This document shows, piece by piece, positions 1 to 64,000 of a DNA stretch of 64,000 bases. The stretch comes from Bradyrhizobium sp. Its GTDB lineage: Bacteria > Pseudomonadota > Alphaproteobacteria > Rhizobiales > Xanthobacteraceae. Position 1 is the stretch's first letter. The number at the start of each line of letters is the position of its first letter. A model generated the notes under the pieces. The model was not told the origin of the DNA and made no database searches. It saw only the letters and a list, made by a program, of their open reading frames with translations. The translations under genes were made by a program, and so were the position numbers. The stretch is from NCBI RefSeq assembly GCF_027451485.1, contig NZ_DAIDJE010000175.1, positions 1,032 through 65,031 of the forward strand, written 5' to 3'.

Positions 1-1492
1 CCAGCGCCAAGGGCCCACCGACGGCCGATTCCGGCGTAATGTGCAGCACGATGGTGCCGAACGCCGTGCCACTCATCCGCGCATCCGATATCCGCACCAT
101 ATCCTTGACGCCGGCGCGCAGGAGTTTGGCTGGAATCGGAAGATAGCCCGCCTCGGGCATGCCGGGCGCGCCCTTGGGCCCGGCATTGCGCAGCACCAGC
201 ACGTCATCGGCAGAGACCTCCAGCGCGGGATCGTCCACGCGCTGCGTCATGTCTTCGACGGATTCGAACACGACCGCGCGGCCGGTGTGCTGCAACAGCT
301 TTGGCGTTGCAGCGGACTGCTTGATGACGGCGCCGCGCGGCGCGAGGTTGCCGTGCAGCACGGCCATCGAGCCCACGTTCTTGATCGGGTTGTCGCGCGA
401 ACGAATGACATCCTGACCCGGCACCTCCTCCGCGCGCGCAACCACCTGGCGCAAAGCCTCGCCGGTGATCGTTTTAGCATCCAGATCGATCAGGTTGCCG
501 AGTTGCGCCATCAATTTCGGCACGCCGCCGGCATGATGGAAATGTTCCATGTAATGCGCGCCGGAGGGCTTCAGGTCGATCAGGACCGGTACTTCGCGGC
601 CGAGCTTGTCAAAGGCTTCGAGGTCAATGCGGTGCGGGCTGCGGTTGGCGATCGCAGTCAGGTGAATGAGGCCGTTGGTCGATCCGCCGATCGCTTGCAG
701 TACGACCTGTGCGTTGCGGAAAGAAGATGCGGTCAGCAGTTCGCTCGGCTTCGGTCCCTTGGCCTTGGCCATTTCGGCGGCGACCTTGCCGCTCGCCTCC
801 GCCAGCCGGAAACGCTCGGCGTGGGGCGCGGGGATGGTTGCGCTCATCGGCAGTGATAGCCCCAGCGCTTCGGTGACGCAGGCCATGGTGCTGGCAGTGC
901 CCATCACCATGCAGGTACCGACCGACGGCGCGAGGCGGGCGTTGACCGCCTCGATCTCGGCGTCATCGATCTCGCCGGCGCGATGCTTGCCCCAGAGCCT
1001 CCGACAATCGGTACACGCGCCCAGCACTTCGCCGCGATGATGGCCGACCACCATCGGGCCGACCGGAATGACGACGGTCGGCAGGTCGGCCGAGACCGCT
1101 GCCATGATCTGCGCGGGCAGCGTCTTGTCGCAGCCGCCGATCACCACGACCGCATCCATCGGCTGGGCGCGGATCATCTCCTCGGTATCCATCGCCATCA
1201 GGTTGCGCAGATACATCGAGGTCGGGTGCGAAAAGCTTTCAGCGATCGAAATCGTCGGGAACACCATTGGCATCGCGCCGGACAGCATCACGCCGCGCTT
1301 CACCGCCTCGATGATCTGCGGCGCATTGCCGTGACAGGGATTGTAGTCGCTGTAGGTGTTGGTGATGCCGACGATCGGGCGGTTCAGCGCGTCGTCCGAA
1401 TACCCCATCGCCTTGATGAACACCTTGCGCAAAAACAGCGAAAACCCGGGATCCCCATAACTCGCCAATCCCTTGCGCAATCCGTCAGCCAT
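1..1492 (-). CDS. IlvD/Edd-family sugar-acid dehydratase (partial; C-terminus runs off the left window edge)
   Basis: Absent from the ORF track because no stop lies in the window. Reverse-complement read from ATG 1492-1490 gives MADGLRKGLASYGDPGF... 1120-1140 encodes VIGGCDKT, the Fe-S Cys motif of IlvD/Edd dehydratases. The + strand ORFs here are shadow frames. Confidence 0.8.
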   Translation of the reverse strand, partial: MADGLRKGLASYGDPGFSLFLRKVFIKAMGYSDDALNRPIVGITNTYSDYNPCHGNAPQIIEAVKRGVMLSGAMPMVFPTISIAESFSHPTSMYLRNLMAMDTEEMIRAQPMDAVVVIGGCDKTLPAQIMAAVSADLPTVVIPVGPMVVGHHRGEVLGACTDCRRLWGKHRAGEIDDAEIEAVNARLAPSVGTCMVMGTASTMACVTEALGLSLPMSATIPAPHAERFRLAEASGKVAAEMAKAKGPKPSELLTASSFRNAQVVLQAIGGSTNGLIHLTAIANRSPHRIDLEAFDKLGREVPVLIDLKPSGAHYMEHFHHAGGVPKLMAQLGNLIDLDAKTITGEALRQVVARAEEVPGQDVIRSRDNPIKNVGSMAVLHGNLAPRGAVIKQSAATPKLLQHTGRAVVFESVEDMTQRVDDPALEVSADDVLVLRNAGPKGAPGMPEAGYLPIPAKLLRAGVKDMVRISDARMSGTAFGTIVLHITPESAVGGPLAL

Positions 1493-1560
1493 TTTCTTGT
1501 TTCCTTTGTTGCTTTCTTGATGTCATTTCGAGCTGTGCCGAGCACAAGGCCAGACAAGGG

Positions 1561-2379
1561 TCACTTCAGGTCGATGACGCGGCTCCTGTCACCATCGAAC
1601 TCCATGCCGCAAAACGTGCCCCCCTGGTAGAAGTCTCCAACCGGATCGGGTTTCAGCTTGGCCTGCTCGGCAAAGGCATGTTCGCGATAATCTTCCGCCC
1701 GGCCAATCGGACGATAGCCCAGATCGTAGGCGCGGTGATTGTCCCACCACGAGCGTTCATTGTTGGAAGCGCCGTAAAAAATCTCGAAATGAATGTCGGG
1801 GTGTTCGAGCCCGATCCGGCAGAGTTGCACCAGGTCTTCCGGCTTGAGCCAGATCGAGAGCCTGCGATGATCGATCGGCTTGTCGCCAAAATTGCCGATG
1901 CGGATGCAGGTGACCCCGATACCGTGCTTGTCCGCATAGAGCGCGCCTATTGCCTCGCCGAACACCTTGCTGACGCCGTAGCGACTGTCCGGCCGCGGCG
2001 TCACGTCGGTGCCGATGCGGTGATAGCGTGGATAGAAGCCGACCGCGTGATTCGACGATGCAAACACGATGCGCTTGACGCCCTTCTTGTGCGCGGCTTC
2101 GAACAGGTTGTAGCAGCCGATGATGTTGGATTGCAGGATGGCGTCCCACGGGCCTTCGACGGAATAGCCGCCGAAATGTATGATGCCGTCGACGCCCTCG
2201 CAGATCGCTTCGACCTGCGCGAGATCGGCAAGGTCGGCGGCCGCGAACTTTTCGTCCTTGCCGAGATCGGCGGGCGCTTTCAGGTCGCTCAACAGCAGAT
2301 CCGGGTAGATCGGCGGTAGCAGCTTGCGCAAGCTCGTGCCGATTCCCCCCGCCGCGCCGGTCATCAATATCCGTGGCAT
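1561..2379 (-). CDS. udh: NAD-dependent SDR, uronate dehydrogenase (Udh)-like
   Basis: ORF 1561..2430 trimmed to ATG 2379 (MPRILMTGAAGGIG Rossmann motif, GAGGAA upstream). Collinear with remembered Agrobacterium Udh (FASSNH, YGVSK YxxxK, WWDN). Confidence 0.75.
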   Translation of the reverse strand: MPRILMTGAAGGIGTSLRKLLPPIYPDLLLSDLKAPADLGKDEKFAAADLADLAQVEAICEGVDGIIHFGGYSVEGPWDAILQSNIIGCYNLFEAAHKKGVKRIVFASSNHAVGFYPRYHRIGTDVTPRPDSRYGVSKVFGEAIGALYADKHGIGVTCIRIGNFGDKPIDHRRLSIWLKPEDLVQLCRIGLEHPDIHFEIFYGASNNERSWWDNHRAYDLGYRPIGRAEDYREHAFAEQAKLKPDPVGDFYQGGTFCGMEFDGDRSRVIDLK

Positions 2380-2510
2380 TTCATTCCTCGTTCTTGCATT
2401 CGTTGTTTGAGTATGGCGCGGGGCGCGCATCGCGGCAAGGTTGCCGCCGGAACTTGCCGATGCTAGCAGATGACCACGGCGAGGAAATCACACAGCAACG
2501 AGAACACTAA

Positions 2511-3476
2511 ATGTCCGACAATCCCGCACGCTCCGGCTTTCAGCCGGCGACACAATACCCCGACCCCTGCATTCACGCGCTTGATCCGCGCTTCGAAAAA
2601 TATTGGCTGAAACTGTCTGCAGTGGAACGGCTCGCGACCGGCCTGCGCTGGGCCGAGGGACCCGTATGGTTCGGTGACGGCCGTTATCTCTTATGCAGCG
2701 ACATCCCCAATCAGCGCATCATCAAATGGGAAGAGGAAACCGGCGCGATCAGCGTCTATCGCAAGCCGTCGAATTTCGCCAACGGCAACACGCGTGACCG
2801 CCAGGGACGCCTCGTCACCTGCGAGCATGGCGGGCGGCGCGTGGTCCGGACCGAATATGACGGCTCTATTACGGTGCTGATCGATTCGTTCGACGGCAAG
2901 AAGCTGAACTCGCCGAACGACGTCGTCGTCAAATCCGACGGATCGGTCTGGTTCACCGACCCGACCTTTGGACTCCTGGGCAATTACGAGGGATATGTCG
3001 CAGAGTCGGAGATTGATGCCAACGTCTACCGGATCGACGGCAAAACCGGCAAAGCCACCATCGTTGCCGAAGGCGTTCTGGGGCCGAACGGACTTTGCTT
3101 CTCGCCGGACGAGAAGATCCTTTACATCGTCGAATCCCGTGGCGTACCGAACCGCAAGATCCTTGCCTACGACGTTTCGCCTTCCGGCGACAGGATCAGC
3201 AACAAGCGCGTGCTGATCGACGCCGGGCCCGGCACGCCCGACGGCATGCGCTGCGACATCGACGGCAATCTCTGGTGCGGCTGGGGCATGGGCAATGCCG
3301 AGCTCGACGGCGTGATGGTCTTTGCGCCCGACGGCAAACCGATCGGCCGCGTCGCGCTGCCTGAACGTTGCGCCAATGTCTGCTTCGGCGGCTTGAAGCG
3401 CAACCGCCTGTTCATGGCGGCGAGCCAGTCGATCTACGCGCTCTATGTGAACACCCAAGGCGCGTTTGGGGGGTGA
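2511..3476 (+). CDS. SMP-30/gluconolactonase/LRE-family lactonase
   Basis: 321-aa ORF with ATG 2511. Beta-propeller lactonase signatures EGPVW, NSPNDVVV, PDGMRCD, NVCFGG. Divergent from the udh-like gene. Confidence 0.85.
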   Translation: MSDNPARSGFQPATQYPDPCIHALDPRFEKYWLKLSAVERLATGLRWAEGPVWFGDGRYLLCSDIPNQRIIKWEEETGAISVYRKPSNFANGNTRDRQGRLVTCEHGGRRVVRTEYDGSITVLIDSFDGKKLNSPNDVVVKSDGSVWFTDPTFGLLGNYEGYVAESEIDANVYRIDGKTGKATIVAEGVLGPNGLCFSPDEKILYIVESRGVPNRKILAYDVSPSGDRISNKRVLIDAGPGTPDGMRCDIDGNLWCGWGMGNAELDGVMVFAPDGKPIGRVALPERCANVCFGGLKRNRLFMAASQSIYALYVNTQGAFGG

Positions 3477-3575
3477 TCATTGAAATTGCAGCGAGACAGA
3501 GGCGCGTTGCGCGTTGCCCACCGTTCCACCGGGTAGCCCCGCTTCGCTTTGCCTGCCTGCACGCAAAAACAAAGC

Positions 3576-3606
3576 CGCCGGAGCGGAAGCCGCCCCGGCG
3601 TTTTTT
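3576..3606 (+). terminator. Rho-independent terminator after the lactonase gene
   Basis: CGCCGG (3576-3581) pairs with CCGGCG (3595-3600). An inner CGG/CCG extension follows, then TTTTTT at 3601-3606. Confidence 0.6.
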
Positions 3607-3643
3607 CTCTGAAATGCTGGTCACTGCGAGAAATCGTAAGCGC

Positions 3644-3681
3644 CGAAGCAATCGAGCACTTCCTTCGTCTGGATTGCTTCG
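3644..3681. repeat. REP-like palindrome (CGAAGCAATC ... GATTGCTTCG)
   Basis: 10-nt perfect inverted arms at 3644-3653 and 3672-3681. The GGATTGCTTCGCTC...GCAACGACG pattern is one I recognise as a common Bradyrhizobium/Rhodopseudomonas intergenic repeat. Confidence 0.6.
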
Positions 3682-3706
3682 CTCCGCCCGCAACGACGAT
3701 TCGTGA

Positions 3707-5137
3707 TCACGCCGCGTTGAAACCGGCGATCGCCTTCGCTTCGAGATATTCCTCAAGGCCGAACTTGCCCCACTCACGGCCGTTGCCGGACTGCTTGTAG
3801 CCGCCGAATGGTGCGGTGCGCTCGTTCGGCACGCCTTGCAGATTGACGTTGCCGGCGCGGATGCGGCGGCCGACCCGTCGAGCGCTTTCCACGGTATCGC
3901 CAAAGACATAGCCGGCAAGACCATAGGGCGTGTCGTTGGCGATGCGGACCGCGTCTTCCTCATCCTTGGCGCCGAGGATGGTGAGCACCGGCCCGAAGAT
4001 CTCTTCGCGCGCGATCGTCATGTCATTAGTGACATCGGCGAAGATGGTCGGACGGACATAGAAGCCCTTGTTGACGCCTTCCGGCAGACCGGGACCTCCG
4101 GCAACCAGCGTTGCGCCTTCCTCGATGCCCTTGTTGATCAAGGCCTGGATCTTGTCCCACTGCACCCGATTGACGACCGGGCCGATGGTGGTTCCCTCGG
4201 CGCGGGGGTCGCCGGCCTTGGTCTTCTCGGCCACGCCTTTGGCGATGGCCGCCACTTCCTTCATCTTCGACAACGGCACGATCATCCGGCTCGGCGCGTT
4301 GCACGACTGGCCGGAATTGTTGAACATGTGCATCACGCCGCCGGTGACCGCCTTCTTGAGATCGGCGCCTTCCAGGATGACGTTCGGCGACTTGCCGCCG
4401 AGTTCCTGGCTGACGCGCTTGACGGTGGGTGCGGCACGCTTCGCTACGTCGATGCCGGCGCGCGTCGAGCCGGTGAACGAGATCATGTCGATGTCCGGAT
4501 GCTCGCTCATGGCGGCGCCGACCTCGGGCCCGAGGCCGTTGATCAGGTTGAACACGCCCTTGGGCACGCCGGCTTCATGGAGGATTTCAGCGAAGATCAG
4601 CGCGGAGGTCGGGGTGAATTCCGATGGCTTGAGGATCATGGTACAGCCGGCGGCGAGCGCGGGCGCGACCTTGCATGCGATCTGGTTCAGCGGCCAGTTC
4701 CAGGGCGTGATCATGCCGACCACGCCGACGGGCTCGCGTACCACCACCGCGCTGCCGACCGGTTCCTCGAAATGATAGTTCTTCAGCACTTCGAGCGTCG
4801 AAGCGAGATGTCCGAGGCCCGCGCCGGCTTGCAGCCGCTCGGCCATCGGCAACGGGGCGCCCATCTCGTCAGAGACCGCAGCGCCAATCTCCTTCATGCG
4901 GCCCTTGTAGATGCCGATGATCTTCTCCAGCAGCGCGATGCGCTCCTCCCGGCTGGTCTGCGAATAGGTTTCGAAGGCACGCCTGGCGGCGGCGACCGCC
5001 TTGTCGACGTCGGCCTTGGAGCCGAGGGCAACCTCATACATCGCCTCTTCGGTCGCCGGATTGACGACAGGCGTGGACTTCTTGACGACCGGATCGACCC
5101 AGGCGCCATCGATATAAAATTGCATGCGGTTGACCAT
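3707..5137 (-). CDS. NAD(P)-dependent aldehyde dehydrogenase (possible 2-oxoglutarate semialdehyde dehydrogenase)
   Basis: ORF 3707..5341 trimmed to ATG 5137 (MVNRMQFYIDGAWVDP). ALDH motifs ELGGKSP, NSGQSCNAP (catalytic Cys), EEIFGPV. Confidence 0.85.
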   Translation of the reverse strand: MVNRMQFYIDGAWVDPVVKKSTPVVNPATEEAMYEVALGSKADVDKAVAAARRAFETYSQTSREERIALLEKIIGIYKGRMKEIGAAVSDEMGAPLPMAERLQAGAGLGHLASTLEVLKNYHFEEPVGSAVVVREPVGVVGMITPWNWPLNQIACKVAPALAAGCTMILKPSEFTPTSALIFAEILHEAGVPKGVFNLINGLGPEVGAAMSEHPDIDMISFTGSTRAGIDVAKRAAPTVKRVSQELGGKSPNVILEGADLKKAVTGGVMHMFNNSGQSCNAPSRMIVPLSKMKEVAAIAKGVAEKTKAGDPRAEGTTIGPVVNRVQWDKIQALINKGIEEGATLVAGGPGLPEGVNKGFYVRPTIFADVTNDMTIAREEIFGPVLTILGAKDEEDAVRIANDTPYGLAGYVFGDTVESARRVGRRIRAGNVNLQGVPNERTAPFGGYKQSGNGREWGKFGLEEYLEAKAIAGFNAA

Positions 5138-5422
5138 GGAAACCTCTTGATTTCGCAGAGAGAAAGAACAGGCGTTCGGCAAGCATCCTTGCACGAACCC
5201 TGCCAAAATTGAACCCGCCATATGCAGGGCGCCGCGCGACGGCAGATGTCTGATATAAGGTCGGGGCGAAGCCCATCGCAAGACTCTATGACGCGGAGGC
5301 AAGCTTCGCGTCATTGTCATGCGGCGATGCGTCGGGGACACGAACTATCTCGCGGGGCGCTTCTGCCGGTAATCTGGATGCTGCGCGAGCGGCGGAAGGC
5401 TGCGCTGCTGGTCTAACACAGA

Positions 5423-7789
5423 TCAAACGGCCAATTTGCGGTGACGTACCGGCGCGCCCGAGGTAAGGCTTTCTGCCGCATCAATAATGGCGTTCGCATC
5501 GATGCCGTAATGGCGATAGAGGTCGCTGATCGTGCCGGTCTGGCCGAACTGCTCGACGCCGAGCGCCTCCACGCGATGACCGCGCACGCCGCCGAGCCAG
5601 CCGAGCGCCGATGGATGCCCGTCGATCACGGTCACAAGCCCGCAATCACGCGGCAACGGTGACAGCAGCTTTTCAATATGGGAGAGATGCGACGTGCCGC
5701 GGCGATCCCGGCGCAGGCGGCGCGCGGCCGTCCATCCCGCATGCAGCCGATCGGCCGAGGTGATGGCGAGCAGGCCGATATCGCGGCGGTTTTCGCCGAG
5801 AAGCCCGACCGCCTCGATCGCTTCCGGCGCGACCGCGCCGGTATAGGCGACGACGACTTCCGCATTCGGTCCCGGCTTGCGCAGCCAGTAAGCGCCTTCG
5901 GTGATCCCGGCCTCGAGCTCCGGCGACATGATCCGCTGCGGCTGGTCTATGCTGCGGGTTGTGAGGCGCAAGTACACCGAACCGCCCTCGCCGCCTTCGC
6001 GCTGCATGTGCCGGAAACCCCACCCCATGATGACGGCGAGTTCGTCGACAAAGGCCGGCTCAAAAGACGCCAGACCGTCCTGCGCCATCCCGATCAGGGG
6101 CGTCGCGATCGACTGATGCGCACCGCCTTCCGGCGCCAGCGTGATGCCCGAGGGCGTCGCCGCAACCATGAAACGCGCGTCCTGGTAGCAGGCATAGTTG
6201 AGTGCATCGAGGCCGCGCTCGATGAAGGGGTCATAGAGCGTTACGACCGGGAGCAGCCGTTCGCCGTGGATCGAATGCGACAGCCCGAGGGCCGATGCGA
6301 GAATAAAGAGATTCATCTCGGCGATGCCGAGCTCGATGTGCTGCCCCTTGGGCGAAGCGTCCCAATTGAAGGTCGACGGGATCTTTTCGCTGCGGAACAG
6401 GTCGGCTTTCTCGGCGCGCGCGAACAGACCGCGCCGGTTGACCCAGGCACCGAGATTGGTCGACACCGTAACGTCCGGAGAGGCCGTGACGATGCGCTCG
6501 GCGAGCGCGCTGTCGCCACGCGCGAGTTCGTTCAACAACAGCCCAAATCCCTGCTGGGTGGACATATGCGCTGAGGGCGAAAATGTAAGCCGCTCCGCAA
6601 CATCGATCACCGGCGCACTGAGCCGGCGCCGGCCCTCGCCGTTGAACGGAACGGACGATAGAAACGCCTCGAGTTCGGATGGCGTTTGCGGCAGGCCCTC
6701 GAACCTGTCCCACTCATGACCGGGGCGGATATTCTGCGCGGTGCGCCACTTCTCCATCTGCGCCACCGTCATCAGGCCGGCGTGGTTGTCCTTGTGGCCC
6801 TGGAACGGAAGGCCAACGCCCTTGATGGTGTAGGCGATGAAGCAGACGGGCCGATCGTGATCTATCGATTCGAACGCTTCCAGCATGCTGGCCATGTCGT
6901 GGCCGCCGAGATTGGACATCAGTGCGAGCAACTCCTCGTCACTGCGTTTGTCGATCAGTTGCGTCACCGCGCCCTGATCGCCAATCTCGTCACGCAAATG
7001 CTTGCGGAACGCCGCCCCGCCCTGGAAGCACAGCGCCGAATAAAGCTGGTTCGGACATTGATCGATCCATTTGCGCAACGCCTCGCCGCCGGGCTCGGCG
7101 AACGCCTCGCGCATCAGGCTGCCGTATTTCACGATCACCACGTCCCAGCCGAAGTTACGGAACATGGATTCGAATTTTTCCCACAACCCTTCGCGCACCA
7201 CGGCGTCCAGACTCTGGCGGTTGTAGTCGACCACCCACCAGGTGTTGCGCAGGCCGTGTTTCCATCCCTCCAACAGCGCCTCGAAGATGTTGCCCTCGTC
7301 CATCTCGGCGTCGCCGACCAATGCGATCATCCGTCCTTCGGGGCGATCCTTGGCCCAGCCATGCGCCTTGACGTAATCCTGCACCAGCGATGCGAACAAC
7401 GTCTGCGCGACGCCAAGGCCAACCGAGCCGGTCGAAAAGTCGACATCGTCAACGTCCTTGGTGCGCGACGGATAGGACTGCGCGCCCTTGAAGCCGCGGA
7501 AGTTTTCCAGCTTCTCGCGGCTCTGGTGTCCGAACAGGTACTGGATCGCGTGAAACACCGGGCTCGCATGCGGCTTGACCGCGACGCGGTCCTGCGGCCG
7601 CAGCACCGAGAAATACAGCGCCGACATGATGGTAGCGAGTGAAGCCGAGGACGCCTGATGGCCGCCGACCTTCAAGCCATCGACATTGGGCCTGACGTGG
7701 TTGGCGTGGTGGATGGTCCACGACGACAGCCACAGGACTTTGCGCGTCAGCGCGTTCAAGATGTCAAGGCGTGCGGGTTCAGTCGGCAT
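5423..7789 (-). CDS. AceE-type (homodimeric) thiamine-diphosphate 2-oxoacid dehydrogenase E1-like protein, N-terminally short
   Basis: 788 aa. VGGHQASSASLATI and GDAEMDEGN (TPP GDG motif) align with remembered E. coli AceE GGHMASFQSSATI / GDGEMDE. GGGAG SD lies upstream of ATG 7789. Confidence 0.75.
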   Translation of the reverse strand: MPTEPARLDILNALTRKVLWLSSWTIHHANHVRPNVDGLKVGGHQASSASLATIMSALYFSVLRPQDRVAVKPHASPVFHAIQYLFGHQSREKLENFRGFKGAQSYPSRTKDVDDVDFSTGSVGLGVAQTLFASLVQDYVKAHGWAKDRPEGRMIALVGDAEMDEGNIFEALLEGWKHGLRNTWWVVDYNRQSLDAVVREGLWEKFESMFRNFGWDVVIVKYGSLMREAFAEPGGEALRKWIDQCPNQLYSALCFQGGAAFRKHLRDEIGDQGAVTQLIDKRSDEELLALMSNLGGHDMASMLEAFESIDHDRPVCFIAYTIKGVGLPFQGHKDNHAGLMTVAQMEKWRTAQNIRPGHEWDRFEGLPQTPSELEAFLSSVPFNGEGRRRLSAPVIDVAERLTFSPSAHMSTQQGFGLLLNELARGDSALAERIVTASPDVTVSTNLGAWVNRRGLFARAEKADLFRSEKIPSTFNWDASPKGQHIELGIAEMNLFILASALGLSHSIHGERLLPVVTLYDPFIERGLDALNYACYQDARFMVAATPSGITLAPEGGAHQSIATPLIGMAQDGLASFEPAFVDELAVIMGWGFRHMQREGGEGGSVYLRLTTRSIDQPQRIMSPELEAGITEGAYWLRKPGPNAEVVVAYTGAVAPEAIEAVGLLGENRRDIGLLAITSADRLHAGWTAARRLRRDRRGTSHLSHIEKLLSPLPRDCGLVTVIDGHPSALGWLGGVRGHRVEALGVEQFGQTGTISDLYRHYGIDANAIIDAAESLTSGAPVRHRKLAV

Positions 7790-7938
7790 GGCGAGCTCCC
7801 AGCCTCAGGGCCTTTTGGCTGTTGATTACCGCAATGTTACCGCGAGCGCGCCTGGCAAAAATCTCAAATCTTGGCGACGTGAGCCGATGTTTTGGGATAT
7901 TTTACCAATCCATCCCCTTCTATAAATGGTTCATCCCA

Positions 7939-8400
7939 ATGTCTACGCTTGACGCCATCGACCGCAAGATTCTCGGCCTTCTGCAATCCGATGGCCGCAT
8001 CACCATGGCCGAACTCGCAGAGAAGGTCGGGCTTTCGGTTTCGCCCTGCCACCGCCGCGTGAAGCTGCTGGAGGAGCGCGGCGTCATCACGCGCTATATC
8101 GCCTCCGTCGACCAGAAGTCAGTAGGCCTGCATGTCAGCGTCTTCATTTCGATCAAGCTCGCACGGCAGAAGGAAGAAGACCTCAACCGGTTCGCGCGGG
8201 CGATCTCGAAATGGGACGAGGTGCTGGAGTGCTATCTGATGACCGGCAACCGCGACTATCTGCTGCGGGTCGTCGCCGCCGATCTCTCGTCCTATGAGGC
8301 GTTCCTGAAGAACAAGCTGACACGGCTCGACGGCATCGCCTCGATCGAATCGAGTTTTGCGCTGAGCCAGGTGAAATACTCGGTCGCGCTGCCGGTGTGA
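7939..8400 (+). CDS. lrp: Lrp/AsnC-family transcriptional regulator
   Basis: ORF 7771..8400 trimmed to ATG 7939 (MSTLDAIDRKILGLLQSDGRITMAELAEKVGLSVSPCHRRVKLLEERGVI, then a RAM/AsnC_trans_reg domain). Divergent from the E1-like gene. Confidence 0.85.
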   Translation: MSTLDAIDRKILGLLQSDGRITMAELAEKVGLSVSPCHRRVKLLEERGVITRYIASVDQKSVGLHVSVFISIKLARQKEEDLNRFARAISKWDEVLECYLMTGNRDYLLRVVAADLSSYEAFLKNKLTRLDGIASIESSFALSQVKYSVALPV

Positions 8401-8418
8401 TGGCAGCCGTCGTCGAGA

Positions 8419-9291
8419 TCAGGGGTTCGGCGACCGCGCCGCCGCAAGCGCGGCAAGCTGGGAATGCCTGACTCGTTCGCGGTATGCCGTATAGACACCG
8501 CTGGACACGATGACGGCGGCGCCCGTGATGGTCCAGGCGTCGGGAACTTCACCGAAGATCACAAAGCCGAGCAGCGTGACCCAGAGCAGCTGGACGTAGG
8601 AAAACGGCGCCAGCACGGAAGCATCGGCGTAGCGAAACGCCAGCACCACGATCCACTGCCCGGCGGTCGATGCCACGCCGACGATGGTTCCGAACAGAAT
8701 GTCGTGCCAGGTCGGTGTCACCCAGACCGTCGGAACCATTACGCAGAGGATGGCAAAGCCGACGATGGACGAATAGGTCATCGTAACCATCGCGCGTTCC
8801 TGTCCGCTCATCATGCGCGTCATGATCAGGCAGGAAGCCCAGGCGAATGCGGAGGCCACGGGAAAGAACGCGGCGGCATGAAACGCGCTGGTTCCCGGGC
8901 GCAGCACGATCAGCACGCCCACCAGCCCTCCCGCCGTGGCCAGCCAGCGACGCAGGCCGACATTCTCGCCAAGGAAAGCGATCGACAGCGCGGTCACGAA
9001 CAGGGGGGAGACGAAACTGGTGGCGGACGCTTCCGCGATCGGGAGAAACCGCAACCCGGAAATAAACAGCAGCGACGAGGCGAGCAGTGCTATCGCACGT
9101 ACGACCTGCAGCATTGGACGCCGGGTTCGCAGCGCAAAGAGCGGCGAGACTGGCATCATCGCGGGAAGCATGATCAGCGCGAAGATCAGAAACCTGATCC
9201 AGGCGATCTCGACGGCTGGCAGGGTCTTCGAAAGATATTTCGACGTTGCGTCCGATGTGCCGAGAAAGATGGTCGAGGCAACGAGCAGCAT
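8419..9291 (-). CDS. DMT-superfamily (EamA-type) transporter
   Basis: ORF 8419..9651 has an R/P-rich, non-membrane 120-aa extension. Trimmed to Met at 9291 (MLLVASTIFLGTSDA...), followed by about 10 hydrophobic segments in two EamA-like halves. The start is uncertain (a GTG slightly upstream is possible). Confidence 0.7.
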   Translation of the reverse strand: MLLVASTIFLGTSDATSKYLSKTLPAVEIAWIRFLIFALIMLPAMMPVSPLFALRTRRPMLQVVRAIALLASSLLFISGLRFLPIAEASATSFVSPLFVTALSIAFLGENVGLRRWLATAGGLVGVLIVLRPGTSAFHAAAFFPVASAFAWASCLIMTRMMSGQERAMVTMTYSSIVGFAILCVMVPTVWVTPTWHDILFGTIVGVASTAGQWIVVLAFRYADASVLAPFSYVQLLWVTLLGFVIFGEVPDAWTITGAAVIVSSGVYTAYRERVRHSQLAALAAARSPNP

Positions 9292-9550
9292 AATCCCGCG
9301 CAGCGGCCGGTCATGCCGCGACGGAACCGAGGGAACCGGCTCGTTCTCCGGCCGGCGCCGCTCACGCTCAGGCGATGTCGCGCGGTCCAGCCTTGCAGCA
9401 GTTGCGGAAGGTGTCACGTTTTGAACTCGAGGCCGAACCAGGCGAATCGGGCGAACCCACCAAAGAGCCCGATCACGCCGCGGCGACAAGGCCCGAAAAC
9501 AGGAAGCGGATATGCGGCGTGCGTCGGGGCGGCGCTTCCACTGCGGGCCC

Positions 9551-10390
9551 TTAGAGCATGGGCAGGCTCCGCGGCCTCGGTCCGCGCGGGAATGCGCTTT
9601 CGAGCGCCGAAATGTCTTCCTTGCTGAGCAGGAGATCGCCAGCCGCCGCATTCTCTGCGGCGTGTTCCAAACTCGATGCTTTCGGGATTGGAAACACGTT
9701 CGCCTCGCGCCCCAGAAAGGCCAGCGCTATCTGGCGCGCGGAGGCGCCATGGCGCTTGGCGATCGTCTGCAACGCCGCGCCGCCTTTGCTGCGCTGATCC
9801 GGAAACTCGTTATGGCCGAACGGCGAATAGGCGACCACCGCAACGCCGTGCTTCTCACACCAAGGGACCACCGCATGCTCGATCGCGCGTTCCTGCAAGT
9901 GATAGAGCACCTGGTTGCAGGCAATCTTGCCTTCGCCTGCAACTTCGAGAAGCTCGTCAAGATCCTCGGCATCGAAATTGGAGACACCCCAGGAGCGGAT
10001 CTTTCCAGCCTGGACCAACTGCTCGAACGCATCGACGGTTTCCGACAACGGAAAGCTGCCGCGCCAGTGCAACAGATAGCAGTCGAGCCGGTCGGTCTTG
10101 AGCCGCGCCAGTGAACGTTCGCACGCCGCAATCGTGCCGCGGCGCGAGGCGTTGCTGGGCAGCACTTTGGAGACCAGATAGGTTTCGTCCCGCCGCCCGG
10201 CGATCGCCTCCGCAACGACGATCTCCGCATCGCCATACATTTCCGCGGTATCGATATGGGTCATGCCGAGATCGAGGCCGCGGCGGAGCGCGGCGACCGC
10301 CGCCTTACGATCGCCGCGATCGATGTACCAGGTGCCCTGCCCGATGACTGATACGTCGTGACCGGTCGAGCCGAACTTCTTGTGCCTCAT
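9551..10390 (-). CDS. Aldo/keto reductase
   Basis: Trimmed to ATG 10390 (MRHKKFGSTGHDVSVIGQGTW), which clears the nasC stop at 10446. AKR motifs HIDTAEMYG, LDCYLLHW, GVSNF. Confidence 0.85.
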   Translation of the reverse strand: MRHKKFGSTGHDVSVIGQGTWYIDRGDRKAAVAALRRGLDLGMTHIDTAEMYGDAEIVVAEAIAGRRDETYLVSKVLPSNASRRGTIAACERSLARLKTDRLDCYLLHWRGSFPLSETVDAFEQLVQAGKIRSWGVSNFDAEDLDELLEVAGEGKIACNQVLYHLQERAIEHAVVPWCEKHGVAVVAYSPFGHNEFPDQRSKGGAALQTIAKRHGASARQIALAFLGREANVFPIPKASSLEHAAENAAAGDLLLSKEDISALESAFPRGPRPRSLPML

Positions 10391-10445
10391 GAAAGCCTCT
10401 ATGGTGCGGGGAACGCAGCATAGAGGAGAGAGCTTCCGGGGTCGA

Positions 10446-13148
10446 TCAACTTGCTTCGGCAAGCTTCCCGTGCTTGTGGCCGATTCCCGATTGCGCAATC
10501 AGGCGCTTCAATTCGGGAATGCACGAGCCGCAATTGGTGCCGGCCTTGAGCCGCGCGCCGATTTCGGCCGCCGAGCCCGCGCCGGCCGCGATTGTCTCGC
10601 TGATCGTGGTGCGCCCCACACCAAAACAGGCACAGACGATCGGCCCCGTGCTTGCAAGGCCCTGCACCGGCTTGCCGGACAGCAGCAATCGCCTTTGCTC
10701 GTCAGTCAAGGCGGCGACCGCAAAGAGCTCTTTCGCGACTTCCCAGTCGCCGGCGTCACGCGCCGGCCCGAGAAATAGACAGGTCTCAATCGCGCCATCC
10801 GCGAAGGAGGCCGCACGATAGACGCCATCGCCGAAATCGCTGTATTCGGCAAGTTCGTCGCCCGCGACGGAACGCAGCCACGACGACCAGTCTTTCAGGT
10901 CAGCATTATCGGCAATGAGATAACCCAGTCCGCCACCGATCGCGGCGCGCGCCCACCAGGCGTGGTCGGGCAGGCTGAGTGGCTTGCGTGACAACGCGAA
11001 GCCGCGGAATACGTAGTTATAAGGCGCGATCGAAGCCGGCGTCGCCTTGGCTTCCGGCTGGCCGGAGAACGGATCGGTCAATGGCGCAACCAGCGCGCCA
11101 ACCCGCGCCGCCGACGCATTGGCTTGGCTCCAGTGGATCGGTGCGAATAGCATACCGCGCTGTTGCTTCGCGGTGACCACGACCTTGAGCGTGCATTGGC
11201 CGTGATCTGTGGTGATCCGGGCAAAGGACCCGTCCGCCAGACCATATCGAGCGGCATCGTCCGGATGGACCTCGACAAAGGGTTCCGGCAGGTGCGAACC
11301 CAACCGCGCGCTCGTGCCGGTGCGCGTCATCGTATGCCATTGATCGCGGATACGCCCGGTGTTGAGGCGGAGCGGACGCCCTTCATGGATCTCGGTCCGC
11401 AGCATCGGCGGTTCAGGCGCGACGAAGCGAGCCTTGCGGTCGCCTGTGAAGAATTCGCCGCCGGCAAAGAATCGCTGCTGACCGGTCTCGCCGGCGCGCT
11501 GCGGCCACAACATTGGCGTCAACGCGCCAAAGGCCTCGTCGCTGACATCACTCAAAGCCCCGATATCGAAATCGCGGCTGCCATTGTTTTCGAAGGCCGA
11601 GAGTGCGGCATGTTCGCGGAAAATCGCCGCCGCCGAACCATAATCGAATGCCGCGCCGAAACCGAGGCGCTTGGCGATCTCACTGACGATCCACCAGTCC
11701 GGACGCGCCTCGCCGGGCACCGGGAGGAACGCGCGCTGACGCGAGATGCGCCGCTCGGAATTGGTGACGGTGCCGGACTTCTCGCCCCAGGCAAGCGCCG
11801 GGAAAAGCACATGCGGACCGGCGGCGACGGTGTCGTTCGAGAGAACATTTTCGGAGATCACCAACAGTTCGAGCTTCCTCAATGCGCGACGCGCGGCATC
11901 CGCCTCCGGCAACGACACCGCGGGGTTGGTGCCCATCACCCAAAGCGCCTTGATCTCACCGCGGCCGATCGCCTCGAACATCTGGACTGCCTTCAGCCCT
12001 TCATGGGTGGCGATCCGCGGTGCTTGCCAAAAGCGGCGCACGCGATCGATCTCCGGCGGCGTGAAGTTCATGTGCGCGGCGAGTTGATTGGCGAGCCCGC
12101 CGACCTCGCGCCCGCCCATCGCATTCGGCTGGCCGGTGAGCGAAAACGGCGAAGCGCCGATCTTGCCGATCCGACCGGTGGCGAGGTGGCAGTTCAGGAT
12201 GGCATTGACTTTGTCGGTGCCCTGCGCTGACTGGTTGACGCCTTGCGAATAAAGCGTGACGACGCGCGGCGTCGCGGCAAACAGCCGAAAGAACGCTGCG
12301 ACTTCCTGCTCGGAGAGGCCGGTTGCCAGCGCGGTTGCCGTCACGCCGCCCGCCAGGCCGCGGGCGTGCGCAAGCGCTTCGTCGAATCCCGAGGTGTGGT
12401 GCTCGATGTAATCGCAATCGAGCACATTGTTTTCGGCGAGATGCACCAACAATCCGGCAAACAGCGCGGCGTCGGTACCGGGCTTCACGCCCAGAAACAG
12501 GTCGGCGGCTTCCGCCGTATCGGTCTTGCGCGGATCGATGACGACAATCTGCGCGCCGCGCTGCTGCTTGTTTGCCATCATGCGCTGGAACAGGATCGGA
12601 TGACACCAGGCGGCATTGGATCCGACCAGCACCAAAAGATCCGCCTCGTCGAGGTCCTCGTAGGTTCCAGGCACCGTGTCGGCGCCGAATGCGCGGCGGT
12701 GCCCGGCCACGGAAGAGGCCATGCATAGCCGCGAATTGGTATCGACGTTGGGGCTGCCGATGAATCCCTTCATCAGCTTGTTGGCGACATAATAGTCCTC
12801 GGTCAGCAGCTGCCCCGACAGATAGAACGCCACCGCACCGGGACCATCGCGCGCGACAATATGAGCAAGGCGGTGCGCAACATTGTCGAGCGCGTCGGTC
12901 CAGGCGATCCGCTCCATCGCACCGTTGCTGCAACGGATCATCGGATAGAGCAGACGATTTTCAAGGCCGAGCGTCTCGCCCAGCGCCGAGCCCTTCGAGC
13001 ACAGACGGCCGAAATTGGCCGGGTGCGCGGGATCGCCGGAAATCGCGGCGGCGCCGCTTCCGTCCGGCGTGGCCAGCACGCCGCAGCCGACGCCGCAATA
13101 GGGACAGGTGGTGGAAATTGCCCGCAGCGCGGGATCGACCGAGGTCAT
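10446..13148 (-). CDS. nasC: Assimilatory nitrate reductase catalytic subunit (Mo-bisMGD, N-terminal 4Fe-4S, C-terminal BFD-like 2Fe-2S)
   Basis: Trimmed to ATG 13148 (MTSVDPALRAISTTCPYCGVGCGV). Molybdopterin oxidoreductase body. The C-terminus has CACFGV...CGSCIPEL (BFD-like). Confidence 0.9.
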   Translation of the reverse strand: MTSVDPALRAISTTCPYCGVGCGVLATPDGSGAAAISGDPAHPANFGRLCSKGSALGETLGLENRLLYPMIRCSNGAMERIAWTDALDNVAHRLAHIVARDGPGAVAFYLSGQLLTEDYYVANKLMKGFIGSPNVDTNSRLCMASSVAGHRRAFGADTVPGTYEDLDEADLLVLVGSNAAWCHPILFQRMMANKQQRGAQIVVIDPRKTDTAEAADLFLGVKPGTDAALFAGLLVHLAENNVLDCDYIEHHTSGFDEALAHARGLAGGVTATALATGLSEQEVAAFFRLFAATPRVVTLYSQGVNQSAQGTDKVNAILNCHLATGRIGKIGASPFSLTGQPNAMGGREVGGLANQLAAHMNFTPPEIDRVRRFWQAPRIATHEGLKAVQMFEAIGRGEIKALWVMGTNPAVSLPEADAARRALRKLELLVISENVLSNDTVAAGPHVLFPALAWGEKSGTVTNSERRISRQRAFLPVPGEARPDWWIVSEIAKRLGFGAAFDYGSAAAIFREHAALSAFENNGSRDFDIGALSDVSDEAFGALTPMLWPQRAGETGQQRFFAGGEFFTGDRKARFVAPEPPMLRTEIHEGRPLRLNTGRIRDQWHTMTRTGTSARLGSHLPEPFVEVHPDDAARYGLADGSFARITTDHGQCTLKVVVTAKQQRGMLFAPIHWSQANASAARVGALVAPLTDPFSGQPEAKATPASIAPYNYVFRGFALSRKPLSLPDHAWWARAAIGGGLGYLIADNADLKDWSSWLRSVAGDELAEYSDFGDGVYRAASFADGAIETCLFLGPARDAGDWEVAKELFAVAALTDEQRRLLLSGKPVQGLASTGPIVCACFGVGRTTISETIAAGAGSAAEIGARLKAGTNCGSCIPELKRLIAQSGIGHKHGKLAEAS

Positions 13149-13161
13149 GGCACTTGTTCGA

Positions 13162-14379
13162 TCATGCGGCAGCAGCCAAGCTTGCCGCGGCACGGCCGAA
13201 CATCATGTCTCTACGGACGCCTGCAATATTTTCGCGATTACGGATCAGTTCGAGGTACCAGCGTCCATCAGCCGTATCGCCGACCAGCACTGCGCCGGCG
13301 AGCCGGCCGTTCTCGATCACGAGTTTCTTGTAGGTACCGCGCCTGACATCGCTGAACACGATCGCTTCGCTCCGGTCCGTCGCTAAAAACTCGCCTGCGG
13401 AAAACACGTTGACGCCGGATACCTTGAGATTGGTGGCCACCACGCTGCCCTGATAGGCGGCGCTGCGTCCGGCCAGATGCTGCGCCAGCGCCTTCGCCTG
13501 CTCGTAGGCCGGCTCGACCAGGCCATAACAGATGCCGCGGTGTTCGGCGCATTCGCCGAGCGCAAAGATGTCATCGGTGCCGGTCTGAAGCCGGTCGTCG
13601 ACGACGATGCCGCGATTGACCGCAATGCCCGCCTCTTTCGCCAGCGCGACATTCGGACGGATGCCGGCGGCGAAGATTACCGCATCGGCATCGATCTGGC
13701 GCCCATCGGCAAGTTCGACGGCTTCTGCGCGGCTCTGCCCGAGGATGCGGGCCGTGTTCGCGTTGAGTAGAACGTCGATGCCTTTTTTCTCGACCAGCGA
13801 CTTAAGAAGCGCTGCCGCCGGCGCATCGAGCTGGCGCTCCATCAGCCGATCCATCAGGTGAAGCAGCGTGACCGGAGCGCCCGCCTTGGCAACGCCGTAC
13901 GCCGCTTCGAGGCCGAGCAGGCCGCCGCCGATGACGACCACACGCTTTTTCGCCGCCGCCAGCGCCAGCAACAGGTCGACGTCGCGGCTGTCGCGGAACG
14001 AGCTCACGCCGGAAAGCCCGGCGCCGGGCACGTCGAGGCGGAGCGGCGAGGATCCCGTTGCGAGCACCAGTTTTGAAAAGCCGACGCTCTCCTCGCCTGC
14101 GATCTTGAGCTCGCGGCGGCCGACGTCGATTTCACTGACGGCACAGCCATATTTCAACGTCACGCCGCGATCCCGCCACCAGCTCGCGGGCCTCAGCTCG
14201 ATTTCGTGGGAAGCCGTTTCGCCCGCGAGCACCGAGGAGAGCAGAACACGGTTATAGGCAAGCCTCGGCTCGTCGCCGATGACGGCTATCGCATAGCGTC
14301 CGAGCGCGACCCTGGCGAGTTCGTCGACCAGGCGGGCCGCGGCCATCCCGTTGCCGACGATGACGAGAGATTCGCTCAC
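13162..14379 (-). CDS. flp: FAD-dependent NAD(P)H oxidoreductase (NirB N-terminal-half-like; Flp)
   Basis: I prefer GTG 14379 (VSESLVIVGNGMAAARL) because AGGAG lies 7 nt upstream and it avoids overlap with the bjgb stop at 14390. Two dinucleotide-binding motifs (VGNGMAA, VIGGGLLGLE). Confidence 0.8.
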   Translation of the reverse strand: MSESLVIVGNGMAAARLVDELARVALGRYAIAVIGDEPRLAYNRVLLSSVLAGETASHEIELRPASWWRDRGVTLKYGCAVSEIDVGRRELKIAGEESVGFSKLVLATGSSPLRLDVPGAGLSGVSSFRDSRDVDLLLALAAAKKRVVVIGGGLLGLEAAYGVAKAGAPVTLLHLMDRLMERQLDAPAAALLKSLVEKKGIDVLLNANTARILGQSRAEAVELADGRQIDADAVIFAAGIRPNVALAKEAGIAVNRGIVVDDRLQTGTDDIFALGECAEHRGICYGLVEPAYEQAKALAQHLAGRSAAYQGSVVATNLKVSGVNVFSAGEFLATDRSEAIVFSDVRRGTYKKLVIENGRLAGAVLVGDTADGRWYLELIRNRENIAGVRRDMMFGRAAASLAAAA

Positions 14380-14389
14380 CTTCTTGCTC

Positions 14390-14815
14390 CTATTCGGCCG
14401 CCAGAGGCGTGCCATAGGCTTCGGAGGTCATGAAACCGGACAGCGTGCCGTAGGCCGTGGTCCACGCCGCCGCCACTTCAGATGTCCACTCCTCGCCAAG
14501 TCCCTTTTCCAGTGCCCACAGCAAGGCGGCACCTACCACGGGATAGTGCTCCGGCTTTGCGCCATAGCCGACGTGGCGTTTTGCCAGCGCGCTCGTCACC
14601 GGCAGAATCGAGGAGAGATCGCTCAGACCGTTGACCACGACCGCGAGCGTCGCCATCAACTTCTTCCTTTGTTCGGTCATGTCGGCGGGAAACATCGCCT
14701 TGACCTGCGGCGCGACCTCGAACAGGCGGTCGTAAAAGATGGCCGCCGCTTGATCGGAGATCGGCGCTACTTTCGAGAAGCTCTGCTGCACCAGTTTGAC
14801 TTGATCGGGTGTCAT
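14390..14815 (-). CDS. bjgb: Single-domain haemoglobin (Bjgb-type globin)
   Basis: 141 aa, MTPDQVKLVQQSFSKVAPI...FYDRLFEVAPQVKAMF...HVGYG. Globin fold signature. Sits between narK and flp as in Bradyrhizobium. AGGAGAAAG SD. Confidence 0.85.
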   Translation of the reverse strand: MTPDQVKLVQQSFSKVAPISDQAAAIFYDRLFEVAPQVKAMFPADMTEQRKKLMATLAVVVNGLSDLSSILPVTSALAKRHVGYGAKPEHYPVVGAALLWALEKGLGEEWTSEVAAAWTTAYGTLSGFMTSEAYGTPLAAE

Positions 14816-14909
14816 ATCTTTCTCCTGCCTGTTGCTTCTGCCGTCATCACGTTCGGTCTGCGGGCCGAGACCGATCTTGAAAGCCGCGCTTGCCCGACGG
14901 CGTCATGCT

Positions 14910-16292
14910 TCAGACGCGCGCTTGAGCAAGGCTCGTTGCACCCGCTTCCGCAGGAGTGCGGCGCAGATAGAACCACCACGTCATGGCGAGGCATATCGCG
15001 TAGAACCCGAGATAGATGACGAGCGCGAACTGCGGACCGCCGGTCATGGCGATCGACTTGCCGAAGCCGCTCGGGATAAAGTAGCCGCCGCAGGCGCCGA
15101 TCGCGCCGATAAAGCCGAGCGCCGCCCCGCTTTCAATGCTCGCGGTCTTGATCGCCAGCGCGCGGCCGGCCTCGCCCTTGCCTTGTGATTTGCGAAGGTT
15201 CTCCTCGCGGAAGATCGACGGGATCATCCGGTAGGTCGATCCGTTGCCGATGCCGGTGGTGACGAACAGGATCAGGAACATCACGAGGAAGCCGGCGAAC
15301 TCCTTGTTGCCGACGAAATAGATGACACCGATGGTGGCGGCGGCCATCGCGATGAAATTCCAGAACGTGATGATCGCGCCGCCGATCTTGTCGGCGAGCA
15401 GACCACCGAGCGGACGCGCGAGCGAACCGACCAACGGCCCGAGGAACGCAATGCCGATGGTGATCGCCGGAAACTGGGTCTTGATCAGCAGCGGAAACGC
15501 CGCCGAGTAGCCGATGAAGGATCCGAACGTTCCGACATAGATGAAGGACATGATCCAGGTGTGCTTGCGCCCGACGATGGCGACCTGGTCCTTGAACGAT
15601 GACTTCGCCGAGGTCAGGTTGTTCATGAAATAAACGGCGCCGAACAGGGCGACGATCAGCGGCAGGACCCACATCAAGCCGGCATTCTGAAGATAGACAC
15701 CCGATACCGGCGTCGCCTGATAGAGATTGATAAGACCGGCTTCCATCAGGATCGGCGTTATCAATTGAACGCTGGAAACGCCGATATTGCCGCCCGCCGC
15801 GTTCAGGCCCAGCGCCCAGCCCTTCATGCGGTCGGGATAGAAGAAGGAGATGTTGGCCATGCTGGAGGCGAAATTGCCGCCGCCAAGGCCGGCAGTCGAT
15901 GCCACCAGCAGCATCAGCCAGAACGGCGTCTCGGGATGGCTGACGAAATAAGCGAGCCCGAAGGTCGGGATAAAGAGCACGGAGGCGGAGAAGATCGTCC
16001 AGTTGCGGCCGCCGAACGTCGTCACCGCAAAGGTATAGGGAAAGCGCATCAGCGAGCCAATCAGGCCCGGAATGGCGACGAGCTGAAACAACTGATCGGT
16101 CGTATAGTGAAAGCCCGCTGCGGGAAGCTTGGTCGCAACGATGCTCCAGATCAGCCACACCGAAAATCCAATGTGCTCGGCCACGATCGACCAGATCAGG
16201 TTGCGGCGCGCGACCGCCTTGCCTTTGGTTTCCCAGAAACTGGGATCTTCGGGTTTCCAGTCTGAAATCCAGGTCGGGTCTTTCGTGCTCAT
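14910..16292 (-). CDS. narK: MFS nitrate/nitrite transporter NarK
   Basis: 460 aa, 12 hydrophobic segments, NarK/NasA-type N-terminus (DWKPEDPSFWETKGKAVARRNL), glycine-rich nitrate-signature-like GGNFASS / GGNIGVS. Confidence 0.88.
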   Translation of the reverse strand: MSTKDPTWISDWKPEDPSFWETKGKAVARRNLIWSIVAEHIGFSVWLIWSIVATKLPAAGFHYTTDQLFQLVAIPGLIGSLMRFPYTFAVTTFGGRNWTIFSASVLFIPTFGLAYFVSHPETPFWLMLLVASTAGLGGGNFASSMANISFFYPDRMKGWALGLNAAGGNIGVSSVQLITPILMEAGLINLYQATPVSGVYLQNAGLMWVLPLIVALFGAVYFMNNLTSAKSSFKDQVAIVGRKHTWIMSFIYVGTFGSFIGYSAAFPLLIKTQFPAITIGIAFLGPLVGSLARPLGGLLADKIGGAIITFWNFIAMAAATIGVIYFVGNKEFAGFLVMFLILFVTTGIGNGSTYRMIPSIFREENLRKSQGKGEAGRALAIKTASIESGAALGFIGAIGACGGYFIPSGFGKSIAMTGGPQFALVIYLGFYAICLAMTWWFYLRRTPAEAGATSLAQARV

Positions 16293-16435
16293 GGAGCTTC
16301 CTTTTGCGTGAAGGGGGCCTGGCGGGTCGCCATCCGAAGGCAGCGCAGCACGTTCCAGGCAAAGCCCGGTTGAACGCCCACTGGTCGGATGAATGGCTTT
16401 TCGGCGACGGCATCGATGGCGTCGGAAAGACGTTA

Positions 16436-16451
16436 TTCAAACCTCGTGCCA
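16436..16451 (-). promoter_or_regulatory. Candidate sigma-54 (-24/-12) promoter for narK operon
   Basis: The minus strand reads TGGCACGAGGTTTGAA. It matches TGGCACG-N4-TTGC with correct spacing except the final C (A here). It lies about 145 nt upstream of the narK ATG. Confidence 0.35.
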
Positions 16452-16540
16452 AGCCGCCGCATCGAGAAAAACGTCATCGTTTTAGACAGTTGCCAGGCTG
16501 GCCGACGATTTTTTCCGGCCGCCGAGCCGCATCCAAAATT

Positions 16541-16571
16541 TGCACCCGCACATTTGTTGTGCGCAGCACAA
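16541..16571. promoter_or_regulatory. GCAC/GTGC-rich element with 15-bp palindrome TTGTGCGCAGCACAA (candidate enhancer/activator site)
   Basis: TGCACCCGCACATTTGTTGTGCGCAGCACAA. The palindrome at 16557-16571 has 6-nt arms and lies about 105-120 nt upstream of the sigma-54-like element, as expected for a bEBP (NtrC-type) UAS. Confidence 0.3.
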
Positions 16572-16951
16572 ACACTGGGCAGATGCGCTTAAAGCAGATG
16601 CGCCTAAATAAAGAGTGGGAGCCGAAGCGGAAGTCATCCGCTGATCGCAGCGTCAGCAGGCCCGTGCGCAGTCTCTACACATGCTAATTGCGACTCGACG
16701 CGGGAGTTCGAGGCGGGTCCCTGTCCTTCCAAAACCGCGGCGTCAGATCGCTTCGCCGCTCAATCGCCAATCAACGACGACTGAGACTCGCTGGCCGAAA
16801 AGCGATCGTCGGGCCGCTGCGCCGGTCCGACGCTCATCAGTATCTCATGATCGAGTGCGGACTGGGCCACGCTACGATGAAAGCGCGCTCACCTACTACG
16901 GCCGAAGACGAACTGGGCGTCTCCCCGCAAACAGAGAGATGAACAAGCTCC

Positions 16952-17863
16952 TCAAGCATCTTCGGTCACCGCCGCCAGCGGCTTCGGCGCAACGCCCTGA
17001 CCCGGCTTGAGGCGGAATTCGTAGGTCATGAGATGCCAGGGTGACGGCGCTGGTTTGCCGTCCGGCATGGTCGGGTCGGTGCGCTTTTCGACCTTGGCGA
17101 TCAATTCGTTCTTGACGCCGAACACGACATCGCTGTCGATGTATTTGTCGCCTTCGACAAAGACATGCGTGACCAGCGGTTCATGGCCGGGCGCATTGAC
17201 CAGGAAGTGCACGTGCGCCGGCCGCATCGGATGACGGTGCAGCGCCAGGATCATCTGTCCGACCGGACCATCAGTCGGGATCGGGTAACTGCAAGGCAAG
17301 ATGGTGCGGAAAAAGAACCGACCGTCGGCGTCGGTGACAAAGCGCCCGCGTGAGGATGGGCCCGCAGTCTCATAATCCGCCTTCTGTGAATCGTACCAGC
17401 CGTCATCGTCTGCATGCCAGATGTCGACTGGAACGTTCGCCAGCGGTTTGCCGTTCAGGTCAGTAACCCGGCCCTGCACGAACATCTTCTCGCCTTCCAG
17501 ATTGGGCGAAACGTCGGTGCCATGCGGCATCACCTTGTGCTCGCCGACATAGAACGGCCCGAGCACGGTGGTCTCGGTCGCGCCTTCGCGCTCGCGATGA
17601 TTGACGGCGTCCACCAGCATCGAGACGCCGAGCACGTCGGAAAGAAGGATGAACTCCTGCCGGCTCGGCGTGCATTTCTGGCCGACACGGGTGAGGAAAT
17701 CGATCGCATATTCCCATTCGGCGAAAGTGAGATCGGTTTTGCGAACGAATTCGTGCAACGATTTCGTCAATTCCTCCATCAGGAATTTCACCCGCGGATT
17801 CTGCACTTCCTCGAAGCTCTTGACGACGGCGGCGGTGAGTTCGGTCTCGTTGAATTGGGGCAT
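16952..17863 (-). CDS. Intradiol ring-cleavage dioxygenase (hydroxyquinol/catechol 1,2-dioxygenase-like)
   Basis: Trimmed to ATG 17863 (MPQFNETELTAAV...). N-terminal catechol-dioxygenase helical domain, then GPFY, GRV.D..G.P, IWHAD, RPAHVHF iron-ligand region. Confidence 0.85.
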   Translation of the reverse strand: MPQFNETELTAAVVKSFEEVQNPRVKFLMEELTKSLHEFVRKTDLTFAEWEYAIDFLTRVGQKCTPSRQEFILLSDVLGVSMLVDAVNHREREGATETTVLGPFYVGEHKVMPHGTDVSPNLEGEKMFVQGRVTDLNGKPLANVPVDIWHADDDGWYDSQKADYETAGPSSRGRFVTDADGRFFFRTILPCSYPIPTDGPVGQMILALHRHPMRPAHVHFLVNAPGHEPLVTHVFVEGDKYIDSDVVFGVKNELIAKVEKRTDPTMPDGKPAPSPWHLMTYEFRLKPGQGVAPKPLAAVTEDA

Positions 17864-17992
17864 TCTTGCTTTGTCCTTGGGGTTATGCCTGTTTGCGAAA
17901 AAGACTACACCACCTGACGGATCAAGGTAAGCAGGACGGGATTGGAATGCCGGTCCGATTTCGGCTATTACCTTTGCAGGAGATGAAATCCG

Positions 17993-19270
17993 ATGGCAGC
18001 CTCGCTTGCTCTCACCTCGCCCGAAGTCGCCGGCATGTCGAAGGGCGTCTTCGACCGGATCGAGAACCATCTACGCGAGCGGTATATCGAGGCCGGCCGA
18101 TTTCCCGGAACCCAGCTTCTGGTCTATCGGCGCGGCCACCTCGTCCACAATTCGTCGCTGGGCTTCGCCGACCTCGAGCGCAAGGTGCCGGTGAAGGACG
18201 ACACGATCTATCGCATCTATTCCATGACCAAGCCGATCACGAGCATCGCCTTCATGATGCTCGTCGAGGAAGGCCGCGTCGCGCTCGATGAGCCCGTTCA
18301 CAAATATATCCCGGAATGGAAGAACCTCGGCGTGTTCCAGGCCGGCGTGTGGCCGGCCTTCCTCACTCGCCAGCCCTCGCGCCCGATGCAGATCGTCGAC
18401 CTGCTGCGGCACACGTCGGGGCTGACCTACGGCTTCCAGCAGCGCGGCAATGTTGACGCGGCCTATCGCGAGCTGAAAATCGGCGAGGTCGAGAAAGCAG
18501 GCACGCTGCAATCCATGATCGCCGACCTTGGCAAGATCCCGCTGGAATTTTCGCCGGGCGAGGCCTGGAATTATTCGGTCTCGACCGACGTGATTGGCTA
18601 CCTGATCGGACTGATCAGCGGCAAGCCGTTCGAGGAGTTCCTCCAGGAGCGCATCTTCGATCCGCTCGAAATGAACGACACCGGCTTCTTCGTCGCGCCG
18701 GAAAAGGCCGACCGCCTGGCGGCCTGTTACTCGGCCAGTCCGCAGGGCGCGATGACTTTTCATGCCGCCGACCGCAAGGGCGGCCTCACCCTTCAGGACG
18801 ATCCTGTGACCTCCTCCTTCCTGGCGCCGCCTTCTTTCATCTCCGGCGGCGGCGGCTTGTGCTCGACTTCGGCCGATTATCTGACCTTCTGCCGCGCGCT
18901 GCTCAATGGCGGCGAGCTCGATGGTATCCGGCTGATCGGGCCGAAGACGCTCGACCTGATGACCTCAAATCATCTACCCGGCGGCAAGACGCTGCCCGAA
19001 CTCTCGCGATCGCTGTTTTCGGAGGCGGCCTATCACGGCATCGGCTTCGGCCTGGGCTTTTCCGTGACCCTCGATCCGGCGCAGACACTGATTGCCGGCA
19101 GCCGCGGCGAATATGCCTGGGGCGGCGCCGCAACGACATCGTTCTGGATCGATCCGGCGGAAGAACTGATCGCCATCTTCATGACCCAGGTGCTGCCATC
19201 GACCGCAACGCCGATTCGGCGCGAGCTGCGCACCATGATCTATTCGGCGATCGCCGACAGCAATATCTAG
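17993..19270 (+). CDS. Serine hydrolase, beta-lactamase/esterase (class C-like) family
   Basis: 425 aa. AGGAG lies 9 nt upstream of ATG 17993. SxxK active-site motif YSMTKPITS. N-terminal SPEVAGMS is typical of the family. Confidence 0.85.
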   Translation: MAASLALTSPEVAGMSKGVFDRIENHLRERYIEAGRFPGTQLLVYRRGHLVHNSSLGFADLERKVPVKDDTIYRIYSMTKPITSIAFMMLVEEGRVALDEPVHKYIPEWKNLGVFQAGVWPAFLTRQPSRPMQIVDLLRHTSGLTYGFQQRGNVDAAYRELKIGEVEKAGTLQSMIADLGKIPLEFSPGEAWNYSVSTDVIGYLIGLISGKPFEEFLQERIFDPLEMNDTGFFVAPEKADRLAACYSASPQGAMTFHAADRKGGLTLQDDPVTSSFLAPPSFISGGGGLCSTSADYLTFCRALLNGGELDGIRLIGPKTLDLMTSNHLPGGKTLPELSRSLFSEAAYHGIGFGLGFSVTLDPAQTLIAGSRGEYAWGGAATTSFWIDPAEELIAIFMTQVLPSTATPIRRELRTMIYSAIADSNI

Positions 19271-19307
19271 CGGATTTTCCGTTTGGGCGATCAGCCCTCA
19301 GGCTCGA

Positions 19308-20042
19308 TCAGCCGATGCTTTGCAGGCTGGGGAAGGTTTCGAGCAGCCAGACGCTGACCGCCGAGACGCCGCCGGTGAGAAAGGCGATGCCGGTCAGAAC
19401 CAGCAGCACGCCCATCGCCTGTTCGACGCGCACGAGATGCCGTTTCATCCGCGTAAACAGCGAAGAGAATTGCTCGACCATGAATGCTGCGATCAGGAAC
19501 GGAATGCCAAGCCCGGCCGAATAGACCGCGAGCAGGCCCGCACCCTTCGCAACCGTGGTCTCCGAGGCCGCAATCGAGAGGATGGCCGCCAGGATTGGCC
19601 CGATGCAGGGCGTCCAGCCAAACGCAAAGGCGAGGCCCATCAGATAAGCACCCCAGAGCCCGACCGGCTTGGGGATGGGGAGGCGTCCTTCCCGCATCAA
19701 CAGATCAATCCGCGTCAGCCCGAGGAAGTGCAGGCCCATCACCATGATGACGATGCCGGCAACGACCGACAGTTCGGCCGACCAGGCATGAATGACACTC
19801 CCAACCAGCGAGGCGCTGGCGCCGAGTGCAACGAACACGGTTGAAAAACCGAGCACGAACAGAACTGCCGAAAGCATCACCGCCCGACGGGACGCCGATT
19901 CGGCTTCATTGTTTTCTACGTGCTCGATGGTCGCCCCGGTCAGGTAGACCAGATAGGGCGGCACCAGCGGCAGCACGCAAGGCGACAAGAAGCTGATGAG
20001 GCCGGCGATCAGCGCGGCGGGGATGGAGACGTCATGGATCAT
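19308..20042 (-). CDS. ccdA: Cytochrome c biogenesis thiol-disulfide transporter CcdA (DsbD-like core)
   Basis: 244 aa, 6 hydrophobic segments, the two conserved Cys motifs LSPCVLPL and WTPCIGP. Confidence 0.88.
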   Translation of the reverse strand: MIHDVSIPAALIAGLISFLSPCVLPLVPPYLVYLTGATIEHVENNEAESASRRAVMLSAVLFVLGFSTVFVALGASASLVGSVIHAWSAELSVVAGIVIMVMGLHFLGLTRIDLLMREGRLPIPKPVGLWGAYLMGLAFAFGWTPCIGPILAAILSIAASETTVAKGAGLLAVYSAGLGIPFLIAAFMVEQFSSLFTRMKRHLVRVEQAMGVLLVLTGIAFLTGGVSAVSVWLLETFPSLQSIG

Positions 20043-20117
20043 GATGTGCGTTCATTAGCGGATATGCGAAAATCCGCAAAATCACGTCCCCGCGGCCTTG
20101 CCTCCGGGACGGCGGCC

Positions 20118-20393
20118 TTATTTGACCAATTTCAGGGACACCGGCGGACGCGGGCGCGCGCCCTGTTGCTCTTTCGGCGCGGCGGACGTCGAGGCGCTCT
20201 CCATCTCCCGCAGCATCGCGTCGCACAAGGCCTTCAAGTCCGAGTCCTCGATCCCGTGGAGTTTGATTCGCAGTTCCAGGATCGCGACCGAGAGCAGTCG
20301 TGCCGTGTCGCGATCACCGTTCATGATCAGGGACGCCTGGCATTCCTCGAGTGTTGCCAGCACGGCCCGGAGATTTTCTTCAAATTGAGCCAC
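20118..20393 (-). CDS. Small conserved-looking hypothetical protein (helical, 91 aa)
   Basis: MAQFEENLRAVLATLEECQASLIMNGDRDTARLL... has protein-like composition, unlike neighbouring shadow ORFs. No family recognised. Confidence 0.5.
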   Translation of the reverse strand: MAQFEENLRAVLATLEECQASLIMNGDRDTARLLSVAILELRIKLHGIEDSDLKALCDAMLREMESASTSAAPKEQQGARPRPPVSLKLVK

Positions 20394-20511
20394 AGCGTGT
20401 TTCCGTTACCGAGCCTGCGAAAATTCCCGCGTGATCGGGGCATGTGCTGAACCAACACCGCTCTGCCCTACAAAAGTTCGACAGTATCAGGACAGAGAAG
20501 ATAGTTTTCGT

Positions 20512-20577
20512 CCTTACACAGATTTGTGACATCCCCGCCCCCCGCTACGACCGGGCGCATGGCTGCGCCCGTTTTTG
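20512..20577 (+). ncRNA. Candidate small RNA (about 65 nt) with C-rich single-stranded stretch and intrinsic terminator
   Basis: The + strand terminator at 20553-20576 has no + strand gene upstream. A possible promoter is TTCGAC (20477-82), 17 nt, GATAGT (20500-05). The transcript would contain a CACA/UGUG hairpin and CCCCGCCCCCCGC. The 5' end is a guess. Confidence 0.3.
20553..20576 (+). terminator. Rho-independent terminator (orphan, + strand)
   Basis: GGGCGCA (20553-59), loop TGGC, TGCGCCC (20564-70), then GTTTTT (20571-76). There is no T-run on the opposite strand. Confidence 0.6.
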
Positions 20578-21076
20578 CCTGGGCTTTGCCGTCCCGCGCG
20601 CTGCTGCACCGCGAAAACCCGGCAGCGTAACACCTGCCGGGTTAAGGCGGGTGCAGCCTGAGGGTATAGCCGCGGGATTCCGGTGCACAAGGCCAAACGC
20701 GGCAAAAAGTCCCGCACCGCCAACGCAAAGCCAGGTTGTAGTATCCCTCGCTGCTTGCCAAGATAGCCGGACGATCCTTAGGTATGAAAGTATTGGGGAA
20801 ATGAGCCTACTCGAGCACGCTTCGTTCGATCGCCTGCACGACACGCGGTCAGATGGCCCCTCGAAGATCTGCCGCTCTTGTCGCATTACGAGTATCATTC
20901 AACTTTGACGGCCGTTAAGGTTGCCGCTAGAAGAGCTGGATATTCTGTAACTTTCCGGATTTGAGTGTGGATTTTGCCTATTAGAAGCCTATTAGAGAAT
21001 AAAGTCAGTAACCCGTAAATCGGAAGGCGCCTCCGGATATTCAGGCGCTTCAACGAGTGAGGATGGTAGAACCAGT

Positions 21077-21472
21077 ATGAACAAATCGATCGCCAAAAAG
21101 ATGAAACAACGCAGCGCGGGCAAGCCGGATATCGAGCTCGGCAAGCGCATCCGTTTGCGGCGTGTAGAGCAGAAGATTTCTCAGGCCGAGCTTGGGGAAA
21201 AACTTGGCGTCAGTTTCCAGCAGGTTCAAAAATATGAGAAGGGCGTCAATCGCGTCGGCGCCGCCCGCCTTCAGCAGATTGCCACTGCGCTTGATGTGCC
21301 GGTCACCTTCTTCTACGACGGCGACAACAAGGCCCGTGAAGTTGAGAGCCTGTTGTTCCTCGACAGTGCCTTCAGCCTGAGATTGCTGCGCGCCTATTCG
21401 AAGATCAAGGATCAGACGGTGCAGCGCCAACTCGTCTCGTTGATGGAATCGATCGCCGCGAACGAAGACTGA
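21077..21472 (+). CDS. XRE-family HTH transcriptional regulator, PraR/PhrR-like
   Basis: 131 aa, GAGGATGG SD. LGKRIRLRRVEQKISQAELGEKLGVSFQQVQKYEKGVNRVGAARLQQIATALDVPVTFFY matches the alpha-proteobacterial PraR/PhrR HTH pattern I remember. Confidence 0.85.
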   Translation: MNKSIAKKMKQRSAGKPDIELGKRIRLRRVEQKISQAELGEKLGVSFQQVQKYEKGVNRVGAARLQQIATALDVPVTFFYDGDNKAREVESLLFLDSAFSLRLLRAYSKIKDQTVQRQLVSLMESIAANED

Positions 21473-21713
21473 TCTGGCGGCAACCGGGTGACCTGAGCCG
21501 CAGGCACGGCCGATCGGGGCCAAAAGAAGCTGGCGCGCAACTGCCGCGCCACATGATCGGCTTCCCCGGGCGGTGATAGCCCTGACACAGGCGTCGCCGA
21601 CGATCCTCGTCAGCGCCGCTGGCGTTAGGAGCCCGGTGGCGCAGACGGCACGGTAACCGGCGACACCGTCCTCGAGGCGCAGCCGAGCGAGGCCGGTTTC
21701 TACGTGCGATCCC

Positions 21714-21929
21714 TTACCCGGCGCCCCTCAGCTTGCACGAGGTCGAGCAAGTTACGGTGGTGCCCCGGCCGCATTTTGAACAGACCGCCATACACTGATT
21801 CAGATCCTTCGGATTGTAACCAGGGAACAGATTGATCGCGCAACTGTTCGAGGTCGAACCTGTAACGTCGGTCTCTTGCTGGCAACCGGCCATGATCATC
21901 AGGGCGAGAATGGCAATGATAGGTCGCAT
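21714..21929 (-). CDS. Cys-rich mini-lipoprotein (71-aa precursor)
   Basis: MRPIIAILALMIMAGC has a signal peptide plus lipobox (MAG/C). GGGAGA SD. The mature 56 aa carries 6 further Cys (potentially 3 disulfides). Lies downstream of, and co-directional with, the DUF2235 gene. Confidence 0.65.
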   Translation of the reverse strand: MRPIIAILALMIMAGCQQETDVTGSTSNSCAINLFPGYNPKDLNQCMAVCSKCGRGTTVTCSTSCKLRGAG

Positions 21930-22142
21930 GAGATTTCTCCCATCAAATCGACCTGAGAGCCTAAACCAAACCCGCTAAGTCTTTGTTAAGGACGTTGGCG
22001 ATCCGTGCATTGGGCTTACGGCAGGCGACGACGGCAGCACGACCTCTATCGCCCTGCACTGCGCCCCCACGAACGACCGCTTTGCGCCCGGAATTCTTCG
22101 CACGATAGCGCGACTGCCGACGGCGACATCCTTTCTCCGACA

Positions 22143-24500
22143 TTATTTGACGAAAAAGCTAATGCATCCGCTGTTATCGCCATAGAACGGCTGCCATCCG
22201 GGAATTGGGGTCACGGCATCATTGACGTAAAGAAAGAGTTCTCCCGGCACCTTCGGCGAAACGTATTCGGAGATTCTCGTGAACCTCGGGTCTGGATCTG
22301 GTTCCAGGAAATCGAACTGACTGCCAATGGCTCCATAGCGGGCGACCGGCTGAAACCAGGGCTGTCCGTAATGTCGCTTCAGAGGCAGCAGTAGCGCGCT
22401 CCAAATCATCGCAGTAACGCTCAGCGTTGAACCGCGTTCGTTGCGGAACGTATCGTACCCCCGCGCATCCGTAGAAACACTGCCGTTGACAAGCCTTTCG
22501 TCGGGAGCCGCGGTACAGGAGCCCGCCGACTTGTAGTTCTTGTATTCCCTATTAAGTTCGGCGATGTCGGGCGTGGTCCAGACGAAATATCGTTGGAGAC
22601 GTGCGAGTCGGTAGCCGGTTGCAAAACACGGATTGGAAACATCGAACGAAAACAGGATCCCGTTGGCGGGAATGTCCCTCAAGTTCTTGCTACCGCTGAA
22701 CTCGCAAACGAACCCGGCGTCATCAACGGCGGTGAACAACCAGTGGCTCGGGATGGTCACGATCGCATAGACGATGGCAACGGCCGATAAAGCGGGTCCC
22801 AGGTAGTCGCGCCAGCTTGACCGAATGCCGACCAAGACTCGATCTTTGACATTGAGCTCGTTGGTGGGACGTTGTGCCGGCGCCGGCTGACGATGCGCGA
22901 GCGCGTCTCTCCAGAGCAAGCCCATTTTGTCGGTAATGTCAGCCGCAATTCTTACACTGCTCCACAAAAGCACCAGCAGCAGCATGGCCAGGATCAGAAA
23001 CATCCACGGATACTGCGCGTATGAAACGAGCCAGGATGAGGCCCATCCCGGCAAGAACCCACTGCCTGTCTGGATGAGATCGGAAACCCACGCGAGTCTG
23101 TTTCGATTGACCAGAAGGACATTGGCCCGGCCCGTCATCGGAAAGACGATGAAGAATGCGGTCGTCAGCACCGTCGCCAGATACAACAGGGAACGCAGAT
23201 AGACGCGCGGCCAGATCGCGCGCCGCTCTAATACCACTCTTGCCTCGGCATCCGCCTGCCGCTCAAAAAGAACGGGCGAGCCGGCATCTGACGTTGGCAA
23301 AGCGTCGATCCTGAAATCAGAATCGATGCCGTTTGGCTTTGGCACGTTGATGACGATCTCATAATTGTGCGGAATGCCGATCGGGGCATAAACATGTGCG
23401 TTGTTTTTGATGCGCCAAAATACGCTTTCGTGAATCTTTGGCGCCGCCACATATACTTCATCATTCAGTGTTCGCGAGAAACGCTCGTTGCACAGCCGCG
23501 AAATTCGTCTCGGGCCGTAGCGATAGTAACTGCCAAATCCGCTCCGCGAATCGTACAGCCGCCCGTCCTTGTCCTGCGCTTCCTTGATCTCGGCAATGGC
23601 CTCTGGATTGGCGGTCTTGAAGGTCAAACCGCAAGCCTTGGCTTCCTGGGCGATCCAGTACAGCGGTATTTGTGCAAGGGAATCGTCCGGATAACCGCCG
23701 CCGACATTCGCATGAACGCCGGCAAACCAGACCTGGGAGATCCTCTCGTCTTTGGTAAACCTGGATGAACCTGTGTGCGGACTTTCATTTCTCTCATTCC
23801 ACAGCACCGGGTGGAATGTCGTCCGTTCGTCGTCAAGCGACAACGCGTGGCATGCCCGCCGGACGCTTGGGTGCAGGGTGTGCGAGGGGATTTCCAGCGG
23901 CCACAGCCATTGGCTGACGCCACGCGTCATCTCGTCGATCGGCAGCCCGTAGGCTGCAACGGTGTCCCAGACGCCGAGAAAACGGATAACGGGTACGTTC
24001 CGATCCGGAGGCACAACACTTTTCTCCGGTGCATCTTTGCCAAGCCATTGCTTGATCCGTTTAAGGATCAGGCTCCAATTCGTATGGAAATGCCTCTTGT
24101 GATAGGCGCGATAGGCCTTGTGCGCTTGCCGATCCAGTTCCGTCTCGGAGATGGCGCCTGCGGGGATAAGCCCTTGATCGAGGATCAGGCCGATCACCAC
24201 CCGAATGGTGAAGGCGCCACGGCTGAATCCGAAGCCATAGATTTCGTCATTCGCTTCGCGGACATTTCGGCAAGCGAATTTATAGAGCGAGATCACGTTC
24301 CGGCGGAGGCCCACGCCGAACGCCCCGCCCAACAGAGCCAGCGGCTTGAACGACGACGTGCCGACCCCGTCATCGTAATATGCGATCTGATCATTGCTCG
24401 ACAGCTCCAGCGCAGAGAACATGCGCCAAACATTTGTTCGCCAGAAGCTCGCCGAGGAATTACCCGTCCCGTCCGAGAGCAAAATGATGCGCCTGGGCAT
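22143..24500 (-). CDS. Membrane-anchored DUF2235 (Tle1-like alpha/beta hydrolase/phospholipase) protein with unassigned C-terminal domain
   Basis: Trimmed to ATG 24500 (MPRRIILLSDGTGN). DUF2235 hallmarks: DGTGN, GFGFSRGA (GxSxG), FLGVWDTVAAYG, HALSLDDERTTFHP. Three to four hydrophobic segments lie at about 22739-23198. A roughly 195-aa C-terminal domain ends GELFLYVNDAV...FYGDNSGCISFFVK. Confidence 0.8.
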   Translation of the reverse strand: MPRRIILLSDGTGNSSASFWRTNVWRMFSALELSSNDQIAYYDDGVGTSSFKPLALLGGAFGVGLRRNVISLYKFACRNVREANDEIYGFGFSRGAFTIRVVIGLILDQGLIPAGAISETELDRQAHKAYRAYHKRHFHTNWSLILKRIKQWLGKDAPEKSVVPPDRNVPVIRFLGVWDTVAAYGLPIDEMTRGVSQWLWPLEIPSHTLHPSVRRACHALSLDDERTTFHPVLWNERNESPHTGSSRFTKDERISQVWFAGVHANVGGGYPDDSLAQIPLYWIAQEAKACGLTFKTANPEAIAEIKEAQDKDGRLYDSRSGFGSYYRYGPRRISRLCNERFSRTLNDEVYVAAPKIHESVFWRIKNNAHVYAPIGIPHNYEIVINVPKPNGIDSDFRIDALPTSDAGSPVLFERQADAEARVVLERRAIWPRVYLRSLLYLATVLTTAFFIVFPMTGRANVLLVNRNRLAWVSDLIQTGSGFLPGWASSWLVSYAQYPWMFLILAMLLLVLLWSSVRIAADITDKMGLLWRDALAHRQPAPAQRPTNELNVKDRVLVGIRSSWRDYLGPALSAVAIVYAIVTIPSHWLFTAVDDAGFVCEFSGSKNLRDIPANGILFSFDVSNPCFATGYRLARLQRYFVWTTPDIAELNREYKNYKSAGSCTAAPDERLVNGSVSTDARGYDTFRNERGSTLSVTAMIWSALLLPLKRHYGQPWFQPVARYGAIGSQFDFLEPDPDPRFTRISEYVSPKVPGELFLYVNDAVTPIPGWQPFYGDNSGCISFFVK

Positions 24501-24793
24501 GAAATACCCCCTGCACGTGCCGAACTGAATTGACGGGACGCAATCATCCCGGAGCGGCAATCGCGAATCACGATCGATGAAACAGGCAGCAGTTCAAATT
24601 TGAGCTCCGGCATTATGCCCATTGCAAGGCAATGCGCACGTCTCCTTTGTCCCGGCCGGACCGTCCCATACTTTCTTGCTCCGCAAGACGGGTTGCCGAA
24701 GCGCGATACGGGTCTGAGCCCCGGCCGCCATTGCGGCTTCCGCCAACCGGTGCTTGATTGCGGGCGTAAAGCAATCCACCCGAAGGCTCCCCA

Positions 24794-25615
24794 ATGCTCG
24801 ACACCCCAGCACAAGACCAAGACTCCTATGCCGAGGGCAAAATCCTCAAAAGCGTCGTCGACGGCGTCGGCATCGTCACCTTCAACAATCCGGACAAGCG
24901 CAATGCCATGTCGATCGAGATGTGGGAGGGGCTGGGTACGGCGCTCATTGAATTGCGCGAGGACGACGCCGTACGCGTGGTGATTTTGACCGGTGCCGGC
25001 GACAAGGCCTTCATGTCAGGCGCCGACATCAGCCAGTTCGAGAAAAACCGCCACAACGCGCAAGCCGCCGAAGCGTATAACCGCCAGAGCGATAGCCAGC
25101 GCACATTGCTGGCCGAATTTCCCAAGCCAACGATTTCGTGCATCCGCGGCTTTTGCCTCGGCGGCGGCTTGCAAGTGGCGATGCTGACCGACATCCGCTT
25201 CGCCGCCGAAGGCAGCCAGTTTGGCATTCCCGCCGCCAAACTCGGCATCGCCTACGGCTTTGAGGGCCTTCGTCACCTGGTCTCGCTGGTCGGACCGTCC
25301 CAGGCGCGGCTTATCCTGTACACCGGGTTGAGGATCGATTCCGCTGAAGCCTTGCGGATCGGGCTGGTCGATCGCGTAATCGCGGATGGCAAGTTGTGGG
25401 ACGAAACGCTGGAGGTCGCCCGAACGATTTCCGCCAACGCGCCGCTGGCAGTGAAGGCGGCCAAGATCACCATCGCTCAGGTGCTGAAGGACAAGGACGA
25501 ACGCGATATGGAGGCGATCAAGGCGATCGGTACCGCCTGCATGGACTCGGAAGATTTCCGCGAGGGGCGCCAGGCCTTCATGGAAAAGCGCAAGCCGCAG
25601 TTCAAGGGGCGGTGA
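24794..25615 (+). CDS. Enoyl-CoA hydratase/isomerase (crotonase) family protein
   Basis: 273 aa. NNPDKRNAMS, GAGDKAFMSGADI, CIRGFCLGGGL crotonase-fold motifs. Confidence 0.85.
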   Translation: MLDTPAQDQDSYAEGKILKSVVDGVGIVTFNNPDKRNAMSIEMWEGLGTALIELREDDAVRVVILTGAGDKAFMSGADISQFEKNRHNAQAAEAYNRQSDSQRTLLAEFPKPTISCIRGFCLGGGLQVAMLTDIRFAAEGSQFGIPAAKLGIAYGFEGLRHLVSLVGPSQARLILYTGLRIDSAEALRIGLVDRVIADGKLWDETLEVARTISANAPLAVKAAKITIAQVLKDKDERDMEAIKAIGTACMDSEDFREGRQAFMEKRKPQFKGR

Positions 25616-25634
25616 TCGCTTCCCAACCTCCTTC

Positions 25635-25669
25635 ATTCCGGGATGCGCCGAACGGCGCAGGCCCGGAAT
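25635..25669. repeat. REP-like nested palindrome (ATTCCGGG..GCGCCG aa CGGCGC..CCCGGAAT)
   Basis: Outer 8-nt arms at 25635-42 / 25662-69 and inner 6-nt arms at 25645-50 / 25653-58, immediately after the crotonase stop. Related ATTCCGGGGCG arms recur at 28627-28732. Confidence 0.6.
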
Positions 25670-25826
25670 CCATCGCGCCGCGGAACGAGTAGCCAGGTTC
25701 GGTCATAGGGACAGGCGCTCGCTTGAGCCCTTATTTGCCCCTACGAAGTTGTGGCACCTGATTTTGCCTTTGCCACCTCTCGTGGCCGGGCAAATCACCG
25801 GCAGCTCTCCAGCCTTTCCGCTCTCG

Positions 25827-27221
25827 TCACAAGCGTTGGACTCTGTTCGGAAGGCGCAGGGCGGCGGCACACAAAGCGAGGTGGAAGCCGCAGAGCAGGA
25901 TAAACGCGGCCCCATAGGCGTTCGAAACCGGCGCCGTGGTTTGGGCGGCGAGACGCCAGCCGAGAAACGTCGCGCAGATCGTCGTCAGCGTCGGTCCGCC
26001 CATGCGCATGACGATATTAAGGGCGGTCGCCGCCATCGGCATGTCGTCCCGCTTCACCGAGGTGTAAGCCGCCGAGATCGACGGAATGCCGATACAGCTC
26101 AAGCCCGTGCCCCGCACGAACAGCGCGGCCGCGGCGGCGACGTCGGCAAGGCCGTGACTGGCGAGAAAGACGAAGGGTAGCGTGCCCGCGAGAGCCGTCA
26201 ACGCGCCGCCGGCCGACACGTTGCGATTGCCCAGCCGCTCCACCAGCGACCCCACGAACGGATAGGTGCACATCATGCCGAGCCCCTGCGCGGCGAGCAG
26301 CAGCCCGGTGTCGCTTGGCGACAGACCGCCGACCCGCGTCAGGAAGACCGGGACCAGCATCTGCCCGGCGTAGGAGCTGCCCACCATCAAAAATTGCGTG
26401 ACCACGGCGGCGGAAAAAATCCTGTCCCGGAACAGCCGCAGGTCGATGAGCGCATCGTCCTTTCGTCGTCTCGCCCACCAGGCGAAGACGGCGAACAGCA
26501 GCGTGGAAATCGCAAGCGCCGCAAGGCCCGACGGATCGGTCGTCCGTTCCGATCCATAAAGAAAGAGCACGACGCTCGGCGACAGCAGCGCGAGGCCGAT
26601 CAGGTCGAGGCCGCGCGGCCTCCTCTTGTATTGGTCGTGCGGAAGAAACAACGCGGCGAGCACGAGCGCGAGCGCGCCGAACGGCAGGTTGACCAGAAAC
26701 AGCCAGCGCCACGATGCATACCGCAACAGCGCACCCGCGATCACCGGCCCGAGCAGCGGCGCAAGCAGGATCGGCATCGCGGCGAAACCGAACACGCGCG
26801 CCATGCGCTGGCCCGCCGCGCGCACCATGATCAGTTGCGCCATCGGCGCCAGCAGGCCGCCGCTCATGCCTTGCAGTACGCGAAACCCGATCAGGGAATT
26901 TGCCGACCATGCCAGCCCGCAGAGCGCGGACGTGAGCGTGAAGGCCGCAAAGCACCAGAGGTAAAGCGCCTTGGCGCCCATGCGATCGACAAGCCAGCTG
27001 CTCAACGGCAGGGTAAGCGCAAGCGCCAGCAGATAGCCGCTCGTCACCCACTGGACGTTCGACAGCGTCGTATGCAGTTCAAGCGCAAGGCTCGAAAGCG
27101 AGACGTTGACGATGGTCGCGTCCATTTGCGACAAGAACGCGCCCAGGATGGCGACGGACGAAATTCGCCAGAGCTGACTGGCCGGCGCGGCATCGCGCTG
27201 ATCTTCGTCGGTTGCTGCCAT
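25827..27221 (-). CDS. MFS drug/H+ antiporter, DHA2 (EmrB/QacA, 14-TMS) type
   Basis: 464 aa, about 14 hydrophobic segments, N-terminal ILGAFLSQMDATIVNVSL motif typical of DHA2. Confidence 0.8.
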   Translation of the reverse strand: MAATDEDQRDAAPASQLWRISSVAILGAFLSQMDATIVNVSLSSLALELHTTLSNVQWVTSGYLLALALTLPLSSWLVDRMGAKALYLWCFAAFTLTSALCGLAWSANSLIGFRVLQGMSGGLLAPMAQLIMVRAAGQRMARVFGFAAMPILLAPLLGPVIAGALLRYASWRWLFLVNLPFGALALVLAALFLPHDQYKRRPRGLDLIGLALLSPSVVLFLYGSERTTDPSGLAALAISTLLFAVFAWWARRRKDDALIDLRLFRDRIFSAAVVTQFLMVGSSYAGQMLVPVFLTRVGGLSPSDTGLLLAAQGLGMMCTYPFVGSLVERLGNRNVSAGGALTALAGTLPFVFLASHGLADVAAAAALFVRGTGLSCIGIPSISAAYTSVKRDDMPMAATALNIVMRMGGPTLTTICATFLGWRLAAQTTAPVSNAYGAAFILLCGFHLALCAAALRLPNRVQRL

Positions 27222-27225
27222 CGGC

Positions 27226-27549
27226 TCACTCCGGCGAATTGCCGCCGTGGAAGCGGCCGAAGTGGCGCGCGGCGAACAGGCCCATCAGGAGAAAACCCAA
27301 CCCCAAGGCCACGGCATCGAGGGTGGAGCGCAGGTCGAAGGCGCCGACGCGGCATATCAAAACATAGGCGACCGCCAAATTGAGCGCGCCCCAGGCCGCG
27401 TTGACGGTCGAGGTGGAAAGCCCCTCGCCGGGCGGCCTGGCGAAGGGGCTTTGGAAGGGACGTCCCATCGAGCCGCTGGCGAAGTGCGGAACGGCATTGG
27501 AAAGAAACGCGCCGCCGAAAAAATAGGACACGAGATACAGCCAGTCCAT
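27226..27549 (-). CDS. Small integral membrane protein (107 aa), unknown family
   Basis: 3 hydrophobic segments. 4-nt gap to the MFS start and 21 nt after the marR stop, so operonic. Confidence 0.55.
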   Translation of the reverse strand: MDWLYLVSYFFGGAFLSNAVPHFASGSMGRPFQSPFARPPGEGLSTSTVNAAWGALNLAVAYVLICRVGAFDLRSTLDAVALGLGFLLMGLFAARHFGRFHGGNSPE

Positions 27550-27570
27550 GGTCCACCTTCCCTTGTCTGA

Positions 27571-28023
27571 TCAGAAGTCGGCCAGCTTGCCGAGCAGCTT
27601 GACGGCGGCGGCAAGTTGCTTTCGTTCGCGGGGCGTCAGTTGCGCCTGGATGGCGCGGAACAGCCAGTCCTCGCGCGCCAGCCGGCCGGTCTTCAGCACT
27701 TTGACAAAGGACGGCGTGAGGCTGACAAAGGTCTGCCGGCCGTCTTCGGGGTCAGCCTTCCCGCTCACCGCGCCTGCCGCTTCCAGCGCCGCCACCGTGA
27801 TCCGCATCGACTGCGGACGCACGCCCTCGGCGCGCGCCAGCATCGACACGGTCGCCGGGCCATTGCGCTCCAGCCTGAGCAAGACAGATTTCTGCGCGTC
27901 GTTGAAATCCCCAACGTCGGCCTGCTCGCGCAAACGGCGCTTCAATCTGGAAAACACGCTCCGCAACTCGCCCACCAGGGCGACGGCTTGTGTTGCTTCG
28001 GAACTCGGGCGGGTCGCGCTCAT
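27571..28023 (-). CDS. MarR-family transcriptional regulator
   Basis: ORF 27571..28374 trimmed to ATG 28023 (MSATRPSSEATQAVALVGELRSVFSRLKRRL...). Winged-helix LARAEGVRPQSMRITVAALEAAG. The removed upstream part lies in a repeat element. Confidence 0.8.
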   Translation of the reverse strand: MSATRPSSEATQAVALVGELRSVFSRLKRRLREQADVGDFNDAQKSVLLRLERNGPATVSMLARAEGVRPQSMRITVAALEAAGAVSGKADPEDGRQTFVSLTPSFVKVLKTGRLAREDWLFRAIQAQLTPRERKQLAAAVKLLGKLADF

Positions 28024-28176
28024 GAGCCCAACGCTGGCATATATACAGCCTACCTGTACAGTTTTTCTGTTAATCACATTCACGCTAGGGACCGGCGGTT
28101 TGCTCTTGACAGCGATCGGCGCCGAACAACTGATTTGCCCGTCGTGCCAATCTGTCGCAGGCGCTTTGCTTGTGCC

Positions 28177-28453
28177 GTCGGGCAAATCAGTGGCTTTACT
28201 TCCCCGTCTCGCACCCGAAGAGAGGGGCGTATCGCGATCGTCACGAACGTTGGGTGCGGGATGCGATGGACGCTTGTCGTGCGCAAGACGAACGCACGAT
28301 GCGCGGACGGCGAAGTCGTGTGGTCCTGATATCCCGACGCCGATATCAAGTTGGCGCGATGCTGCGGCAATCACGCCCGCGATGGTGGCAAGAAAGCCCG
28401 GTCACCAAGGAGAGCACGGAATAAGTCGTAAACTGTCGCGCGGGGAATGCCGG
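28177..28453 (-). repeat. Dispersed ~275-nt non-coding repeat, copy A (reverse orientation)
   Basis: The reverse complement aligns end to end with 46577-46848: CCGGCATTCCCCGCGCGA..., ...AAGCGTCCATCGCAT..., ...GTGACGATCGCGA..., ...TGATTTGCCCGAC. I estimate about three quarters identity from hand alignment. Confidence 0.7.
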
Positions 28454-28546
28454 AACGTTTTCGGCGAACCTGCGGTGACTACACTCGTACGCTTTTCTTT
28501 TGCGTGCGAGGCTGCGGGCGCGCCAAACGCCCGGCATTCCCCGCGC
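28438..28546. repeat. 16-nt perfect inverted repeat GCGCGGGGAATGCCGG / CCGGCATTCCCCGCGC, 77-nt spacer
   Basis: Arms at 28438-28453 and 28531-28546. The same 16-mer occurs at 46577-46592. Confidence 0.7.
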
Positions 28547-28626
28547 CCTCTTCTCATCAAGAGGGACAATGTTTTGAGAAACCCGGGCGCGAAATCGCGC
28601 CGCGGGAGGGATGGATCATGTCTTCC

Positions 28627-28732
28627 CGTCATTCCGGGGCGCGCGTTAGCGCAAACCCGATATCCATGTGCCCACGTGACGCGAGGAGAAATGGCTTCCG
28701 GGCTCGATGCTTCGCATCGCCCCGGAATGACG
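28627..28732. repeat. 15-nt inverted repeat CGTCATTCCGGGGCG / CGCCCCGGAATGACG, 76-nt spacer (REP-like)
   Basis: Arms at 28627-28641 and 28718-28732. The GTCATTCCGGGGCGCG motif is a common Bradyrhizobium intergenic repeat as far as I recall. Confidence 0.65.
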
Positions 28733-28753
28733 AGAAGTGAAAGGGTGCCTAAC

Positions 28754-29833
28754 CTATAACGCCGCCAGCACGGCGTTGCCGATGTCGGCGGTGCCGTTCT
28801 TGCCGCCGAATTCCGTCGGCCTGATGCCTTGCGCATAGGCCTTGTCGACCGCGCGTTCGATGCGTTCGCCGGCCTCCGCCGCGGTTTCGAGGCCATGTTT
28901 GCCGGCGAGCCAGTCCAGCATCATCGCGGCAGAGAGGATCATGCCGGTCGGGTTGGCCTTGCCCTGCCCCATGATGTCGGGCGCGGTGCCATGACAGGGC
29001 TGGAACACCGCATAGCGGTCGCCGATGTCCGCCGACGGCGCCATGCCCATGCCGCCGACAAGGCCTGCGGTCAGGTCGGAGAGGATGTCGCCGAACATGT
29101 TCTCCGTGACCATGACGTCGAAGTCCCAGGGGCGCTTCACCAGCAAGGCCGAACAGGCATCGACGTAAAGACGGTCGGCCTTCACATCCGGATGGCGTTT
29201 GGCGGCTTCGTCAAAGATTTCACGAAAGAACGCGAAGGCCTTGAAAACGTTGGCCTTGTCGACGCAGGTCAGCGCGCCGGGCCGACCGCGCTTCTTGCGC
29301 CGCTCGGCGAGTTTGAAGGAAAACTCGAACAGCCGCTCGGAGGTCTTTCGCGTGATGACGAGGGTCTCCCGCGCATCCTCATGGGTGATCACGCCTTTTC
29401 CCATCGAGGCGAACAGGCCTTCGGTGGATTCGCGGATCACCACAAGGTCTATGCCGCGCTGTTCCGCGCCGACGATCGGACTCGGCACGCCGGGAATGAG
29501 GCGTGCCGGGCGCACCCCTGCGTAGAGATCGAACAGCATGCGCAGTTCGATCTGCGGCGCGATCTCCGTGTTGTCGGGATAGCGCACGGACGGCAGGCCG
29601 CAGGCGCCGAGCAGGATGGCATCCGCCTCCTCGCACAGCCGGATCGTGGAATCCGGCATCGACCTGCCGGTCTCGCGGTAATGGTTCGCCCCGGCCGGCG
29701 CCTCGGTGAAACGGAAGCTCAGGTGCGTGGTTTTCTCGATTTGGCGCAGGATTTCCAGCGCCGGCTCCATGACTTCGGGACCAATGCCGTCGCCGGGAAG
29801 CACGGCAATATGGAACGCAGTATTGGCAGACAT
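28754..29833 (-). CDS. Isocitrate/isopropylmalate dehydrogenase-family enzyme (tartrate dehydrogenase/decarboxylase or D-malate dehydrogenase-like)
   Basis: Trimmed to ATG 29833 ([21 protein letters not shown]). NMFGDILSD and the metal-binding Asp region are present. Confidence 0.8.
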
Positions 29834-29977
29834 AGAGGATCCCTGGATCTTGTTTTTGGTGGTCTCATGGCTCGAGAGGCGTGGTGTTACCACGCTCCTC
29901 ACTCGGAGTGTGAACCTCATCCTGAGGAGCGCACGTCGGCAGGCATCTTGAAGGATGAGGCCGGGCCGTCGACGGCC

Positions 29978-31048
29978 TTACGGCGTCAAAATCGCCCGTC
30001 CGACCAACCGGCCCTCCTTCAGGCTGGTGAGCGCATCGTTGGCCTTGGCGAGCGGCATCGGCGTCACCGGGATTGGCGCTATCTTCCTGGTGCGCACGAG
30101 ATCGAGCAATTCCTCGGTTTCGCGCAAATTGCCAACGTAGCTGCCCTGGATGGTGATCGCCTTGATCGGGATCAGCGGCAAGGCCCAGGGCGCGCCGCCG
30201 CCGAACAAGCCGACGATCACGAGCTTGCCGCCCTTGGTCAGGCAGTCGAAGCCAAGCTGCGCGGTCTTGGCATTGCCGACGAGATCGATCACCGCGCGAA
30301 TCGGCTCGCCGGCCTTTTTGGCCAATTGCTCCAGCGCATCGGGTGCGCCGCCGTCGACCGTTGCCAGCGCCCCCGCCGCTTCCGCCGCTTCGCGCTTTCT
30401 CGCGTCGATGTCGACGACGATCGCGCCCTTGCCGCCCATCGCTTTCAGCAGCGACAGCGCCATCAGGCCGAGGCCGCCGGCGCCGAAAATCACGATCGGA
30501 CTGTCGAACGCGGCCTCCACTTTCTTCAGCGCGCTGTAAGTGGTGACGCCGGAACAGGCGTAAGGTGCGGCGGTGACGGGATCGAGTCCCTTCAAGTCGA
30601 TCAGGTATTTTGCATGCCGTACCGTCAAATGGTCGGCATAGCCGCCGTCGCAATAGACGCCGAGCGCGCTCGGCTTGACGATGCACATGTTCTCGTCGCC
30701 GCCGAGGCAGGTCTTGCATTTGCCGCAGCCGAGCCAGGGATAGGCGAGCACGATGTCGCCGACTTTAAGGCCGTGCTTGTCGCTCTCCGTCAATTCGGGG
30801 CCGAAGGCGACGATTTCACCGACGGTTTCGTGTCCCATCGTGAGCGGGAGCGACACGCCGCGATCCTTGAGCGACAGCGGCTTGCGGCCATGGCCGAGAT
30901 CGTAACCGCCTTCCCAGATGTGGAGGTCGCTATGGCAGACGCCAGCAGCTTTCACCTTGATCAAGACCTGCGTGCCGGAAGGCTGCGGCGTCGGCTCGTC
31001 CATTTCCTTCAGCGGCGCGTTGAACTCGGCGACCCTAAAACTCTTCAT
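29978..31048 (-). CDS. Zinc-dependent alcohol dehydrogenase (MDR family)
   Basis: 356 aa. GVCHSDLH catalytic Zn motif, structural-Zn Cys cluster GCGKCKTC, GAGGLG NAD site. Confidence 0.88.
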   Translation of the reverse strand: MKSFRVAEFNAPLKEMDEPTPQPSGTQVLIKVKAAGVCHSDLHIWEGGYDLGHGRKPLSLKDRGVSLPLTMGHETVGEIVAFGPELTESDKHGLKVGDIVLAYPWLGCGKCKTCLGGDENMCIVKPSALGVYCDGGYADHLTVRHAKYLIDLKGLDPVTAAPYACSGVTTYSALKKVEAAFDSPIVIFGAGGLGLMALSLLKAMGGKGAIVVDIDARKREAAEAAGALATVDGGAPDALEQLAKKAGEPIRAVIDLVGNAKTAQLGFDCLTKGGKLVIVGLFGGGAPWALPLIPIKAITIQGSYVGNLRETEELLDLVRTRKIAPIPVTPMPLAKANDALTSLKEGRLVGRAILTP

Positions 31049-31123
31049 CGTTTCGCTCCCGTATGTTCATTGTTGGGTTTGATAGGCCGGAAACCGCGTC
31101 CGTCGCAAGGCCGGCAGACGGCC

Positions 31124-32320
31124 TCAAGCCGGCGGCGATTTTTCGGAGATCGCGGCCATCTGATGTTGCGAAAAACCCGCCTCTCCGAGCACTGCGCGCG
31201 TGTGTTCGCCGAGCGCGGGCGCGCGTTTTCCGGCCGAAACCCTGGCGCCGGACATCCGGAACGGCAGGTTCACGACCTTGAAGGAGCCGCCGCCGTCTTC
31301 CACCTCGGCCAGCGCGCCGCGATGGACAAGTTGCGGATCTTCCATCGCCTCGGCGACGGTTCGATACGCCGAACAGGGCACGCCATGCTCGGAAAGATCG
31401 GCGAGGCATCTTTCGGTCGTGACGGTGCGCGACCAGCTTTCGACGCCATCCATCAGTTCGTTCCAGTGACGTCGGCGGTCGGCATATTTCGCAAAACGGA
31501 AATCGCTGATCCATTCGGGGCGCCCGGCGGCACGGACGAGGCCCTGAAAGGTCTTTTCACTGGCGATCGCCACCATGACATAGCCGTCGGCAGTCTCGAC
31601 CGGGCCGAACATCGGGCGACTCGGCGGAGGCAACTCGAATTGCGCCGCTTGGACCTCGGTCGGCGTCAAGGTGAGCATCGATTCCAGCATCGATACGTCG
31701 ATGTGCTGGCCTGCGCCGGTGAGGGAGCGCTGGTAGAGCGCCGCCGAAATCGCGCCAAAAGCATAGACGCCGGTCAGGACGTCGGCGTGGTAGATCCCGC
31801 AATAGTCCGGCCGGTTTCGGCCTGGTTGATAGGTAAGATGCGCGATATCGTAGCCGGACGCCGCGTGGATCACCGGCGCATAGGCCGGCAACGCCGCCGA
31901 CGGACCAGTCTGGCCGTAGCCGGAGATCGAACAATAGACGAGCTTCGGATTGAGCGGCCGCAAGGACGCGTAGTCGAGTTTCAGCCGCAACATCACGCCG
32001 GGCCGGAAATTCTCAACGAGAATATCGGCGCCTTTCACCAGACGATGGACGACCTCGATCGCTTCAGGCGTCTTGAGATCGAGCACGAGGCTTTTCTTTC
32101 CGGCATTGAGCTGACCGAACAGGCTCGAGCAACCATTGCGGACAGGCGGACGGATTCGCATCGTCTCCCCGTCGGTCGGCTCGACCTTGATGACCTCCGC
32201 GCCCAAATCCGCCAGCATCCTCGTGCAATGCGGACCGGCAATGGTGGTCGAGAAATCGAGCACGCGCAGGCCGTGGAGGCTCCCTGTCGCATTCCGCTCA
32301 TCGATTTCCGTTATCGTCAT
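31124..32320 (-). CDS. Family III (CaiB/BaiF) CoA-transferase
   Basis: 398 aa. GLRVLDFSTTIAGPHCTRMLADLGAEVIKVE N-terminal signature. GGGGAG SD. Confidence 0.85.
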   Translation of the reverse strand: MTITEIDERNATGSLHGLRVLDFSTTIAGPHCTRMLADLGAEVIKVEPTDGETMRIRPPVRNGCSSLFGQLNAGKKSLVLDLKTPEAIEVVHRLVKGADILVENFRPGVMLRLKLDYASLRPLNPKLVYCSISGYGQTGPSAALPAYAPVIHAASGYDIAHLTYQPGRNRPDYCGIYHADVLTGVYAFGAISAALYQRSLTGAGQHIDVSMLESMLTLTPTEVQAAQFELPPPSRPMFGPVETADGYVMVAIASEKTFQGLVRAAGRPEWISDFRFAKYADRRRHWNELMDGVESWSRTVTTERCLADLSEHGVPCSAYRTVAEAMEDPQLVHRGALAEVEDGGGSFKVVNLPFRMSGARVSAGKRAPALGEHTRAVLGEAGFSQHQMAAISEKSPPA

Positions 32321-32523
32321 CGAGGAACTCCCCTTCTGGACTGGCTGACCGCCACCGATTCCGACGGGACACTAAAGCGAGCTGGCGGCGCAGAAAAGCG
32401 CACAGGCCAACGAGGCGCCGGTGAATCGCTGTTGATGCGGCAACTGCCTATGCGGTCGGCGGCATGGAGATTGGAACTGATCTTGCATAGATCGCGTTAG
32501 CGACGGCAGCGTGCGAGGGCGTT

Positions 32524-33942
32524 GTGCGAGTCCTGTTTGTTACGACGGAGATGGATGACTTTGTCCGGGTCGGAGGCCTGGCGGCCGTGTCCGCCGCTCT
32601 TCCCCGGGCACTCAGGCGCTGGACCGACGTCAGGGTCTTGCTTCCCGGCTACAGCGAAGTTGTCGAACAATTCACGCATATCGACATCGTCGGCCGGTCG
32701 CCGCCACTTGCGGAGATGCCGGCCTGCTCCCTTGGCCTCGGCGCGACGAAGGACGGCCTGCCGGTCTACGTGGCTTTGTGTCCAGAACTGTACGATCGGC
32801 CCGGCAATCCCTATGCCGACGAGAGCGGCCGCGACTGGCCGGACAACGATATCCGGTTCGCGCGCCTGGCCTCTGTCGCCGCTGAACTCGCCGCTGGCAA
32901 GCTGGACGAGAATTGGGCAGCCGAACTGGTCCACGCCAACGACTGGCAGGCGGCCCTTCTCCCGGCCTACCTCGCCTGGAACGGCAGCAAGATCCCGAGC
33001 ATCCTGACCATCCATAATCTGGCGTACCAGGGCCTGTTCGCGAAGGATTCGTTGCGACGGATCGGGGCGCCAGCGGACTCCTTTCACATCGACGGGCTCG
33101 AATTTTACGACAAGCTGTCGTTTCTCAAGGGCGGCCTCAACTATGCCTCGCATCTGACGACGGTCAGCGAGACCTATGCCAGGGAGATCACCACGCCCGA
33201 ACTCGGCTGCGGCCTCGAGGGCCTGCTTCGGCGCCGCTCGGACGCCGCGCAACTGACGGGCATCTTGAACGGCATTGACGAAAGCTGGGATCCGAGCGCC
33301 TGCACCCAGTTGGCCCAGCCCTTTGGCGCCGGCGACTGGGAGGGCAAACAGGCGAATGCGGACTACATCCGTCAGCAATTCGGACTTGCCTTGTCGCGCG
33401 GCCCCCTGTTCGGCCTCGTCGCACGTCTCGTACACCAGAAAGGTATCGACCTCGTGCTGTCGGCCACCGACGAAATCATCAATGGCGGCGGGCAGATCGT
33501 CGTCACCGGCCGCGGCGAGCCCGAAATCGAGCAAGCGCTGGTTGCCGCGCATCGGCGGCGGCCTGACGCCATCGGCGTTGCCATCGGCTTCAACGACGCG
33601 CAGGCGCGGCGGATATTCGCCGGCAGCGACTTCACGCTGATGCCCTCGCGGTTTGAGCCGTGCGGGCTGAGCCAGATGTACGCCCAGCGCTTCGGATCGT
33701 TGCCGATCGGCCACCAGACTGGCGGCCTCGCCGAGACGATTACCGATGGCGAAACCGGGTTTCTGTTCTCGCAACCCTCGACAGAGTCCTTCGTCGGCGG
33801 CCTTCGTCGCGCCTTTTCGGCCTTCTTTGCGAAGGATCGCCTCGATGCGATGCGCCGGAGCGCAATGGCACGGTCCTTCAGTTGGAGCGTCTCGGCAGCC
33901 TGTTACGGCGCGCTCTATCGCAAGACCGTCGCGCTTAGGTGA
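32524..33942 (+). CDS. glgA: Glycogen/starch synthase (GT5, GlgA paralog) with RVGGL instead of K-x-GGL
   Basis: 472 aa from GTG 32524: MRVLFVTTEMDDFVRVGGLAAV..., HANDWQAALLPAYL, TIHNLAYQG, PSRFEPCGLSQMY, TGGLAETI. No glgB/C/P/X adjacent. Confidence 0.85.
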   Translation: MRVLFVTTEMDDFVRVGGLAAVSAALPRALRRWTDVRVLLPGYSEVVEQFTHIDIVGRSPPLAEMPACSLGLGATKDGLPVYVALCPELYDRPGNPYADESGRDWPDNDIRFARLASVAAELAAGKLDENWAAELVHANDWQAALLPAYLAWNGSKIPSILTIHNLAYQGLFAKDSLRRIGAPADSFHIDGLEFYDKLSFLKGGLNYASHLTTVSETYAREITTPELGCGLEGLLRRRSDAAQLTGILNGIDESWDPSACTQLAQPFGAGDWEGKQANADYIRQQFGLALSRGPLFGLVARLVHQKGIDLVLSATDEIINGGGQIVVTGRGEPEIEQALVAAHRRRPDAIGVAIGFNDAQARRIFAGSDFTLMPSRFEPCGLSQMYAQRFGSLPIGHQTGGLAETITDGETGFLFSQPSTESFVGGLRRAFSAFFAKDRLDAMRRSAMARSFSWSVSAACYGALYRKTVALR

Positions 33943-33956
33943 CGGTATTACCAACC

Positions 33957-35213
33957 TTACCTTCGGCCGCTTTGCGGGGGCGGCCGGGTTTCCGGCATCG
34001 CCAGCCAGATGACGACAAGGCCGACCGCCGCGACTGTGGCAAGCCCGGCAAACGCAACGCTGCTGCCAAACTTGTCGCTGGCGTAGCCGGCGAGCACGGT
34101 GCTCAGTGACGCGCCGATCCCGGTGGCGGTACCGACGACACCTTGGGCGAGGTTGAAATGGCCGCTCCCGAAGGCGACGTCCGCAACGACGAGCGGAATC
34201 AGGACGCTCAATACTGCCGCAGTGACGCCGTCGAGTATCTGGACCGCAACCAGAAAATAAGGATCGCGGACGACCGCAAACATGATGCCCCGAAGCGCAA
34301 GCGCGCCAAATCCGAACATAAGCAAAGGCCGCCTTCCCCATACCTGCGCCGTGCGTCCGACCGAGGGCGATGTCAGCGCGACGATCGCCTGCGGCACGAT
34401 GATACAGGCGGCGATGAGAACGGTGGCCCATTGGCTCGATCGGGTGGTGACGATGCCTGCCATCAGCGGTAACATCGAGGCGTTGGCCATTTGCAACAGC
34501 AGAATGCTGCCGGCAAAGATCAGAAGAGGACGCTGACGCAGCAAAACCAGCGCACTGGTCGATTTCGCGCTCGGCGCAGTCGGCGGCACGGATCCATGCG
34601 CGCGGGCGGCGTCGACCTCCCGTTCGCGGATGCGCGCCAGCGCGAGCAGGGTCGGAATTGCCAACGCGAAGGCGACGAGAAACACTGAACGGCTCGACAG
34701 CAGATAGCCGCAGGTCCCCATCAGGGCGGCGGCGACGCCGTTGCCAAGCGAGGCGAAGCGCGCGTTGCGTCCCAACCGCTCGCCGATCGCCCAAGGTCCC
34801 ACCAGACCAAGACTGATTGCGGCGATCGCCGGGCCAAGCACGCAACTGGCCGCGGCTTGCAGCGTTGCGGCGGCCGCGATCACCGGATAGATCGGCCATG
34901 CCGCATAGGCGAGCGCGGCGCATCCGATCGTCGCGATGGCAAGGCCCGCGACCAGACGCTCCGATTTCGCCGCATCGATAATCGCCCCGCCCGGCATCTG
35001 TCCGATCAAGGCGATGATGCTGCCGATCGAAAGGATCGAGCCGATCTCGACTTGCGTCCATTTCTGCGTAGTCAGGTAGACCGCAACAAACGGCCCGAAA
35101 CCGGTCTGCACATCCGCGAGAAAGAAGATGAACCAGTCGAGACCACGAAGACTTTCCCGCGAGGGATGCGGCAATGCATTTGGCGTCACCGGTTCGGAGT
35201 CAGAGCGAACCAT
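33957..35213 (-). CDS. MFS transporter (unknown substrate)
   Basis: About 12 hydrophobic segments. Start uncertain: ATG 35213 (MVRSDSEP...) or ATG 35291. Neither has a convincing SD. Confidence 0.7.
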   Translation of the reverse strand: MVRSDSEPVTPNALPHPSRESLRGLDWFIFFLADVQTGFGPFVAVYLTTQKWTQVEIGSILSIGSIIALIGQMPGGAIIDAAKSERLVAGLAIATIGCAALAYAAWPIYPVIAAAATLQAAASCVLGPAIAAISLGLVGPWAIGERLGRNARFASLGNGVAAALMGTCGYLLSSRSVFLVAFALAIPTLLALARIREREVDAARAHGSVPPTAPSAKSTSALVLLRQRPLLIFAGSILLLQMANASMLPLMAGIVTTRSSQWATVLIAACIIVPQAIVALTSPSVGRTAQVWGRRPLLMFGFGALALRGIMFAVVRDPYFLVAVQILDGVTAAVLSVLIPLVVADVAFGSGHFNLAQGVVGTATGIGASLSTVLAGYASDKFGSSVAFAGLATVAAVGLVVIWLAMPETRPPPQSGRR

Positions 35214-35303
35214 CCGATTGTCATGATCCAATTGTCCCCGCTCCGTGGAGCGAGCGTGTTGATGTCGGGAAGAAGATTGGCGCGCAAACATTGCTCCGCC
35301 GTC

Positions 35304-35807
35304 TCACTGGTGATCGTATTGCCACGGTTTGAGGCTGCCGGCGGCGCCGAGCACCACGATGGGTGTGCCTTCCTTGTATTCGGGAGCTGCCATCACCTGC
35401 TCCTTCGTCAGATCTAGCGTGATGCTGTCGCCCTTCTTGGCGACTCCTCCAAAATGCAGTGCATTCCAGTCGACGACGATCTTCCGGCTGCCAACCCCAA
35501 GAAAGCCGCCAAAATCGATCACAGCGGCCCGGACCGTCCCCTCACGATCTACGATGACATCGACGATACGTCCCATATCCTCGCCTTTCGGGCCTCGAAC
35601 GTCTCGTCCCAAAACGCCATGGGCTTCGCTCGCACCGATGATGGTGACGGACGCTGGCGGCGGTGGCTCTTTCGGAGCAGCAGGTGGAGCAGATGGTTGC
35701 TGTTCTGCAGATGGAGGTGCCGCGGAATCACCTTCGCCCCAGGAACGGGCGGCGTACAGGCTGGCGACACCTATGATCGCGAGCGTGAACAGAATTCTGG
35801 CGCGCAT
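35304..35807 (-). CDS. Secreted PRC-barrel domain protein with Pro/Ala-rich linker
   Basis: Trimmed to ATG 35807 (MRARILFTLAIIGVASLYAARSWG signal peptide), then a PPSAEQQPSAPPAAPKEPPPP linker, then a PRC-barrel-like core (GEDMGRIVDVIVDREGTVRAAVIDFGGFLGVGSRKIVV). Confidence 0.7.
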   Translation of the reverse strand: MRARILFTLAIIGVASLYAARSWGEGDSAAPPSAEQQPSAPPAAPKEPPPPASVTIIGASEAHGVLGRDVRGPKGEDMGRIVDVIVDREGTVRAAVIDFGGFLGVGSRKIVVDWNALHFGGVAKKGDSITLDLTKEQVMAAPEYKEGTPIVVLGAAGSLKPWQYDHQ

Positions 35808-35887
35808 CTCAACCCTCGCTTGATTGCCGGAAGCGGCGGTTCGCAATCCGCCGCAGCCGGTCAGAGCCGTCCACTGCCTTTGCAAGA

Positions 35888-38089
35888 TCAGCGGGAAAGC
35901 ACGATAGAAACCTGAATCTTGCCTCGCGTCCTCATCACCTCGAGCGACACTTCATCGCCATGCCGCCTGAGCCGAAGGTCGGCACTCGAGGCTCCCAGCT
36001 CCAGATCACGTAGAACGATTTCGTTGAGGAAAACCGGCAGGCGCGGGTTGCGCAGGCGGATTTCTCCCTGGTCGGCGTCGAATTCCAGTCCGAGCGCGGC
36101 CTCAAGCAAGGTGAACGGAGTCGCGCTCGCCCAGGCTTGCGGCGCACATGCGACCGGATAGAGCGTCGGCCCGCGCCCCTTCTCGCGGCGAAAACCGCAA
36201 AACAGTTCGGGCAACCGGCGCAAATCCATGTAAGTCGCTGCATCAAACAGCGCCTTGAACACTTGCTCGACCGAATGTTTGAGCCCGTAGCGCGCGAGGC
36301 CGAGTGCGATCAATGCGTTGTCATGCGGCCAGATCGATCCGTCGTGATAAGACATCGGATTGTAGCGTGCTTCGCCCTGGGCGACGGTGCGAATGCCCCA
36401 GCCGGTAAAAAAACTGGGCTGCATCAATCCGGCAGCGACCAGGCGAGCGCGATCCTCGCGCACAATGCCCGTGAAAAGAAGCTGCCCGGCATTCGATGTG
36501 CGGACACGACACTGCTTTTTCTCGCCGTCGAGCGCCAGCGCATAGGTGGAAAGTTCGTCGCACCAGAACGTGTTCTCAAACCTTTCGGCAAGCTGCGCGG
36601 CTTCGCTCTCGAGCTGCCGCGCCCGTTCAAATAATCCCATTCGTTTGGCGCATCGAGCCGCCAGCCGCTTTGCCGCAAAGACGTAGCCCTGCACCTCGGC
36701 GAGCGCGATGTAACCTTCCGCCAGCTGGCCATCTGCGTGGAAGATCGCATCGAAAGAATCTTTCCAGCCCTGATTGGCAAGCCCCTGTTCCGAGGCGCGC
36801 TGATATTCGACAAAGCCATCCCTGTCCGGATCACCGGCGCCATCGATCCACTGCAAGCCAGCTTCGATGGCCGGCCACAGTTCGGCGAGGGTAGCGCCAT
36901 CACCCGTACGTTCGACGTAAAGGCCGGCCAGAAGCACAAACAAGGGCGTTGCATCGACGCTGCCGTAATACTGTGCAAACGGCACCTCCCGAAGGGCCGC
37001 CATTTCACCGCCGCGCATTTCATGCAGAATCTTTCCCGGTGCGGCGTCGGCGAGCGGATCGACACTCTTTGCCTGATACCGGGCCAGCCGCTTCAACACG
37101 CCGCGAGCCACGCGCGGATCGATCCATAGCATCTGAAGCGCTGTGATAATCCCGTCACGTCCGAACGTCGTCGAATACCAGGGAATTCCTGCATATGGAT
37201 ACCGGCCCTCCGGTGTGTCCGTCATCAAGATGTTCAGGTCGGCCATCGAGCGGCACAGCACTTCATTGAAGATATTGTTCGAGGTTTCGATACTGGCAGC
37301 ACCCCTCGTCTGCTGGCGCATCTCCCGGCGATGCGCCAACAGGCCGCGAAAGAACGGAACTGGCTTCGAAGCCCCGGGCTTGTTGCAGGACGCAATCACA
37401 AACAGGGACTGCATCTGCTTCGGCGCGAGCTCGAGGTGGTAAGTTGCCGCATTCGCGGTGAGACGCGTGGGCTCGGGATCGAGCTGAAGCGCCGTGGAGC
37501 GCGAAGCACCGTCCAATCCAGTATATTCGAGGAGAACGTCGGAAGGGCTGAGTAGTTTTCCGGAGGCAACGCCGCGCCGTTCACGCCGTTCGCCGCGCAC
37601 CTCGAACAGATCGGCGAAATCATTGCCGAACAGCAGCGTCAGGTCGAAGCTTGCAACATGCTCACCATGATTCTGCACACCGATGCGCTGATACGCGGCG
37701 CCCCGCCAAAGAAAGATGGTGCGAACAATGTGCAGCATGTCTTTCCGAAGGACATTGCGCCCCTGACGATAGACGTCTGGATTGGTCAGATCCACCGTCA
37801 GCGCTGAATTGTCATCGCGGAGGTTTGAGCCCAGAAGCAGCGGCTGGACATCATCCAATACCAGTTCGAGCCGCGCCAGATAGCGGGTATCCAAATTGAA
37901 CAGGCCGTCCGGCCCGCCCGCGGAGGCGCCAATATCGCCATGACAGTCGAGTACGATGAACGTATCGTCATGTTTGAGCGAACGTCGCGCCCGAGCCGCA
38001 GGCCCGGTCATCGGAATGTAGAATGGCGATTCTTCGACCGTTTCCGTTATCCGCAATGTGGCGACGCTGGTGACGGCTTCCGCTGACAT
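35888..38089 (-). CDS. Amylo-alpha-1,6-glucosidase / glycogen-debranching-enzyme-like protein (GDE N-terminal plus (alpha/alpha)6 GDE_C domains)
   Basis: 733 aa. FIVLDCHGDIG..., GIPWYSTTFGRDGIITA, GKILHEMRGGE, GWKDS, SYHDGSIWPHDN are typical of bacterial/archaeal GDE-type proteins as I remember them. Confidence 0.75.
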   Translation of the reverse strand: MSAEAVTSVATLRITETVEESPFYIPMTGPAARARRSLKHDDTFIVLDCHGDIGASAGGPDGLFNLDTRYLARLELVLDDVQPLLLGSNLRDDNSALTVDLTNPDVYRQGRNVLRKDMLHIVRTIFLWRGAAYQRIGVQNHGEHVASFDLTLLFGNDFADLFEVRGERRERRGVASGKLLSPSDVLLEYTGLDGASRSTALQLDPEPTRLTANAATYHLELAPKQMQSLFVIASCNKPGASKPVPFFRGLLAHRREMRQQTRGAASIETSNNIFNEVLCRSMADLNILMTDTPEGRYPYAGIPWYSTTFGRDGIITALQMLWIDPRVARGVLKRLARYQAKSVDPLADAAPGKILHEMRGGEMAALREVPFAQYYGSVDATPLFVLLAGLYVERTGDGATLAELWPAIEAGLQWIDGAGDPDRDGFVEYQRASEQGLANQGWKDSFDAIFHADGQLAEGYIALAEVQGYVFAAKRLAARCAKRMGLFERARQLESEAAQLAERFENTFWCDELSTYALALDGEKKQCRVRTSNAGQLLFTGIVREDRARLVAAGLMQPSFFTGWGIRTVAQGEARYNPMSYHDGSIWPHDNALIALGLARYGLKHSVEQVFKALFDAATYMDLRRLPELFCGFRREKGRGPTLYPVACAPQAWASATPFTLLEAALGLEFDADQGEIRLRNPRLPVFLNEIVLRDLELGASSADLRLRRHGDEVSLEVMRTRGKIQVSIVLSR

Positions 38090-38135
38090 GTGACCTCGCT
38101 TGAATTGGCAGCGACAGACTTGCGCAACGCCCCTA

Positions 38136-38204
38136 ATGTCCGAGTTTCGACATTCGTAGTCTTTCGACGCGAGCCCCTTTACGAATGTCAGAGCCGAGGG
38201 ACAT
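38136..38204. repeat. Palindromic REP-like element, GACATTCGTA-core family (imperfect copy)
   Basis: ATGTCCGAGTTTCGACATTCGTA (38136-58), 21-nt loop, TACGAATGTCAGAGCCGAGGGACAT (38180-204). Same core and loop length as 49877-49945. Confidence 0.7.
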
Positions 38205-38330
38205 TACCGAATATTGGTTTTTGTGGTGCGGCTTTCGCTCCGACGCTCCGTTGAAGCAATCGCGGCAACGTCCCAAGCTTTAAGAAACTCAGTGTCGCCA
38301 CACCCAATGCTGCAGGTCGGGCGGTGCAGC

Positions 38331-40103
38331 TCAGGCCGCGTGCTTTGCGAGTCGCCTCATTTCCTGCGTTACCAATTCGCGGTAGGGTCCCTGTCCCTGC
38401 ATCAGACGATCTGGCGATCCGTCTTCGATGATCTTGCCGGCCTTGAGAACGACAACGCGATCGAAATGGCGCAGTGTTGCAAGGCGATGAGCGATCGCAA
38501 TAACGGTTCGTCCGCGCATCAGGCGGGAAAGCGCCTCGCGGATGGCCTCCTCGGATTCGCTGTCGAGCGATGCAGTGGCTTCATCCAGCAGCAGGATCGG
38601 GGCATCTTTCAGGAAGGCGCGCGCAATAGCGATCCGCTGCCGCTGACCTCCGGACAATTTGACGCCCCGGTCGCCGACCATTGTTTCGAGGCCTTCCGGA
38701 AGCGTTTCGACAAAATCGCAACGCGCTGCGATCGCTGCGCGCAGCACTTCGTCGTCGGTTGCGTTCGGCCGTCCATAGCGGATATTTTCCAGGATCGAGC
38801 GGTGGAACAGCGAAATGTCCTGCGGCACGACTGAGATTGCTTCGCGCAGGCTTTGCTGCGTGACGCGCGAGATATCTTGACCGTCGATCGTGATGCTTCC
38901 CTGCTGGACGTCGTAAAATCGCTGCAACAGGACGAACAGGGTGGACTTTCCACCTCCGGATTGGCCCACCAGCCCCACCCGCTGACCGGGCTGGATCCGC
39001 AGACTGAACCTGTCGAAGACCGTCGCTCCGCCCGGATAATGAAAGGAGATATTGTTGAAGGTGATAGCTGCGCCACTCTTCACAAGGGGCTCGGCTTCCG
39101 GATGGTCGCAGAGCTCATGCGGAAGTAGCAAGGTGGCGAGCGCCTCGGTCAACCGCGCAACATGCTGCGTGACATCGACCAGCGCGACTGCAAGATCGCG
39201 CGTGGCACTGAGAATCGAAATACCGAGCGTGCACACCAGAACGACATCGCCGGTTGTCGCAGTGCCGCTTTGCCAAAGCGTGATCGCCCAAGCAAGAATC
39301 GCGACGGTCAGTGCAACGGTCACCGCCGCATGGATGAACCGGAGCTTTTCCAGATATCGAAGGCTGCGGCCGCGCGCCGTAAGCTCCCTCTTCACGGTGG
39401 CGTCGAAACGCTCATGTTCGAAGCTCAGCCCGCAAAATGCCCGCACCAAAGGCATGTTATTGATCACATCGACCATCTCGCCATCGACGGCTGCGGCTTT
39501 GTCCGCGAAATCGTCATGCAGCGGTTTTCCCGCAGCAGCGAGCCGAAACATTGCCACAACCATTCCGCCTGCGATGATGACCAGAACCGCGGACATCTGC
39601 CAGCTTACCGTTCCGATCAGGCTGATAGCGGCGACTGTCGCTATACAGGGCGGCAGGACATTCCAGATGAACATGTTTTCGACGGAAAAGACCGCATTGG
39701 AGGTCGCAGTGATACGGCTTGTCAGCATTCCCGGAAGCCGGTCCGAAAAATAGCTCGGCGCGTGCCCGGTCAAGTGGCGAAACATGTCCCGCCTGAGATC
39801 GCCGGTAACCCCGACAAACGTAAAGCTCGCAATCCAGCCAGCAACTCGCCACAAAAAATTGTCGGCGGCAATCAACGAAATCAACAAGGCAAACGCGACC
39901 CACACGGTACCGGCGTTGGACGGTCCGCCCGAGAGACCATCGACCAGAAACTTCACGCCGTACTGGGTGCCTACGGAACAGGCGACCGCAGCAACTACAG
40001 CCGACAGGATGAAACTGTGCGAGGCAGGCCTTTGACGAAGATAGCGCAGCACAAAAGCGAACGGGCGATGGGCGTAGCCTGAGAGGTTGTCCATGTGCTG
40101 CAA
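38331..40103 (-). CDS. ABC exporter, fused permease/ATPase (MsbA/type I exporter-like)
   Basis: 590 aa. 6 N-terminal TM segments, Walker A GQSGGGKST, signature LSGGQRQR, Walker B ILLLDEAT. The first codon of the ORF is TTG 40103. An alternative ATG is at 40094. Confidence 0.85.
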   Translation of the reverse strand: MQHMDNLSGYAHRPFAFVLRYLRQRPASHSFILSAVVAAVACSVGTQYGVKFLVDGLSGGPSNAGTVWVAFALLISLIAADNFLWRVAGWIASFTFVGVTGDLRRDMFRHLTGHAPSYFSDRLPGMLTSRITATSNAVFSVENMFIWNVLPPCIATVAAISLIGTVSWQMSAVLVIIAGGMVVAMFRLAAAGKPLHDDFADKAAAVDGEMVDVINNMPLVRAFCGLSFEHERFDATVKRELTARGRSLRYLEKLRFIHAAVTVALTVAILAWAITLWQSGTATTGDVVLVCTLGISILSATRDLAVALVDVTQHVARLTEALATLLLPHELCDHPEAEPLVKSGAAITFNNISFHYPGGATVFDRFSLRIQPGQRVGLVGQSGGGKSTLFVLLQRFYDVQQGSITIDGQDISRVTQQSLREAISVVPQDISLFHRSILENIRYGRPNATDDEVLRAAIAARCDFVETLPEGLETMVGDRGVKLSGGQRQRIAIARAFLKDAPILLLDEATASLDSESEEAIREALSRLMRGRTVIAIAHRLATLRHFDRVVVLKAGKIIEDGSPDRLMQGQGPYRELVTQEMRRLAKHAA

Positions 40104-40372
40104 GACCCTTTTCGAATTCTTTTAGGCCCGATGACGAGGCCCGGTTTTTCTTTCAGCCGATGGAATGCCGCACACCGCTTTGCGGTTCCCGCCCCGCTGT
40201 TGTCGCGCACAGCAGTTCTCACCATCAGGTGCACCGAGAACGATGTTTCCGATGAAAGAAGTACGCACCTTTCTGGAACCTCGCAAATGCGAAAACGTTC
40301 CCCTCCCGGCGCCGTCGCGTCGGGCTGCTGAGTGGGGCTGTTCATCATGACATTGAGAAGAGGGAGAGATAG

Positions 40373-41440
40373 ATGCGCATCGCGCAAGTAGCTCCGCTGA
40401 CGGAGGCGGTTCCACCCAGGCTGTATGGCGGAACCGAGCGGGTGGTACACTGGCTGACGGAGGAGCTTGTCGCGCTTGGGAACGATGTAACGCTATTTGC
40501 AAGTGGCGATTCTCAGACATCTGCGAAACTCGATGCGACCTGGCCGCGGGCACTTCGCCTGGATGGGTCCGTCCGTGACCCGAACGCACTTCACATGGTG
40601 ATGTTGGAGCGGGTTCGGCAAAAATGTGACGATGAAGAGTTCGACTTTCTCCACTTTCATCTCGACTATTACCCGTTCTCGCTGTTCCTTCGTCAGCCGA
40701 CGCCGTTCGTGACGACGCTCCACGGGAGGCTGGATTTGCCGGAGCACCAGCCGGTCTTCAACACGTTCTCGTCCGTTCCGGTAATTTCGATTTCTAACGC
40801 GCAGCGGCGTCCGGCCCCGCAGGCGAACTGGCTCCGCACCATCCACCATGGACTGCCGGAGAACTTGCTGATGCCCCGGCCGGCCAGGCCTTCCTATCTC
40901 AGCGTACTTGGCCGGATCGCGCCGGAAAAGGGTGTCGATCGCGCAATCAGGATTGCTATCCGATGCGGCATCCCCTTGAAGATCGCCGCCAAAGTCGACC
41001 GGGCCGATCAGGAATATTATGACGAGGTGGTGCGCCCCATGATGGACCACCCCCTCGTCGAATACATCGGCGAGATCGGCGACCATGAGAAATCGGATTT
41101 CCTGAGCGGCTCGCTCGGCTTGCTCGTTCCGATCGACTGGCCGGAGCCGTTTGGGCTTGTCATGATCGAGGCGATGGCCTGCGGAACGCCGGTGGTTGCC
41201 TTCAACCGCGGCTCCGTCCCGGAGATCATTGATGAAGGCCTGACCGGATTCATCGTGGAGGACGAGATCAGTGCGGTCGCTGCGGTTGCAAGCCTGCCGC
41301 AACTCGATCGCAGCAATATACGCAAGCAGTTCGAGACCCGGTTCACCGCAAAGCGGATGGCGCTGGATTACCTGGCTGCTTACAGCAGCCTGATGGAAGT
41401 CAGTGAGCCGCGGATCAAGCTTGTCAGCAGCGCTGAATAA
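40373..41440 (+). CDS. GT4-family glycosyltransferase
   Basis: 355 aa, AGGGAGAG SD. YGGTERVV N-terminus and EPFGLVMIEAMACGTPVVAFNRGSVPEII (E-x7-E) retaining-GT4 motif. Confidence 0.85.
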   Translation: MRIAQVAPLTEAVPPRLYGGTERVVHWLTEELVALGNDVTLFASGDSQTSAKLDATWPRALRLDGSVRDPNALHMVMLERVRQKCDDEEFDFLHFHLDYYPFSLFLRQPTPFVTTLHGRLDLPEHQPVFNTFSSVPVISISNAQRRPAPQANWLRTIHHGLPENLLMPRPARPSYLSVLGRIAPEKGVDRAIRIAIRCGIPLKIAAKVDRADQEYYDEVVRPMMDHPLVEYIGEIGDHEKSDFLSGSLGLLVPIDWPEPFGLVMIEAMACGTPVVAFNRGSVPEIIDEGLTGFIVEDEISAVAAVASLPQLDRSNIRKQFETRFTAKRMALDYLAAYSSLMEVSEPRIKLVSSAE

Positions 41441-41507
41441 GGCGATCTCGCAGGATACTGCGGGCCTTCCAAGCAACGACGCGTTTTCCGGTATATCGTT
41501 CAGCGAA

Positions 41508-41537
41508 GTGGCTTGGCGTCGTAGGACGCCAAGCCAC
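41508..41537. repeat. Perfect 13-bp stem hairpin (GTGGCTTGGCGTC gtag GACGCCAAGCCAC)
   Basis: Seen directly. There is no U-tract on either side, so it is not a classical terminator. Confidence 0.6.
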
Positions 41538-41684
41538 GCGGTAAAATTGCGTGTCGTATTGTAAACAATATTGAATGCGGTTACCTTCCCTTGATACGCG
41601 GCCGCATCGCGAAAGAAAGCCGCGAAGACAGAAAACATAAGGCGGCGGACTGCCGCAGCCGAAAGAAATGGGGAGGAAGTAACG

Positions 41685-42932
41685 ATGGCGAAGGCGCGCA
41701 AGGATTCCGCCTGCAAGATCACCAATCAGGCTTCATCCGGGCGGGCGAGCCGACGTCAGTTCATCGTCAGAACAGGCGGCCTGCTCGCAGCCGGCGCGTT
41801 CGGCGCGGTGCCGTTGCGCGGCTGGGCTGCCGATCCTGTCAACATTGGCGCGCTTTACCCGACAACCGGCAGCATGGCGCAGATCGGCGTCGGCTGCGTC
41901 GCCGCCGCAAAACTCGCAGTCGACATGGTCAACGAGGCTGGCGGCATCAAGTCGCTCGGTGGCGCTAAACTCAACCTGATCATTTCCGACGTGCAAAGTG
42001 ACACCACGGTGACACGGACCGAGACCGACCGGCTGATCACCGGCAACAAGCTTTCCGCAATTCACGGATGCTATGCCAGCGCCCTTACGCTCATCGCGAG
42101 CGAGGTCGCCGAGCGCGCCAAGGTTCCGCTGATCACGGGATCGAGTTCGGATCAGCTCAACAAGGGTCGTACCTACACCTTTACTCCCTTCGCACGCGCC
42201 TCGCAGTTTGCCCGCGCGCAATTGCAAATGTCCAAACTCGTCAGCGACAAGCCGAAGGTCGCGGTGATTTTTGAGAACACCGCATTCGGGACCTCGACCT
42301 CGAACGGACTGAAAGAGCTTGCTCCTTCGGAAGGCGTCGAGATCGTAATGTTCGAGCCTTACTCGGCCGGCTTCACCGACGCGAGCCCGCTGATCAACAA
42401 GGTCAAGTCCTCCGGCGCCAATACGCTGTTCTCGGTTTCCTACCTGAACGACCTCATCCTGATCGTGCGCACGGTCAAGCAGTTCGGCCTCAATATCTCG
42501 ATCAACGGCGGCTCGGGCGGATTTGTCATTCCCGACTTCTACAAGAATGTCGGCAAGCTCGCCGAAGGCTTGCAGGGTGTCGCCCACTGGAACCACGACG
42601 TCAGTGAAGACGCCCAGAAGGTGAATGCCGAGTTCAAGAAGCGCACCGGCGACTTCCTGTTCGAATATGCCGGCGGGCTGGTCGCGCAGACCTTCATGCT
42701 TGCCGACGCCCTGGAGCGTGCCGCCTCCCCCGATCCGCAAAAGGTGCGGGCGGCACTTTCCACGCTCGACGTCTCCTCGGGTTACGCGGCGATGGCGCCG
42801 GGCGGCAAGGTGAAGTTCGGTCCGGACGGCAAGAACATCTACGGCCACCCCGTCGGCGTGCAGTGGCAGCACGGCGATCTCGCCAGCATCTTCCCGAAGG
42901 AAGACGCCCGCGCGCCGATGATGAAAATCTAA
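41685..42932 (+). CDS. ABC transporter substrate-binding protein, Leu/Ile/Val-binding (type I PBP) family, Tat-type signal
   Basis: 415 aa, GGGGAGGAAG SD. SRRQFIVRTGGLLAAGAFGAV twin-arginine leader, then PVNIGALYPTTGSMAQIG typical of the LivK-like family. Confidence 0.85.
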   Translation: MAKARKDSACKITNQASSGRASRRQFIVRTGGLLAAGAFGAVPLRGWAADPVNIGALYPTTGSMAQIGVGCVAAAKLAVDMVNEAGGIKSLGGAKLNLIISDVQSDTTVTRTETDRLITGNKLSAIHGCYASALTLIASEVAERAKVPLITGSSSDQLNKGRTYTFTPFARASQFARAQLQMSKLVSDKPKVAVIFENTAFGTSTSNGLKELAPSEGVEIVMFEPYSAGFTDASPLINKVKSSGANTLFSVSYLNDLILIVRTVKQFGLNISINGGSGGFVIPDFYKNVGKLAEGLQGVAHWNHDVSEDAQKVNAEFKKRTGDFLFEYAGGLVAQTFMLADALERAASPDPQKVRAALSTLDVSSGYAAMAPGGKVKFGPDGKNIYGHPVGVQWQHGDLASIFPKEDARAPMMKI

Positions 42933-42947
42933 AGCCGGCTTCACTCC

Positions 42948-43817
42948 ATGTTTGAGACAGTGGCCCAGGCCGTCATCAACGGCCTGCTTATCGGCGGGAT
43001 TTATGCGCTCGTCAGCATCGGCGTCACGCTGATCTTCGGCGTCGTCAAGATTGTCAACTTCGCCCAGGGCGAATTCGTGATGATCGGGATGTATATCAGC
43101 TTCTTTCTTGCCCATCAGTACGGCATCGATCCCCTGCTTTCGCTCTTCGTCACCATGCCGGTGCTGTTCGTGGCCGGCGTGCTGATCCAGCACTTCCTGA
43201 TCCGCAGGGTGCTGGGACCGAACGACATGCCGCAGATCTTCCTGACGTTTGCGCTCTCGCTCCTGCTGCTGAACCTGGCGCTGATGCTGTTCACTGCGAA
43301 TTACCGCACCGTTCATACTTCCTATTCCGATGAAGCCTTTCACGTCGGCGGGCTCTACATTCCGGAGGCCAAGCTGATTGCCTTTGGCGTGGCGATGCTG
43401 TTGAGCGGTCTGCTCTGGCTGTTCCTCCACACGACCGACCTCGGGAAAGCCATGCGCGCGGCCTCGCAAAACCGCGACGTCGCCATGCTGATGGGGATCA
43501 ATCCCAATCGCGTCTTCTGCGTCGCGCTCGGGATCGCGCTGGCGCTGGCGGGTGCCGCCGGGTCGCTCCTGATGCCGTTCTATTCCGCCTATCCCTTCGT
43601 CGGGCAAGTGTTCGTGCTGATGGCCTTTGTCGCCGTCGTGCTCGGAACGCTCGGCAACGTGATGGGCGCTCTCGTCGCGAGCCTGATGATGGGCATCGCC
43701 GAATCGCTTGGCATTCAATTCGTCGGCGCCGACTCCGGCCAGATCGTGGTGTTCGGGATGCTTTTGCTCACGCTCGCTTTCAAACCGACCGGCCTCGGCG
43801 GAGGTCGCGCCCGATGA
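42948..43817 (+). CDS. livH: Branched-chain amino acid-type ABC permease (LivH family)
   Basis: 289 aa. INGLLIGGIYALVSIGVTLIFG start typical of LivH. Confidence 0.85.
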   Translation: MFETVAQAVINGLLIGGIYALVSIGVTLIFGVVKIVNFAQGEFVMIGMYISFFLAHQYGIDPLLSLFVTMPVLFVAGVLIQHFLIRRVLGPNDMPQIFLTFALSLLLLNLALMLFTANYRTVHTSYSDEAFHVGGLYIPEAKLIAFGVAMLLSGLLWLFLHTTDLGKAMRAASQNRDVAMLMGINPNRVFCVALGIALALAGAAGSLLMPFYSAYPFVGQVFVLMAFVAVVLGTLGNVMGALVASLMMGIAESLGIQFVGADSGQIVVFGMLLLTLAFKPTGLGGGRAR

Positions 43818-44797
43818 CGCACAAAACGCGCAGCGTGATCCTCCTGACGGTCGGGATCGCGGTTTTGGTCGCCTTGCCCGTGGTGGTGAAGAGCTCGTTT
43901 GCGATCGACATCTTCATCCGGATCCTGCTGTTCTCCTTTATCGGCACGGCCTGGAACCTGATGGGCGGTTATGCCAAGCAGCTCTCGCTGGGGCACGCCG
44001 CCTACTTCGGATTGGGCGCCTATACGTCGACAATTCTCGAGATCAACTACAATGTCTCGCCGTGGATCGGCATGGTTGCCGGCGGCGCGGTCGCGGCGTT
44101 GGCAAGCCTGCCGATCGGCTGGCTGTGCTTCCGCCTGCGTGGCCCCTATTTCACCATCGCGACCATCGCAACGGCGCAAGCCCTGATGCTGATCTTCCTC
44201 AAATTCCGCGATTTCGCCTGGGGCGCCGAGGGCACGACGATCCCCAATCTCGGCGCCGCGCCGCTGATGATGCAGTTCGAGAACAAGGGCTCCTACTATT
44301 ACGTCGTGCTCGGCCTGCTCTTGCTTGGACTGCTGATCACCTGGCTGATCGAGCGGTCGTGGGTGGGTAACTACCTGGTCGCCATCGGCGAGGACGAAGA
44401 TGCCGCCGAAGCGATCGGCGTCAACGCCCCGAAAATGAAGCGTGACATCTACATGATCAGCGCATTTCTCACCGCGCTCGCGGGCACGTTCTATACCCAG
44501 TACATCTACTTCATCGATCCCGCGACCGCGTTTTCCTTCAACATCTCGATCGAAGCCGCTCTGGTGGCGATCGTCGGCGGCATCGGCACGCTGTGGGGAC
44601 CGCTGATCGGCACGGTCCTGCTGGAAACCACCTCGACCCTCCTGCAAAGCTGGCTCGGGAGTTCGATCGGCGGCATTCAGCTCACTGTCTACAGCCTGAT
44701 CCTGATGGCCGTGATTCTCTGGCGCCCGACCGGCCTGATGGGCATGATCGAGGAACTCCGTCAACGCCATGCCGGCCGCGCGCCGGCGCGAGCGTAA
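43814..44797 (+). CDS. livM: Branched-chain amino acid-type ABC permease (LivM family)
   Basis: 327 aa. ATGA overlap with livH. GYAKQLSLGHAAYFGLGAY motif. Confidence 0.85.
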   Translation: MTHKTRSVILLTVGIAVLVALPVVVKSSFAIDIFIRILLFSFIGTAWNLMGGYAKQLSLGHAAYFGLGAYTSTILEINYNVSPWIGMVAGGAVAALASLPIGWLCFRLRGPYFTIATIATAQALMLIFLKFRDFAWGAEGTTIPNLGAAPLMMQFENKGSYYYVVLGLLLLGLLITWLIERSWVGNYLVAIGEDEDAAEAIGVNAPKMKRDIYMISAFLTALAGTFYTQYIYFIDPATAFSFNISIEAALVAIVGGIGTLWGPLIGTVLLETTSTLLQSWLGSSIGGIQLTVYSLILMAVILWRPTGLMGMIEELRQRHAGRAPARA

Positions 44798-44808
44798 GGA
44801 TAAAGTCC

Positions 44809-45555
44809 ATGGCAGATGCGCTCGTCATCTCCGGCCTCAGCAAGCGGTTCGGCGGCCTGCGCGCCGTCCAGGATGTCAGCTTCACCGTGAAGGAAAACGA
44901 AACCGTCGCCCTGATCGGCCCCAACGGCGCCGGCAAGACCACGAGCTTTCATCTCATCACCGGATTTCATCGCCCCGATTCCGGATCGGTAAAGGCCTTT
45001 GGCCGCGAGATTGTCGGCCTGAGACCGCATAATATCTGCGCGCACGGACTGGCCCGCACCTTCCAGGTCGCAAAGCCGTTCGGCGCCATGACGGTGCTCA
45101 GCAACGTCATGACCGGCGCTTTCCTGCGCGACAAGAACACGGCCGTTGCCCGCGAGAAGGCGCGCGAGGCCATCGACTTCGTCGGCCTTTCGCCTAAGGA
45201 GCAGACGCCGGCCAAGGATCTGACCACAATCGACCAGCGCCGGCTGGAAATGGCGCGCGCGCTCGCCACCGAGCCCAGGATTCTCCTGCTTGACGAGGTC
45301 ATGGCCGGGCTCAATCCGGCGGAGATCGACCAGGCGGTCGCGCTGGTCGGCAAGCTCTCCAGCAAGGGCCTCACCATCGTCATCGTCGAGCACGTGATGC
45401 GCGCGATCATGGCGGTGGCCCGTCATATCGTCGTGCTGGATCACGGGCAGAAGATTGCGGAAGGTTCACCGAAGGAAATCGTCGAAAACCCGGAAGTCGT
45501 CCGCGCCTATCTCGGCTCCTACGCGCATCCACCGGCTGGAGGCGCAATTGCTTAA
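44809..45555 (+). CDS. livG: ABC ATPase (LivG family)
   Basis: Trimmed to ATG 44809 (MADALVISGLSKRFGGLRAV). Walker A GPNGAGKTT, Walker B LLLDEVMAG. Confidence 0.88.
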   Translation: MADALVISGLSKRFGGLRAVQDVSFTVKENETVALIGPNGAGKTTSFHLITGFHRPDSGSVKAFGREIVGLRPHNICAHGLARTFQVAKPFGAMTVLSNVMTGAFLRDKNTAVAREKAREAIDFVGLSPKEQTPAKDLTTIDQRRLEMARALATEPRILLLDEVMAGLNPAEIDQAVALVGKLSSKGLTIVIVEHVMRAIMAVARHIVVLDHGQKIAEGSPKEIVENPEVVRAYLGSYAHPPAGGAIA

Positions 45556-46252
45556 GCTCGAAAATGTCAGTGCCAGTTATGGTTCGGTGCCGGCGATCGC
45601 CAATGTCTCGATCGAGATCGGCAAGGGCGAGGCCGTCGGGCTGCTCGGCGCAAACGGCGCGGGCAAGAGCACGACGCTGCGGGCGATTTCCGGCCTGGTC
45701 AAACTGACCTCGGGCACGGTCACCTTCGACGGCGTCGACCTCGCATCGTATCCGCCGCACAGGATCCCGGAATTCGGCATCGCCCACGTGCCGGAAGGCC
45801 GCCAGATCTTTCCGGAAATGACCGTGCACGAAAACCTCGAGATCGGCTCTTACGTGCCGAAGGCCAAGGCCGAGCGCCGGCAAACGCTTGAACTGGTCTA
45901 TGGCATCTTCCCCCGGCTCGCCGAGCGGAAGAAACAGCTCGCCGGCACCATGAGCGGCGGCGAGCAGCAGATGCTGGCGGTCGGCCGCGGGCTGATGCTC
46001 CGGCCCCGCCTGTTGATGCTGGACGAGCCTTCGCTCGGCCTTGCGCCCGTCATGACCGACGTGACGTTCGAGAAGATCGGCGAGATCCACAAGATAGGCA
46101 CCGCAATCCTCCTCGTGGAGCAGAACGTCAGCCGCGCGCTGTCGCTGGTCGAGCGCGCCTATGTGCTGGAAAGCGGCAACGTCATCATGAGCGGCACGAG
46201 CGCCGAGCTCGTCAACAACAAGCAGGTGCAGGCGGCGTATCTCGGGATTTGA
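45548..46252 (+). CDS. livF: ABC ATPase (LivF family)
   Basis: I prefer TTG 45548 (LLKLENVSASYG), with GGAGG 6 nt upstream and an 8-nt overlap with livG. GANGAGKST, MSGGEQQML, LMLDEPS. Confidence 0.85.
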   Translation: MLKLENVSASYGSVPAIANVSIEIGKGEAVGLLGANGAGKSTTLRAISGLVKLTSGTVTFDGVDLASYPPHRIPEFGIAHVPEGRQIFPEMTVHENLEIGSYVPKAKAERRQTLELVYGIFPRLAERKKQLAGTMSGGEQQMLAVGRGLMLRPRLLMLDEPSLGLAPVMTDVTFEKIGEIHKIGTAILLVEQNVSRALSLVERAYVLESGNVIMSGTSAELVNNKQVQAAYLGI

Positions 46253-46340
46253 CAGCATAAGCTTTCCAAGTCGTCCCCGCGGAAGCGCGGAGCCGGGCGT
46301 CTCCTGACCAAGAGGATCTCCCGCCAGTTGCTCCGACGTT

Positions 46341-46388
46341 ATCCCGTGGAGCATCGCGTCCAGCATCCCGTGGAGCATCGCGTCCAGC
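46341..46388 (+). repeat. Perfect 24-bp tandem duplication (ATCCCGTGGAGCATCGCGTCCAGC x2)
   Basis: Units at 46341-46364 and 46365-46388 are identical, in non-coding DNA downstream of livF. Confidence 0.9.
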
Positions 46389-46576
46389 GAGGCGTCTCGA
46401 AGGATGGGATTCATCGACACAGTTCCGCGATCTCGCGGCGTGATCCGCCCGAGTCTTGCAAGTCCTTTTGCCCGGTTAAGGGCGCAAGGAATGCCGGGCG
46501 CCAAGCGCGCCCGCAGCCTTGTGTGCAAAGGTAGAAAGCACACAAGTTAGTCACCGCAGGTGGCGCCGGAAACGTC

Positions 46577-46848
46577 CGGCATTCCCCGCGCGATGGTCTT
46601 ACGGCTTATTCCACGCTCTTCCCGGCGATCGGGCGTTCTTGTCGCCGTCACCAGTGCGATGCGTCAGCATCGTCACCAGCTTGACGTCAGCGTCGAGACG
46701 TCAGAACCACGTGGCTTCGTCGTACGCTTCGCCTGCATTCGTCCGCTGCACCAAAGCGTCCATCGCATCCCGCCTCGCGTCCGTGACGATCGCGAGCCGC
46801 CCCTTTGTAAGGCGGGACGGCGCGGCTTGTAGAGATGATTTGCCCGAC
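46577..46848 (+). repeat. Dispersed ~275-nt non-coding repeat, copy B (forward orientation)
   Basis: See copy A (28177-28453). Shadow-ORF peptides from both copies share ...RDDRE/DxPL... strings. Confidence 0.7.
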
Positions 46849-47111
46849 TGGTAAAACGGAAAATATTTTCGAGCAGGACTGGACAGATAGAATCGAATTG
46901 AATGGTTTCGACAAATTGGATTTTGCGCGCGCCTGAGAAAGAGACCTCGCGAAGAATGGTCCTTTCACCGCAGGGCTGATCCCACGACAATAGGCGGCCC
47001 GAAACCTGGCGGACCGCGCAATCGGCAGTCCTTCCAAACCCGTTTATTCCATTAGCTTTACGCAGAATATTGATTTGAACTGCCTCGGATTCCGGGCCAA
47101 GTTATCGACCG

Positions 47112-47129
47112 TTCAATTGATGAATTGAA
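47112..47129. promoter_or_regulatory. Palindrome TTCAATT-gatg-AATTGAA just upstream of iorA (candidate operator)
   Basis: 7-nt perfect arms ending 17 nt before ATG 47147, in an AT-richer stretch. Confidence 0.25.
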
Positions 47130-47146
47130 CCAACCAGGGGATCGCG

Positions 47147-47596
47147 ATGGCAAACCTCACAATAAACGGAAAAACATTCAACGTCGACGTCGAGCCGGAT
47201 ACGCCGCTCTTGTGGGTGATCCGCGAGAATGTCGGCCTGACCGGCACGAAATACGGTTGCGGCATTGCACAATGCGGCGCCTGCACGGTTCATATCGACG
47301 GCGTGGCAATGCGCTCCTGCGGCGTCACCGTCAGCGATGCCGTCGGCAAGCAGATCACCACGATCGAAGGACTGGCAGGCAACGGAGCCCTGCACAAGGT
47401 GCAGCAGGCCTGGATCGACAACGACGTGCCTCAGTGCGGCTATTGCCAGAGCGGCATGATCATGGCGGTGGCGGCGCTTCTGAAAGAGAAGCCCAAGCCG
47501 ACCGACCAGGACATCAACGAGGCCATCACCAACATCTGCCGCTGCGGCACCTTCCAGCAGGTGCGGGAAGCGATTCACGCTGTCGCGAACGCCTGA
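47147..47596 (+). CDS. iorA: (2Fe-2S)-binding small subunit of a Mo-hydroxylase (IorA / aldehyde oxidoreductase small subunit type)
   Basis: 149 aa. [11 protein letters not shown] and QCGYCQSG...CRCG double 2Fe-2S motifs. Confidence 0.88.
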
Positions 47597-47606
47597 GGAG
47601 GTCATC

Positions 47607-49805
47607 ATGAATCATATGCCAAGACTTGATACTCCAAGGCTCAACCGTCGCGCTTTCGTCATCGGCAGCGCCGCGCTCGGCTCCGGCCTCGCGGTGGGTC
47701 TTGATCTTCCCGCCGGCGGTCCCACGGTGGCGCGTGCCGCCGACGGCTCGCCCGAAGTGGATGCCTGGGTCGTGATCCGGCCCGACGATACCGTTGTCAT
47801 CCGTATTGCCCGCTCCGAAATGGGCCAGGGATCGCTCACCGGTCTTGCCCAGCTCGTTGCCGAAGAACTGGAATGCGACTGGTCGAAGGTCACGACTGAA
47901 TATCCCACCCCCGGCGAGAACGTCGCCCGCAAGCGCGTTTGGGGCGACTTCTCCACCGGTGGCAGCCGCGGCATCCGCGCCTCGCAGGATTATGTCCGCA
48001 AGGGCGGCGCCACGGCGCGCATGATGCTGATCCAGGCCGCCGCGAACGAATGGAAGGTGCAGCCTTCCGAATGCACGGCCGCCAACAGCGTCATCACCCA
48101 TACGCCATCCGGGCGGACGACGACTTTCGGCAAGGTTGCCGAGGCCGCCGCTAAACTCTCCCCGCCGACCGAGGTCAAGCTGAAGGATCCGAAGGACTGG
48201 AAGCTGATCGGAAAGGGCGTCAAGCGGCTCGACACCGCCGACAAGACCACCGGCAAGATGATCTACAGCATCGACGTCAAGCTGCCGGGAATGCTCAACG
48301 CCGCGATCAAGCAATGTCCGGTGTTCGGCGGCACGCTGAAGAGCTACGACCAAGCCAAGATTGCCAACATGAAGGGCGTGAAGAAGGTCGTGAAAGTCGG
48401 CGACAACGCGATCGCCGTGGTCGCCGATACCTGGTGGCACGCCAAGACGGCACTGGATGCCCTGCCGATCGTCTGGGATGAAGGTCCCAACGCAAAGGTC
48501 TCAAGCGCATCGATCGCCAAGTGGCTTGACGAAGGTTTCGACCCCTCGCAGCCCGTCTATGTCGGCAACGAAAACGGCGACGTGAAGTCCGCACTCGCGA
48601 GCGCCGCCAAGAAGGTCGAGGCGGTCTACACGTATCCTTACCAGAACCATGCGACGATGGAGCCGCTCAACGCAACGGCCCTCTATACACCGGACAAATG
48701 CGAGGTCTGGTGCGGCACCCAGAACGGCGAGGCTGCTTTCGCGGCAGCAGTGGAAGTCTCGGGATTACCTGCCTCAAAGTGCGACGTCTACAAGCAGATG
48801 CTCGGTGGCGGCTTCGGCCGCAAGGGCAACACCGACTATGTGCGTCAGGCTGTCGCCATCGCCAAGGAGATGCCGGGCACGCCGATCAAGCTGTTGTGGT
48901 CGCGCGAAGAAGACATGCAGCACGGCGCCTATCATCCGGTCACTCATTGCAAGCTGACGGCGGGCTTCGACGCCAACAACAACCTCACCGCATTGCATAT
49001 GCGGATATCCGGGCAATCGATCCTGTTCAGCTTGCGGCCTGCGGCCCTGGTCAACGGCAAGGACCCGGTCACCTTCCAGGGCCTCAACGCGAGTGGGGAA
49101 GCGGCGTTCGGCTATTCGGTGCCCAATCTTCTGATCGAGCACTCGATGCGCAACCCGCCCGTTCCGCCGGGCTTCTGGCGCGGCGTCAACGTCAACCACA
49201 ACGCGATCTATGTCGAATGCTTCATGGACGAGCTCGCGCATGCGGTTAACCAGGATCCGCTCGAATTCCGCCGCAAGCTGATGGCCAATAACCCGAAGCA
49301 CCTGGCCGTGCTCAACGCGGTGGCGGAAAAGATCGGCTGGGGCAAGCCAGCGCCGCAAGGCATCTACCGCGGTCTCGCCCATTTCATGGGCTTCGGCAGT
49401 TACGTCGCAGGTGCTGCCGAAATCTCGGTCGTCGACGGCAACAAGATCAAGATCCATCGCATCGTAGGCGCCACCGATCCGGGCTTTGCCGTCAACCCCG
49501 CCCAGATCGACCGCCAGGTCGCCGGCTCGTTTGTCTATGGACTGTCGGGCCTGTTCTACGGCGGCTGCACCGTCAAGGACGGCCGCATCGAACAGGCGAA
49601 TTTCGACACCTACAATTCGATGCGGATTGCCGAAATGCCGAAAGTGGAATCCGTCATCATGCCAAGCGGCAGCGGGACCTGGGGCGGCGTCGGCGAGCCG
49701 ACGATTTGCGTGGCGGCGCCAGCGGTGTTGAACGCGTATTTCGCAGCGACCGGAAAACGAATTCGTTCGGTGCCGCTGCGGGATCAGAACATCACCTTCG
49801 CTTGA
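47607..49805 (+). CDS. iorB: Molybdopterin-binding large subunit (IorB / xanthine dehydrogenase family), Tat signal
   Basis: 732 aa, GAGGAGG SD. RRAFVIGSAALGSGLAVG Tat leader. Aldehyde-oxidase/xanthine-DH a/b hammerhead and Mo-binding regions (GGGFGRK). Confidence 0.85.
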   Translation: MNHMPRLDTPRLNRRAFVIGSAALGSGLAVGLDLPAGGPTVARAADGSPEVDAWVVIRPDDTVVIRIARSEMGQGSLTGLAQLVAEELECDWSKVTTEYPTPGENVARKRVWGDFSTGGSRGIRASQDYVRKGGATARMMLIQAAANEWKVQPSECTAANSVITHTPSGRTTTFGKVAEAAAKLSPPTEVKLKDPKDWKLIGKGVKRLDTADKTTGKMIYSIDVKLPGMLNAAIKQCPVFGGTLKSYDQAKIANMKGVKKVVKVGDNAIAVVADTWWHAKTALDALPIVWDEGPNAKVSSASIAKWLDEGFDPSQPVYVGNENGDVKSALASAAKKVEAVYTYPYQNHATMEPLNATALYTPDKCEVWCGTQNGEAAFAAAVEVSGLPASKCDVYKQMLGGGFGRKGNTDYVRQAVAIAKEMPGTPIKLLWSREEDMQHGAYHPVTHCKLTAGFDANNNLTALHMRISGQSILFSLRPAALVNGKDPVTFQGLNASGEAAFGYSVPNLLIEHSMRNPPVPPGFWRGVNVNHNAIYVECFMDELAHAVNQDPLEFRRKLMANNPKHLAVLNAVAEKIGWGKPAPQGIYRGLAHFMGFGSYVAGAAEISVVDGNKIKIHRIVGATDPGFAVNPAQIDRQVAGSFVYGLSGLFYGGCTVKDGRIEQANFDTYNSMRIAEMPKVESVIMPSGSGTWGGVGEPTICVAAPAVLNAYFAATGKRIRSVPLRDQNITFA

Positions 49806-49876
49806 AATCTGAGGCGTCGGCTTGGTGGCCGCCGCCCTTTCCTCGGATCGTGTGGATGGACAAGCTGCGGCCTGAT

Positions 49877-49945
49877 GTCCCTTTGGTTCTGACATTCGTA
49901 TGGTGTTGCCCCGAGAGTTTTTACGAATGTCAGAACCAAAGGGAC
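49877..49945. repeat. Perfect 24-bp-arm palindrome, GACATTCGTA-core family
   Basis: GTCCCTTTGGTTCTGACATTCGTA (49877-49900), 21-nt loop, exact reverse complement at 49922-49945. Mirrored in shadow ORFs on both strands (VPLVLTF...YECQNQRD). Confidence 0.9.
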
Positions 49946-49980
49946 ACCCGCGAATATAGGTTTCCAATGCGGATTTGGAA

Positions 49981-50026
49981 TTGACATTCGCTATGAGAAC
50001 TCGCGGCGATACTGTGCGAATGTCAA
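49981..50026. repeat. 11-bp inverted repeat TTGACATTCGC / GCGAATGTCAA overlapping the soxF start codon
   Basis: Arms at 49981-49991 and 50016-50026 (24-nt spacer). ATG 50020 lies inside the right arm. Shares the GACATTCG core with the neighbouring palindrome. Confidence 0.75.
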
Positions 50027-51306
50027 ATCCACCGCGCTGGCTGGCGACGCGCAGACATGTCGTACGCGGGCTGGCTGCGGCAGCAACTTCGGTTGCGTTG
50101 CCCTGCCCGTCTTTTGCCCAATCGGCCGCACGCGTCGTCGTCATCGGAGGCGGCTTCGGCGGCGCGAGTTGCGCGCGCGCCTTGCGGAAGATCAATCCCC
50201 GCCTGCACGTCACGCTCATTGAGCCGAATCGCGTCTTCACCGCCTGCCCCTTCAGCAATGAGGTGATCGCCGGACTGCGCGACATCGCCGCGCAGCAATT
50301 CACCTATGACAAGATCGCGGCCGACGGGGTGAGCGTCGTCGCGCAGGCCGCCGCCGGAGTCGATGCGCAGGCAAGGACAGTCAGCCTTGCCGACGGCACG
50401 TCACTCCCCTACGACCGACTTGTGCTGGCGCCCGGCATCGATATGCGGTTTGGCGTATTGGCCGGCTATGACGAGGCGGCAGCCGAAAAAATGCCGCACG
50501 CCTGGAAGGCCGGCGGGCAGACCGTGCTGCTGCGGCGTCAGCTCGAGGCGATGGAAGATGGCGGCGTTGTCGCGCTCGCGGTCCCGGCAACCCCCTATCG
50601 ATGTCCGCCCGCGCCATACGAGCGGGCGAGCCTGATCGCCTATTACCTGAAGGCGAAAAAGCCGCGTTCGAAGATTCTCATCCTTGACGCCAAGGACATC
50701 TTTTCGCAGCAACGGTTGTTCGAGAAGGCCTGGAAGCAATTCTATCCCGGCATGATCGAACGCATCCCGCTGTCGCAAGGCGGCCGCGTCGTTTCGGTCG
50801 AGCCTGCGACCAATAAGCTGGTCACCGATTTCGGCGATCACGAGGTTCAGGTCGCCAATGTCATCCCGCCGCAAAAAGCCGGTAACATCGCGCACATCGC
50901 CGGCGCAGCCGACAAGACCGGCTGGTGTCCGATCGACGCCGCGACATTTGCCTCGAAGCTCGTAGCCAACATTCATGTCATTGGCGATGCGGTGATCGGC
51001 GGCAACGCTCCGAAGTCCGCGTCCGCCGCGTATGCGGAAGGCAAGGCCTGCGCCGCCGTGGTGGCGAGCCTGATCGCCGGAACGGCTCCCGAACGGCCGA
51101 CGATCGAAGGCACCTGCTACAACATCGCGGCGCCCGGCTATGGCTTTTCGCAGTCCGGCAATTACCAGCCGCGGGACGATATGTTCATCGAGCTGCTTGG
51201 ATCTGCCTTCACAAGCCCGGCCAATGCGCCGGACGAGCTTCGCCGGCGCGAAGCGGAACAGGCGAAGACCTGGTTCAAGACCATTACGGTGGAAACCTTT
51301 GGCTAG
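50020..51306 (+). CDS. soxF: Flavocytochrome-c sulfide dehydrogenase flavoprotein subunit (FccB/SoxF-type), Tat signal
   Basis: Trimmed to ATG 50020 (MSNPPRWLATRRHVVRGLAAAA). VVVIGGGFGGASCA FAD motif. PYRCPPAPYERA is typical of FccB/SQR-like flavoproteins. Confidence 0.8.
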   Translation: MSNPPRWLATRRHVVRGLAAAATSVALPCPSFAQSAARVVVIGGGFGGASCARALRKINPRLHVTLIEPNRVFTACPFSNEVIAGLRDIAAQQFTYDKIAADGVSVVAQAAAGVDAQARTVSLADGTSLPYDRLVLAPGIDMRFGVLAGYDEAAAEKMPHAWKAGGQTVLLRRQLEAMEDGGVVALAVPATPYRCPPAPYERASLIAYYLKAKKPRSKILILDAKDIFSQQRLFEKAWKQFYPGMIERIPLSQGGRVVSVEPATNKLVTDFGDHEVQVANVIPPQKAGNIAHIAGAADKTGWCPIDAATFASKLVANIHVIGDAVIGGNAPKSASAAYAEGKACAAVVASLIAGTAPERPTIEGTCYNIAAPGYGFSQSGNYQPRDDMFIELLGSAFTSPANAPDELRRREAEQAKTWFKTITVETFG

Positions 51307-51754
51307 GTTGGCCATTCCTTTGGTCGGAAGCTGCCTCGCAGCCGCGCTGCTGTTGCCGCGCGTGGCCGTCGGAGAGGAACTAAAGTCCTATACCACCACC
51401 GGCGATGCCATTGTGGAATCACTAACCGGCGCGACCGGTGATCCGGCGCGTGGCCGCAAGCTTGTCGTGGAGCGCACCAACACATGTATTCTGTGCCACA
51501 GCGGTCCGTTTCCCGAGGAAAAGTTCCAGGGCGACCTCGCGCCCAATCTTTCGGGTGTCGGCAGCCGCTGGTCGGTCGGGCAGCTCCGGCTCCGGCTGGT
51601 CGACGCCTCCCGCATCAATCCGGGGACGATCATGCCGTCTTACTACCGGGTGGACGGCCTCGATCGGGTGGCGAACGCCTTTCGCGGCAAGCCGATCCTG
51701 TCGGCCGAGCAGATTGAGGACATCGTGGCGTATCTGGCGACGCTGCGCGAATAG
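51299..51754 (+). CDS. soxX: Mono-haem c-type cytochrome SoxX
   Basis: ORF 51140..51754 trimmed. TTG 51299 (LARLAIPLVGSCLAAALLL signal, GGTGGA 5 nt upstream) or TTG 51308. CILCH haem site. GQLRLRLVDASRINPGTIMPSYY is the SoxX pattern I remember. Confidence 0.7.
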   Translation: MARLAIPLVGSCLAAALLLPRVAVGEELKSYTTTGDAIVESLTGATGDPARGRKLVVERTNTCILCHSGPFPEEKFQGDLAPNLSGVGSRWSVGQLRLRLVDASRINPGTIMPSYYRVDGLDRVANAFRGKPILSAEQIEDIVAYLATLRE

Positions 51755-51882
51755 GAAAGCACCGTGCGGCGAGCTCGGAGGCCGTACGGAAAACTGGTAG
51801 TTGCAAGAGCTCCTTTGATTCCGAAGTTCGCATCAGAGGTCGCCACGTTAGCTTGCGAACTTGCGAATCGGAGCTCGATGGG

Positions 51883-52359
51883 ATGCGAAGACAACCAGTC
51901 CCTACCCGCCGCCGCTTTCTTGGCCTCGCCGCCGGCGCGATCGGTGCGTTGCCGGCGGCCATCAGCGTGCGCCCTGCCGAAGCCACACCCGAAATGATGG
52001 CGACCGCGATCCGCGCCGTCACAGGCGGTGCGCCGGTCCAGACCGGCAAGGTCAAGCTCGACATTCCGCCGCTCGTGGAGAACGGCAACAGCGTGCCGAT
52101 GACGGTGAGCGTGACAAGTGCGATGACGGCGAACGACTACGTCAAGAGCATCCACGTCTTCAACGAAAAAAATCCGCAGCCCAATCTCGGCAACTTCTAT
52201 CTCAAGCCGAACGCAGGCCGTGCCCAGGTTTCCACCCGTGTGCGGCTCGCCGACAGCCAGAAGATCACCGCGATTGCCAAGCTTTCCGACGGCTCGTTCT
52301 GGTCGACCACCGCCGATGTGGTGGTGACGCTGGCGGCCTGCACCGAGGACGTGATCTGA
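51883..52359 (+). CDS. SoxY-related sulfur-carrier-like protein with non-canonical C-terminal arm (…LAACTEDVI)
   Basis: Trimmed to ATG 51883 (MRRQPVPTRRRFLGLAAGA Tat leader). SoxY Ig-like body (PLVENGNSVPMTV..., IHVFNEKNP). The C-terminus lacks GGCGG. Single Cys codon at 52339-52341. Confidence 0.75.
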   Translation: MRRQPVPTRRRFLGLAAGAIGALPAAISVRPAEATPEMMATAIRAVTGGAPVQTGKVKLDIPPLVENGNSVPMTVSVTSAMTANDYVKSIHVFNEKNPQPNLGNFYLKPNAGRAQVSTRVRLADSQKITAIAKLSDGSFWSTTADVVVTLAACTEDVI

Positions 52360-52679
52360 TGACCGCCGCCTTGATCAACGTCCCCAAGAAGGCGAAGGCC
52401 GGCGACATCATCGAAATCAAGGCGCTGACGTCGCACGTGATGGAGACCGGCTATCGCCACACCGCAACCGGCGAAGTGATCCCTCGCGACATCATCACGA
52501 GCTTCACCTGCCGCTTCGAAGGGGACGAAGTTTTCCGCGCCGATTTCTTCCCCGCGACCGCAGCCAACCCGTTCATCTCGTTTTTCACGAACGCGAGCAA
52601 AAGCGGAAAATTTGATTTCGAATGGATCGGCGACAACGGTTTTTCCCAGACCGCCTCGGCCAGCATCACCGTCGAATGA
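52359..52679 (+). CDS. soxZ: SoxZ
   Basis: 106 aa from ATG 52359 (ATGA overlap with the soxY-like stop). KAGDIIEIKALTSHVMETG... matches SoxZ. Confidence 0.8.
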   Translation: MTAALINVPKKAKAGDIIEIKALTSHVMETGYRHTATGEVIPRDIITSFTCRFEGDEVFRADFFPATAANPFISFFTNASKSGKFDFEWIGDNGFSQTASASITVE

Positions 52680-53467
52680 AGGCGACCGCAACCATAGTCC
52701 TGACCTCGCTGCTGATCGTAGCCGGCATCGTCCCTCGCCCGCTGATCGCAACCGAAATCCCCGCCTCGGAGCGCCGATCCGGCTACACCTTCATGGGTGC
52801 GGAAACCAGGGCGATGCAGGATGACGATACGACCAATCCCGGCATGTTGGGCGTGCTTGACGGCGAAGCGCTGTGGAACCGCAAGGCGGGCTCGGCCGGC
52901 AAGTCCTGCGCCGGTTGCCATCAGGATGCGAAGGTCACCATGAAGGGCGTGGCGGCGCGTTATCCAGCCTACGACAAGGAGCTCAGCCGTCCCGTCAACC
53001 TCGAACAACGCATCAATCTCTGCCGGACGCGGCATCAGCAAGCCGAACCGCTTGCTTACGAGAAGCACGAACTGCTTGCCTTGACCACATACGTTGCAGA
53101 GCAGTCCCGCGGCATGCCGATTACGCCAGACCCGACACCCGAGCTTCAGCCGTTCGTGGCGAAGGGACGCGATCTCTTCATGCACCGGCAGGGGCAGCTC
53201 AACATCGCCTGCACCAACTGCCACGACGACAACTGGGACAAGCATTTGGCCGGTGCTGCGATCACCCAGGCCATGCCGACGGGTTATCCGATCTACCGGC
53301 TGGACTGGCAATCGCTGGGGTCGCTGGAGCGGCGATTGCGCAATTGCATCACCGGCCAGCGCGCCCAGAACTACGATTACGGCGCAGTGGAACTGGTGGA
53401 GCTCGAGCTTTATCTGATGGCGCGCGCGCGCGGCATGCCGATCGAGACACCGGCCGTGCGGCCTTAG
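52676..53467 (+). CDS. soxA: Di-haem c-type cytochrome SoxA
   Basis: Trimmed to ATG 52676 (ATGA overlap with soxZ; MKATATIVLTSLLIVAG signal). CAGCH and CTNCH haem motifs. Conserved Cys in RRLRNCITGQR. Confidence 0.8.
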   Translation: MKATATIVLTSLLIVAGIVPRPLIATEIPASERRSGYTFMGAETRAMQDDDTTNPGMLGVLDGEALWNRKAGSAGKSCAGCHQDAKVTMKGVAARYPAYDKELSRPVNLEQRINLCRTRHQQAEPLAYEKHELLALTTYVAEQSRGMPITPDPTPELQPFVAKGRDLFMHRQGQLNIACTNCHDDNWDKHLAGAAITQAMPTGYPIYRLDWQSLGSLERRLRNCITGQRAQNYDYGAVELVELELYLMARARGMPIETPAVRP

Positions 53468-53517
53468 AGCGTGATGCGGAGCGCGAACTGCGAGCGGCTT
53501 TCCGGAAAGGATCACGC

Positions 53518-54870
53518 TCAAATCAACTGCTGCGGCACCGACAGAGTCACCAGCTTCGAAACATCCGCGCTCGTCTCGACGCGCCAGATCGCGTCGATCA
53601 ACGGTGTCGCGTCATAATGCGTATCCCACAGGGTTGCCGCGGCGCGCAGTTTTGCTTCGAGATCGGAATCGGAAAGCGGATTGGCATCGCTGCCGCGCGC
53701 GGCGGATTGCTCAAGCCTGAAGACCTGTCCATCCGCGATGGTGATGTCCACCGATGCCGCCACCGTTGAAAATCGCTCGTCGCGCAGCACCTCGACCCTG
53801 GCCCGCAACGCCAGTACTTCCGGGTCTCGGACACAGGCATCGGTAAATTGATCGAGCCCGGCCTGCCCTTTGAGGAGTGCGGCGGCAACCGCGTGCTGCA
53901 CGCTGACCTGCGCTTCGCGGCCGGTCGACACGTTGGGCCGGTCGGCGCGAACGCTGAGCAGCGGATTGCCGCGCACCACGACGCGCGTCACATCTGCTGC
54001 CGGATGATCGCGCCGCCAGTCCAACACGCAATCGAGCACGGGGTGAATCACAAAGCCGCACGGGTAAGGCTTGTACGACGTCGCCATGATTTCCCAGCTA
54101 TCGCCCCAGCGGCCGGTGATGCGGGACAAGTCGGCTTGTTCGGCCAGCGCATGATAAAAGCCTTGCACGCCTGCGAGCGGCTCGGCCGGCCCGTCATATC
54201 CTTGCTCGGCCAGCAAGGCCGACCAGAGGCCGTTGCGCGCGGCGTTGCCGACGCTCACGCTTTTTGCCGGCGTTCCCAGGCACTCACACAGCCCGGCCGA
54301 TTGGCTGGCGGCAATGCCGAGTGCCCACACCATCTGCCGCTCATTCAGTCCCAGCAGCTTGCCGGTCGCAGTCGCCGCGCCAAACACCCCGCAGGTCGAG
54401 GTGATGTGCCATCCCCTGTTGTAATGACTTGGCGAGATCGCAAGGCCGATCCGGGCCTGCACTTCGTTGCCGAGAATAACGGCCAGCAGCAGATCGCGGC
54501 CGCTGACCCGCCGCAATCCGGCATAGGAAAACAGCGCGCCGGCGACCGGTGCGGTCGGATGGATGACAGTCGCCGTATGTGTATCGCAGAAGTCATCGAC
54601 ATTGGCTCCGGCCGCATTGAGAAAGGCGGCGCTCAGCGCGTCGATCCGCTCCGTGCGCCCGATCACGGACACGTGGCGCCCGCCGGAGAACTCCAGAAGC
54701 GATCGCAGTGCGATTTCGATCGGATGCGAGCGGCAACCTGCAAGCGTGACTGCGAAGAAATTGACCAGGGATCGTCTGGCCTGGTGCGCAACCTCCGGAG
54801 GGATGTCTTCCCATCGCGTCGCAACAATGTGGCCTGCGAGGCTCGCCGTGACGCCGGGCTTCTGCAGCAT
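53518..54870 (-). CDS. MmgE/PrpD-family protein (2-methylcitrate dehydratase-like)
   Basis: Trimmed to ATG 54870 (MLQKPGVTASLAGHIVATRWEDIPPEV, typical family N-terminus). Confidence 0.8.
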   Translation of the reverse strand: MLQKPGVTASLAGHIVATRWEDIPPEVAHQARRSLVNFFAVTLAGCRSHPIEIALRSLLEFSGGRHVSVIGRTERIDALSAAFLNAAGANVDDFCDTHTATVIHPTAPVAGALFSYAGLRRVSGRDLLLAVILGNEVQARIGLAISPSHYNRGWHITSTCGVFGAATATGKLLGLNERQMVWALGIAASQSAGLCECLGTPAKSVSVGNAARNGLWSALLAEQGYDGPAEPLAGVQGFYHALAEQADLSRITGRWGDSWEIMATSYKPYPCGFVIHPVLDCVLDWRRDHPAADVTRVVVRGNPLLSVRADRPNVSTGREAQVSVQHAVAAALLKGQAGLDQFTDACVRDPEVLALRARVEVLRDERFSTVAASVDITIADGQVFRLEQSAARGSDANPLSDSDLEAKLRAAATLWDTHYDATPLIDAIWRVETSADVSKLVTLSVPQQLI

Positions 54871-55005
54871 TCCGTTTCCCCCATTTTTTTCCGGTGCGAG
54901 CATCGCAGGGTGACCAAAAAGCGCAACCAACGGACGGTGGACCGGCTATGAAATTTTGCCCTATGTTATCAAGACAAACGAGCAACAAGAAACTGCCGGG
55001 GGCCC

Positions 55006-55992
55006 ATGTCCATTCGTTCGACGTATTTTTCGCTTTGCTCGCTTGTTTTCGTCATCGGCACCGCTCTGTTGGGAAGCGCGGCCGGGGCCGACGACTTTCC
55101 CTCGCATCCCATTCGCCTGATCGTGCCCTATGCCGCCGGTGGGTCCGCCGACGCGACGGCACGCGTGATCGCCAGGCAGATCGGCAAAATGACCGGACAA
55201 ACCATCGTGGTGGAAAACCGCGGCGGCAGCGCCGCGATCGTCGGCACCGAGGTCGTCAAGAATGCCGACCCGGACGGCTATACGCTGCTGCTCGGGCAAT
55301 CCGGGCCGATCTCGATCAACCCGGCGGTCTACAGGAATCTGCCCTACGATCCCGTAAAGGACTTTGCGCCGGTCTCACTGACGAGCACCTATCCCTACAT
55401 CATGGTCGTGAATCGCTCGCTCGGCGTGAAGACGGTCCAGGAGTTCGTGGCGCTCGCCAAGAGCAAGCCGGGCGCGCTGAATTACGGCACGACCGGCGTC
55501 GGTGCGTCCAACCATCTGCTCACCGAGCTGTTCGACCTGAAAGCCGGGATCAAGATGACGCACATCCCCTATCGTGGCACCGCACTTGCCGTAGCCGATC
55601 TCGTCGCCGGCCAGGTGCAGGTGGTGTTCTCCGATCCGATCTCGGCGCTTCAGCTCGTGAAATCAGGCACGCTGGTCGCGCTGGCGGTGACCAGCAAGGA
55701 CCGATCGCCCATCGCACCCGAGGTGCCGACAATCGCCGAGAGTGGTTATCCCGGCTTCGATGCAGTTGGCTGGCACGGCATTCTCGCGCCCGCCAGGACG
55801 CCGCCCGCAATCGTCGCCAAGCTCAATACCGAAATCGTGCAGGCACTGAAGAATCCGGAAACAAAGTCTCTGCTCGGGAGCCAGGCCATTCAGGTCGTCG
55901 GCAGTTCTCCCAAAGAGTTTGCCGGCTATATCGAGCGGGATCTGGCGCTCTGGAAGGACGTGGCTGAGCAGGCCAAGATAGAAGTGAAGTAG
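55006..55992 (+). CDS. tctC: Bug/TctC-family tripartite tricarboxylate transporter substrate-binding protein
   Basis: 328 aa. Signal peptide, then PIRLIVPYAAGGSADATAR and NYGTTGVGASNHL Bug-family motifs. Confidence 0.88.
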   Translation: MSIRSTYFSLCSLVFVIGTALLGSAAGADDFPSHPIRLIVPYAAGGSADATARVIARQIGKMTGQTIVVENRGGSAAIVGTEVVKNADPDGYTLLLGQSGPISINPAVYRNLPYDPVKDFAPVSLTSTYPYIMVVNRSLGVKTVQEFVALAKSKPGALNYGTTGVGASNHLLTELFDLKAGIKMTHIPYRGTALAVADLVAGQVQVVFSDPISALQLVKSGTLVALAVTSKDRSPIAPEVPTIAESGYPGFDAVGWHGILAPARTPPAIVAKLNTEIVQALKNPETKSLLGSQAIQVVGSSPKEFAGYIERDLALWKDVAEQAKIEVK

Positions 55993-56044
55993 CCGCCTCT
56001 CGTCACGCGAGATCGGCCGCCGGAACGATGCAGCGGTGAGCGCC

Positions 56045-57295
56045 TCACGGCTGGCGCGCCCGGAAGTTTTCAATCAGGCGCAGCAGAACCCGCGCGCCTG
56101 CGTCGGCATCGGAAGCCTCGACGTGCTCGTCGGGATGATGGCTGATCCCGCCACGGCAGCGCACGAACAGCATCGCAACGTCGGTGACGTCGACCATCGC
56201 CATGCCGTCGTGACCGGCGCCGCTCGGAAGCTCAAAGGCAGAATAGCCTTCCGCCGCCACCGCTTCCGCCAGCTGCGTCTTCAGCCAGGGTGCGCACGGC
56301 ACGGTGCGGTTCTCATGCGTGACGTCGAGCTGCAATTCCAGATTTCGGCGCTTGGCGACCGCCTCGATACGCCTCACCATCTCGGCCACTGAACGGTTGC
56401 GGCGCTCATCCGTCGGCGCGCGCATGTCGATCGTGAAGTGCGCCTGGCCCGGAATCACGTTGGTCGCGCCAGGCGCGGCCTGGATATAGCCGACAGTCCC
56501 GAGCAGCCCGCCGTCGTCCTCGCGGCACAATTGCTCGATCAAAGAAATGCATTCGGCTGCCCCCGCGAGCGCATCGCGCCGCAGCGCCATCGGCACTGTT
56601 CCGGCATGACCTGCCATGCCGGTCAGCCTTGCCGCCAGACGCGTGGCGCCCGCAATCGCACTGACCACGCCAACAGCCAGGTTCCTCGCCTCGAGCACCG
56701 GGCCCTGCTCGATGTGCACTTCGACATAGCCGAGCAACTCGTCGCGAACCCTTGCTGCGGCGCCGATATGGTCGGGGTCGAGACCGAACTGAACGAGCGC
56801 CTCCCGCATCGAGATGCCGGCGGCATCCCTTGTCGAGAGCACGCGCTCATCGAATGTGCCGGCGACAGCGCGGCTGCCGAGCAGCGTCGAGGCAAACCGC
56901 ACGCCCTCCTCGTCGGCAAAACCGATGACCTCGATCGCAAACGGCAATCGTCGCCCGCGCCTGTTGAGCTCGGCGACACACGAGATTGCCGTGATCAGGC
57001 CAAGTGGTCCGTCCCACTTGCCGGCGTCACGCACGGTGTCATAGTGCGAGCCGAGCATCAGGCAAGGCAGGCCGGGATGCTCGCCCTCGTAACGGCCGCA
57101 GACATTCCCGATGGCATCGAGGCGCGCGCTCATGCCGGCCTCAACCATCCAATTCATGATAAGGTCAGCGGCAGCGCGATGCTCGCCTGTCAGAAAGATG
57201 CGCGTCAAGTTGTCAGCCGCCTCGGAGATCGCCGCCAGCCGATGGATACGGGCGACGATCTCATCGCCAAGCGGCGATGTCGGGCGTCCGGCCAT
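56045..57295 (-). CDS. M20-family amidase, hydantoinase/carbamoylase type (allantoate amidohydrolase / N-carbamoyl-L-amino-acid hydrolase-like)
   Basis: Trimmed to ATG 57295 (MAGRPTSPLGDEIVARI...), 1 nt after the DUF3830 stop. GSHYDTV, GPLG, ADEEGVRF metal-site motifs. Confidence 0.8.
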   Translation of the reverse strand: MAGRPTSPLGDEIVARIHRLAAISEAADNLTRIFLTGEHRAAADLIMNWMVEAGMSARLDAIGNVCGRYEGEHPGLPCLMLGSHYDTVRDAGKWDGPLGLITAISCVAELNRRGRRLPFAIEVIGFADEEGVRFASTLLGSRAVAGTFDERVLSTRDAAGISMREALVQFGLDPDHIGAAARVRDELLGYVEVHIEQGPVLEARNLAVGVVSAIAGATRLAARLTGMAGHAGTVPMALRRDALAGAAECISLIEQLCREDDGGLLGTVGYIQAAPGATNVIPGQAHFTIDMRAPTDERRNRSVAEMVRRIEAVAKRRNLELQLDVTHENRTVPCAPWLKTQLAEAVAAEGYSAFELPSGAGHDGMAMVDVTDVAMLFVRCRGGISHHPDEHVEASDADAGARVLLRLIENFRARQP

Positions 57296-57296
57296 T

Positions 57297-57725
57297 TCAG
57301 GCTTCCTCGATGCGAACCTTCTGCGCCCCTTTGTAAAGCACGGTCCTGCCGAGCGTATACAAGTTCTCAAGGCCCGACGTCAGCGTGATGAAATGGTTGC
57401 CGGCGAGCTGGCCCATCTTGCTGGCAAAATGCACCCCGCCATAGGCGAGCAGGATTTCAGTCTCGCTGATGCCGCCGGGATAGAGGATCATCTGGCCCGG
57501 CGCCGGATAGCTGGTGTGGTTCTCATAGCCGACGCCAAAGTCGAGATCGCCGAGCGGCATCCAGACCCCCTCGCCGCTCCAGCGCACATGGATAAACTGG
57601 CTCTCGAACGGCATGGCCTTGCGGAAGGCCGCACAAGTTTTGGGCGCTAACTGCTCCTCAAACCGAGCGTGAAACATAAAGTCGCCGGCGTGGATAATGA
57701 GTTGGCTCATCAAATTGCTCGTCAT
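57297..57725 (-). CDS. DUF3830-family (cyclophilin-like fold) protein
   Basis: 142 aa. FHARFEEQLAPKTCAAFRKAMPF...IHVRWSGEGVWMPLG...YPGGISETEILLAYG matches the DUF3830 pattern I recall. Start is ATG 57725 or 57710. Confidence 0.65.
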   Translation of the reverse strand: MTSNLMSQLIIHAGDFMFHARFEEQLAPKTCAAFRKAMPFESQFIHVRWSGEGVWMPLGDLDFGVGYENHTSYPAPGQMILYPGGISETEILLAYGGVHFASKMGQLAGNHFITLTSGLENLYTLGRTVLYKGAQKVRIEEA

Positions 57726-57993
57726 GACGTTGCAAGAGGGCGTTCCCCATCGATAATCGAATTCGGCGGTTTTTGCTACCGCCCGAGAGCCCGCAAAGCG
57801 GCCGGCCGCGCCGCGGCGAGACGGACATAGAGCTGGTTGCGGTATTTTGTCGATTTTATCGGTCGATAAATTGCGTTAGTCTCGTTGCCAACACCGGTTC
57901 CTCGTCGTCCGAAAAGTGAGATGAGGACATATCGACAGGCCTGACCGCGACAGGTAGGGTCGCGGCCTAAAAAAGGGTTCGGGAGAGACGCTG

Positions 57994-58467
57994 TTGTCGG
58001 AGAAGTTTGTCTGGAAGCGGGACTATTATGCCGGCGGCCTGATGGTGTTGCTCGGCGTCGGGGCCGCGGTGACGGGATCGGGCTACAAGTTCGGCACCCT
58101 TGCCAGAATGGGTCCCGGCTTCATGCCGGTCGTGCTCGGCATCGTTCTCGCCTTTATCGGCGTGCTGATTGCCGGAACTGCACTGGGGTCCCCGGAGCCT
58201 GACAACCAGAAATTTCTGCCGGACAATCCGCAATGGTTCGGCTGGTTCTGCATTCTTGCAGGCCCGATCCTGTTCATCGTGCTCGGCGAATATGGCGGGA
58301 TGATTCCCGCGGTGTTTGCCTGCGTGTTCGTCTCCGCCCTTGGTGACAAGACGGCGACGTACAAGTCGTCGTTCATTCTGGCGTGCGGCGTCACCGTGTT
58401 CGGCGTGCTGCTGTTCCACTACCTGCTGAACATTCCCTTTCCGCTGCTGCGCGGGGTGAACCTGTGA
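57994..58467 (+). CDS. tctB: TctB-family small permease
   Basis: 157 aa from TTG 57994 (GGGAGAG SD 6 nt upstream). 4 hydrophobic segments. GTGA overlap with tctA. Confidence 0.75.
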   Translation: MSEKFVWKRDYYAGGLMVLLGVGAAVTGSGYKFGTLARMGPGFMPVVLGIVLAFIGVLIAGTALGSPEPDNQKFLPDNPQWFGWFCILAGPILFIVLGEYGGMIPAVFACVFVSALGDKTATYKSSFILACGVTVFGVLLFHYLLNIPFPLLRGVNL

Positions 58468-60023
58468 TTTCGACCGCGCTTACCGATCTGTGGTACGGCT
58501 TTGGCGTTGCGCTTGAGCCGCACAACCTGATGTATTGCTTCTTTGGCGTGCTGGTCGGCAATCTCGTCGGCGTGCTGCCGGGCATGGGTCCCGTTGCCAC
58601 GATCTCGATCCTGCTGCCGCTGACGTTTGGCATGCATCCGGTCCCGGCGATCCTGATGCTTTCCGGCGTCTATTACGGCGCGCAATATGGCGGGGCGATC
58701 TGCTCGATCCTGCTCAACCTGCCGTGTCATCCGCCCCACGCGGTGACGTGTCTCGACGGTTTTCCGCTGACCAAGCAGGGCAAGGGCGGCACGGCGCTCG
58801 GCATCACCGTCATCGCGGCCTTCGTTGGTGCCTCCTGGGGCATCACGGAGATGATTTTCCTCGCGCCATTCCTGGTCAAGGTGGCGCTGGAATTCGGCCC
58901 GGCCGAAGTGTGCTCGCTGATGCTGGTAGGCCTGATCGCGGGCTCGACGCTCGCGAAGGGCTCGCCCCTCAAGGGCATTGCCATGACAGTGTTCGGGCTT
59001 CTGCTCGGAATCGTCGGGTCCGACATCGAGACCGGTCAGCCCCGCTTCACGTTCGGCATCACCGAACTGTTCGACGGCATCGAGATCGTCGCGCTGGCGC
59101 TCGGCATGTTCGGCATCGCCGAATTCCTGAACAGCATCAACAATACCGAAGCTGTCGACATGAAATATGCCAATGTCGGCATTTCCGACATGTTCCCGTC
59201 AAAGGCCGATCTCAAGGCGTCGTTCCGGCCGATGCTCCGGGGCACCATTCTGGGCAGCCTCTGCGCCTTGATCCCGGGCACAGGTCCGACCATCGCCTCG
59301 TTCGTGTCCTACGCAACCGAAAAGAAGATCTCGAAAACGCCGGAGCGGTTCGGCCGCGGCGCCATTGAAGGCGTTGCCTGCCCCGAGGCGTCGACGCATT
59401 CCTCCGTGCAGGGTGATTTCATTCCGACCATGAGTCTCGGCATCCCCGGCGACACCGTGATGGCGCTGCTCCTCGGCGCTCTGATCATCCACGGCATCGT
59501 GCCGGGCCCGCAGCTCATCAGCCAGCACGCCGATATCTTCTGGGGCCTGATCGCGAGCTTCTGGATCGGCAATATCCTTCTTGTCATCCTCAACGTGCCG
59601 ATGATCGGCCTGTGGGTGAAGCTGCTCAGCATTCCCTACCGTTACCTCTATCCGAGCGCGATGTTCTTCGTTTGCATCGGCGTCTATGCCGCGGGCAACG
59701 ACATGTTCCAGGTCGGCGAAACGCTGGTCATCGGCGTGGTCGGCTACATCCTGCTGCGACTGGACTTTCACCCCGCGCCCATCCTGCTCGGCTTCGTGCT
59801 CGGGCCGCGCTTCGAGGAAAACTTCCGCCGCAGCCTTCTGATCTCCCGCGGCGACCTGATGACCTTCATCGAGCGCCCGATCAGCGCCTTCTTCCTGTTC
59901 ATCTGCGTCGTGTTGCTGGTCGCGCAGATTTACGTCTGGTTGCGCAAGCCGAAGGTCGTCGCGGAAGAAAGGGCGATCGAGGCAGAGGTCCCGGCGACCG
60001 GATATTCCGAACTGGCGGAATGA
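58464..60023 (+). CDS. tctA: TctA-family large permease
   Basis: Trimmed to GTG 58464 (VISTALTDLWYGFGVALEPHNLMYCFFGVLVG, canonical TctA N-terminus). About 12 hydrophobic segments. Confidence 0.85.
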   Translation: MISTALTDLWYGFGVALEPHNLMYCFFGVLVGNLVGVLPGMGPVATISILLPLTFGMHPVPAILMLSGVYYGAQYGGAICSILLNLPCHPPHAVTCLDGFPLTKQGKGGTALGITVIAAFVGASWGITEMIFLAPFLVKVALEFGPAEVCSLMLVGLIAGSTLAKGSPLKGIAMTVFGLLLGIVGSDIETGQPRFTFGITELFDGIEIVALALGMFGIAEFLNSINNTEAVDMKYANVGISDMFPSKADLKASFRPMLRGTILGSLCALIPGTGPTIASFVSYATEKKISKTPERFGRGAIEGVACPEASTHSSVQGDFIPTMSLGIPGDTVMALLLGALIIHGIVPGPQLISQHADIFWGLIASFWIGNILLVILNVPMIGLWVKLLSIPYRYLYPSAMFFVCIGVYAAGNDMFQVGETLVIGVVGYILLRLDFHPAPILLGFVLGPRFEENFRRSLLISRGDLMTFIERPISAFFLFICVVLLVAQIYVWLRKPKVVAEERAIEAEVPATGYSELAE

Positions 60024-60141
60024 GGGCAGCGTGTGCGGCCGCCCTCCGGCGCTCTCCGCGAGCAGCATTCGGCGTGTTGAGCTTTCCGGCCGATCCGTTG
60101 GTTTTCCCGGCAAGGACGAGTTGGGTTAGGCTGATCGCCGA

Positions 60142-61344
60142 TCAACGCCGTCCATAGCAATGGAATCCGCCATAGATCCCGGAACGATCAAGCGCAAAGC
60201 CGATTGCGCTTCGCTCCTCGTCCCGTCGCCATGTCCGGCGCAACATTGCAAGCTCGTCGCTCTCGATCGGTGACCCCTCGCCCGCGGTGCGAAAGATCAC
60301 ATGGACGTTGTCGCGGCCGGCACGGTCGATCGCGTTCCACAGCGCACGTATCTCGCCGGTCGCCATCCAGTCCTGCGAATCCAGCAGAATGACGGCATCG
60401 ACTTCGCGCGCCGGCAGGCTGTCGAGGAACTGGCGAAGGCTCGCGTGATGCGGAATGATCAATCCCGCGCCATTGCGCATGCGTTCATAGTGACGGCGCT
60501 GCAAATAGGGCGGCAGGCAACTATCGCCCGGGCCGGCGTAGCCACGATGCAGCGCCTGCCACGCAAAGTAATTCGTCTCGTTGGGATGGCCGTCGATCAG
60601 GCGCAACAGACGCTCGTGAAGAACGTCGTTCAAGGGCGCGCCGCGCAGCAAGGCGCGCTGCCGGGGCGGAATGCCCAGGCTGAACAAGAGCGCGGGCGTG
60701 GCCGTGATCATCCGCAGCAGGGGTGAACGAAATGCGCGGTCGAGACGGTCCAGCGCCTCGATGCGCGCTGGCGCGTCCGGACGGCCGCTCAGGAGCAGCG
60801 CGGGATCGATCCCGGCGAGCTTCGCCGCGACATGCGCAAGGCCGATGAAGCGGCCGAGCATGCCATGCCGGTAGAAGCCGTCCGTGAAGTGGGCATAGCG
60901 CGGCCGGCCGATGATGTTGCGCTTGTCCCAATAATTGCGCGCCTGACCGTCCAGCAACGGCCGCAACCGTTCAAGGTAAAGCGCTGAATTGGCGGGCGAG
61001 TTGGCCGCACCGAAGAACTGCCAGAAATCCCGGTAATCAGACAGGGCACGCAGCCCTGCCTGCTTCAGCTTGAGCAGCGCAAGGTGTGCCTGATTGAGAT
61101 CGACCGCGTAAACCTGTGCCGGTTGCGCGACGAGATAGGACAGCGCATTGCACCCGCCGGAGGCGATGGTGACGATGGTCGAGCCGACCGCCAAACGAAG
61201 GGCGGCGAGGTCGGCAACCGGATCTTCCCAGATCTGGGTATAGACCAGCCGACGGAACCAGAAAGCATAGAGCCTGTCCCAAACCGTCGCGTTCTCATCG
61301 CCGCGGCTGTTGCCAACGGCATCTGCGATCAGCTGGCTGTTCAT
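60142..61344 (-). CDS. DUF3419 / BtaA-like S-adenosylmethionine:diacylglycerol 3-amino-3-carboxypropyl transferase family protein
   Basis: 400 aa. VYTQIWEDPVADLAAL, TIASGGCNALSYL, FYRHGMLGRFI, ILLDSQDWM resemble BtaA/DUF3419 as I remember it. No btaB-like methyltransferase adjacent. Confidence 0.65.
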   Translation of the reverse strand: MNSQLIADAVGNSRGDENATVWDRLYAFWFRRLVYTQIWEDPVADLAALRLAVGSTIVTIASGGCNALSYLVAQPAQVYAVDLNQAHLALLKLKQAGLRALSDYRDFWQFFGAANSPANSALYLERLRPLLDGQARNYWDKRNIIGRPRYAHFTDGFYRHGMLGRFIGLAHVAAKLAGIDPALLLSGRPDAPARIEALDRLDRAFRSPLLRMITATPALLFSLGIPPRQRALLRGAPLNDVLHERLLRLIDGHPNETNYFAWQALHRGYAGPGDSCLPPYLQRRHYERMRNGAGLIIPHHASLRQFLDSLPAREVDAVILLDSQDWMATGEIRALWNAIDRAGRDNVHVIFRTAGEGSPIESDELAMLRRTWRRDEERSAIGFALDRSGIYGGFHCYGRR

Positions 61345-61419
61345 GCGAACCCCGAATCAGCGATTCGATCACGATACTGTCGGGTGGCTTCAGTTTTGCG
61401 ACAGCGTCCTGTCTGCAAT

Positions 61420-61530
61420 TTCCATGATGAAGATGGCTAGTACCGCCGATCTGAAGTCCCTGCACCACAAGCGGCGAATTCGATCAGGGACTTCAGATCG
61501 AAAAGCGGTACTAGCCAAGGTTCCATGATG
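61420..61530. mobile_element. MITE-like 91-bp palindromic insertion flanked by 10-bp direct repeats (TTCCATGATG)
   Basis: Direct repeats at 61420-29 and 61521-30. The 28-nt arm at 61435-62 pairs perfectly with 61485-61500 plus 61505-16 (4-nt AAAA bulge). 22-nt loop. Confidence 0.45.
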
Positions 61531-61690
61531 CTCAAATGCTGTCACATCCTTGTCGCGCGAACACCGCAAGGAGAAAACGAATAGAGCGCGGCGAAGGTGG
61601 GCGAATGGCGGCACATTCATTGACGTCCGAAGGAGCCTCTGGCGGCGATGTCCAAGGCGGCATGACCTGCACGAAAGCGCAGAGGTCGCG

Positions 61691-62014
61691 ATGACGGGTT
61701 GGCTCGCCGTACTTGCAGCGGGGTTGTTCGAGATCGCCTGGGCATTCGGCCTGAAATATTCCGACGGCCTCACCCGTTTCTGGCCAACGGTGGCGACGGC
61801 GCTTGCGATCCTGGCGAGCTTTTCGCTGATGGCGTTTGCGCTCCGCTCGCTGCCGTTCGGCACGGCCTATGCCATCTGGACCGGCATCGGCGCCGCCGGG
61901 AGCATCATCGTCGGAATGGTGATCTTCAGCGAGCCGGCGGACCCGGTCCGGATTATCTGCCTGACGCTGATCATAGCCGGAATGGTCGGGCTGAAGCTTA
62001 ATTCACCGGTTTAA
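61691..62014 (+). CDS. sugE: SMR-family small multidrug/guanidinium exporter (SugE/Gdx-like)
   Basis: Trimmed to ATG 61691 (MTGWLAVLAAGLFEIAWAFGLKYS, conserved membrane Glu). 107 aa, 4 TM. AGAGG SD. Confidence 0.85.
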   Translation: MTGWLAVLAAGLFEIAWAFGLKYSDGLTRFWPTVATALAILASFSLMAFALRSLPFGTAYAIWTGIGAAGSIIVGMVIFSEPADPVRIICLTLIIAGMVGLKLNSPV

Positions 62015-63017
62015 GCCTTTTATTCCGGAGAGGCCTCAACCGGCCCCGCCGGCGGCGCAGGCCACGCCACCCCTCGACAATGCCGAACAGGCCGAGCGCA
62101 CATACGAATGGCAGCAAATGGTACATCAGGCGGAACATCAGAAGTGCCGCTACCAGCGGCTCCTTGTCGTGCTTGCCCAAGCCGATCAGGAATGTTGCGT
62201 CGAACACCCCGATTCCCGCCGGGGTGTGGCTGGCAAACCCCAGCAACGTCGCCGCGATGAAAACGGCCGTGATCGGAAATATGCCGATATTCGGTCCCGA
62301 CGGAATCAGAACATACATTGCGAGCGCCGCAGCACCGAGTTCGAAAACCCCGATGGCGATCTGCAGCAGCACCAGCGGGCCCGATGGAAGCCGGACCGGC
62401 CAGCGCCCGGTGCCGATGTTGCGCGGAAACCAGCACCACGCCAGGAAACTTCCGACCCCGAGCAGCAGCGCGACCGCAAGCCATAGATTGACGCTGGGCG
62501 ACAGCAGGTCGACCACGCTCATCGCATCGGGCGCAAAGAACAGCCCGATCCCGAGCGCCGTCAGGTTGCCGAGCCAATAGGTCAGTCCGGTGAGAAAGCA
62601 GATGTTGACGACGTCGAATGCGGTGAGGCCATGGAACGAATAGATCCGATAGCGGATCATCGGCGAGATCAGCGAAACGGCGCCGATGCCGTGGGCGATC
62701 GGGTAGCTGGTGAAGCTGGCCAGTGCGGCAATCCTGTAAGGCAGTTCGCTACGACCGATCGTGCGCAGCGCCAAAACATCATAAAACGTCAAGCCGACAT
62801 AGGACGCCACAACCAGCGTCGCGGCCAGAACGATCAGCGACGTATTCGTGCGGCGGATGACCTCGAATACCTCGCCTGTGTCGATGTTCTTGAGCGTGTG
62901 CGTCAGCGCAAAAATCGCGACCGCTGCGACGGCAATGCTGAGGGTGACGCCGAGCCCCTTCAGTCTGAAGCCGTTCTCGGGCGATTTAATCACCCCAATC
63001 ACCTTCGGTGGGTTCAT
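61998..63017 (-). CDS. UPF0104 / lysyl-phosphatidylglycerol-synthase transmembrane (flippase-like) domain protein
   Basis: About 8 hydrophobic segments. Start uncertain (ATG 63017 MNPPKVIG..., alternatives 63098 and 63110). The 3' end overlaps the sugE 3' end by 17 nt (convergent). Confidence 0.65.
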   Translation of the reverse strand: MNPPKVIGVIKSPENGFRLKGLGVTLSIAVAAVAIFALTHTLKNIDTGEVFEVIRRTNTSLIVLAATLVVASYVGLTFYDVLALRTIGRSELPYRIAALASFTSYPIAHGIGAVSLISPMIRYRIYSFHGLTAFDVVNICFLTGLTYWLGNLTALGIGLFFAPDAMSVVDLLSPSVNLWLAVALLLGVGSFLAWCWFPRNIGTGRWPVRLPSGPLVLLQIAIGVFELGAAALAMYVLIPSGPNIGIFPITAVFIAATLLGFASHTPAGIGVFDATFLIGLGKHDKEPLVAALLMFRLMYHLLPFVCALGLFGIVEGWRGLRRRRGRLRPLRNKRLKPVN

Positions 63018-63298
63018 CCGGCGAGTGCCCAGTTTCCGAAGTTCGTGCTCCGTCGCAGCACCACCTTCACGAATTTCGAAAATGGGCTCCAGGCACATAA
63101 CCTCCAGCATCGTCCATCTGATTCGTGATGGCCGGGACCGTCCATTGCACGCAGATGTGACAAGCGCGTTACCCGACATTTCTGGCCTCAACCGATTCAA
63201 GAAAAGTTGCGCGCAACAACCCATTGCAGACGCAATGTGGTCGCACCGGATTCATGCCTCTTCCCTAAGACGTTGGCGCACGATTCAAATGAGGCAGC

Positions 63299-63520
63299 AT
63301 GAACAACGACAGCGATTTCGATCTCAAGCCGGATCAATGGGAAGGCTTGAAGGCCTTGCGAACCCCCTTCGCTCATTTGCCCGCCGCAGCCCGCTTCGTA
63401 CTCGAAGACCTTGTGGCGCTCGGCCTCGCGACCACAACCGGGCGCATTCCCGCCATAACGGAAAAGGGACGCAGGGTGCTGATCAGGGGTTCATTCAGGC
63501 TGATGGATGCGGCGGCCTGA
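63299..63520 (+). CDS. Small hypothetical protein (73 aa)
   Basis: GAGG SD 5 nt upstream. Protein-like composition (MNNDSDFDLKPDQWEGLKALRTPF...GRIPAITEKGRRVLIRG, possibly a winged-helix fragment). No family recognised. Confidence 0.45.
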   Translation: MNNDSDFDLKPDQWEGLKALRTPFAHLPAAARFVLEDLVALGLATTTGRIPAITEKGRRVLIRGSFRLMDAAA

Positions 63521-63864
63521 CGGGGGCATGCGTTTAAAGCAGCAGCCCATGTGCTTGGCCCTCATCCCCCGCTCTACAAACAGGATGGCTTTGTGACGCG
63601 TCCCGGTTCGGTTAAAAATATGTTAAGAGTCCGCCGTTTGGGCTGATCATTCGCACTGATCGCGAATCGCGCGAGCAGTCCGTACGACACCTTGATTGTT
63701 TGCCCCACGGCCGCGGTCGGAGCCAAAAAGTGTAATCCTTTCCGATTGTTAATGCGCCAACGGCGGACGTTCAAATAAGGTCGCCGGCGGACCCCGGAGG
63801 CGGTTCCTGCGACCGATGGCGGCAGCGGGTCGCCGGCGCCCACATCTCATCTAATGGCAGGTTC

Positions 63865-64000
63865 ATGGACCAACCGATCAAGAATTTTCAGGAAGCCCAC
63901 CCAGTGGGTCCGGCGCAGGCCGCCAGGCCGCGGTCCCGGGGGCGTTCTATCCTGACATCCATCCTGATCTTGCTGGTGGTCGGCGGCATCGTCTGGTGGA
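63865..64000 (+). CDS. Partial CDS (N-terminus only), possibly HlyD/efflux periplasmic adaptor-type membrane-anchored protein
   Basis: ATG 63865: MDQPIKNFQEAHPVGPAQAARPRSRGRSILTSILILLVVGGIVWW. A basic stretch plus a single TM anchor is typical of adaptor N-termini. Runs off the window. Confidence 0.35.
   Translation, partial: MDQPIKNFQEAHPVGPAQAARPRSRGRSILTSILILLVVGGIVWW

Follow-up and report, generated by a model that had tools for sequence, protein, structure and literature searches.

We report that a 785-aa protein encoded in a 64-kb stretch of Bradyrhizobium DNA (64,000 nucleotides in all, hereafter the window) carries the catalytic module of Tle1-type phospholipase effectors in what is predicted to be a multi-pass protein resident in the inner membrane, whose C-terminal domain is extracytoplasmic. 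The gene is intact and forms, by itself, a cassette that was acquired horizontally; it belongs to a clade of ~785-aa proteins whose most likely use is in genetic conflict, either for defence of the abortive-infection type or for exclusion. We regard the architecture and the topology reading, taken together, as very probable. Genomic context suggests an inner-membrane phospholipase that is signal-gated and acts on its own cell, probably as an effector in conflict or defence, and we propose this reading tentatively, with slightly less than even confidence. The name DUF2235 is now read almost automatically as "T6SS Tle1 effector": its mentions in the literature searched are T6SS-centred or incidental, and some databases name the family itself "T6SS phospholipase effector". 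The family is widespread in soil Alphaproteobacteria and lacks a secretion context there, so these T6SS effector annotations are misleading. The initial annotation, made from the sequence alone, had described a DUF2235 hydrolase fused to a membrane anchor and suggested a defence or envelope role; its observation is confirmed overall and its interpretation is partly supported.

The longest form of the reading frame (22143..24560, reverse strand) starts from a TTG. The ATG at 24500 is the start in all 31 aligned homologs (N-terminus MPRRIILLSDGTGN), which sets the protein length at 785 aa; a Shine-Dalgarno-like AGGGGG lies 8 nt upstream of it, and the stop codon is at 22143-22145. The protein is 100% identical to the NCBI entry "DUF2235 domain-containing protein [Bradyrhizobium sp.]". 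Table 1 lists the features of the gene.

Table 1. Features of the membrane-anchored DUF2235 gene, in window coordinates (KD, Kyte-Doolittle; AF2, AlphaFold2)
Feature	Position	Strand	Evidence or remark
Complete CDS, membrane-anchored DUF2235 protein	22143..24500	(-)	785 aa + stop; ORF list, translation
5' leader/promoter stretch travelling with the gene	24501..24627	(-)	blastn vs L082/L001
Residues 1-290, DUF2235/Tle1-like alpha/beta-hydrolase domain	23631..24500	(-)	PF09994; probably cytoplasmic
Ser93 codon, nucleophile of GFSRG	24222..24224	(-)	aligns with PaTle1 S235; kept 85/85
Asp179 codon, catalytic acid (WDTV)	23964..23966	(-)	aligns with PaTle1 D279; kept 85/85
His263 codon, catalytic base (GVHANVGGGY)	23712..23714	(-)	aligns with PaTle1 H377; kept 85/85
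Residues 291-430, conserved middle region and small beta unit	23211..23630	(-)	alignment columns, AF2
TM helix 1, residues 433-455	23136..23204	(-)	19-residue KD peak 1.91 (433-458); AF2 helix 430-456; homolog mean KD 1.78
TM helix 2, residues 497-519	22944..23012	(-)	19-residue KD peak 2.39 (491-524); AF2 helix 498-534; homolog mean KD 1.69
TM helix 3, residues 567-589	22734..22802	(-)	19-residue KD peak 1.77 (565-593); AF2 helix 551-594; homolog mean KD 1.61
Residues 591-785, C-terminal beta-sandwich, Cys 599, 625, 662, 779	22146..22730	(-)	AF2; probably periplasmic

The N-terminal part matches PF09994 (T6SS_Tle1-like_cat / DUF2235) over residues 3-286 (E 3.6e-67, 227.1 bits against a cut-off of 27), and the match spans positions 1-287 of the 287-position model. 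The hallmarks listed by the initial annotation are all present (DGTGN at 10, GFSRG at 91, WDTV at 178 and HALSLDDER at 218), and the serine codon lies exactly where it had been placed. The Ser93-Asp179-His263 triad, set in the GxSxG, (F/W)DTV and GxHxxxGGGY motifs, is invariant in 85 of 85 relatives, so that loss of the catalytic residues on alignment, which the initial annotation had named as a refutation, was not seen. The triad of P. aeruginosa Tle1 (PaTle1) is S235-D279-H377 (PMC10395195). Together these data support a predicted Ser-Asp-His hydrolase of the DUF2235/Tle1-like type with an intact triad. When the full model was compared with the PDB using Foldseek, the top matches were PaTle1 (4o5p; E 9e-5, prob 1.0), TleB (9j3f) and lpg2422 (4m0m), with low TM-scores (~0.2), an effect of the multi-domain query. 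A PDB sequence search with the full-length family profile returned nothing at E <= 0.01, and the N-domain alone gave weak, motif-level matches only (4o5p, phmmer E 0.15), so the tie to Tle1 structures rests on Pfam and Foldseek.

Following the catalytic domain, the middle region contains the invariant blocks DKDGRLYDSRSG...YRYGPR and PKIHESV...NAH.YAPIGIP (alignment A1); residues 298-328 are invariant, yet their pLDDT is below 50. The next part holds three hydrophobic segments, all modelled as long helices by AlphaFold2 and hydrophobic in 32 of 32 aligned homologs (mean KD 1.6-1.8 over 23 residues). The initial annotation had counted three to four such helices at nt 22739-23198; the position was right (nt ~22734-23204), and the number is three, not four. 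The stretch 456-496 has a mean KD of -0.10. Conservation of the three helices speaks against the possibility, raised earlier, that the segments do not span the membrane, and it also led us to reject a soluble, secretable T6SS Tle1 effector (helices 433-455, 497-519 and 567-589). The protein has no signal peptide, which is why we place the lipase domain and the middle region in the cytoplasm, and loop 2 carries more K+R on average than loop 1 (6.9 vs 4.0). Judging from hydropathy, charge bias and cysteine patterns, the lipase domain is most likely cytoplasmic and the C-terminal domain periplasmic, the topology that had been suggested at the outset.

The unassigned C-terminal domain of ~195 aa noted earlier is real: AlphaFold2 folds it confidently as a beta-sandwich (pLDDT 86, pTM 0.85), and it has no family match in Pfam, NCBIfam or PADLOC. 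Its cysteines number exactly two or four, at fixed columns; C599 is kept in 85/85 and C625 in 84/85 family proteins, while 15 relatives have C662 together with C779 and the other 70 have neither (85 in total). These fixed pairs, one of them gained or lost jointly, argue together with the missing signal peptide for a periplasmic C-domain and a cytoplasmic lipase, and the C-domain is probably disulfide-stabilised. Foldseek searches with this domain gave nothing significant against the PDB (best E 0.069; generic jelly-rolls such as C1q/TNF, CUB and CBM) or against the viral structures of BFVD (best E 0.013). Of the beta-sandwich or lectin-type module proposed earlier, the generic beta-sandwich stands and the lectin part comes down to a motif of 28 columns. 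The C-terminal end (ELFLYVNDAV..PG..FYGDNSGCISFFV) resembles a segment of LecA/PA-IL (hhalign, 46% identity over these columns), and the LecA-like C-domain of EclA is found at Foldseek rank 20. We rejected a PA-IL/LecA lectin domain (hhalign probability 4%; EclA-C Foldseek E 0.37, TM-score ~0.25; no Pfam match), and the resemblance is one of motif level, with homology to LecA not established.

The fusion of membrane helices and C-terminal domain is a conserved family architecture and not a one-off, as the survey of homologs proposed in the initial annotation now indicates: this half is matched in 638 clusters at 50% identity, at ~residues 400-750 of 700-930-aa proteins, and the two long ones checked carry PF09994. 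A different architecture for the C-terminal module was considered and rejected, the short proteins that match the last ~80 residues being mostly gene fragments of the same architecture.

The family falls into two clades, of ~741 aa and ~785 aa, with the window gene in the latter (the long clade). In Bradyrhizobium, Nitrobacter and relatives the ~741-aa clade stays at a single place on the chromosome, and 33 of 45 scored loci show a housekeeping synteny (LON-N, sugar dehydrogenase, PanE, cytochrome c and DsbA-like genes; neighbours also include glucose/sorbosone dehydrogenase, DUF2239, GST and UbiH-like genes). This synteny is found in 0 of 20 locus entries of the long clade, which is mobile, as a one- or two-gene cassette. 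The second gene, which we call the partner, encodes a ~190-aa four-helix membrane protein without a Pfam family match; it lies 0-44 bp downstream on the same strand in most long-clade loci and is found nowhere outside them. Several intact long-clade genes lack it (the window gene and those in L082, L006, L091 and L092), and an HMM of eight partners found no remnant in the six-frame translation of the window, even at E 10. The window copy is thus a solo cassette that has lost its partner.

The limits of the cassette can be seen by blastn against the locus of an 83%-identical homolog (L082/L001): the match is confined to 22146-24627, i.e., the CDS plus 127 bp upstream, and no homology is found downstream of the CDS. 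GC3 of the window gene is 0.68, as compared to 0.79-0.83 in most flanking genes. The dN/dS of 0.068 against a 79%-identical homolog in L002 indicates that the window copy is under strong purifying selection. We therefore consider it highly improbable that the gene is a non-functional relic, i.e., a cassette decaying after loss of the partner. The missing partner, with no detectable remnant, and the ~670 bp downstream of the gene that hold no annotated gene would suit such decay, but the frame is full length with every invariant residue intact, selection is evident from the L002 comparison, and the nearest relative (L082, 83% identical) is likewise partner-less and intact.

The same partner gene bears on a reading in which defence plays no part, that of a selfish addiction or toxin-immunity module, in which the lipase would be the toxin and the partner its antidote, the pair would stabilise islands, and the window copy would be an orphan toxin, harmless through low expression or need of a trigger. 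The tight same-strand pairing, a partner found only there and the frequent toxin-antitoxin and mobile-element genes nearby are what such a module would show. We judge it improbable nevertheless, since an obligatory antidote is hard to reconcile with several intact partner-less genes, one of them (the window copy) under purifying selection, and since the elaborate, conserved periplasmic domain would have no role in it.

The genomic context of the long clade suggests genetic conflict. Neighbours include type II CBASS (E1/E2/JAB), AbiEi/Eii and an integrase in L081; type II CBASS, DUF4238-Pers and an integrase adjoining tRNA-Phe in L085; AbiE and IS elements, with MobA or ParB, in L083 and L088; an Xre-RES toxin-antitoxin pair and a serine recombinase in L082; a recombinase and an integrase in L091; and phage portal and TerL genes in L092. 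In total, long-clade loci contain type II CBASS in two loci, AbiE in four (L081, L083, L088 and L002, the last by AbiEi homology only), DUF4238-Pers in one and Xre-RES in one. In the short clade, a type III CBASS operon lies 138 bp upstream of the family gene in L062. Around the window copy there is no recognisable defence island. Its neighbours within +/-10 kb are, by Pfam, metabolic genes and an XRE regulator; they are not conserved beside homologs, save for unrelated enoyl-CoA hydratase paralogs. No integrase family was found in +/-10 kb or in the scanned window ORFs, no tRNA in the 64-kb window, and no convincing shared operator in an alignment of the regions upstream of long-clade loci. 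The defence-island survey thus places the close relatives in defence or mobile islands and the window locus outside any recognisable one. The earlier guess of a defence effector gains contextual support from these relatives; counting against it, the window protein matches 0 PADLOC-DB v2.0.0 families at E <= 1 and the sister clade sits in housekeeping synteny.

That sister clade is one ground for another reading, a housekeeping envelope enzyme, i.e., a phospholipase, lysophospholipase or acyl-hydrolase of the inner membrane that is regulated and, on a periplasmic cue, recycles or remodels membrane lipids, with the window gene an extra, laterally acquired copy. It would account for the single chromosomal position of the ~741-aa clade, the strong purifying selection and fully conserved triad, the metabolic neighbours of a partner-less window copy, and the one MAG that carries two copies (L024 and L073). 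We think it rather unlikely for the window gene, whose clade is never found in that synteny, moves as a one- or two-gene cassette and recurs near CBASS, AbiE, toxin-antitoxin, integrase, recombinase and prophage genes; nor would a housekeeping enzyme call for a four-helix partner of its own that is tightly linked and yet gained and lost. For the ~741-aa clade itself, the housekeeping synteny makes a physiological role a better fit than defence, and should this core clade turn out to remodel lipids, bacteria that fix nitrogen or nitrify would have a regulated phospholipase that is new.

We also compared the protein with Tle1 effectors, for which the comparators were P. aeruginosa Tle1 (PA3290 / PDB 4o5p), EAEC Tle1 (6sjl), V. 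cholerae Tle1Vc and Xanthomonas TleB (9j3f). It shares with them PF09994, the triad in common motifs and the best structural matches. Tle1 effectors are soluble, loaded onto VgrG, injected into the periplasm of a rival and neutralised by periplasmic Tli1; the window protein, in contrast, has three membrane helices and an extracytoplasmic C-domain, no T6SS neighbours in the examined loci, ~16% identity to PaTle1 over the structural alignment, and a lipase domain predicted to stay in the producer's own cytoplasm. Pfam searches found no T6SS family in +/-10 kb of the window gene, and no T6SS genes occur among the 27 window ORFs scanned, which include all those of at least 540 aa bar one overlapping ORF; within this scope the result agrees with the earlier statement that vgrG, hcp, PAAR and other T6SS genes are missing. 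The 11 annotated homolog loci (L081-L091) likewise contain no T6SS family and give no sign that homologs are routinely encoded in T6SS clusters. A 71-aa lipoprotein-like unannotated ORF lies 214 bp downstream of the window gene and has no counterpart in 80 homolog loci. A periplasmic Tli1-type immunity gene immediately downstream was rejected, as this ORF is the only candidate in the window and the linked gene of the relatives encodes a four-helix membrane protein.

An interbacterial toxin, i.e., an orphan Tle1-type effector of the T6SS or another secretion system whose gene lies apart from those for secretion and whose immunity protein would be the membrane protein encoded downstream, is accordingly very unlikely. 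DUF2235 is known experimentally only from T6SS phospholipase effectors, the small downstream gene resembles an effector-immunity pairing, and the 71-aa ORF could be taken for an immunity candidate in the window. However, an effector would not be built with three central membrane helices and an extracytoplasmic domain at its C-terminus, neither the scanned window ORFs nor the 11 annotated loci contain PAAR, MIX, VgrG, Hcp or an adaptor, the 71-aa ORF lacks a counterpart in the 80 homolog loci, and the similarity to PaTle1 is low by both structural alignment and phmmer.

CBASS effectors include the patatin-like phospholipase CapV and transmembrane effectors such as Cap15. The proposed likeness to the CBASS membrane effectors is that of a cell-autonomous effector destroying the producer's own inner membrane, and CBASS lies beside the family in three loci. 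The window protein differs in having a DUF2235 and not a patatin fold, in showing no cyclic-nucleotide-sensing domain and in placing its putative sensor in the periplasm. A CBASS effector was rejected: no cyclase (CD-NTase) occurs in the scanned window ORFs or +/-10 kb, Pfam finds no sensing domain, a patatin or NucC effector is already present in the CBASS operons of L081, L085 and L062, and CBASS is missing from the surroundings of most family members. Two phospholipases that respond to membrane state, PlaF of the P. aeruginosa inner membrane and OMPLA/PldA of the outer membrane, offer a further comparison, also for the housekeeping reading; the likeness we propose is that of a phospholipase A that resides permanently in the producer's envelope and stays silent until it receives a membrane or envelope signal. 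They are unrelated to the window protein in fold and architecture: PlaF spans the membrane once and has a periplasmic catalytic domain, and OMPLA is a beta-barrel activated by dimerisation. Neither is known to carry a separate beta-sandwich outside the cytoplasm or to have a mobile clade borne on islands.

In the signal-gated effector that we favour, a phospholipase A would be kept silent on the cytoplasmic side of the inner membrane of its own cell. An envelope event (phage attack, envelope damage or a ligand) might be registered by the periplasmic domain and the conserved periplasmic loop 456-496 (this step is pure conjecture), and the long TM2 and TM3 helices, reaching into the cytoplasm, would relay the signal. 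The released lipase would then hydrolyse inner-leaflet phospholipids, and the cell would depolarise. That the lipase acts on the inner leaflet is an assumption, since the reported toxicity of known Tle1 enzymes is exerted from the periplasm. The four-helix partner could serve as an in-membrane inhibitor or co-sensor, and the window copy, having lost it, would act alone if it is active at all. In its most specific form, the long clade and its partner would be an uncatalogued two-gene anti-phage system (abortive infection or exclusion), in which the periplasmic beta-sandwich senses phage from outside and activates a Tle1-type phospholipase facing the cytoplasm, which then destroys the inner membrane of the producer, the window gene being a partner-less derivative; we consider this possible but, on balance, doubtful. 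Most known defence sensors are cytoplasmic. If the mobile clade and its partner are a defence system, they would represent an additional class of phospholipase effectors, one coupled to a periplasmic sensor, and a tractable system in which to study how an enzyme able to destroy a membrane is silenced in its own; if the anti-phage reading is true, a fold known from T6SS toxins would have been turned into a suicide effector that is self-directed and gated from outside to inside.

Among 129 neighbour ORFs compared with PADLOC, we found AbiEi (three), AbiEii, JAB (three) and E1-E2 (two). A control set of short-clade neighbours also matched PADLOC, with one real CBASS III and many generic families (such as kinases and helicases), so that these counts give no clean measure of defence enrichment. 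Two long-clade neighbour ORFs match the PADLOC TRIP13 model. As for carriage on other elements, the family shows one distant match on a Sinorhizobium plasmid (26% identity) and one on a prophage-like contig of IMG/VR.

The lipase gene of the window encodes a protein with a Tle1-type catalytic triad, three transmembrane (TM) helices and a C-terminal domain with paired cysteines, and it lies outside any T6SS context; its clade is mobile, linked to a partner gene and found in conflict islands (coordinates are listed in the table). We assigned the gene a product of 785 aa, because the ATG at 24500 is the start in 31 out of 31 aligned homologs (M-P/A-R-R-I...) and an AGGGGG run is found 8 nt upstream of it; the first codon of the minus-strand ORF in the ORF listing (22143..24560) is TTG. 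Residues 3-286 form a complete PF09994 domain (T6SS_Tle1-like_cat, formerly DUF2235; E 3.6e-67), and searches against NCBIfam and PADLOC gave no match. The DUF2235 motifs quoted in the initial annotation were all found where it had placed them, the nucleophile Ser codon lies at exactly the 24222-24224 that it had given as approximate, and its observation on this gene (DUF2235 domain, motifs, hydrophobic stretches and unassigned C-terminus) was borne out in full.

Using phmmer against PDB sequences, we obtained only weak matches, to PaTle1 (the P. aeruginosa T6SS phospholipase effector; 4o5p) and EAEC Tle1 (6sjl), in which the alignment is confined to blocks at the three catalytic motifs (GFSRG, (F/W)DTVAA and GVHxxVGGGY). 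The published PaTle1 triad S235-D279-H377 (PMC10395195) aligns with S93, D179 and H263 of the window protein, allowing for a 2-residue offset of the PDB chain; these residues, together with D10, G91 and G95, are each kept in all 85 distinct, full-length relatives from genomes. A full-length AlphaFold2 model (pLDDT 76.7, pTM 0.70) has significant Foldseek matches in PDB only to 4o5p chain B (E 9e-5) and chain A (E 1.5e-4); TleB 9j3f (E 4e-3) and Legionella lpg2422 (E 0.027) come next. The window protein genuinely belongs to the DUF2235 hydrolase superfamily, but is distant from the T6SS enzymes: identity to PaTle1 is about 16% over the structural alignment, and a family-profile search of PDB sequences gave no match at E 0.01. 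Residues 298-328 (DKDGRLYDSRSG...YYRYGPR) are almost invariant across the family, with D310, K311, D312, G313, Y316, S318, R319, G321, Y326, R327, G329, P330 and R331 near-invariant in or next to this segment. Despite this conservation its pLDDT is below 50, as is that of the loops around D179 and H263; the segment may act as a mobile lid, serve regulation or contact the membrane.

Three stretches (433-458, 491-524 and 565-593) exceed a 19-residue Kyte-Doolittle mean of 1.75, and AlphaFold2 places long helices at residues 430-456, 498-534 and 551-594. The three 23-residue helix cores have a mean hydropathy of 1.6-1.8 among 32 homologs, and the stretch between TM1 and TM2 (456-496) is not hydrophobic (-0.10). 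The TM2-TM3 loop of the homologs contains 6.9 K+R on average, as compared to 4.0 in the TM1-TM2 loop, a bias that fits an N-in, C-out arrangement. Residues 1-430 should remain cytoplasmic, because the protein starts with the first beta-strand of the hydrolase fold and has no signal peptide. C599 is kept in 85 and C625 in 84 of the 85 relatives, and C662 and C779 occur together in 15 proteins and are missing together from 70 (no mixed cases). Fixed cysteines that are even in number and come and go as a pair look like disulfides of an extracytoplasmic domain, and we consider this pattern the strongest argument for the topology. We hold this architecture and predicted topology with high confidence.

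No family could be assigned to the last ~195 residues. Modelled alone with 19 homologs (pLDDT 86, pTM 0.85), they form a mainly-beta sandwich with two helices, in agreement with the beta-sandwich suggested by the initial annotation; its lectin-type suggestion found no such backing. The terminal motif ELFLYVNDAV..PG..FYGDNSGC..F is one that we take to resemble LecA, and hhalign of the domain against LecA covers only 28 columns (46% identity, probability 4%). Foldseek found nothing significant in PDB (best E 0.069; generic jelly-rolls such as C1q/TNF, CUB and CBMs, with a LecA-like EclA domain at rank 20, E 0.37) or in BFVD (best E 0.013).

The lack of T6SS context noted from the sequence holds beyond the window: no T6SS family was found in 11 Pfam-annotated homolog loci. 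The protein falls outside the functional class 'T6SS Tle1 effector', as none of the three defining features that we tested was found. That it is an orphan toxin for secretion is contradicted by its TM helices and by the lack of T6SS genes in the loci and window ORFs scanned, and we regard this as very improbable.

The whole window protein has thousands of DUF2235 relatives, and full-length relatives with 45-85% identity are found throughout Bradyrhizobium, Rhodopseudomonas and Tardiphaga. With the TM and C-terminal half as query, we found 638 clusters (at 50% identity), nearly all matching at about positions 400-750 of 700-930-aa proteins; PF09994 is present in both long proteins checked, and the short matching proteins that we checked were mostly fragments of the same architecture. 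In a scan of one genome per species, relatives were found in 402 species, and the best 80 of the 402 are full length (mostly Nitrobacteraceae and Xanthobacteraceae, with a few Beijerinckiaceae, Rokubacteriota and Terriglobales). Two full-length members with 43% identity to the window protein (L024 and L073) are on separate contigs of one MAG, so paralogous copies coexist in one organism.

The family splits into a clade of ~741 aa with two cysteines and a clade of ~785 aa with four, which includes the window gene. Out of 45 scored loci of the short clade, 33 share one conserved neighborhood (LON-N domain protein, glucose/sorbosone dehydrogenase, PanE, cytochrome c, DsbA-like, DUF2239, GST and UbiH-like), often near tRNA-Gly. 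Such core synteny favors a housekeeping enzyme of lipid remodelling, which we consider unlikely but the foremost of the alternatives. None of the 20 long-clade locus entries is in this synteny, and the window locus has no neighbors in common with other long-clade loci.

Most long-clade loci have an ORF of ~190 aa located 0-44 bp downstream of the lipase gene and on its strand. Four hydrophobic helices are predicted in this partner, whose PER, DxGFA and YGxxDxxED motifs are invariant and which has no Pfam family. Its whole family consists of 52 clusters, all named 'hypothetical proteins'; the contigs of several members equal those of lipase homologs in length (including an 81%-identical one) and are probably identical with them. 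Among the loci searched, every match of the partner HMM lies immediately downstream of a long-clade gene. The partner is present in L002, L003/81, L004/88, L016/83/84, L085/86 and L089, frameshifted in L008, partial in L007 and a stub in L005, and even at E 10 is found in neither the short-clade loci nor L001/L082, L006, L091, L092 or the window. The window lineage therefore most likely lost the partner. Intact copies that lack the partner and are under purifying selection weaken the case for a pure addiction or toxin-immunity module, which seems to us improbable.

Neighbors of long-clade genes include CBASS, Abi and toxin-antitoxin genes as well as recombinases and phage genes (see the table). 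PADLOC models searched against 129 neighbor ORFs of 12 long-clade loci gave 123 matching models, including AbiEi (3 ORFs), AbiEii, JAB (3) and E1-E2 (2). The TRIP13 model matched two ORFs of this set (best E 1.8e-70), and no TRIP13-like Walker A motif was seen among its ORFs. The intended control (142 neighbor ORFs of 12 short-clade loci) was not clean and also matched PADLOC models, namely type III CBASS in L062 (Pseudorhodoplanes) and otherwise generic ones (e.g. a PknB-like kinase scoring as PD-T4-6). Among the loci covered, the apparent link of the long clade to defense and mobile islands is recurrent and striking. The L062 operon is complete (TRIP13-, HORMA-, CD-NTase- and NucC-like ORFs, to which the summary PADLOC hits were assigned through Walker A and GS..DxD motifs rather than from HMM output for each ORF) and ends 138 bp upstream of the DUF2235-TM gene. 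In the metagenome contig L089, an 866-aa and a 1565-aa protein flank the lipase-partner pair, followed by metallophosphatase, FtsH-like AAA protease and RNase T genes; neither protein matches Pfam, nor the larger one PADLOC, and they may belong to another uncharacterised island system.

Positions of features in the window and in homolog loci, with identity of the lipase homolog to the window protein
Locus	Identity	Feature	Position	Strand	Remarks or neighboring genes
Window		lipase gene	22143-24500	-	
Window		residues 298-328	23517-23609	-	
Window		blastn similarity to L082/L001	22146-24627		
Window		71-aa ORF	21714-21929	-	214 bp downstream of lipase gene, same strand
Window		terminator-like hairpin	21551-21531	-	downstream of 71-aa ORF
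Window		XRE-family HTH regulator, 131 aa	21077-21472	+	convergent with lipase gene
Window		low-GC region	20.0-21.1 kb		beside XRE regulator
Window		403-aa ORF	27548-28759	+	
Window		854-aa ORF	32497-35061	-	
L081, B. genosp. A	66%	partner	12418-13014	+	type II CBASS (patatin, E1, E2, JAB), AbiEi/AbiEii, integrase
L085, Tardiphaga	60%	partner	12397-12987	+	type II CBASS (patatin, E1-E2-JAB), DUF4238-Pers, integrase abutting tRNA-Phe
L083/84	63%	partner (L083)	12410-12985	+	AbiEi/Eii, MobA, ISL3, secreted-type nucleases
L088	65%	partner	12420-12989	+	AbiEi/Eii, IS3, ParB_N protein
L082	83%				Xre-RES toxin-antitoxin pair, serine recombinase
L091	52%				serine recombinase, integrase
L092, IMG/VR	53%				phage portal, large terminase
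L002		partner	12387-12953	+	
L089		partner	12396-12974	+	
L089		866-aa protein	6838-9438	+	
L089		1565-aa protein	13062-17759	-	
L062		type III CBASS operon	6236-9863	+	
L062		DUF2235-TM gene	10001-12232	+	
L062		tRNA-Arg	12543-12619	-	just downstream of DUF2235-TM gene

A signal-gated inner-membrane phospholipase serving conflict or defense is a tentative reading of these features, plausible and just short of probable. The lipase would reside in the inner membrane of the cell that makes it, its catalytic domain on the cytoplasmic face, and would be kept off until the periplasmic domain and a highly conserved putative periplasmic loop (W471-SD...FLP...W490...Y494..P498) report an envelope event. 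TM2 and TM3, which continue as long helices into the cytoplasm, could transmit the signal; activation would then lead to hydrolysis of inner-leaflet phospholipids and membrane collapse, by analogy with Tle1 acting from the other side. The partner could be an in-membrane inhibitor or a co-sensor, and the most economical purpose of the mobile clade would be abortive-infection-type defense or exclusion. The proposed working would be similar to that of CBASS patatin and TM effectors, and of the envelope-resident phospholipases PlaF and OMPLA, whereas fold and wiring are unrelated. In the literature searched, papers mentioning DUF2235 describe no membrane-anchored form and no defense role, and databases list the family as 'DUF2235 domain-containing protein' or under the misleading name 'T6SS phospholipase Tle1-like effector'. 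The main interest is that the family may provide a two-gene membrane system missing from the catalogs and that it warns against reading DUF2235 as T6SS by default, held back by the ordinary context of the window copy and by a function that is putative.

By blastn, similarity to the locus of the closest relative (L082/L001) is limited to the CDS and a 127 bp leader, and stops exactly at the stop codon. The gene has a GC content of 56.7% and GC3 of 0.68 (most flanking genes have GC3 of 0.79-0.83; the window overall is 61.8% GC), and it is flanked by genes of metabolism (enoyl-CoA hydratase, MFS transporters, MarR regulator, DsbD-like, beta-lactamase-fold protein and dioxygenase). Compared with the 79% identical homolog in L002, dN/dS is 0.068, which contradicts a decaying relic, an explanation to which we give hardly any credence. 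The gene is a laterally acquired solo cassette that is apparently functional.

Two window ORFs without Pfam match at the thresholds used (854 and 403 aa) may be real genes or shadow ORFs of a GC-rich genome. The 71-aa ORF begins in the manner of a lipoprotein (MRPIIAILALMIMAGC...), contains eight cysteines, and could encode a small secreted lipoprotein or be a chance ORF; Pfam assigns it no family, a counterpart is missing from 80 homolog loci, and no gene is annotated at this place in the NCBI record. The low-GC region contains no convincing gene. At the DNA level, the XRE-family regulator shares 79.6% identity with a regulator gene of the ~317-kb plasmids of Bradyrhizobium sp. ISRA; genes related to it are frequent on plasmids of rhizobia.

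Follow-up and report, generated by a model that had tools for sequence, protein, structure and literature searches.

The window, a stretch of 64,000 nucleotides of Bradyrhizobium sp. DNA, harbors a genuine and intact copy of the previously annotated Bradyrhizobium AACIE-arm SoxY cluster, and its five sox genes form a module (47147–53467) together with the two genes of a xanthine-oxidase-family molybdenum (Mo) enzyme. The genomic association of the SoxY-like protein, here termed SoxY', and its partner SoxZ with this enzyme is near-obligate. The initial annotation had let the module begin at soxF and had taken the upstream Mo-hydroxylase to be unrelated; the comparison of gene neighborhoods instead places the Mo enzyme (47147–49805) inside the module, as the most constant partner of the SoxY' clade. 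The cluster type as such was already known: NCBIfam has a curated family for it, and a 2013 study of Starkeya novella described this cluster together with the Mo enzyme. The features are listed below.

47147..47596, + strand: small [2Fe-2S] subunit of the Mo enzyme, xanthine-oxidase family; Pfam Fer2/Fer2_2 (gene calls, identical contigs)
47607..49805, + strand: Mo-cofactor large subunit, 732 aa, IorB/membrane-ALDH type; Pfam MoCoBD_2-MoCoBD_1-MoCoBD_2
49813..49836, + strand: GC-rich terminator-like hairpin followed by CTTTCC, immediately 3' of the Mo gene
49877..50043, no strand assigned: palindromic repeat element (MITE/REP-like) of about 165 bp with inverted repeats, reaching into the first soxF codons
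50020..51306, + strand: soxF/fccB-like FCSD flavoprotein, 428 aa; Pfam FCSD_central 3.5e-46, FCSD-flav_bind 3.4e-15, Pyr_redox_2
51299..51754, + strand: soxX, mono-haem cytochrome c with motif CILCH; TIGR04485 75.1 bits (cutoff 61)
51755..51882, + strand: soxX–soxY' spacer, 128 nt, a lineage-specific insertion; about 19 nt in relatives
51883..52359, + strand: soxY', Tat-exported SoxY paralog, 158 aa; TIGR04487 225.5 bits (cutoff 172)
52359..52679, + strand: soxZ, partner of SoxY', 106 aa; TIGR04490 84 bits (cutoff 76), Pfam SoxZ 5e-27
52676..53467, + strand: soxA, di-haem cytochrome with motifs CAGCH and CTNCH; TIGR04484 228.5 bits (cutoff 110)

The genes of the module are intact and under purifying selection

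Profile matches from NCBIfam and Pfam confirmed the identities proposed for the five sox products (FccB/SoxF, SoxX, SoxY-like, SoxZ and SoxA), and all five ORFs lie on the + strand at 50020–53467, at the positions first noted. Their description as tightly coupled did not hold for all five, since the 128-nt spacer separates soxX from soxY'. The TGA stop of soxY' (52357–52359) and the ATG of soxZ (52359–52361) have one base in common, and the TGA of soxZ (52677–52679) overlaps the ATG of soxA (52676–52678) by 4 nt. The start of soxX is ambiguous, as TTG 51299, ATG 51224 and TTG 51320 were each chosen by a different gene caller; tblastn alignments of SoxX in relatives start at residue 1 and overlap the end of soxF.

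The small Mo enzyme subunit, whose top NCBIfam matches are gamma or small subunits of xanthine-oxidase-family enzymes, each below the equivalog cutoff, adjoins the large subunit gene on its upstream side in practically every related locus. A signal peptide is lacking, and export presumably occurs together with the large subunit, which carries the Tat leader LNRRAFVIG and retains the GGVGEPT motif with the catalytic glutamate. The nearest solved structure of the latter is the large subunit of a Gluconobacter aldehyde dehydrogenase (8gy3_C, E 1.5e-81, full length). SoxF likewise possesses a Tat leader (motif TRRHVV) as well as GGGFGG, and SoxZ is free of a signal peptide. Alignment of SoxA with Rhodovulum SoxA (1h31, E 2e-45) places its NLCRT and RLRNC segments opposite CRT and RGC, so that the two haem motifs and the two distal cysteine ligands are kept.

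The hairpin downstream of the Mo gene (GAGCGGCGGC...GCCGCCGCTC plus a T-run) occupies the same position in Bradyrhizobium relatives and is missing where the genes overlap, as in the Beijerinckiaceae locus L086 and in L091. The repeat element that follows contains perfect 25-nt arms (49876–49900 and 49922–49946) and 16-nt arms (49976–49991 and 50016–50031), and its end supplies the current soxF ATG at 50020. Three related loci (L006, L008 and L013) are devoid of the element, and SoxF starts there with MDALRLMATRRH; another (L011) carries it at the identical site in soxF. Further copies are present at about 38.1 kb of the window and between soxZ and soxA of L012.

The insertion of the repeat element and the spacer might indicate that the cluster is what is left of a duplicated sox operon, in decay and without function. 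Frameshifts in the Mo gene of N. galegae and in the FCSD gene of L091 point the same way, as does the very low expression of the Starkeya cluster, for which its authors suggest 'no functional significance' (PMC3797975). We regard this as highly improbable, because all ORFs of the module are intact in the window and dN/dS values of 0.09–0.30 across all seven genes (about 0.10 for the Mo large subunit, 0.13–0.19 for soxF and 0.10–0.15 for soxY') demonstrate purifying selection, which largely refutes such decay. Moreover, hundreds of species keep the AAC arm of SoxY', as do marine and soil metagenomes, and the order of the genes is preserved across families.

SoxY' carries an AAC arm in place of GGCGG

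The C-terminus of SoxY' reads VVVTLAACTEDVI (VTLAAC(153)TEDVI), with the cysteine codon at 52339–52341. This cysteine aligns opposite the carrier cysteine of Paracoccus SoxY (2ox5) and is invariant among homologs. The motif LAACT[ED][ED]xx is retained in 120/120 close homologs and 80/80 species loci, which bears out the replacement of GGCGG noted initially and rules out that the AAC arm is a frameshift artefact. SoxY' passes the model for the 'SoxY-related AACIE arm protein' (TIGR04487), the label that the initial annotation had correctly given, and a Bradyrhizobium sp. record at NCBI that bears this AACIE label matches it with 100% identity; in the true SoxY model TIGR04488 it stays below the cutoff of 125 with 108 bits. 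The earlier remark that such paralogs carry no assigned biochemistry was supported as well.

The Mo enzyme is the constant partner of SoxY'

Genes of a Fer2+MoCoBD Mo enzyme lie directly upstream in 119/120 informative AAC-arm loci. This includes 65 of 66 species loci of the Bradyrhizobium family and all of the 46 informative metagenome loci, which span many arm variants. The same arrangement occurs in Beijerinckiaceae, Methylobacterium, Neorhizobium, Roseomonas and other lineages, several of them translationally coupled, with the enzyme pair adjoining the soxY' module on Neorhizobium, Methylobacterium and Roseomonas replicons. In L086, 4-nt overlaps run through MoCoBD, cytochrome c, FCSD, SoxX and SoxY'. 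The pairing is likewise found in L088 and L090, and it holds at SoxY' identities of 48% (L091) and 46% (L095, which lacks FCSD). The flanking genes vary among all compared loci, and the gene order within the module is kept across families. In other families, Sox-linked loci encode Mo large subunit orthologs with 60–75% identity; the next paralogs reach only about 42%.

Minimal operons (L123, L127, L141 and L148) consist of the Fe and Mo subunit genes, soxY' and soxZ alone, without SoxAX. In L141 and L123, SoxY' is devoid of a signal peptide of its own and its gene overlaps the stop codon of the Mo gene, which suggests co-export as a complex. Two otherwise complete modules (L095 and L090) and many metagenome loci lack FCSD/SoxF, which, judged by gene content, is an accessory member; the weight initially placed on the sulfide-dehydrogenase flavoprotein was thus misplaced. 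Since the Mo enzyme belongs to the module, the argument that a release enzyme is lacking was also drawn from an incomplete parts list.

SoxB and SoxCD are absent from the module

The predicted local absence of SoxB and SoxCD was substantiated: tblastn at E<=1e-6 returned zero matches for SoxB and SoxC in the window and about 170 related loci. A second SoxY was found neither in the window nor in any AAC-arm locus searched.

The 'second sox gene cluster' soxX2Y2Z2A2F2 of S. novella (Snov_1977–1982) forms one operon with a xanthine-oxidase-family Mo enzyme (Snov_1975/1976), contains no SoxB/CD, and thiosulfate does not induce it (PMC3797975). It thus has the same parts as the module described here, namely a two-subunit Mo enzyme, an FCSD-type flavocytochrome and SoxX/Y/Z/A, in a soil alphaproteobacterium that also holds a complete canonical sox locus. 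From this gene content, SoxY2 of Starkeya would carry the same type of arm. Starkeya, Beijerinckiaceae and some Bradyrhizobium (L018) have a small FccA-like cytochrome gene that the window lacks. The AACIE-arm SoxY of B. diazoefficiens (...LAACTEEMN) shares about 70% identity with SoxY' in the same gene order. According to PMC5748708, soxY1 of this species is essential and soxY2 dispensable for thiosulfate oxidation; the work on soxY2 (sox locus II) of strain USDA110 cited there (Masuda et al. 2010) had thiosulfate as its sole test substrate. As two soxY homologs are stated for the B. diazoefficiens genome, of which the canonical locus contains one, soxY2 is probably the AAC-arm gene. A chemistry unlike textbook thiosulfate oxidation, as envisaged initially, is in line with what these sources report on the orthologous clusters (PMC5748708, PMC3797975).

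B. diazoefficiens and S. novella both possess a complete canonical sox locus, so a second SoxAX and SoxY'Z might feed a distant SoxB and SoxCD as isoenzymes, widening the substrate range within ordinary thiosulfate or sulfide oxidation. SoxX, SoxZ and SoxA each exceed the 'true' NCBIfam cutoffs, and isoenzyme roles of duplicated SoxAX were suggested in work cited by PMC3797975. We nevertheless consider this quite improbable: SoxY' falls below the true-SoxY cutoff and lacks GGCGG, the arm bound by SoxB and SoxCD; soxY2 cannot substitute for soxY1 and its loss causes no thiosulfate phenotype; thiosulfate does not induce the Starkeya cluster; and SoxY' is constantly accompanied by the Mo enzyme and in no locus searched by SoxB or SoxC.

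A possible role of the arm at the Mo enzyme

We tentatively favor, with a chance that we place somewhat below even, that the module is a periplasmic carrier system in which the sulfur-loaded arm of SoxY' visits the Mo enzyme in place of SoxB/SoxCD. SoxAX would oxidatively attach a sulfur atom to Cys153 of the SoxY'Z arm, and FCSD, where encoded, would provide sulfane sulfur derived from sulfide. The loaded arm would then dock in the Mo enzyme, which would fill the textbook place of SoxCD and SoxB and oxidize the carrier-bound sulfane with oxygen from water. The four-electron product may be a thiol-SO2 adduct; it would leave as sulfite without a hydrolase, which would account for the absence of SoxB. 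The two [2Fe-2S] clusters would pass the electrons on to c-type cytochromes.

Several observations count against such a visit of the arm. To our knowledge, sulfur oxidation has not been described for any xanthine-oxidase-family enzyme. The minimal operons lack SoxAX, the proposed loader, the hairpin stands between the Mo genes and soxF in Bradyrhizobium, and the Starkeya cluster is hardly expressed in any condition tested (PMC3797975). In addition, Sinorhizobium, Agrobacterium and Methylosinus harbor Sox-free orthologs of the Mo large subunit (58–72% identity), which adjoin a c2-type cytochrome gene and sometimes XdhC/MocA and branch within the Sox-linked subunits in a neighbor-joining tree. 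Only 1 weak column of about 730 separates Sox-linked from Sox-free subunits. Hence, the Mo enzyme can function alone, and nothing in it points to adaptation to a substrate bound to a protein.

This scarcity of distinguishing positions would also fit SoxY'Z serving the Mo enzyme as an accessory factor and not as a substrate carrier, a reading that we judge somewhat unlikely. SoxAX and/or FCSD would build a persulfide on the arm cysteine from sulfide, and the arm would enter the active-site funnel and install or restore the terminal Mo=S sulfido ligand, which xanthine-oxidase-family enzymes require and can lose, here in the periplasm and beyond the cytoplasmic XdhC/cysteine-desulfurase route. 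The dependence is asymmetric in this sense, as SoxY'Z has the Mo enzyme beside it in 119/120 informative loci and the Mo enzyme also occurs without SoxY'Z. XdhC and MocA genes adjoin Sox-free orthologs in Methylosinus and Agrobacterium as well as the outgroup. No AAC-arm locus from a genome or plasmid has them as neighbors, and among the metagenome loci only L129 does. Maturation of CO dehydrogenase by CoxD/E/F is a precedent for in-situ sulfuration of an assembled enzyme, and the dispensability of SoxB/SoxCD and the absence of a thiosulfate phenotype or induction would be explained. Yet we know of no precedent for periplasmic sulfuration of the Mo cofactor, a machinery of two to six genes is costly for mere repair, and periplasmic enzymes of this family mostly do without it. 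Neither XdhC nor SoxY'Z is found near the Sinorhizobium orthologs, L129 carries Sox genes together with XdhC, and the minimal operons lack a persulfide loader.

Alternatively, the Mo enzyme may act in the periplasm as a common dehydrogenase of aldehydes or N-heterocycles, co-located but chemically independent, sharing an electron route or regulon with the Sox proteins or coupled to them by a freely diffusible intermediate. SoxX/SoxA would then replace the c2-type cytochrome, which pairs with Sox-free orthologs and is usually missing from Sox-linked operons; that the nearest solved relative is an aldehyde dehydrogenase, that specificity-determining positions were not found in the Mo subunits and that the hairpin splits the two gene sets in Bradyrhizobium is consistent with this. 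We hold it to be unlikely, as a pure electron-transfer role leaves the invariant carrier cysteine unexplained, operons of the Mo enzyme and SoxY'Z alone have no place in it, and the association persists in 119/120 loci despite unrelated flanks and with translational coupling.

Relation to other systems

Periplasmic or membrane Mo dehydrogenases of the IorAB and Gluconobacter AldFGH type (three subunits, PDB 8gy3) resemble the Mo enzyme in their [2Fe-2S] small and Tat-exported MoCoBD large subunit, the absence of a FAD subunit and a cytochrome c electron outlet. In the module the tri-haem cytochrome subunit is lacking, and SoxX/SoxA and a cysteine-arm carrier come next instead. The NCBIfam family TIGR04557 ('quinoprotein dehydrogenase-associated SoxYZ-like carrier'), which SoxY' matches below cutoff (65 bits, cutoff 140), is likewise a SoxYZ derivative outside the Sox pathway and tied to a periplasmic dehydrogenase, but it is a fused Y-Z protein with a PQQ enzyme as partner and without SoxAX. 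The soxJXYZAKBW cluster of green sulfur bacteria has the flavoprotein-X-Y-Z-A order of the window, but it lacks a Mo hydroxylase and includes SoxB, SoxK and a SoxY with GGCGG.

With the canonical Sox system of Paracoccus and Rhodovulum (SoxXA-YZ-B-CD), the module shares SoxAX with a cysteine-ligated catalytic haem, the SoxYZ fold, an optional SoxF, a carrier cysteine two residues from the ancestral C-terminus and export by Tat and Sec. It differs in its arm, AAC[ITLV][ED] plus a tail in place of GGCGG, and in having a xanthine-oxidase-family Mo enzyme as constant partner instead of SoxB and SoxCD. In the two organisms studied, this module type is neither required for thiosulfate oxidation nor induced by thiosulfate. 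The Mo-Sox module is a system distinct from the thiosulfate respiration of the cell.

An AAC-arm SoxY paralog in a sox-like gene cluster

According to the initial annotation, the window holds five coupled sox-like genes, among them a gene for a SoxY paralog (SoxY') that ends in an AAC arm in place of GGCGG. The open reading frames and HMM scores bear out both the gene calls and the arm.

Genes of the module, with the two-subunit molybdenum (Mo) enzyme of the xanthine oxidase (XO) family encoded upstream
47147-47596, + strand: [2Fe-2S] small subunit (Fer2) of the XO-family Mo enzyme
47607-49805, + strand: MoCoBD large subunit of the Mo enzyme by Pfam architecture; Tat leader LNRRAFVIG
50020-51306, + strand: soxF, flavoprotein (FCSD); FCSD_central 3.5e-46, FCSD-flav_bind 3.4e-15; Tat motif TRRHVV; GGGFGG
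51299-51754, + strand: soxX; TIGR04485, 75 bits (cutoff 61); haem motif CILCH
51883-52359, + strand: soxY'; TIGR04487 "SoxY-related AACIE arm protein", 225.5 bits (cutoff 172), E 2e-67
52359-52679, + strand: soxZ; TIGR04490, 84 bits (cutoff 76)
52676-53467, + strand: soxA; TIGR04484, 228 bits (cutoff 110); haem motifs CAGCH and CTNCH

While SoxY' clears the cutoff of the AACIE-arm model, it reaches only 108 bits with the model for true SoxY (TIGR04488), which is under the cutoff of 125. Besides the score, SoxY' possesses the other features of AACIE-arm proteins, namely the AAC-x-[E/D] arm, a Tat leader (twin-arginine sequence MRRQPVPTRRRFLGLAAGA...) and an adjoining SoxZ, and an NCBI Bradyrhizobium record named AACIE-arm protein is 100% identical to it. 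The protein ends in VVVTLAACTEDVI (...VTLAACTEDVI), with the codon of the arm cysteine, Cys153, at 52339-41, and in an alignment this residue lines up with the carrier Cys of Paracoccus SoxY. A151, A152 and C153 are invariant among 48 diverse members, and across a library of 50% identity clusters the arm follows the consensus VTLAAC[ITLV][ED], to which 0-6 residues are added; lower scores were obtained for canonical GGCGG proteins. Since LAACT[ED][ED]xx is kept in 120/120 close homologs and 80/80 species loci, the AAC arm is not a sequence error, and a frameshift that would restore GGCGG is ruled out.

Both junctions downstream of soxY' are overlaps, the first being formed by soxZ and the soxY' stop codon. 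The soxX start position is ambiguous, and the soxX-soxY' spacer (51755-51882) spans 128 nt, whereas L006-L013, the closest relatives, have about 19 nt; it represents a lineage-specific insertion with repeated GAGCTCG-like motifs. Aligned with Rhodovulum SoxA (1h31), SoxA has kept its two CxxCH motifs as well as the two distal Cys ligands, and judged by their sequences SoxA and SoxX of the window would provide the Cys-ligated catalytic haem of a canonical SoxAX. The possibility that the cluster is a decaying relic is contradicted by dN/dS values of 0.09-0.30 for all seven genes against five relatives, and we regard it as barely credible.

No tblastn match to SoxB (Paracoccus and Methylosinus seeds) at E<=1e-6, and none to SoxC (seeds from canonical clusters), was obtained in searches of the 64-kb window and of about 170 related loci, so that the absence of SoxB and SoxCD claimed initially holds throughout this set. 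Large ORFs elsewhere in the window are unrelated to SoxB; their products include an aldehyde dehydrogenase, a NasA-like nitrate reductase, MFS transporters and a glycogen synthase. The assimilatory nitrate-reductase-like cluster (10446-16292, - strand), which comprises a NasA-type molybdopterin oxidoreductase with a BFD-like [2Fe-2S] domain, a NirB-like pyridine-nucleotide-disulphide reductase and an MFS transporter, is unrelated to the sox module. Compared with canonical Sox, the window cluster lacks a true SoxY with GGCGG and, within the window and the related loci, SoxB and SoxCD. The module is very probably not the thiosulfate-respiration system.

A molybdenum enzyme is the constant partner of SoxY'Z

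The Mo enzyme carries, as far as can be read from its sequence, the characteristics of the IorAB/membrane aldehyde dehydrogenase type, which are a MoCoBD subunit with catalytic Glu, a 2x[2Fe-2S] subunit and a Tat leader. The catalytic Glu motif GGVGEPT of the large subunit is invariant, and the nearest solved structure is the large subunit of a Gluconobacter membrane aldehyde dehydrogenase (8gy3_C, E 1.5e-81). None of the NCBIfam equivalog models attains its cutoff with the Mo enzyme.

This Mo-hydroxylase had initially been taken for an unrelated boundary of the cluster, which the comparison of gene neighborhoods proves wrong, as it directly adjoins the sox-like genes on the same strand in 119/120 informative loci. 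Among the 66 species loci of the Bradyrhizobium family with sufficient upstream sequence, 65 show the order Fer2-MoCoBD-SoxF-SoxX-SoxY'-SoxZ-SoxA, followed by differing downstream genes. Since vertical inheritance in one genus could explain this conservation, we compared loci outside the Bradyrhizobium family. Among the matches listed by the scan of genome contigs all loci were of the Bradyrhizobium family, and the wider diversity was drawn from homolog-encoding contigs, a plasmid collection and a metagenome scan.

Gene order at loci outside the Bradyrhizobium family
L086, Beijerinckiaceae MAG: Fer2-MoCoBD-small cytochrome c-FCSD-SoxX-SoxY'-SoxZ-SoxA; neighboring genes overlap by 4 nt from the Mo gene as far as soxY'
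L088, metagenome contig: order of L086 minus the small cytochrome
L091, SoxY' 48% identical: eight genes as in L086
L090, short contig: MoCoBD-SoxX-SoxY'-SoxZ-SoxA, FCSD absent
L095, SoxY' 46% identical: Fer2-MoCoBD-SoxX-SoxY'-SoxZ-SoxA, FCSD absent
L098, L099 and L104, Neorhizobium, Methylobacterium and Roseomonas replicons: module present, in Roseomonas with FCSD after soxA

The metagenome scan yielded 80 loci. Distant variants of the arm served as seeds, among them AACIDGG, SACLEEGLI, SACMDES and, originating from TARA ocean samples, AACVVL. The Mo large subunit lies directly upstream in all 46 metagenome loci that have >=450 bp before the first Sox-like gene. The genes flanking the module are different in every locus. 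Two plasmid matches of 46-47% identity (Methylosinus L100 and Indioceanicola L101) were left out of these counts as they represent canonical GGCGG SoxY with SoxB.

FCSD and the small cytochrome are optional across the loci and SoxAX is usual. Four metagenome loci consist of Fe-Mo-SoxY'-SoxZ alone and contain neither SoxX nor SoxA. This linkage and the four minimal operons identify the Mo enzyme and SoxY'Z as the constant core. It is well supported that the genes form a self-contained periplasmic module around an XO-family Mo dehydrogenase and a dedicated Cys-arm carrier, and the comparison shows that SoxY' and its Mo partner can do without SoxB and SoxCD, and even without SoxAX or FCSD. In two of the four minimal operons (L141, 536-901, and L123), SoxY' lacks a separate signal peptide and the start of its gene overlaps the stop codon of the Mo gene (GTGA), suggesting that it may hitch-hike with the Mo enzyme for export. 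In the related Fe-Mo-SoxY'-SoxZ operon of L127, SoxY' has a short RRRSFL leader. Mere co-location of the Mo enzyme and the Sox-like genes, or an electron route common to both, is contradicted by the operons with Mo enzyme and SoxY'Z only and by the invariant Cys, and appears improbable to us.

The initial interpretation stands in that a different chemistry, lacking nearby SoxB and SoxCD, is suggested; the boundary of the module had been misplaced and its novelty overrated. The cluster type is already known and curated, and the window contains an ordinary representative of it from Bradyrhizobium.

Sox-free orthologs of the Mo enzyme and possible roles of the Cys arm

We see about an even chance that SoxY'Z is a dedicated partner of the Mo enzyme whose swinging Cys arm enters the Mo site, either as substrate carrier or as donor of the Mo=S ligand. 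The substrate carrier is our best guess, albeit a tentative one. SoxAX, together with FCSD if present, would load sulfane sulfur onto Cys153, and the Mo enzyme would oxidize the bound sulfane, replacing SoxCD and SoxB. If four electrons were removed, a thiol-SO2 adduct would result, which could leave as sulfite with no hydrolase needed.

The large subunits of the Mo enzyme are orthologs that group tightly, being 55-75% identical, with the next paralogs at about 42%. The group includes members without adjacent Sox genes (Sox-free; L102, L103, L105 and L106), which are 58-72% identical to the enzyme of the window and come from plasmid records of Methylosinus, Sinorhizobium and Agrobacterium.

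Gene order at Sox-free loci
Sinorhizobium: c2-type cytochrome-Fer2-MoCoBD
Agrobacterium: Fer2-MoCoBD-cytochrome c2-XdhC-MocA
Methylosinus OB3b: multihaem cytochrome-Fer2-MoCoBD, with divergent XdhC/MocA

An arylsulfatase is also among the neighbors in Methylosinus OB3b. A SoxX-like identity of the cytochromes adjoining the Sox-free orthologs was considered and rejected, as they are c2-type. In a neighbor-joining tree the Sox-free members nest among the Sox-linked ones, and comparison of the alignment revealed essentially no residue positions separating the two sets of Mo subunits. The Mo enzyme thus exists with a cytochrome alone while SoxY'Z is found nearly always with the Mo enzyme (119/120), so that the dependence is one-sided.

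XdhC and MocA adjoin Sox-free orthologs and the outgroup and were found neither in the window nor beside any Sox-linked genome locus; likewise, tri-haem or c2-type cytochromes were absent from the window and the Sox-linked genome loci. It is suggestive that adjacency to XdhC and adjacency to Sox genes look complementary, with the exceptions of one Sox-linked metagenome locus (L129), which has XdhC as well, and Sinorhizobium, which has neither. Alternatively to carrying a substrate, a persulfide on the arm might install or repair the Mo=S ligand in the periplasm. Such a sulfido donor fits the one-sided dependence of SoxY'Z better than a substrate carrier does, and it agrees with the absent specialization of the Mo subunits and the XdhC pattern, but it is without known precedent and we consider it possible, if rather unlikely.

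Repeat insertion and upstream DNA

A palindromic repeat of about 165 bp with two hairpins (core TGACATTCG / CGAATGTCA) is located at 49877-50043, within the first soxF codons, and its end provides the new ATG at 50020, before which no obvious Shine-Dalgarno sequence was found. The ancestral soxF start (MDALRLMATRRH... in the relatives L006, L008 and L013) is stranded upstream at ~49857, and the Tat motif of soxF is preserved despite the insertion. The insertion is common to the window and the related locus L011 (8098-8275); further copies occur at ~38120-38300 of the window and, in L012, at ~10800-10990 between soxZ and soxA. An operator or RNA switch was rejected as explanation for these inverted repeats upstream of soxF, as they represent a mobile element that close relatives lack here and that recurs at other sites; Rfam matches were sub-threshold and reflect hairpins resembling miRNA models. 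Near-identical SoxF proteins are publicly annotated with 428 aa or 374 aa, the latter length excluding the FAD motif GGGFGG as well as the Tat leader, and such short calls probably arise from start-codon confusion caused by the repeat insertion.

A small gene for a mono-haem FccA-like cytochrome (CSGCH ... MxRIAKGF) has been lost in the window lineage (49806-50019, compared with 7894-8281 in L018). It occupies the interval from the Mo gene to soxF in Beijerinckiaceae (L086), Methylobacterium (L099), L091 and some Bradyrhizobium (L018), where the gap between both genes amounts to about 390 bp. A GC-rich, terminator-like hairpin with T-run (49813-49836) is kept after the Mo large-subunit gene in L006-L020, so the Mo and sox-like genes of Bradyrhizobium may be separate or attenuated transcripts; unlike in Bradyrhizobium, these genes overlap in other families. 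The stretch of about 900 bp before the Mo small-subunit gene (46253-47146) contains no convincing ORF; direct repeats with a period of 12 nt occur at 46341-46388 and an inverted repeat of 19 nt at 46482-46500 / 46573-46591. This stretch may be a promoter or regulatory region of the module. Apparent frameshifts affect the Mo large subunit of one N. galegae strain (L098, 4701-6870, pNgVX) and the FCSD of L091 (8338-9504, GCA_000473085.1), the latter being split into ORFs of 207 aa and 171 aa; both could be sequencing errors or local decay.

Discussion

We found no paper that assigns a function to the AAC-arm cluster, and a literature search for 'AACIE' retrieved only instrument names and unrelated peptides. 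For the second sox cluster of S. novella, SoxAX2 and SoxYZ2 were undetectable in proteomes and there was very little transcript during growth on glucose, methanol or thiosulfate, which led the authors to suggest either no functional significance or a role in untested conditions (PMC3797975). Like this Starkeya-type cluster, that of the window adjoins a same-strand two-subunit XO-family Mo enzyme; of the two parts of the Starkeya-type flavocytochrome c, FccB/SoxF is present in the window and the small FccA-like cytochrome is absent, FCSD itself being optional in the family. In the passage of PMC5748708 that cites Masuda et al. 2010, B. diazoefficiens is described as having two soxY homologs, of which soxY1 of the canonical locus alone is essential for thiosulfate oxidation and soxY2 is dispensable. 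B. diazoefficiens encodes an AACIE-arm SoxY, and we infer that soxY2 is this gene. As far as that passage reports, the dispensable soxY2, together with the silence of the S. novella cluster on thiosulfate, argues against a thiosulfate role of the orthologous clusters (PMC5748708, PMC3797975). That the cluster serves as a spare part of canonical Sox is contradicted by this genetics, by the arm and by the lack of SoxB linkage in the loci compared, and seems highly improbable.

AACIE-arm SoxY proteins are common, with matches in more than 570 species genomes as well as in soil and TARA ocean metagenomes. Sulfur-cycle surveys routinely count them as "sox gene" or discard them for the missing GGC; a SoxY family survey dropped sequences without the GGC motif and thereby excluded the AAC-arm clade (PMC11237559). 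Given the near-universal Mo partner and the dispensability of SoxB and SoxCD, AAC-arm genes should not be taken as evidence of thiosulfate oxidation. The value of the present comparison lies in the near-universal linkage of SoxY'Z to the Mo enzyme, the minimal operons and the asymmetric dependence, which turn an unknown paralog into a specific experiment: the Mo enzyme and SoxY'Z are a concrete testable pair, and Bradyrhizobium and Starkeya are genetically tractable. If SoxY'Z serves the Mo enzyme in either role, no earlier member of the xanthine oxidase family would be known to depend on a carrier protein, and the module would represent a new Sox-derived branch of biochemistry widespread in soil and marine Alphaproteobacteria. 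An arm that enters the Mo site would extend both Sox biochemistry and the enzymology of the xanthine oxidase family.
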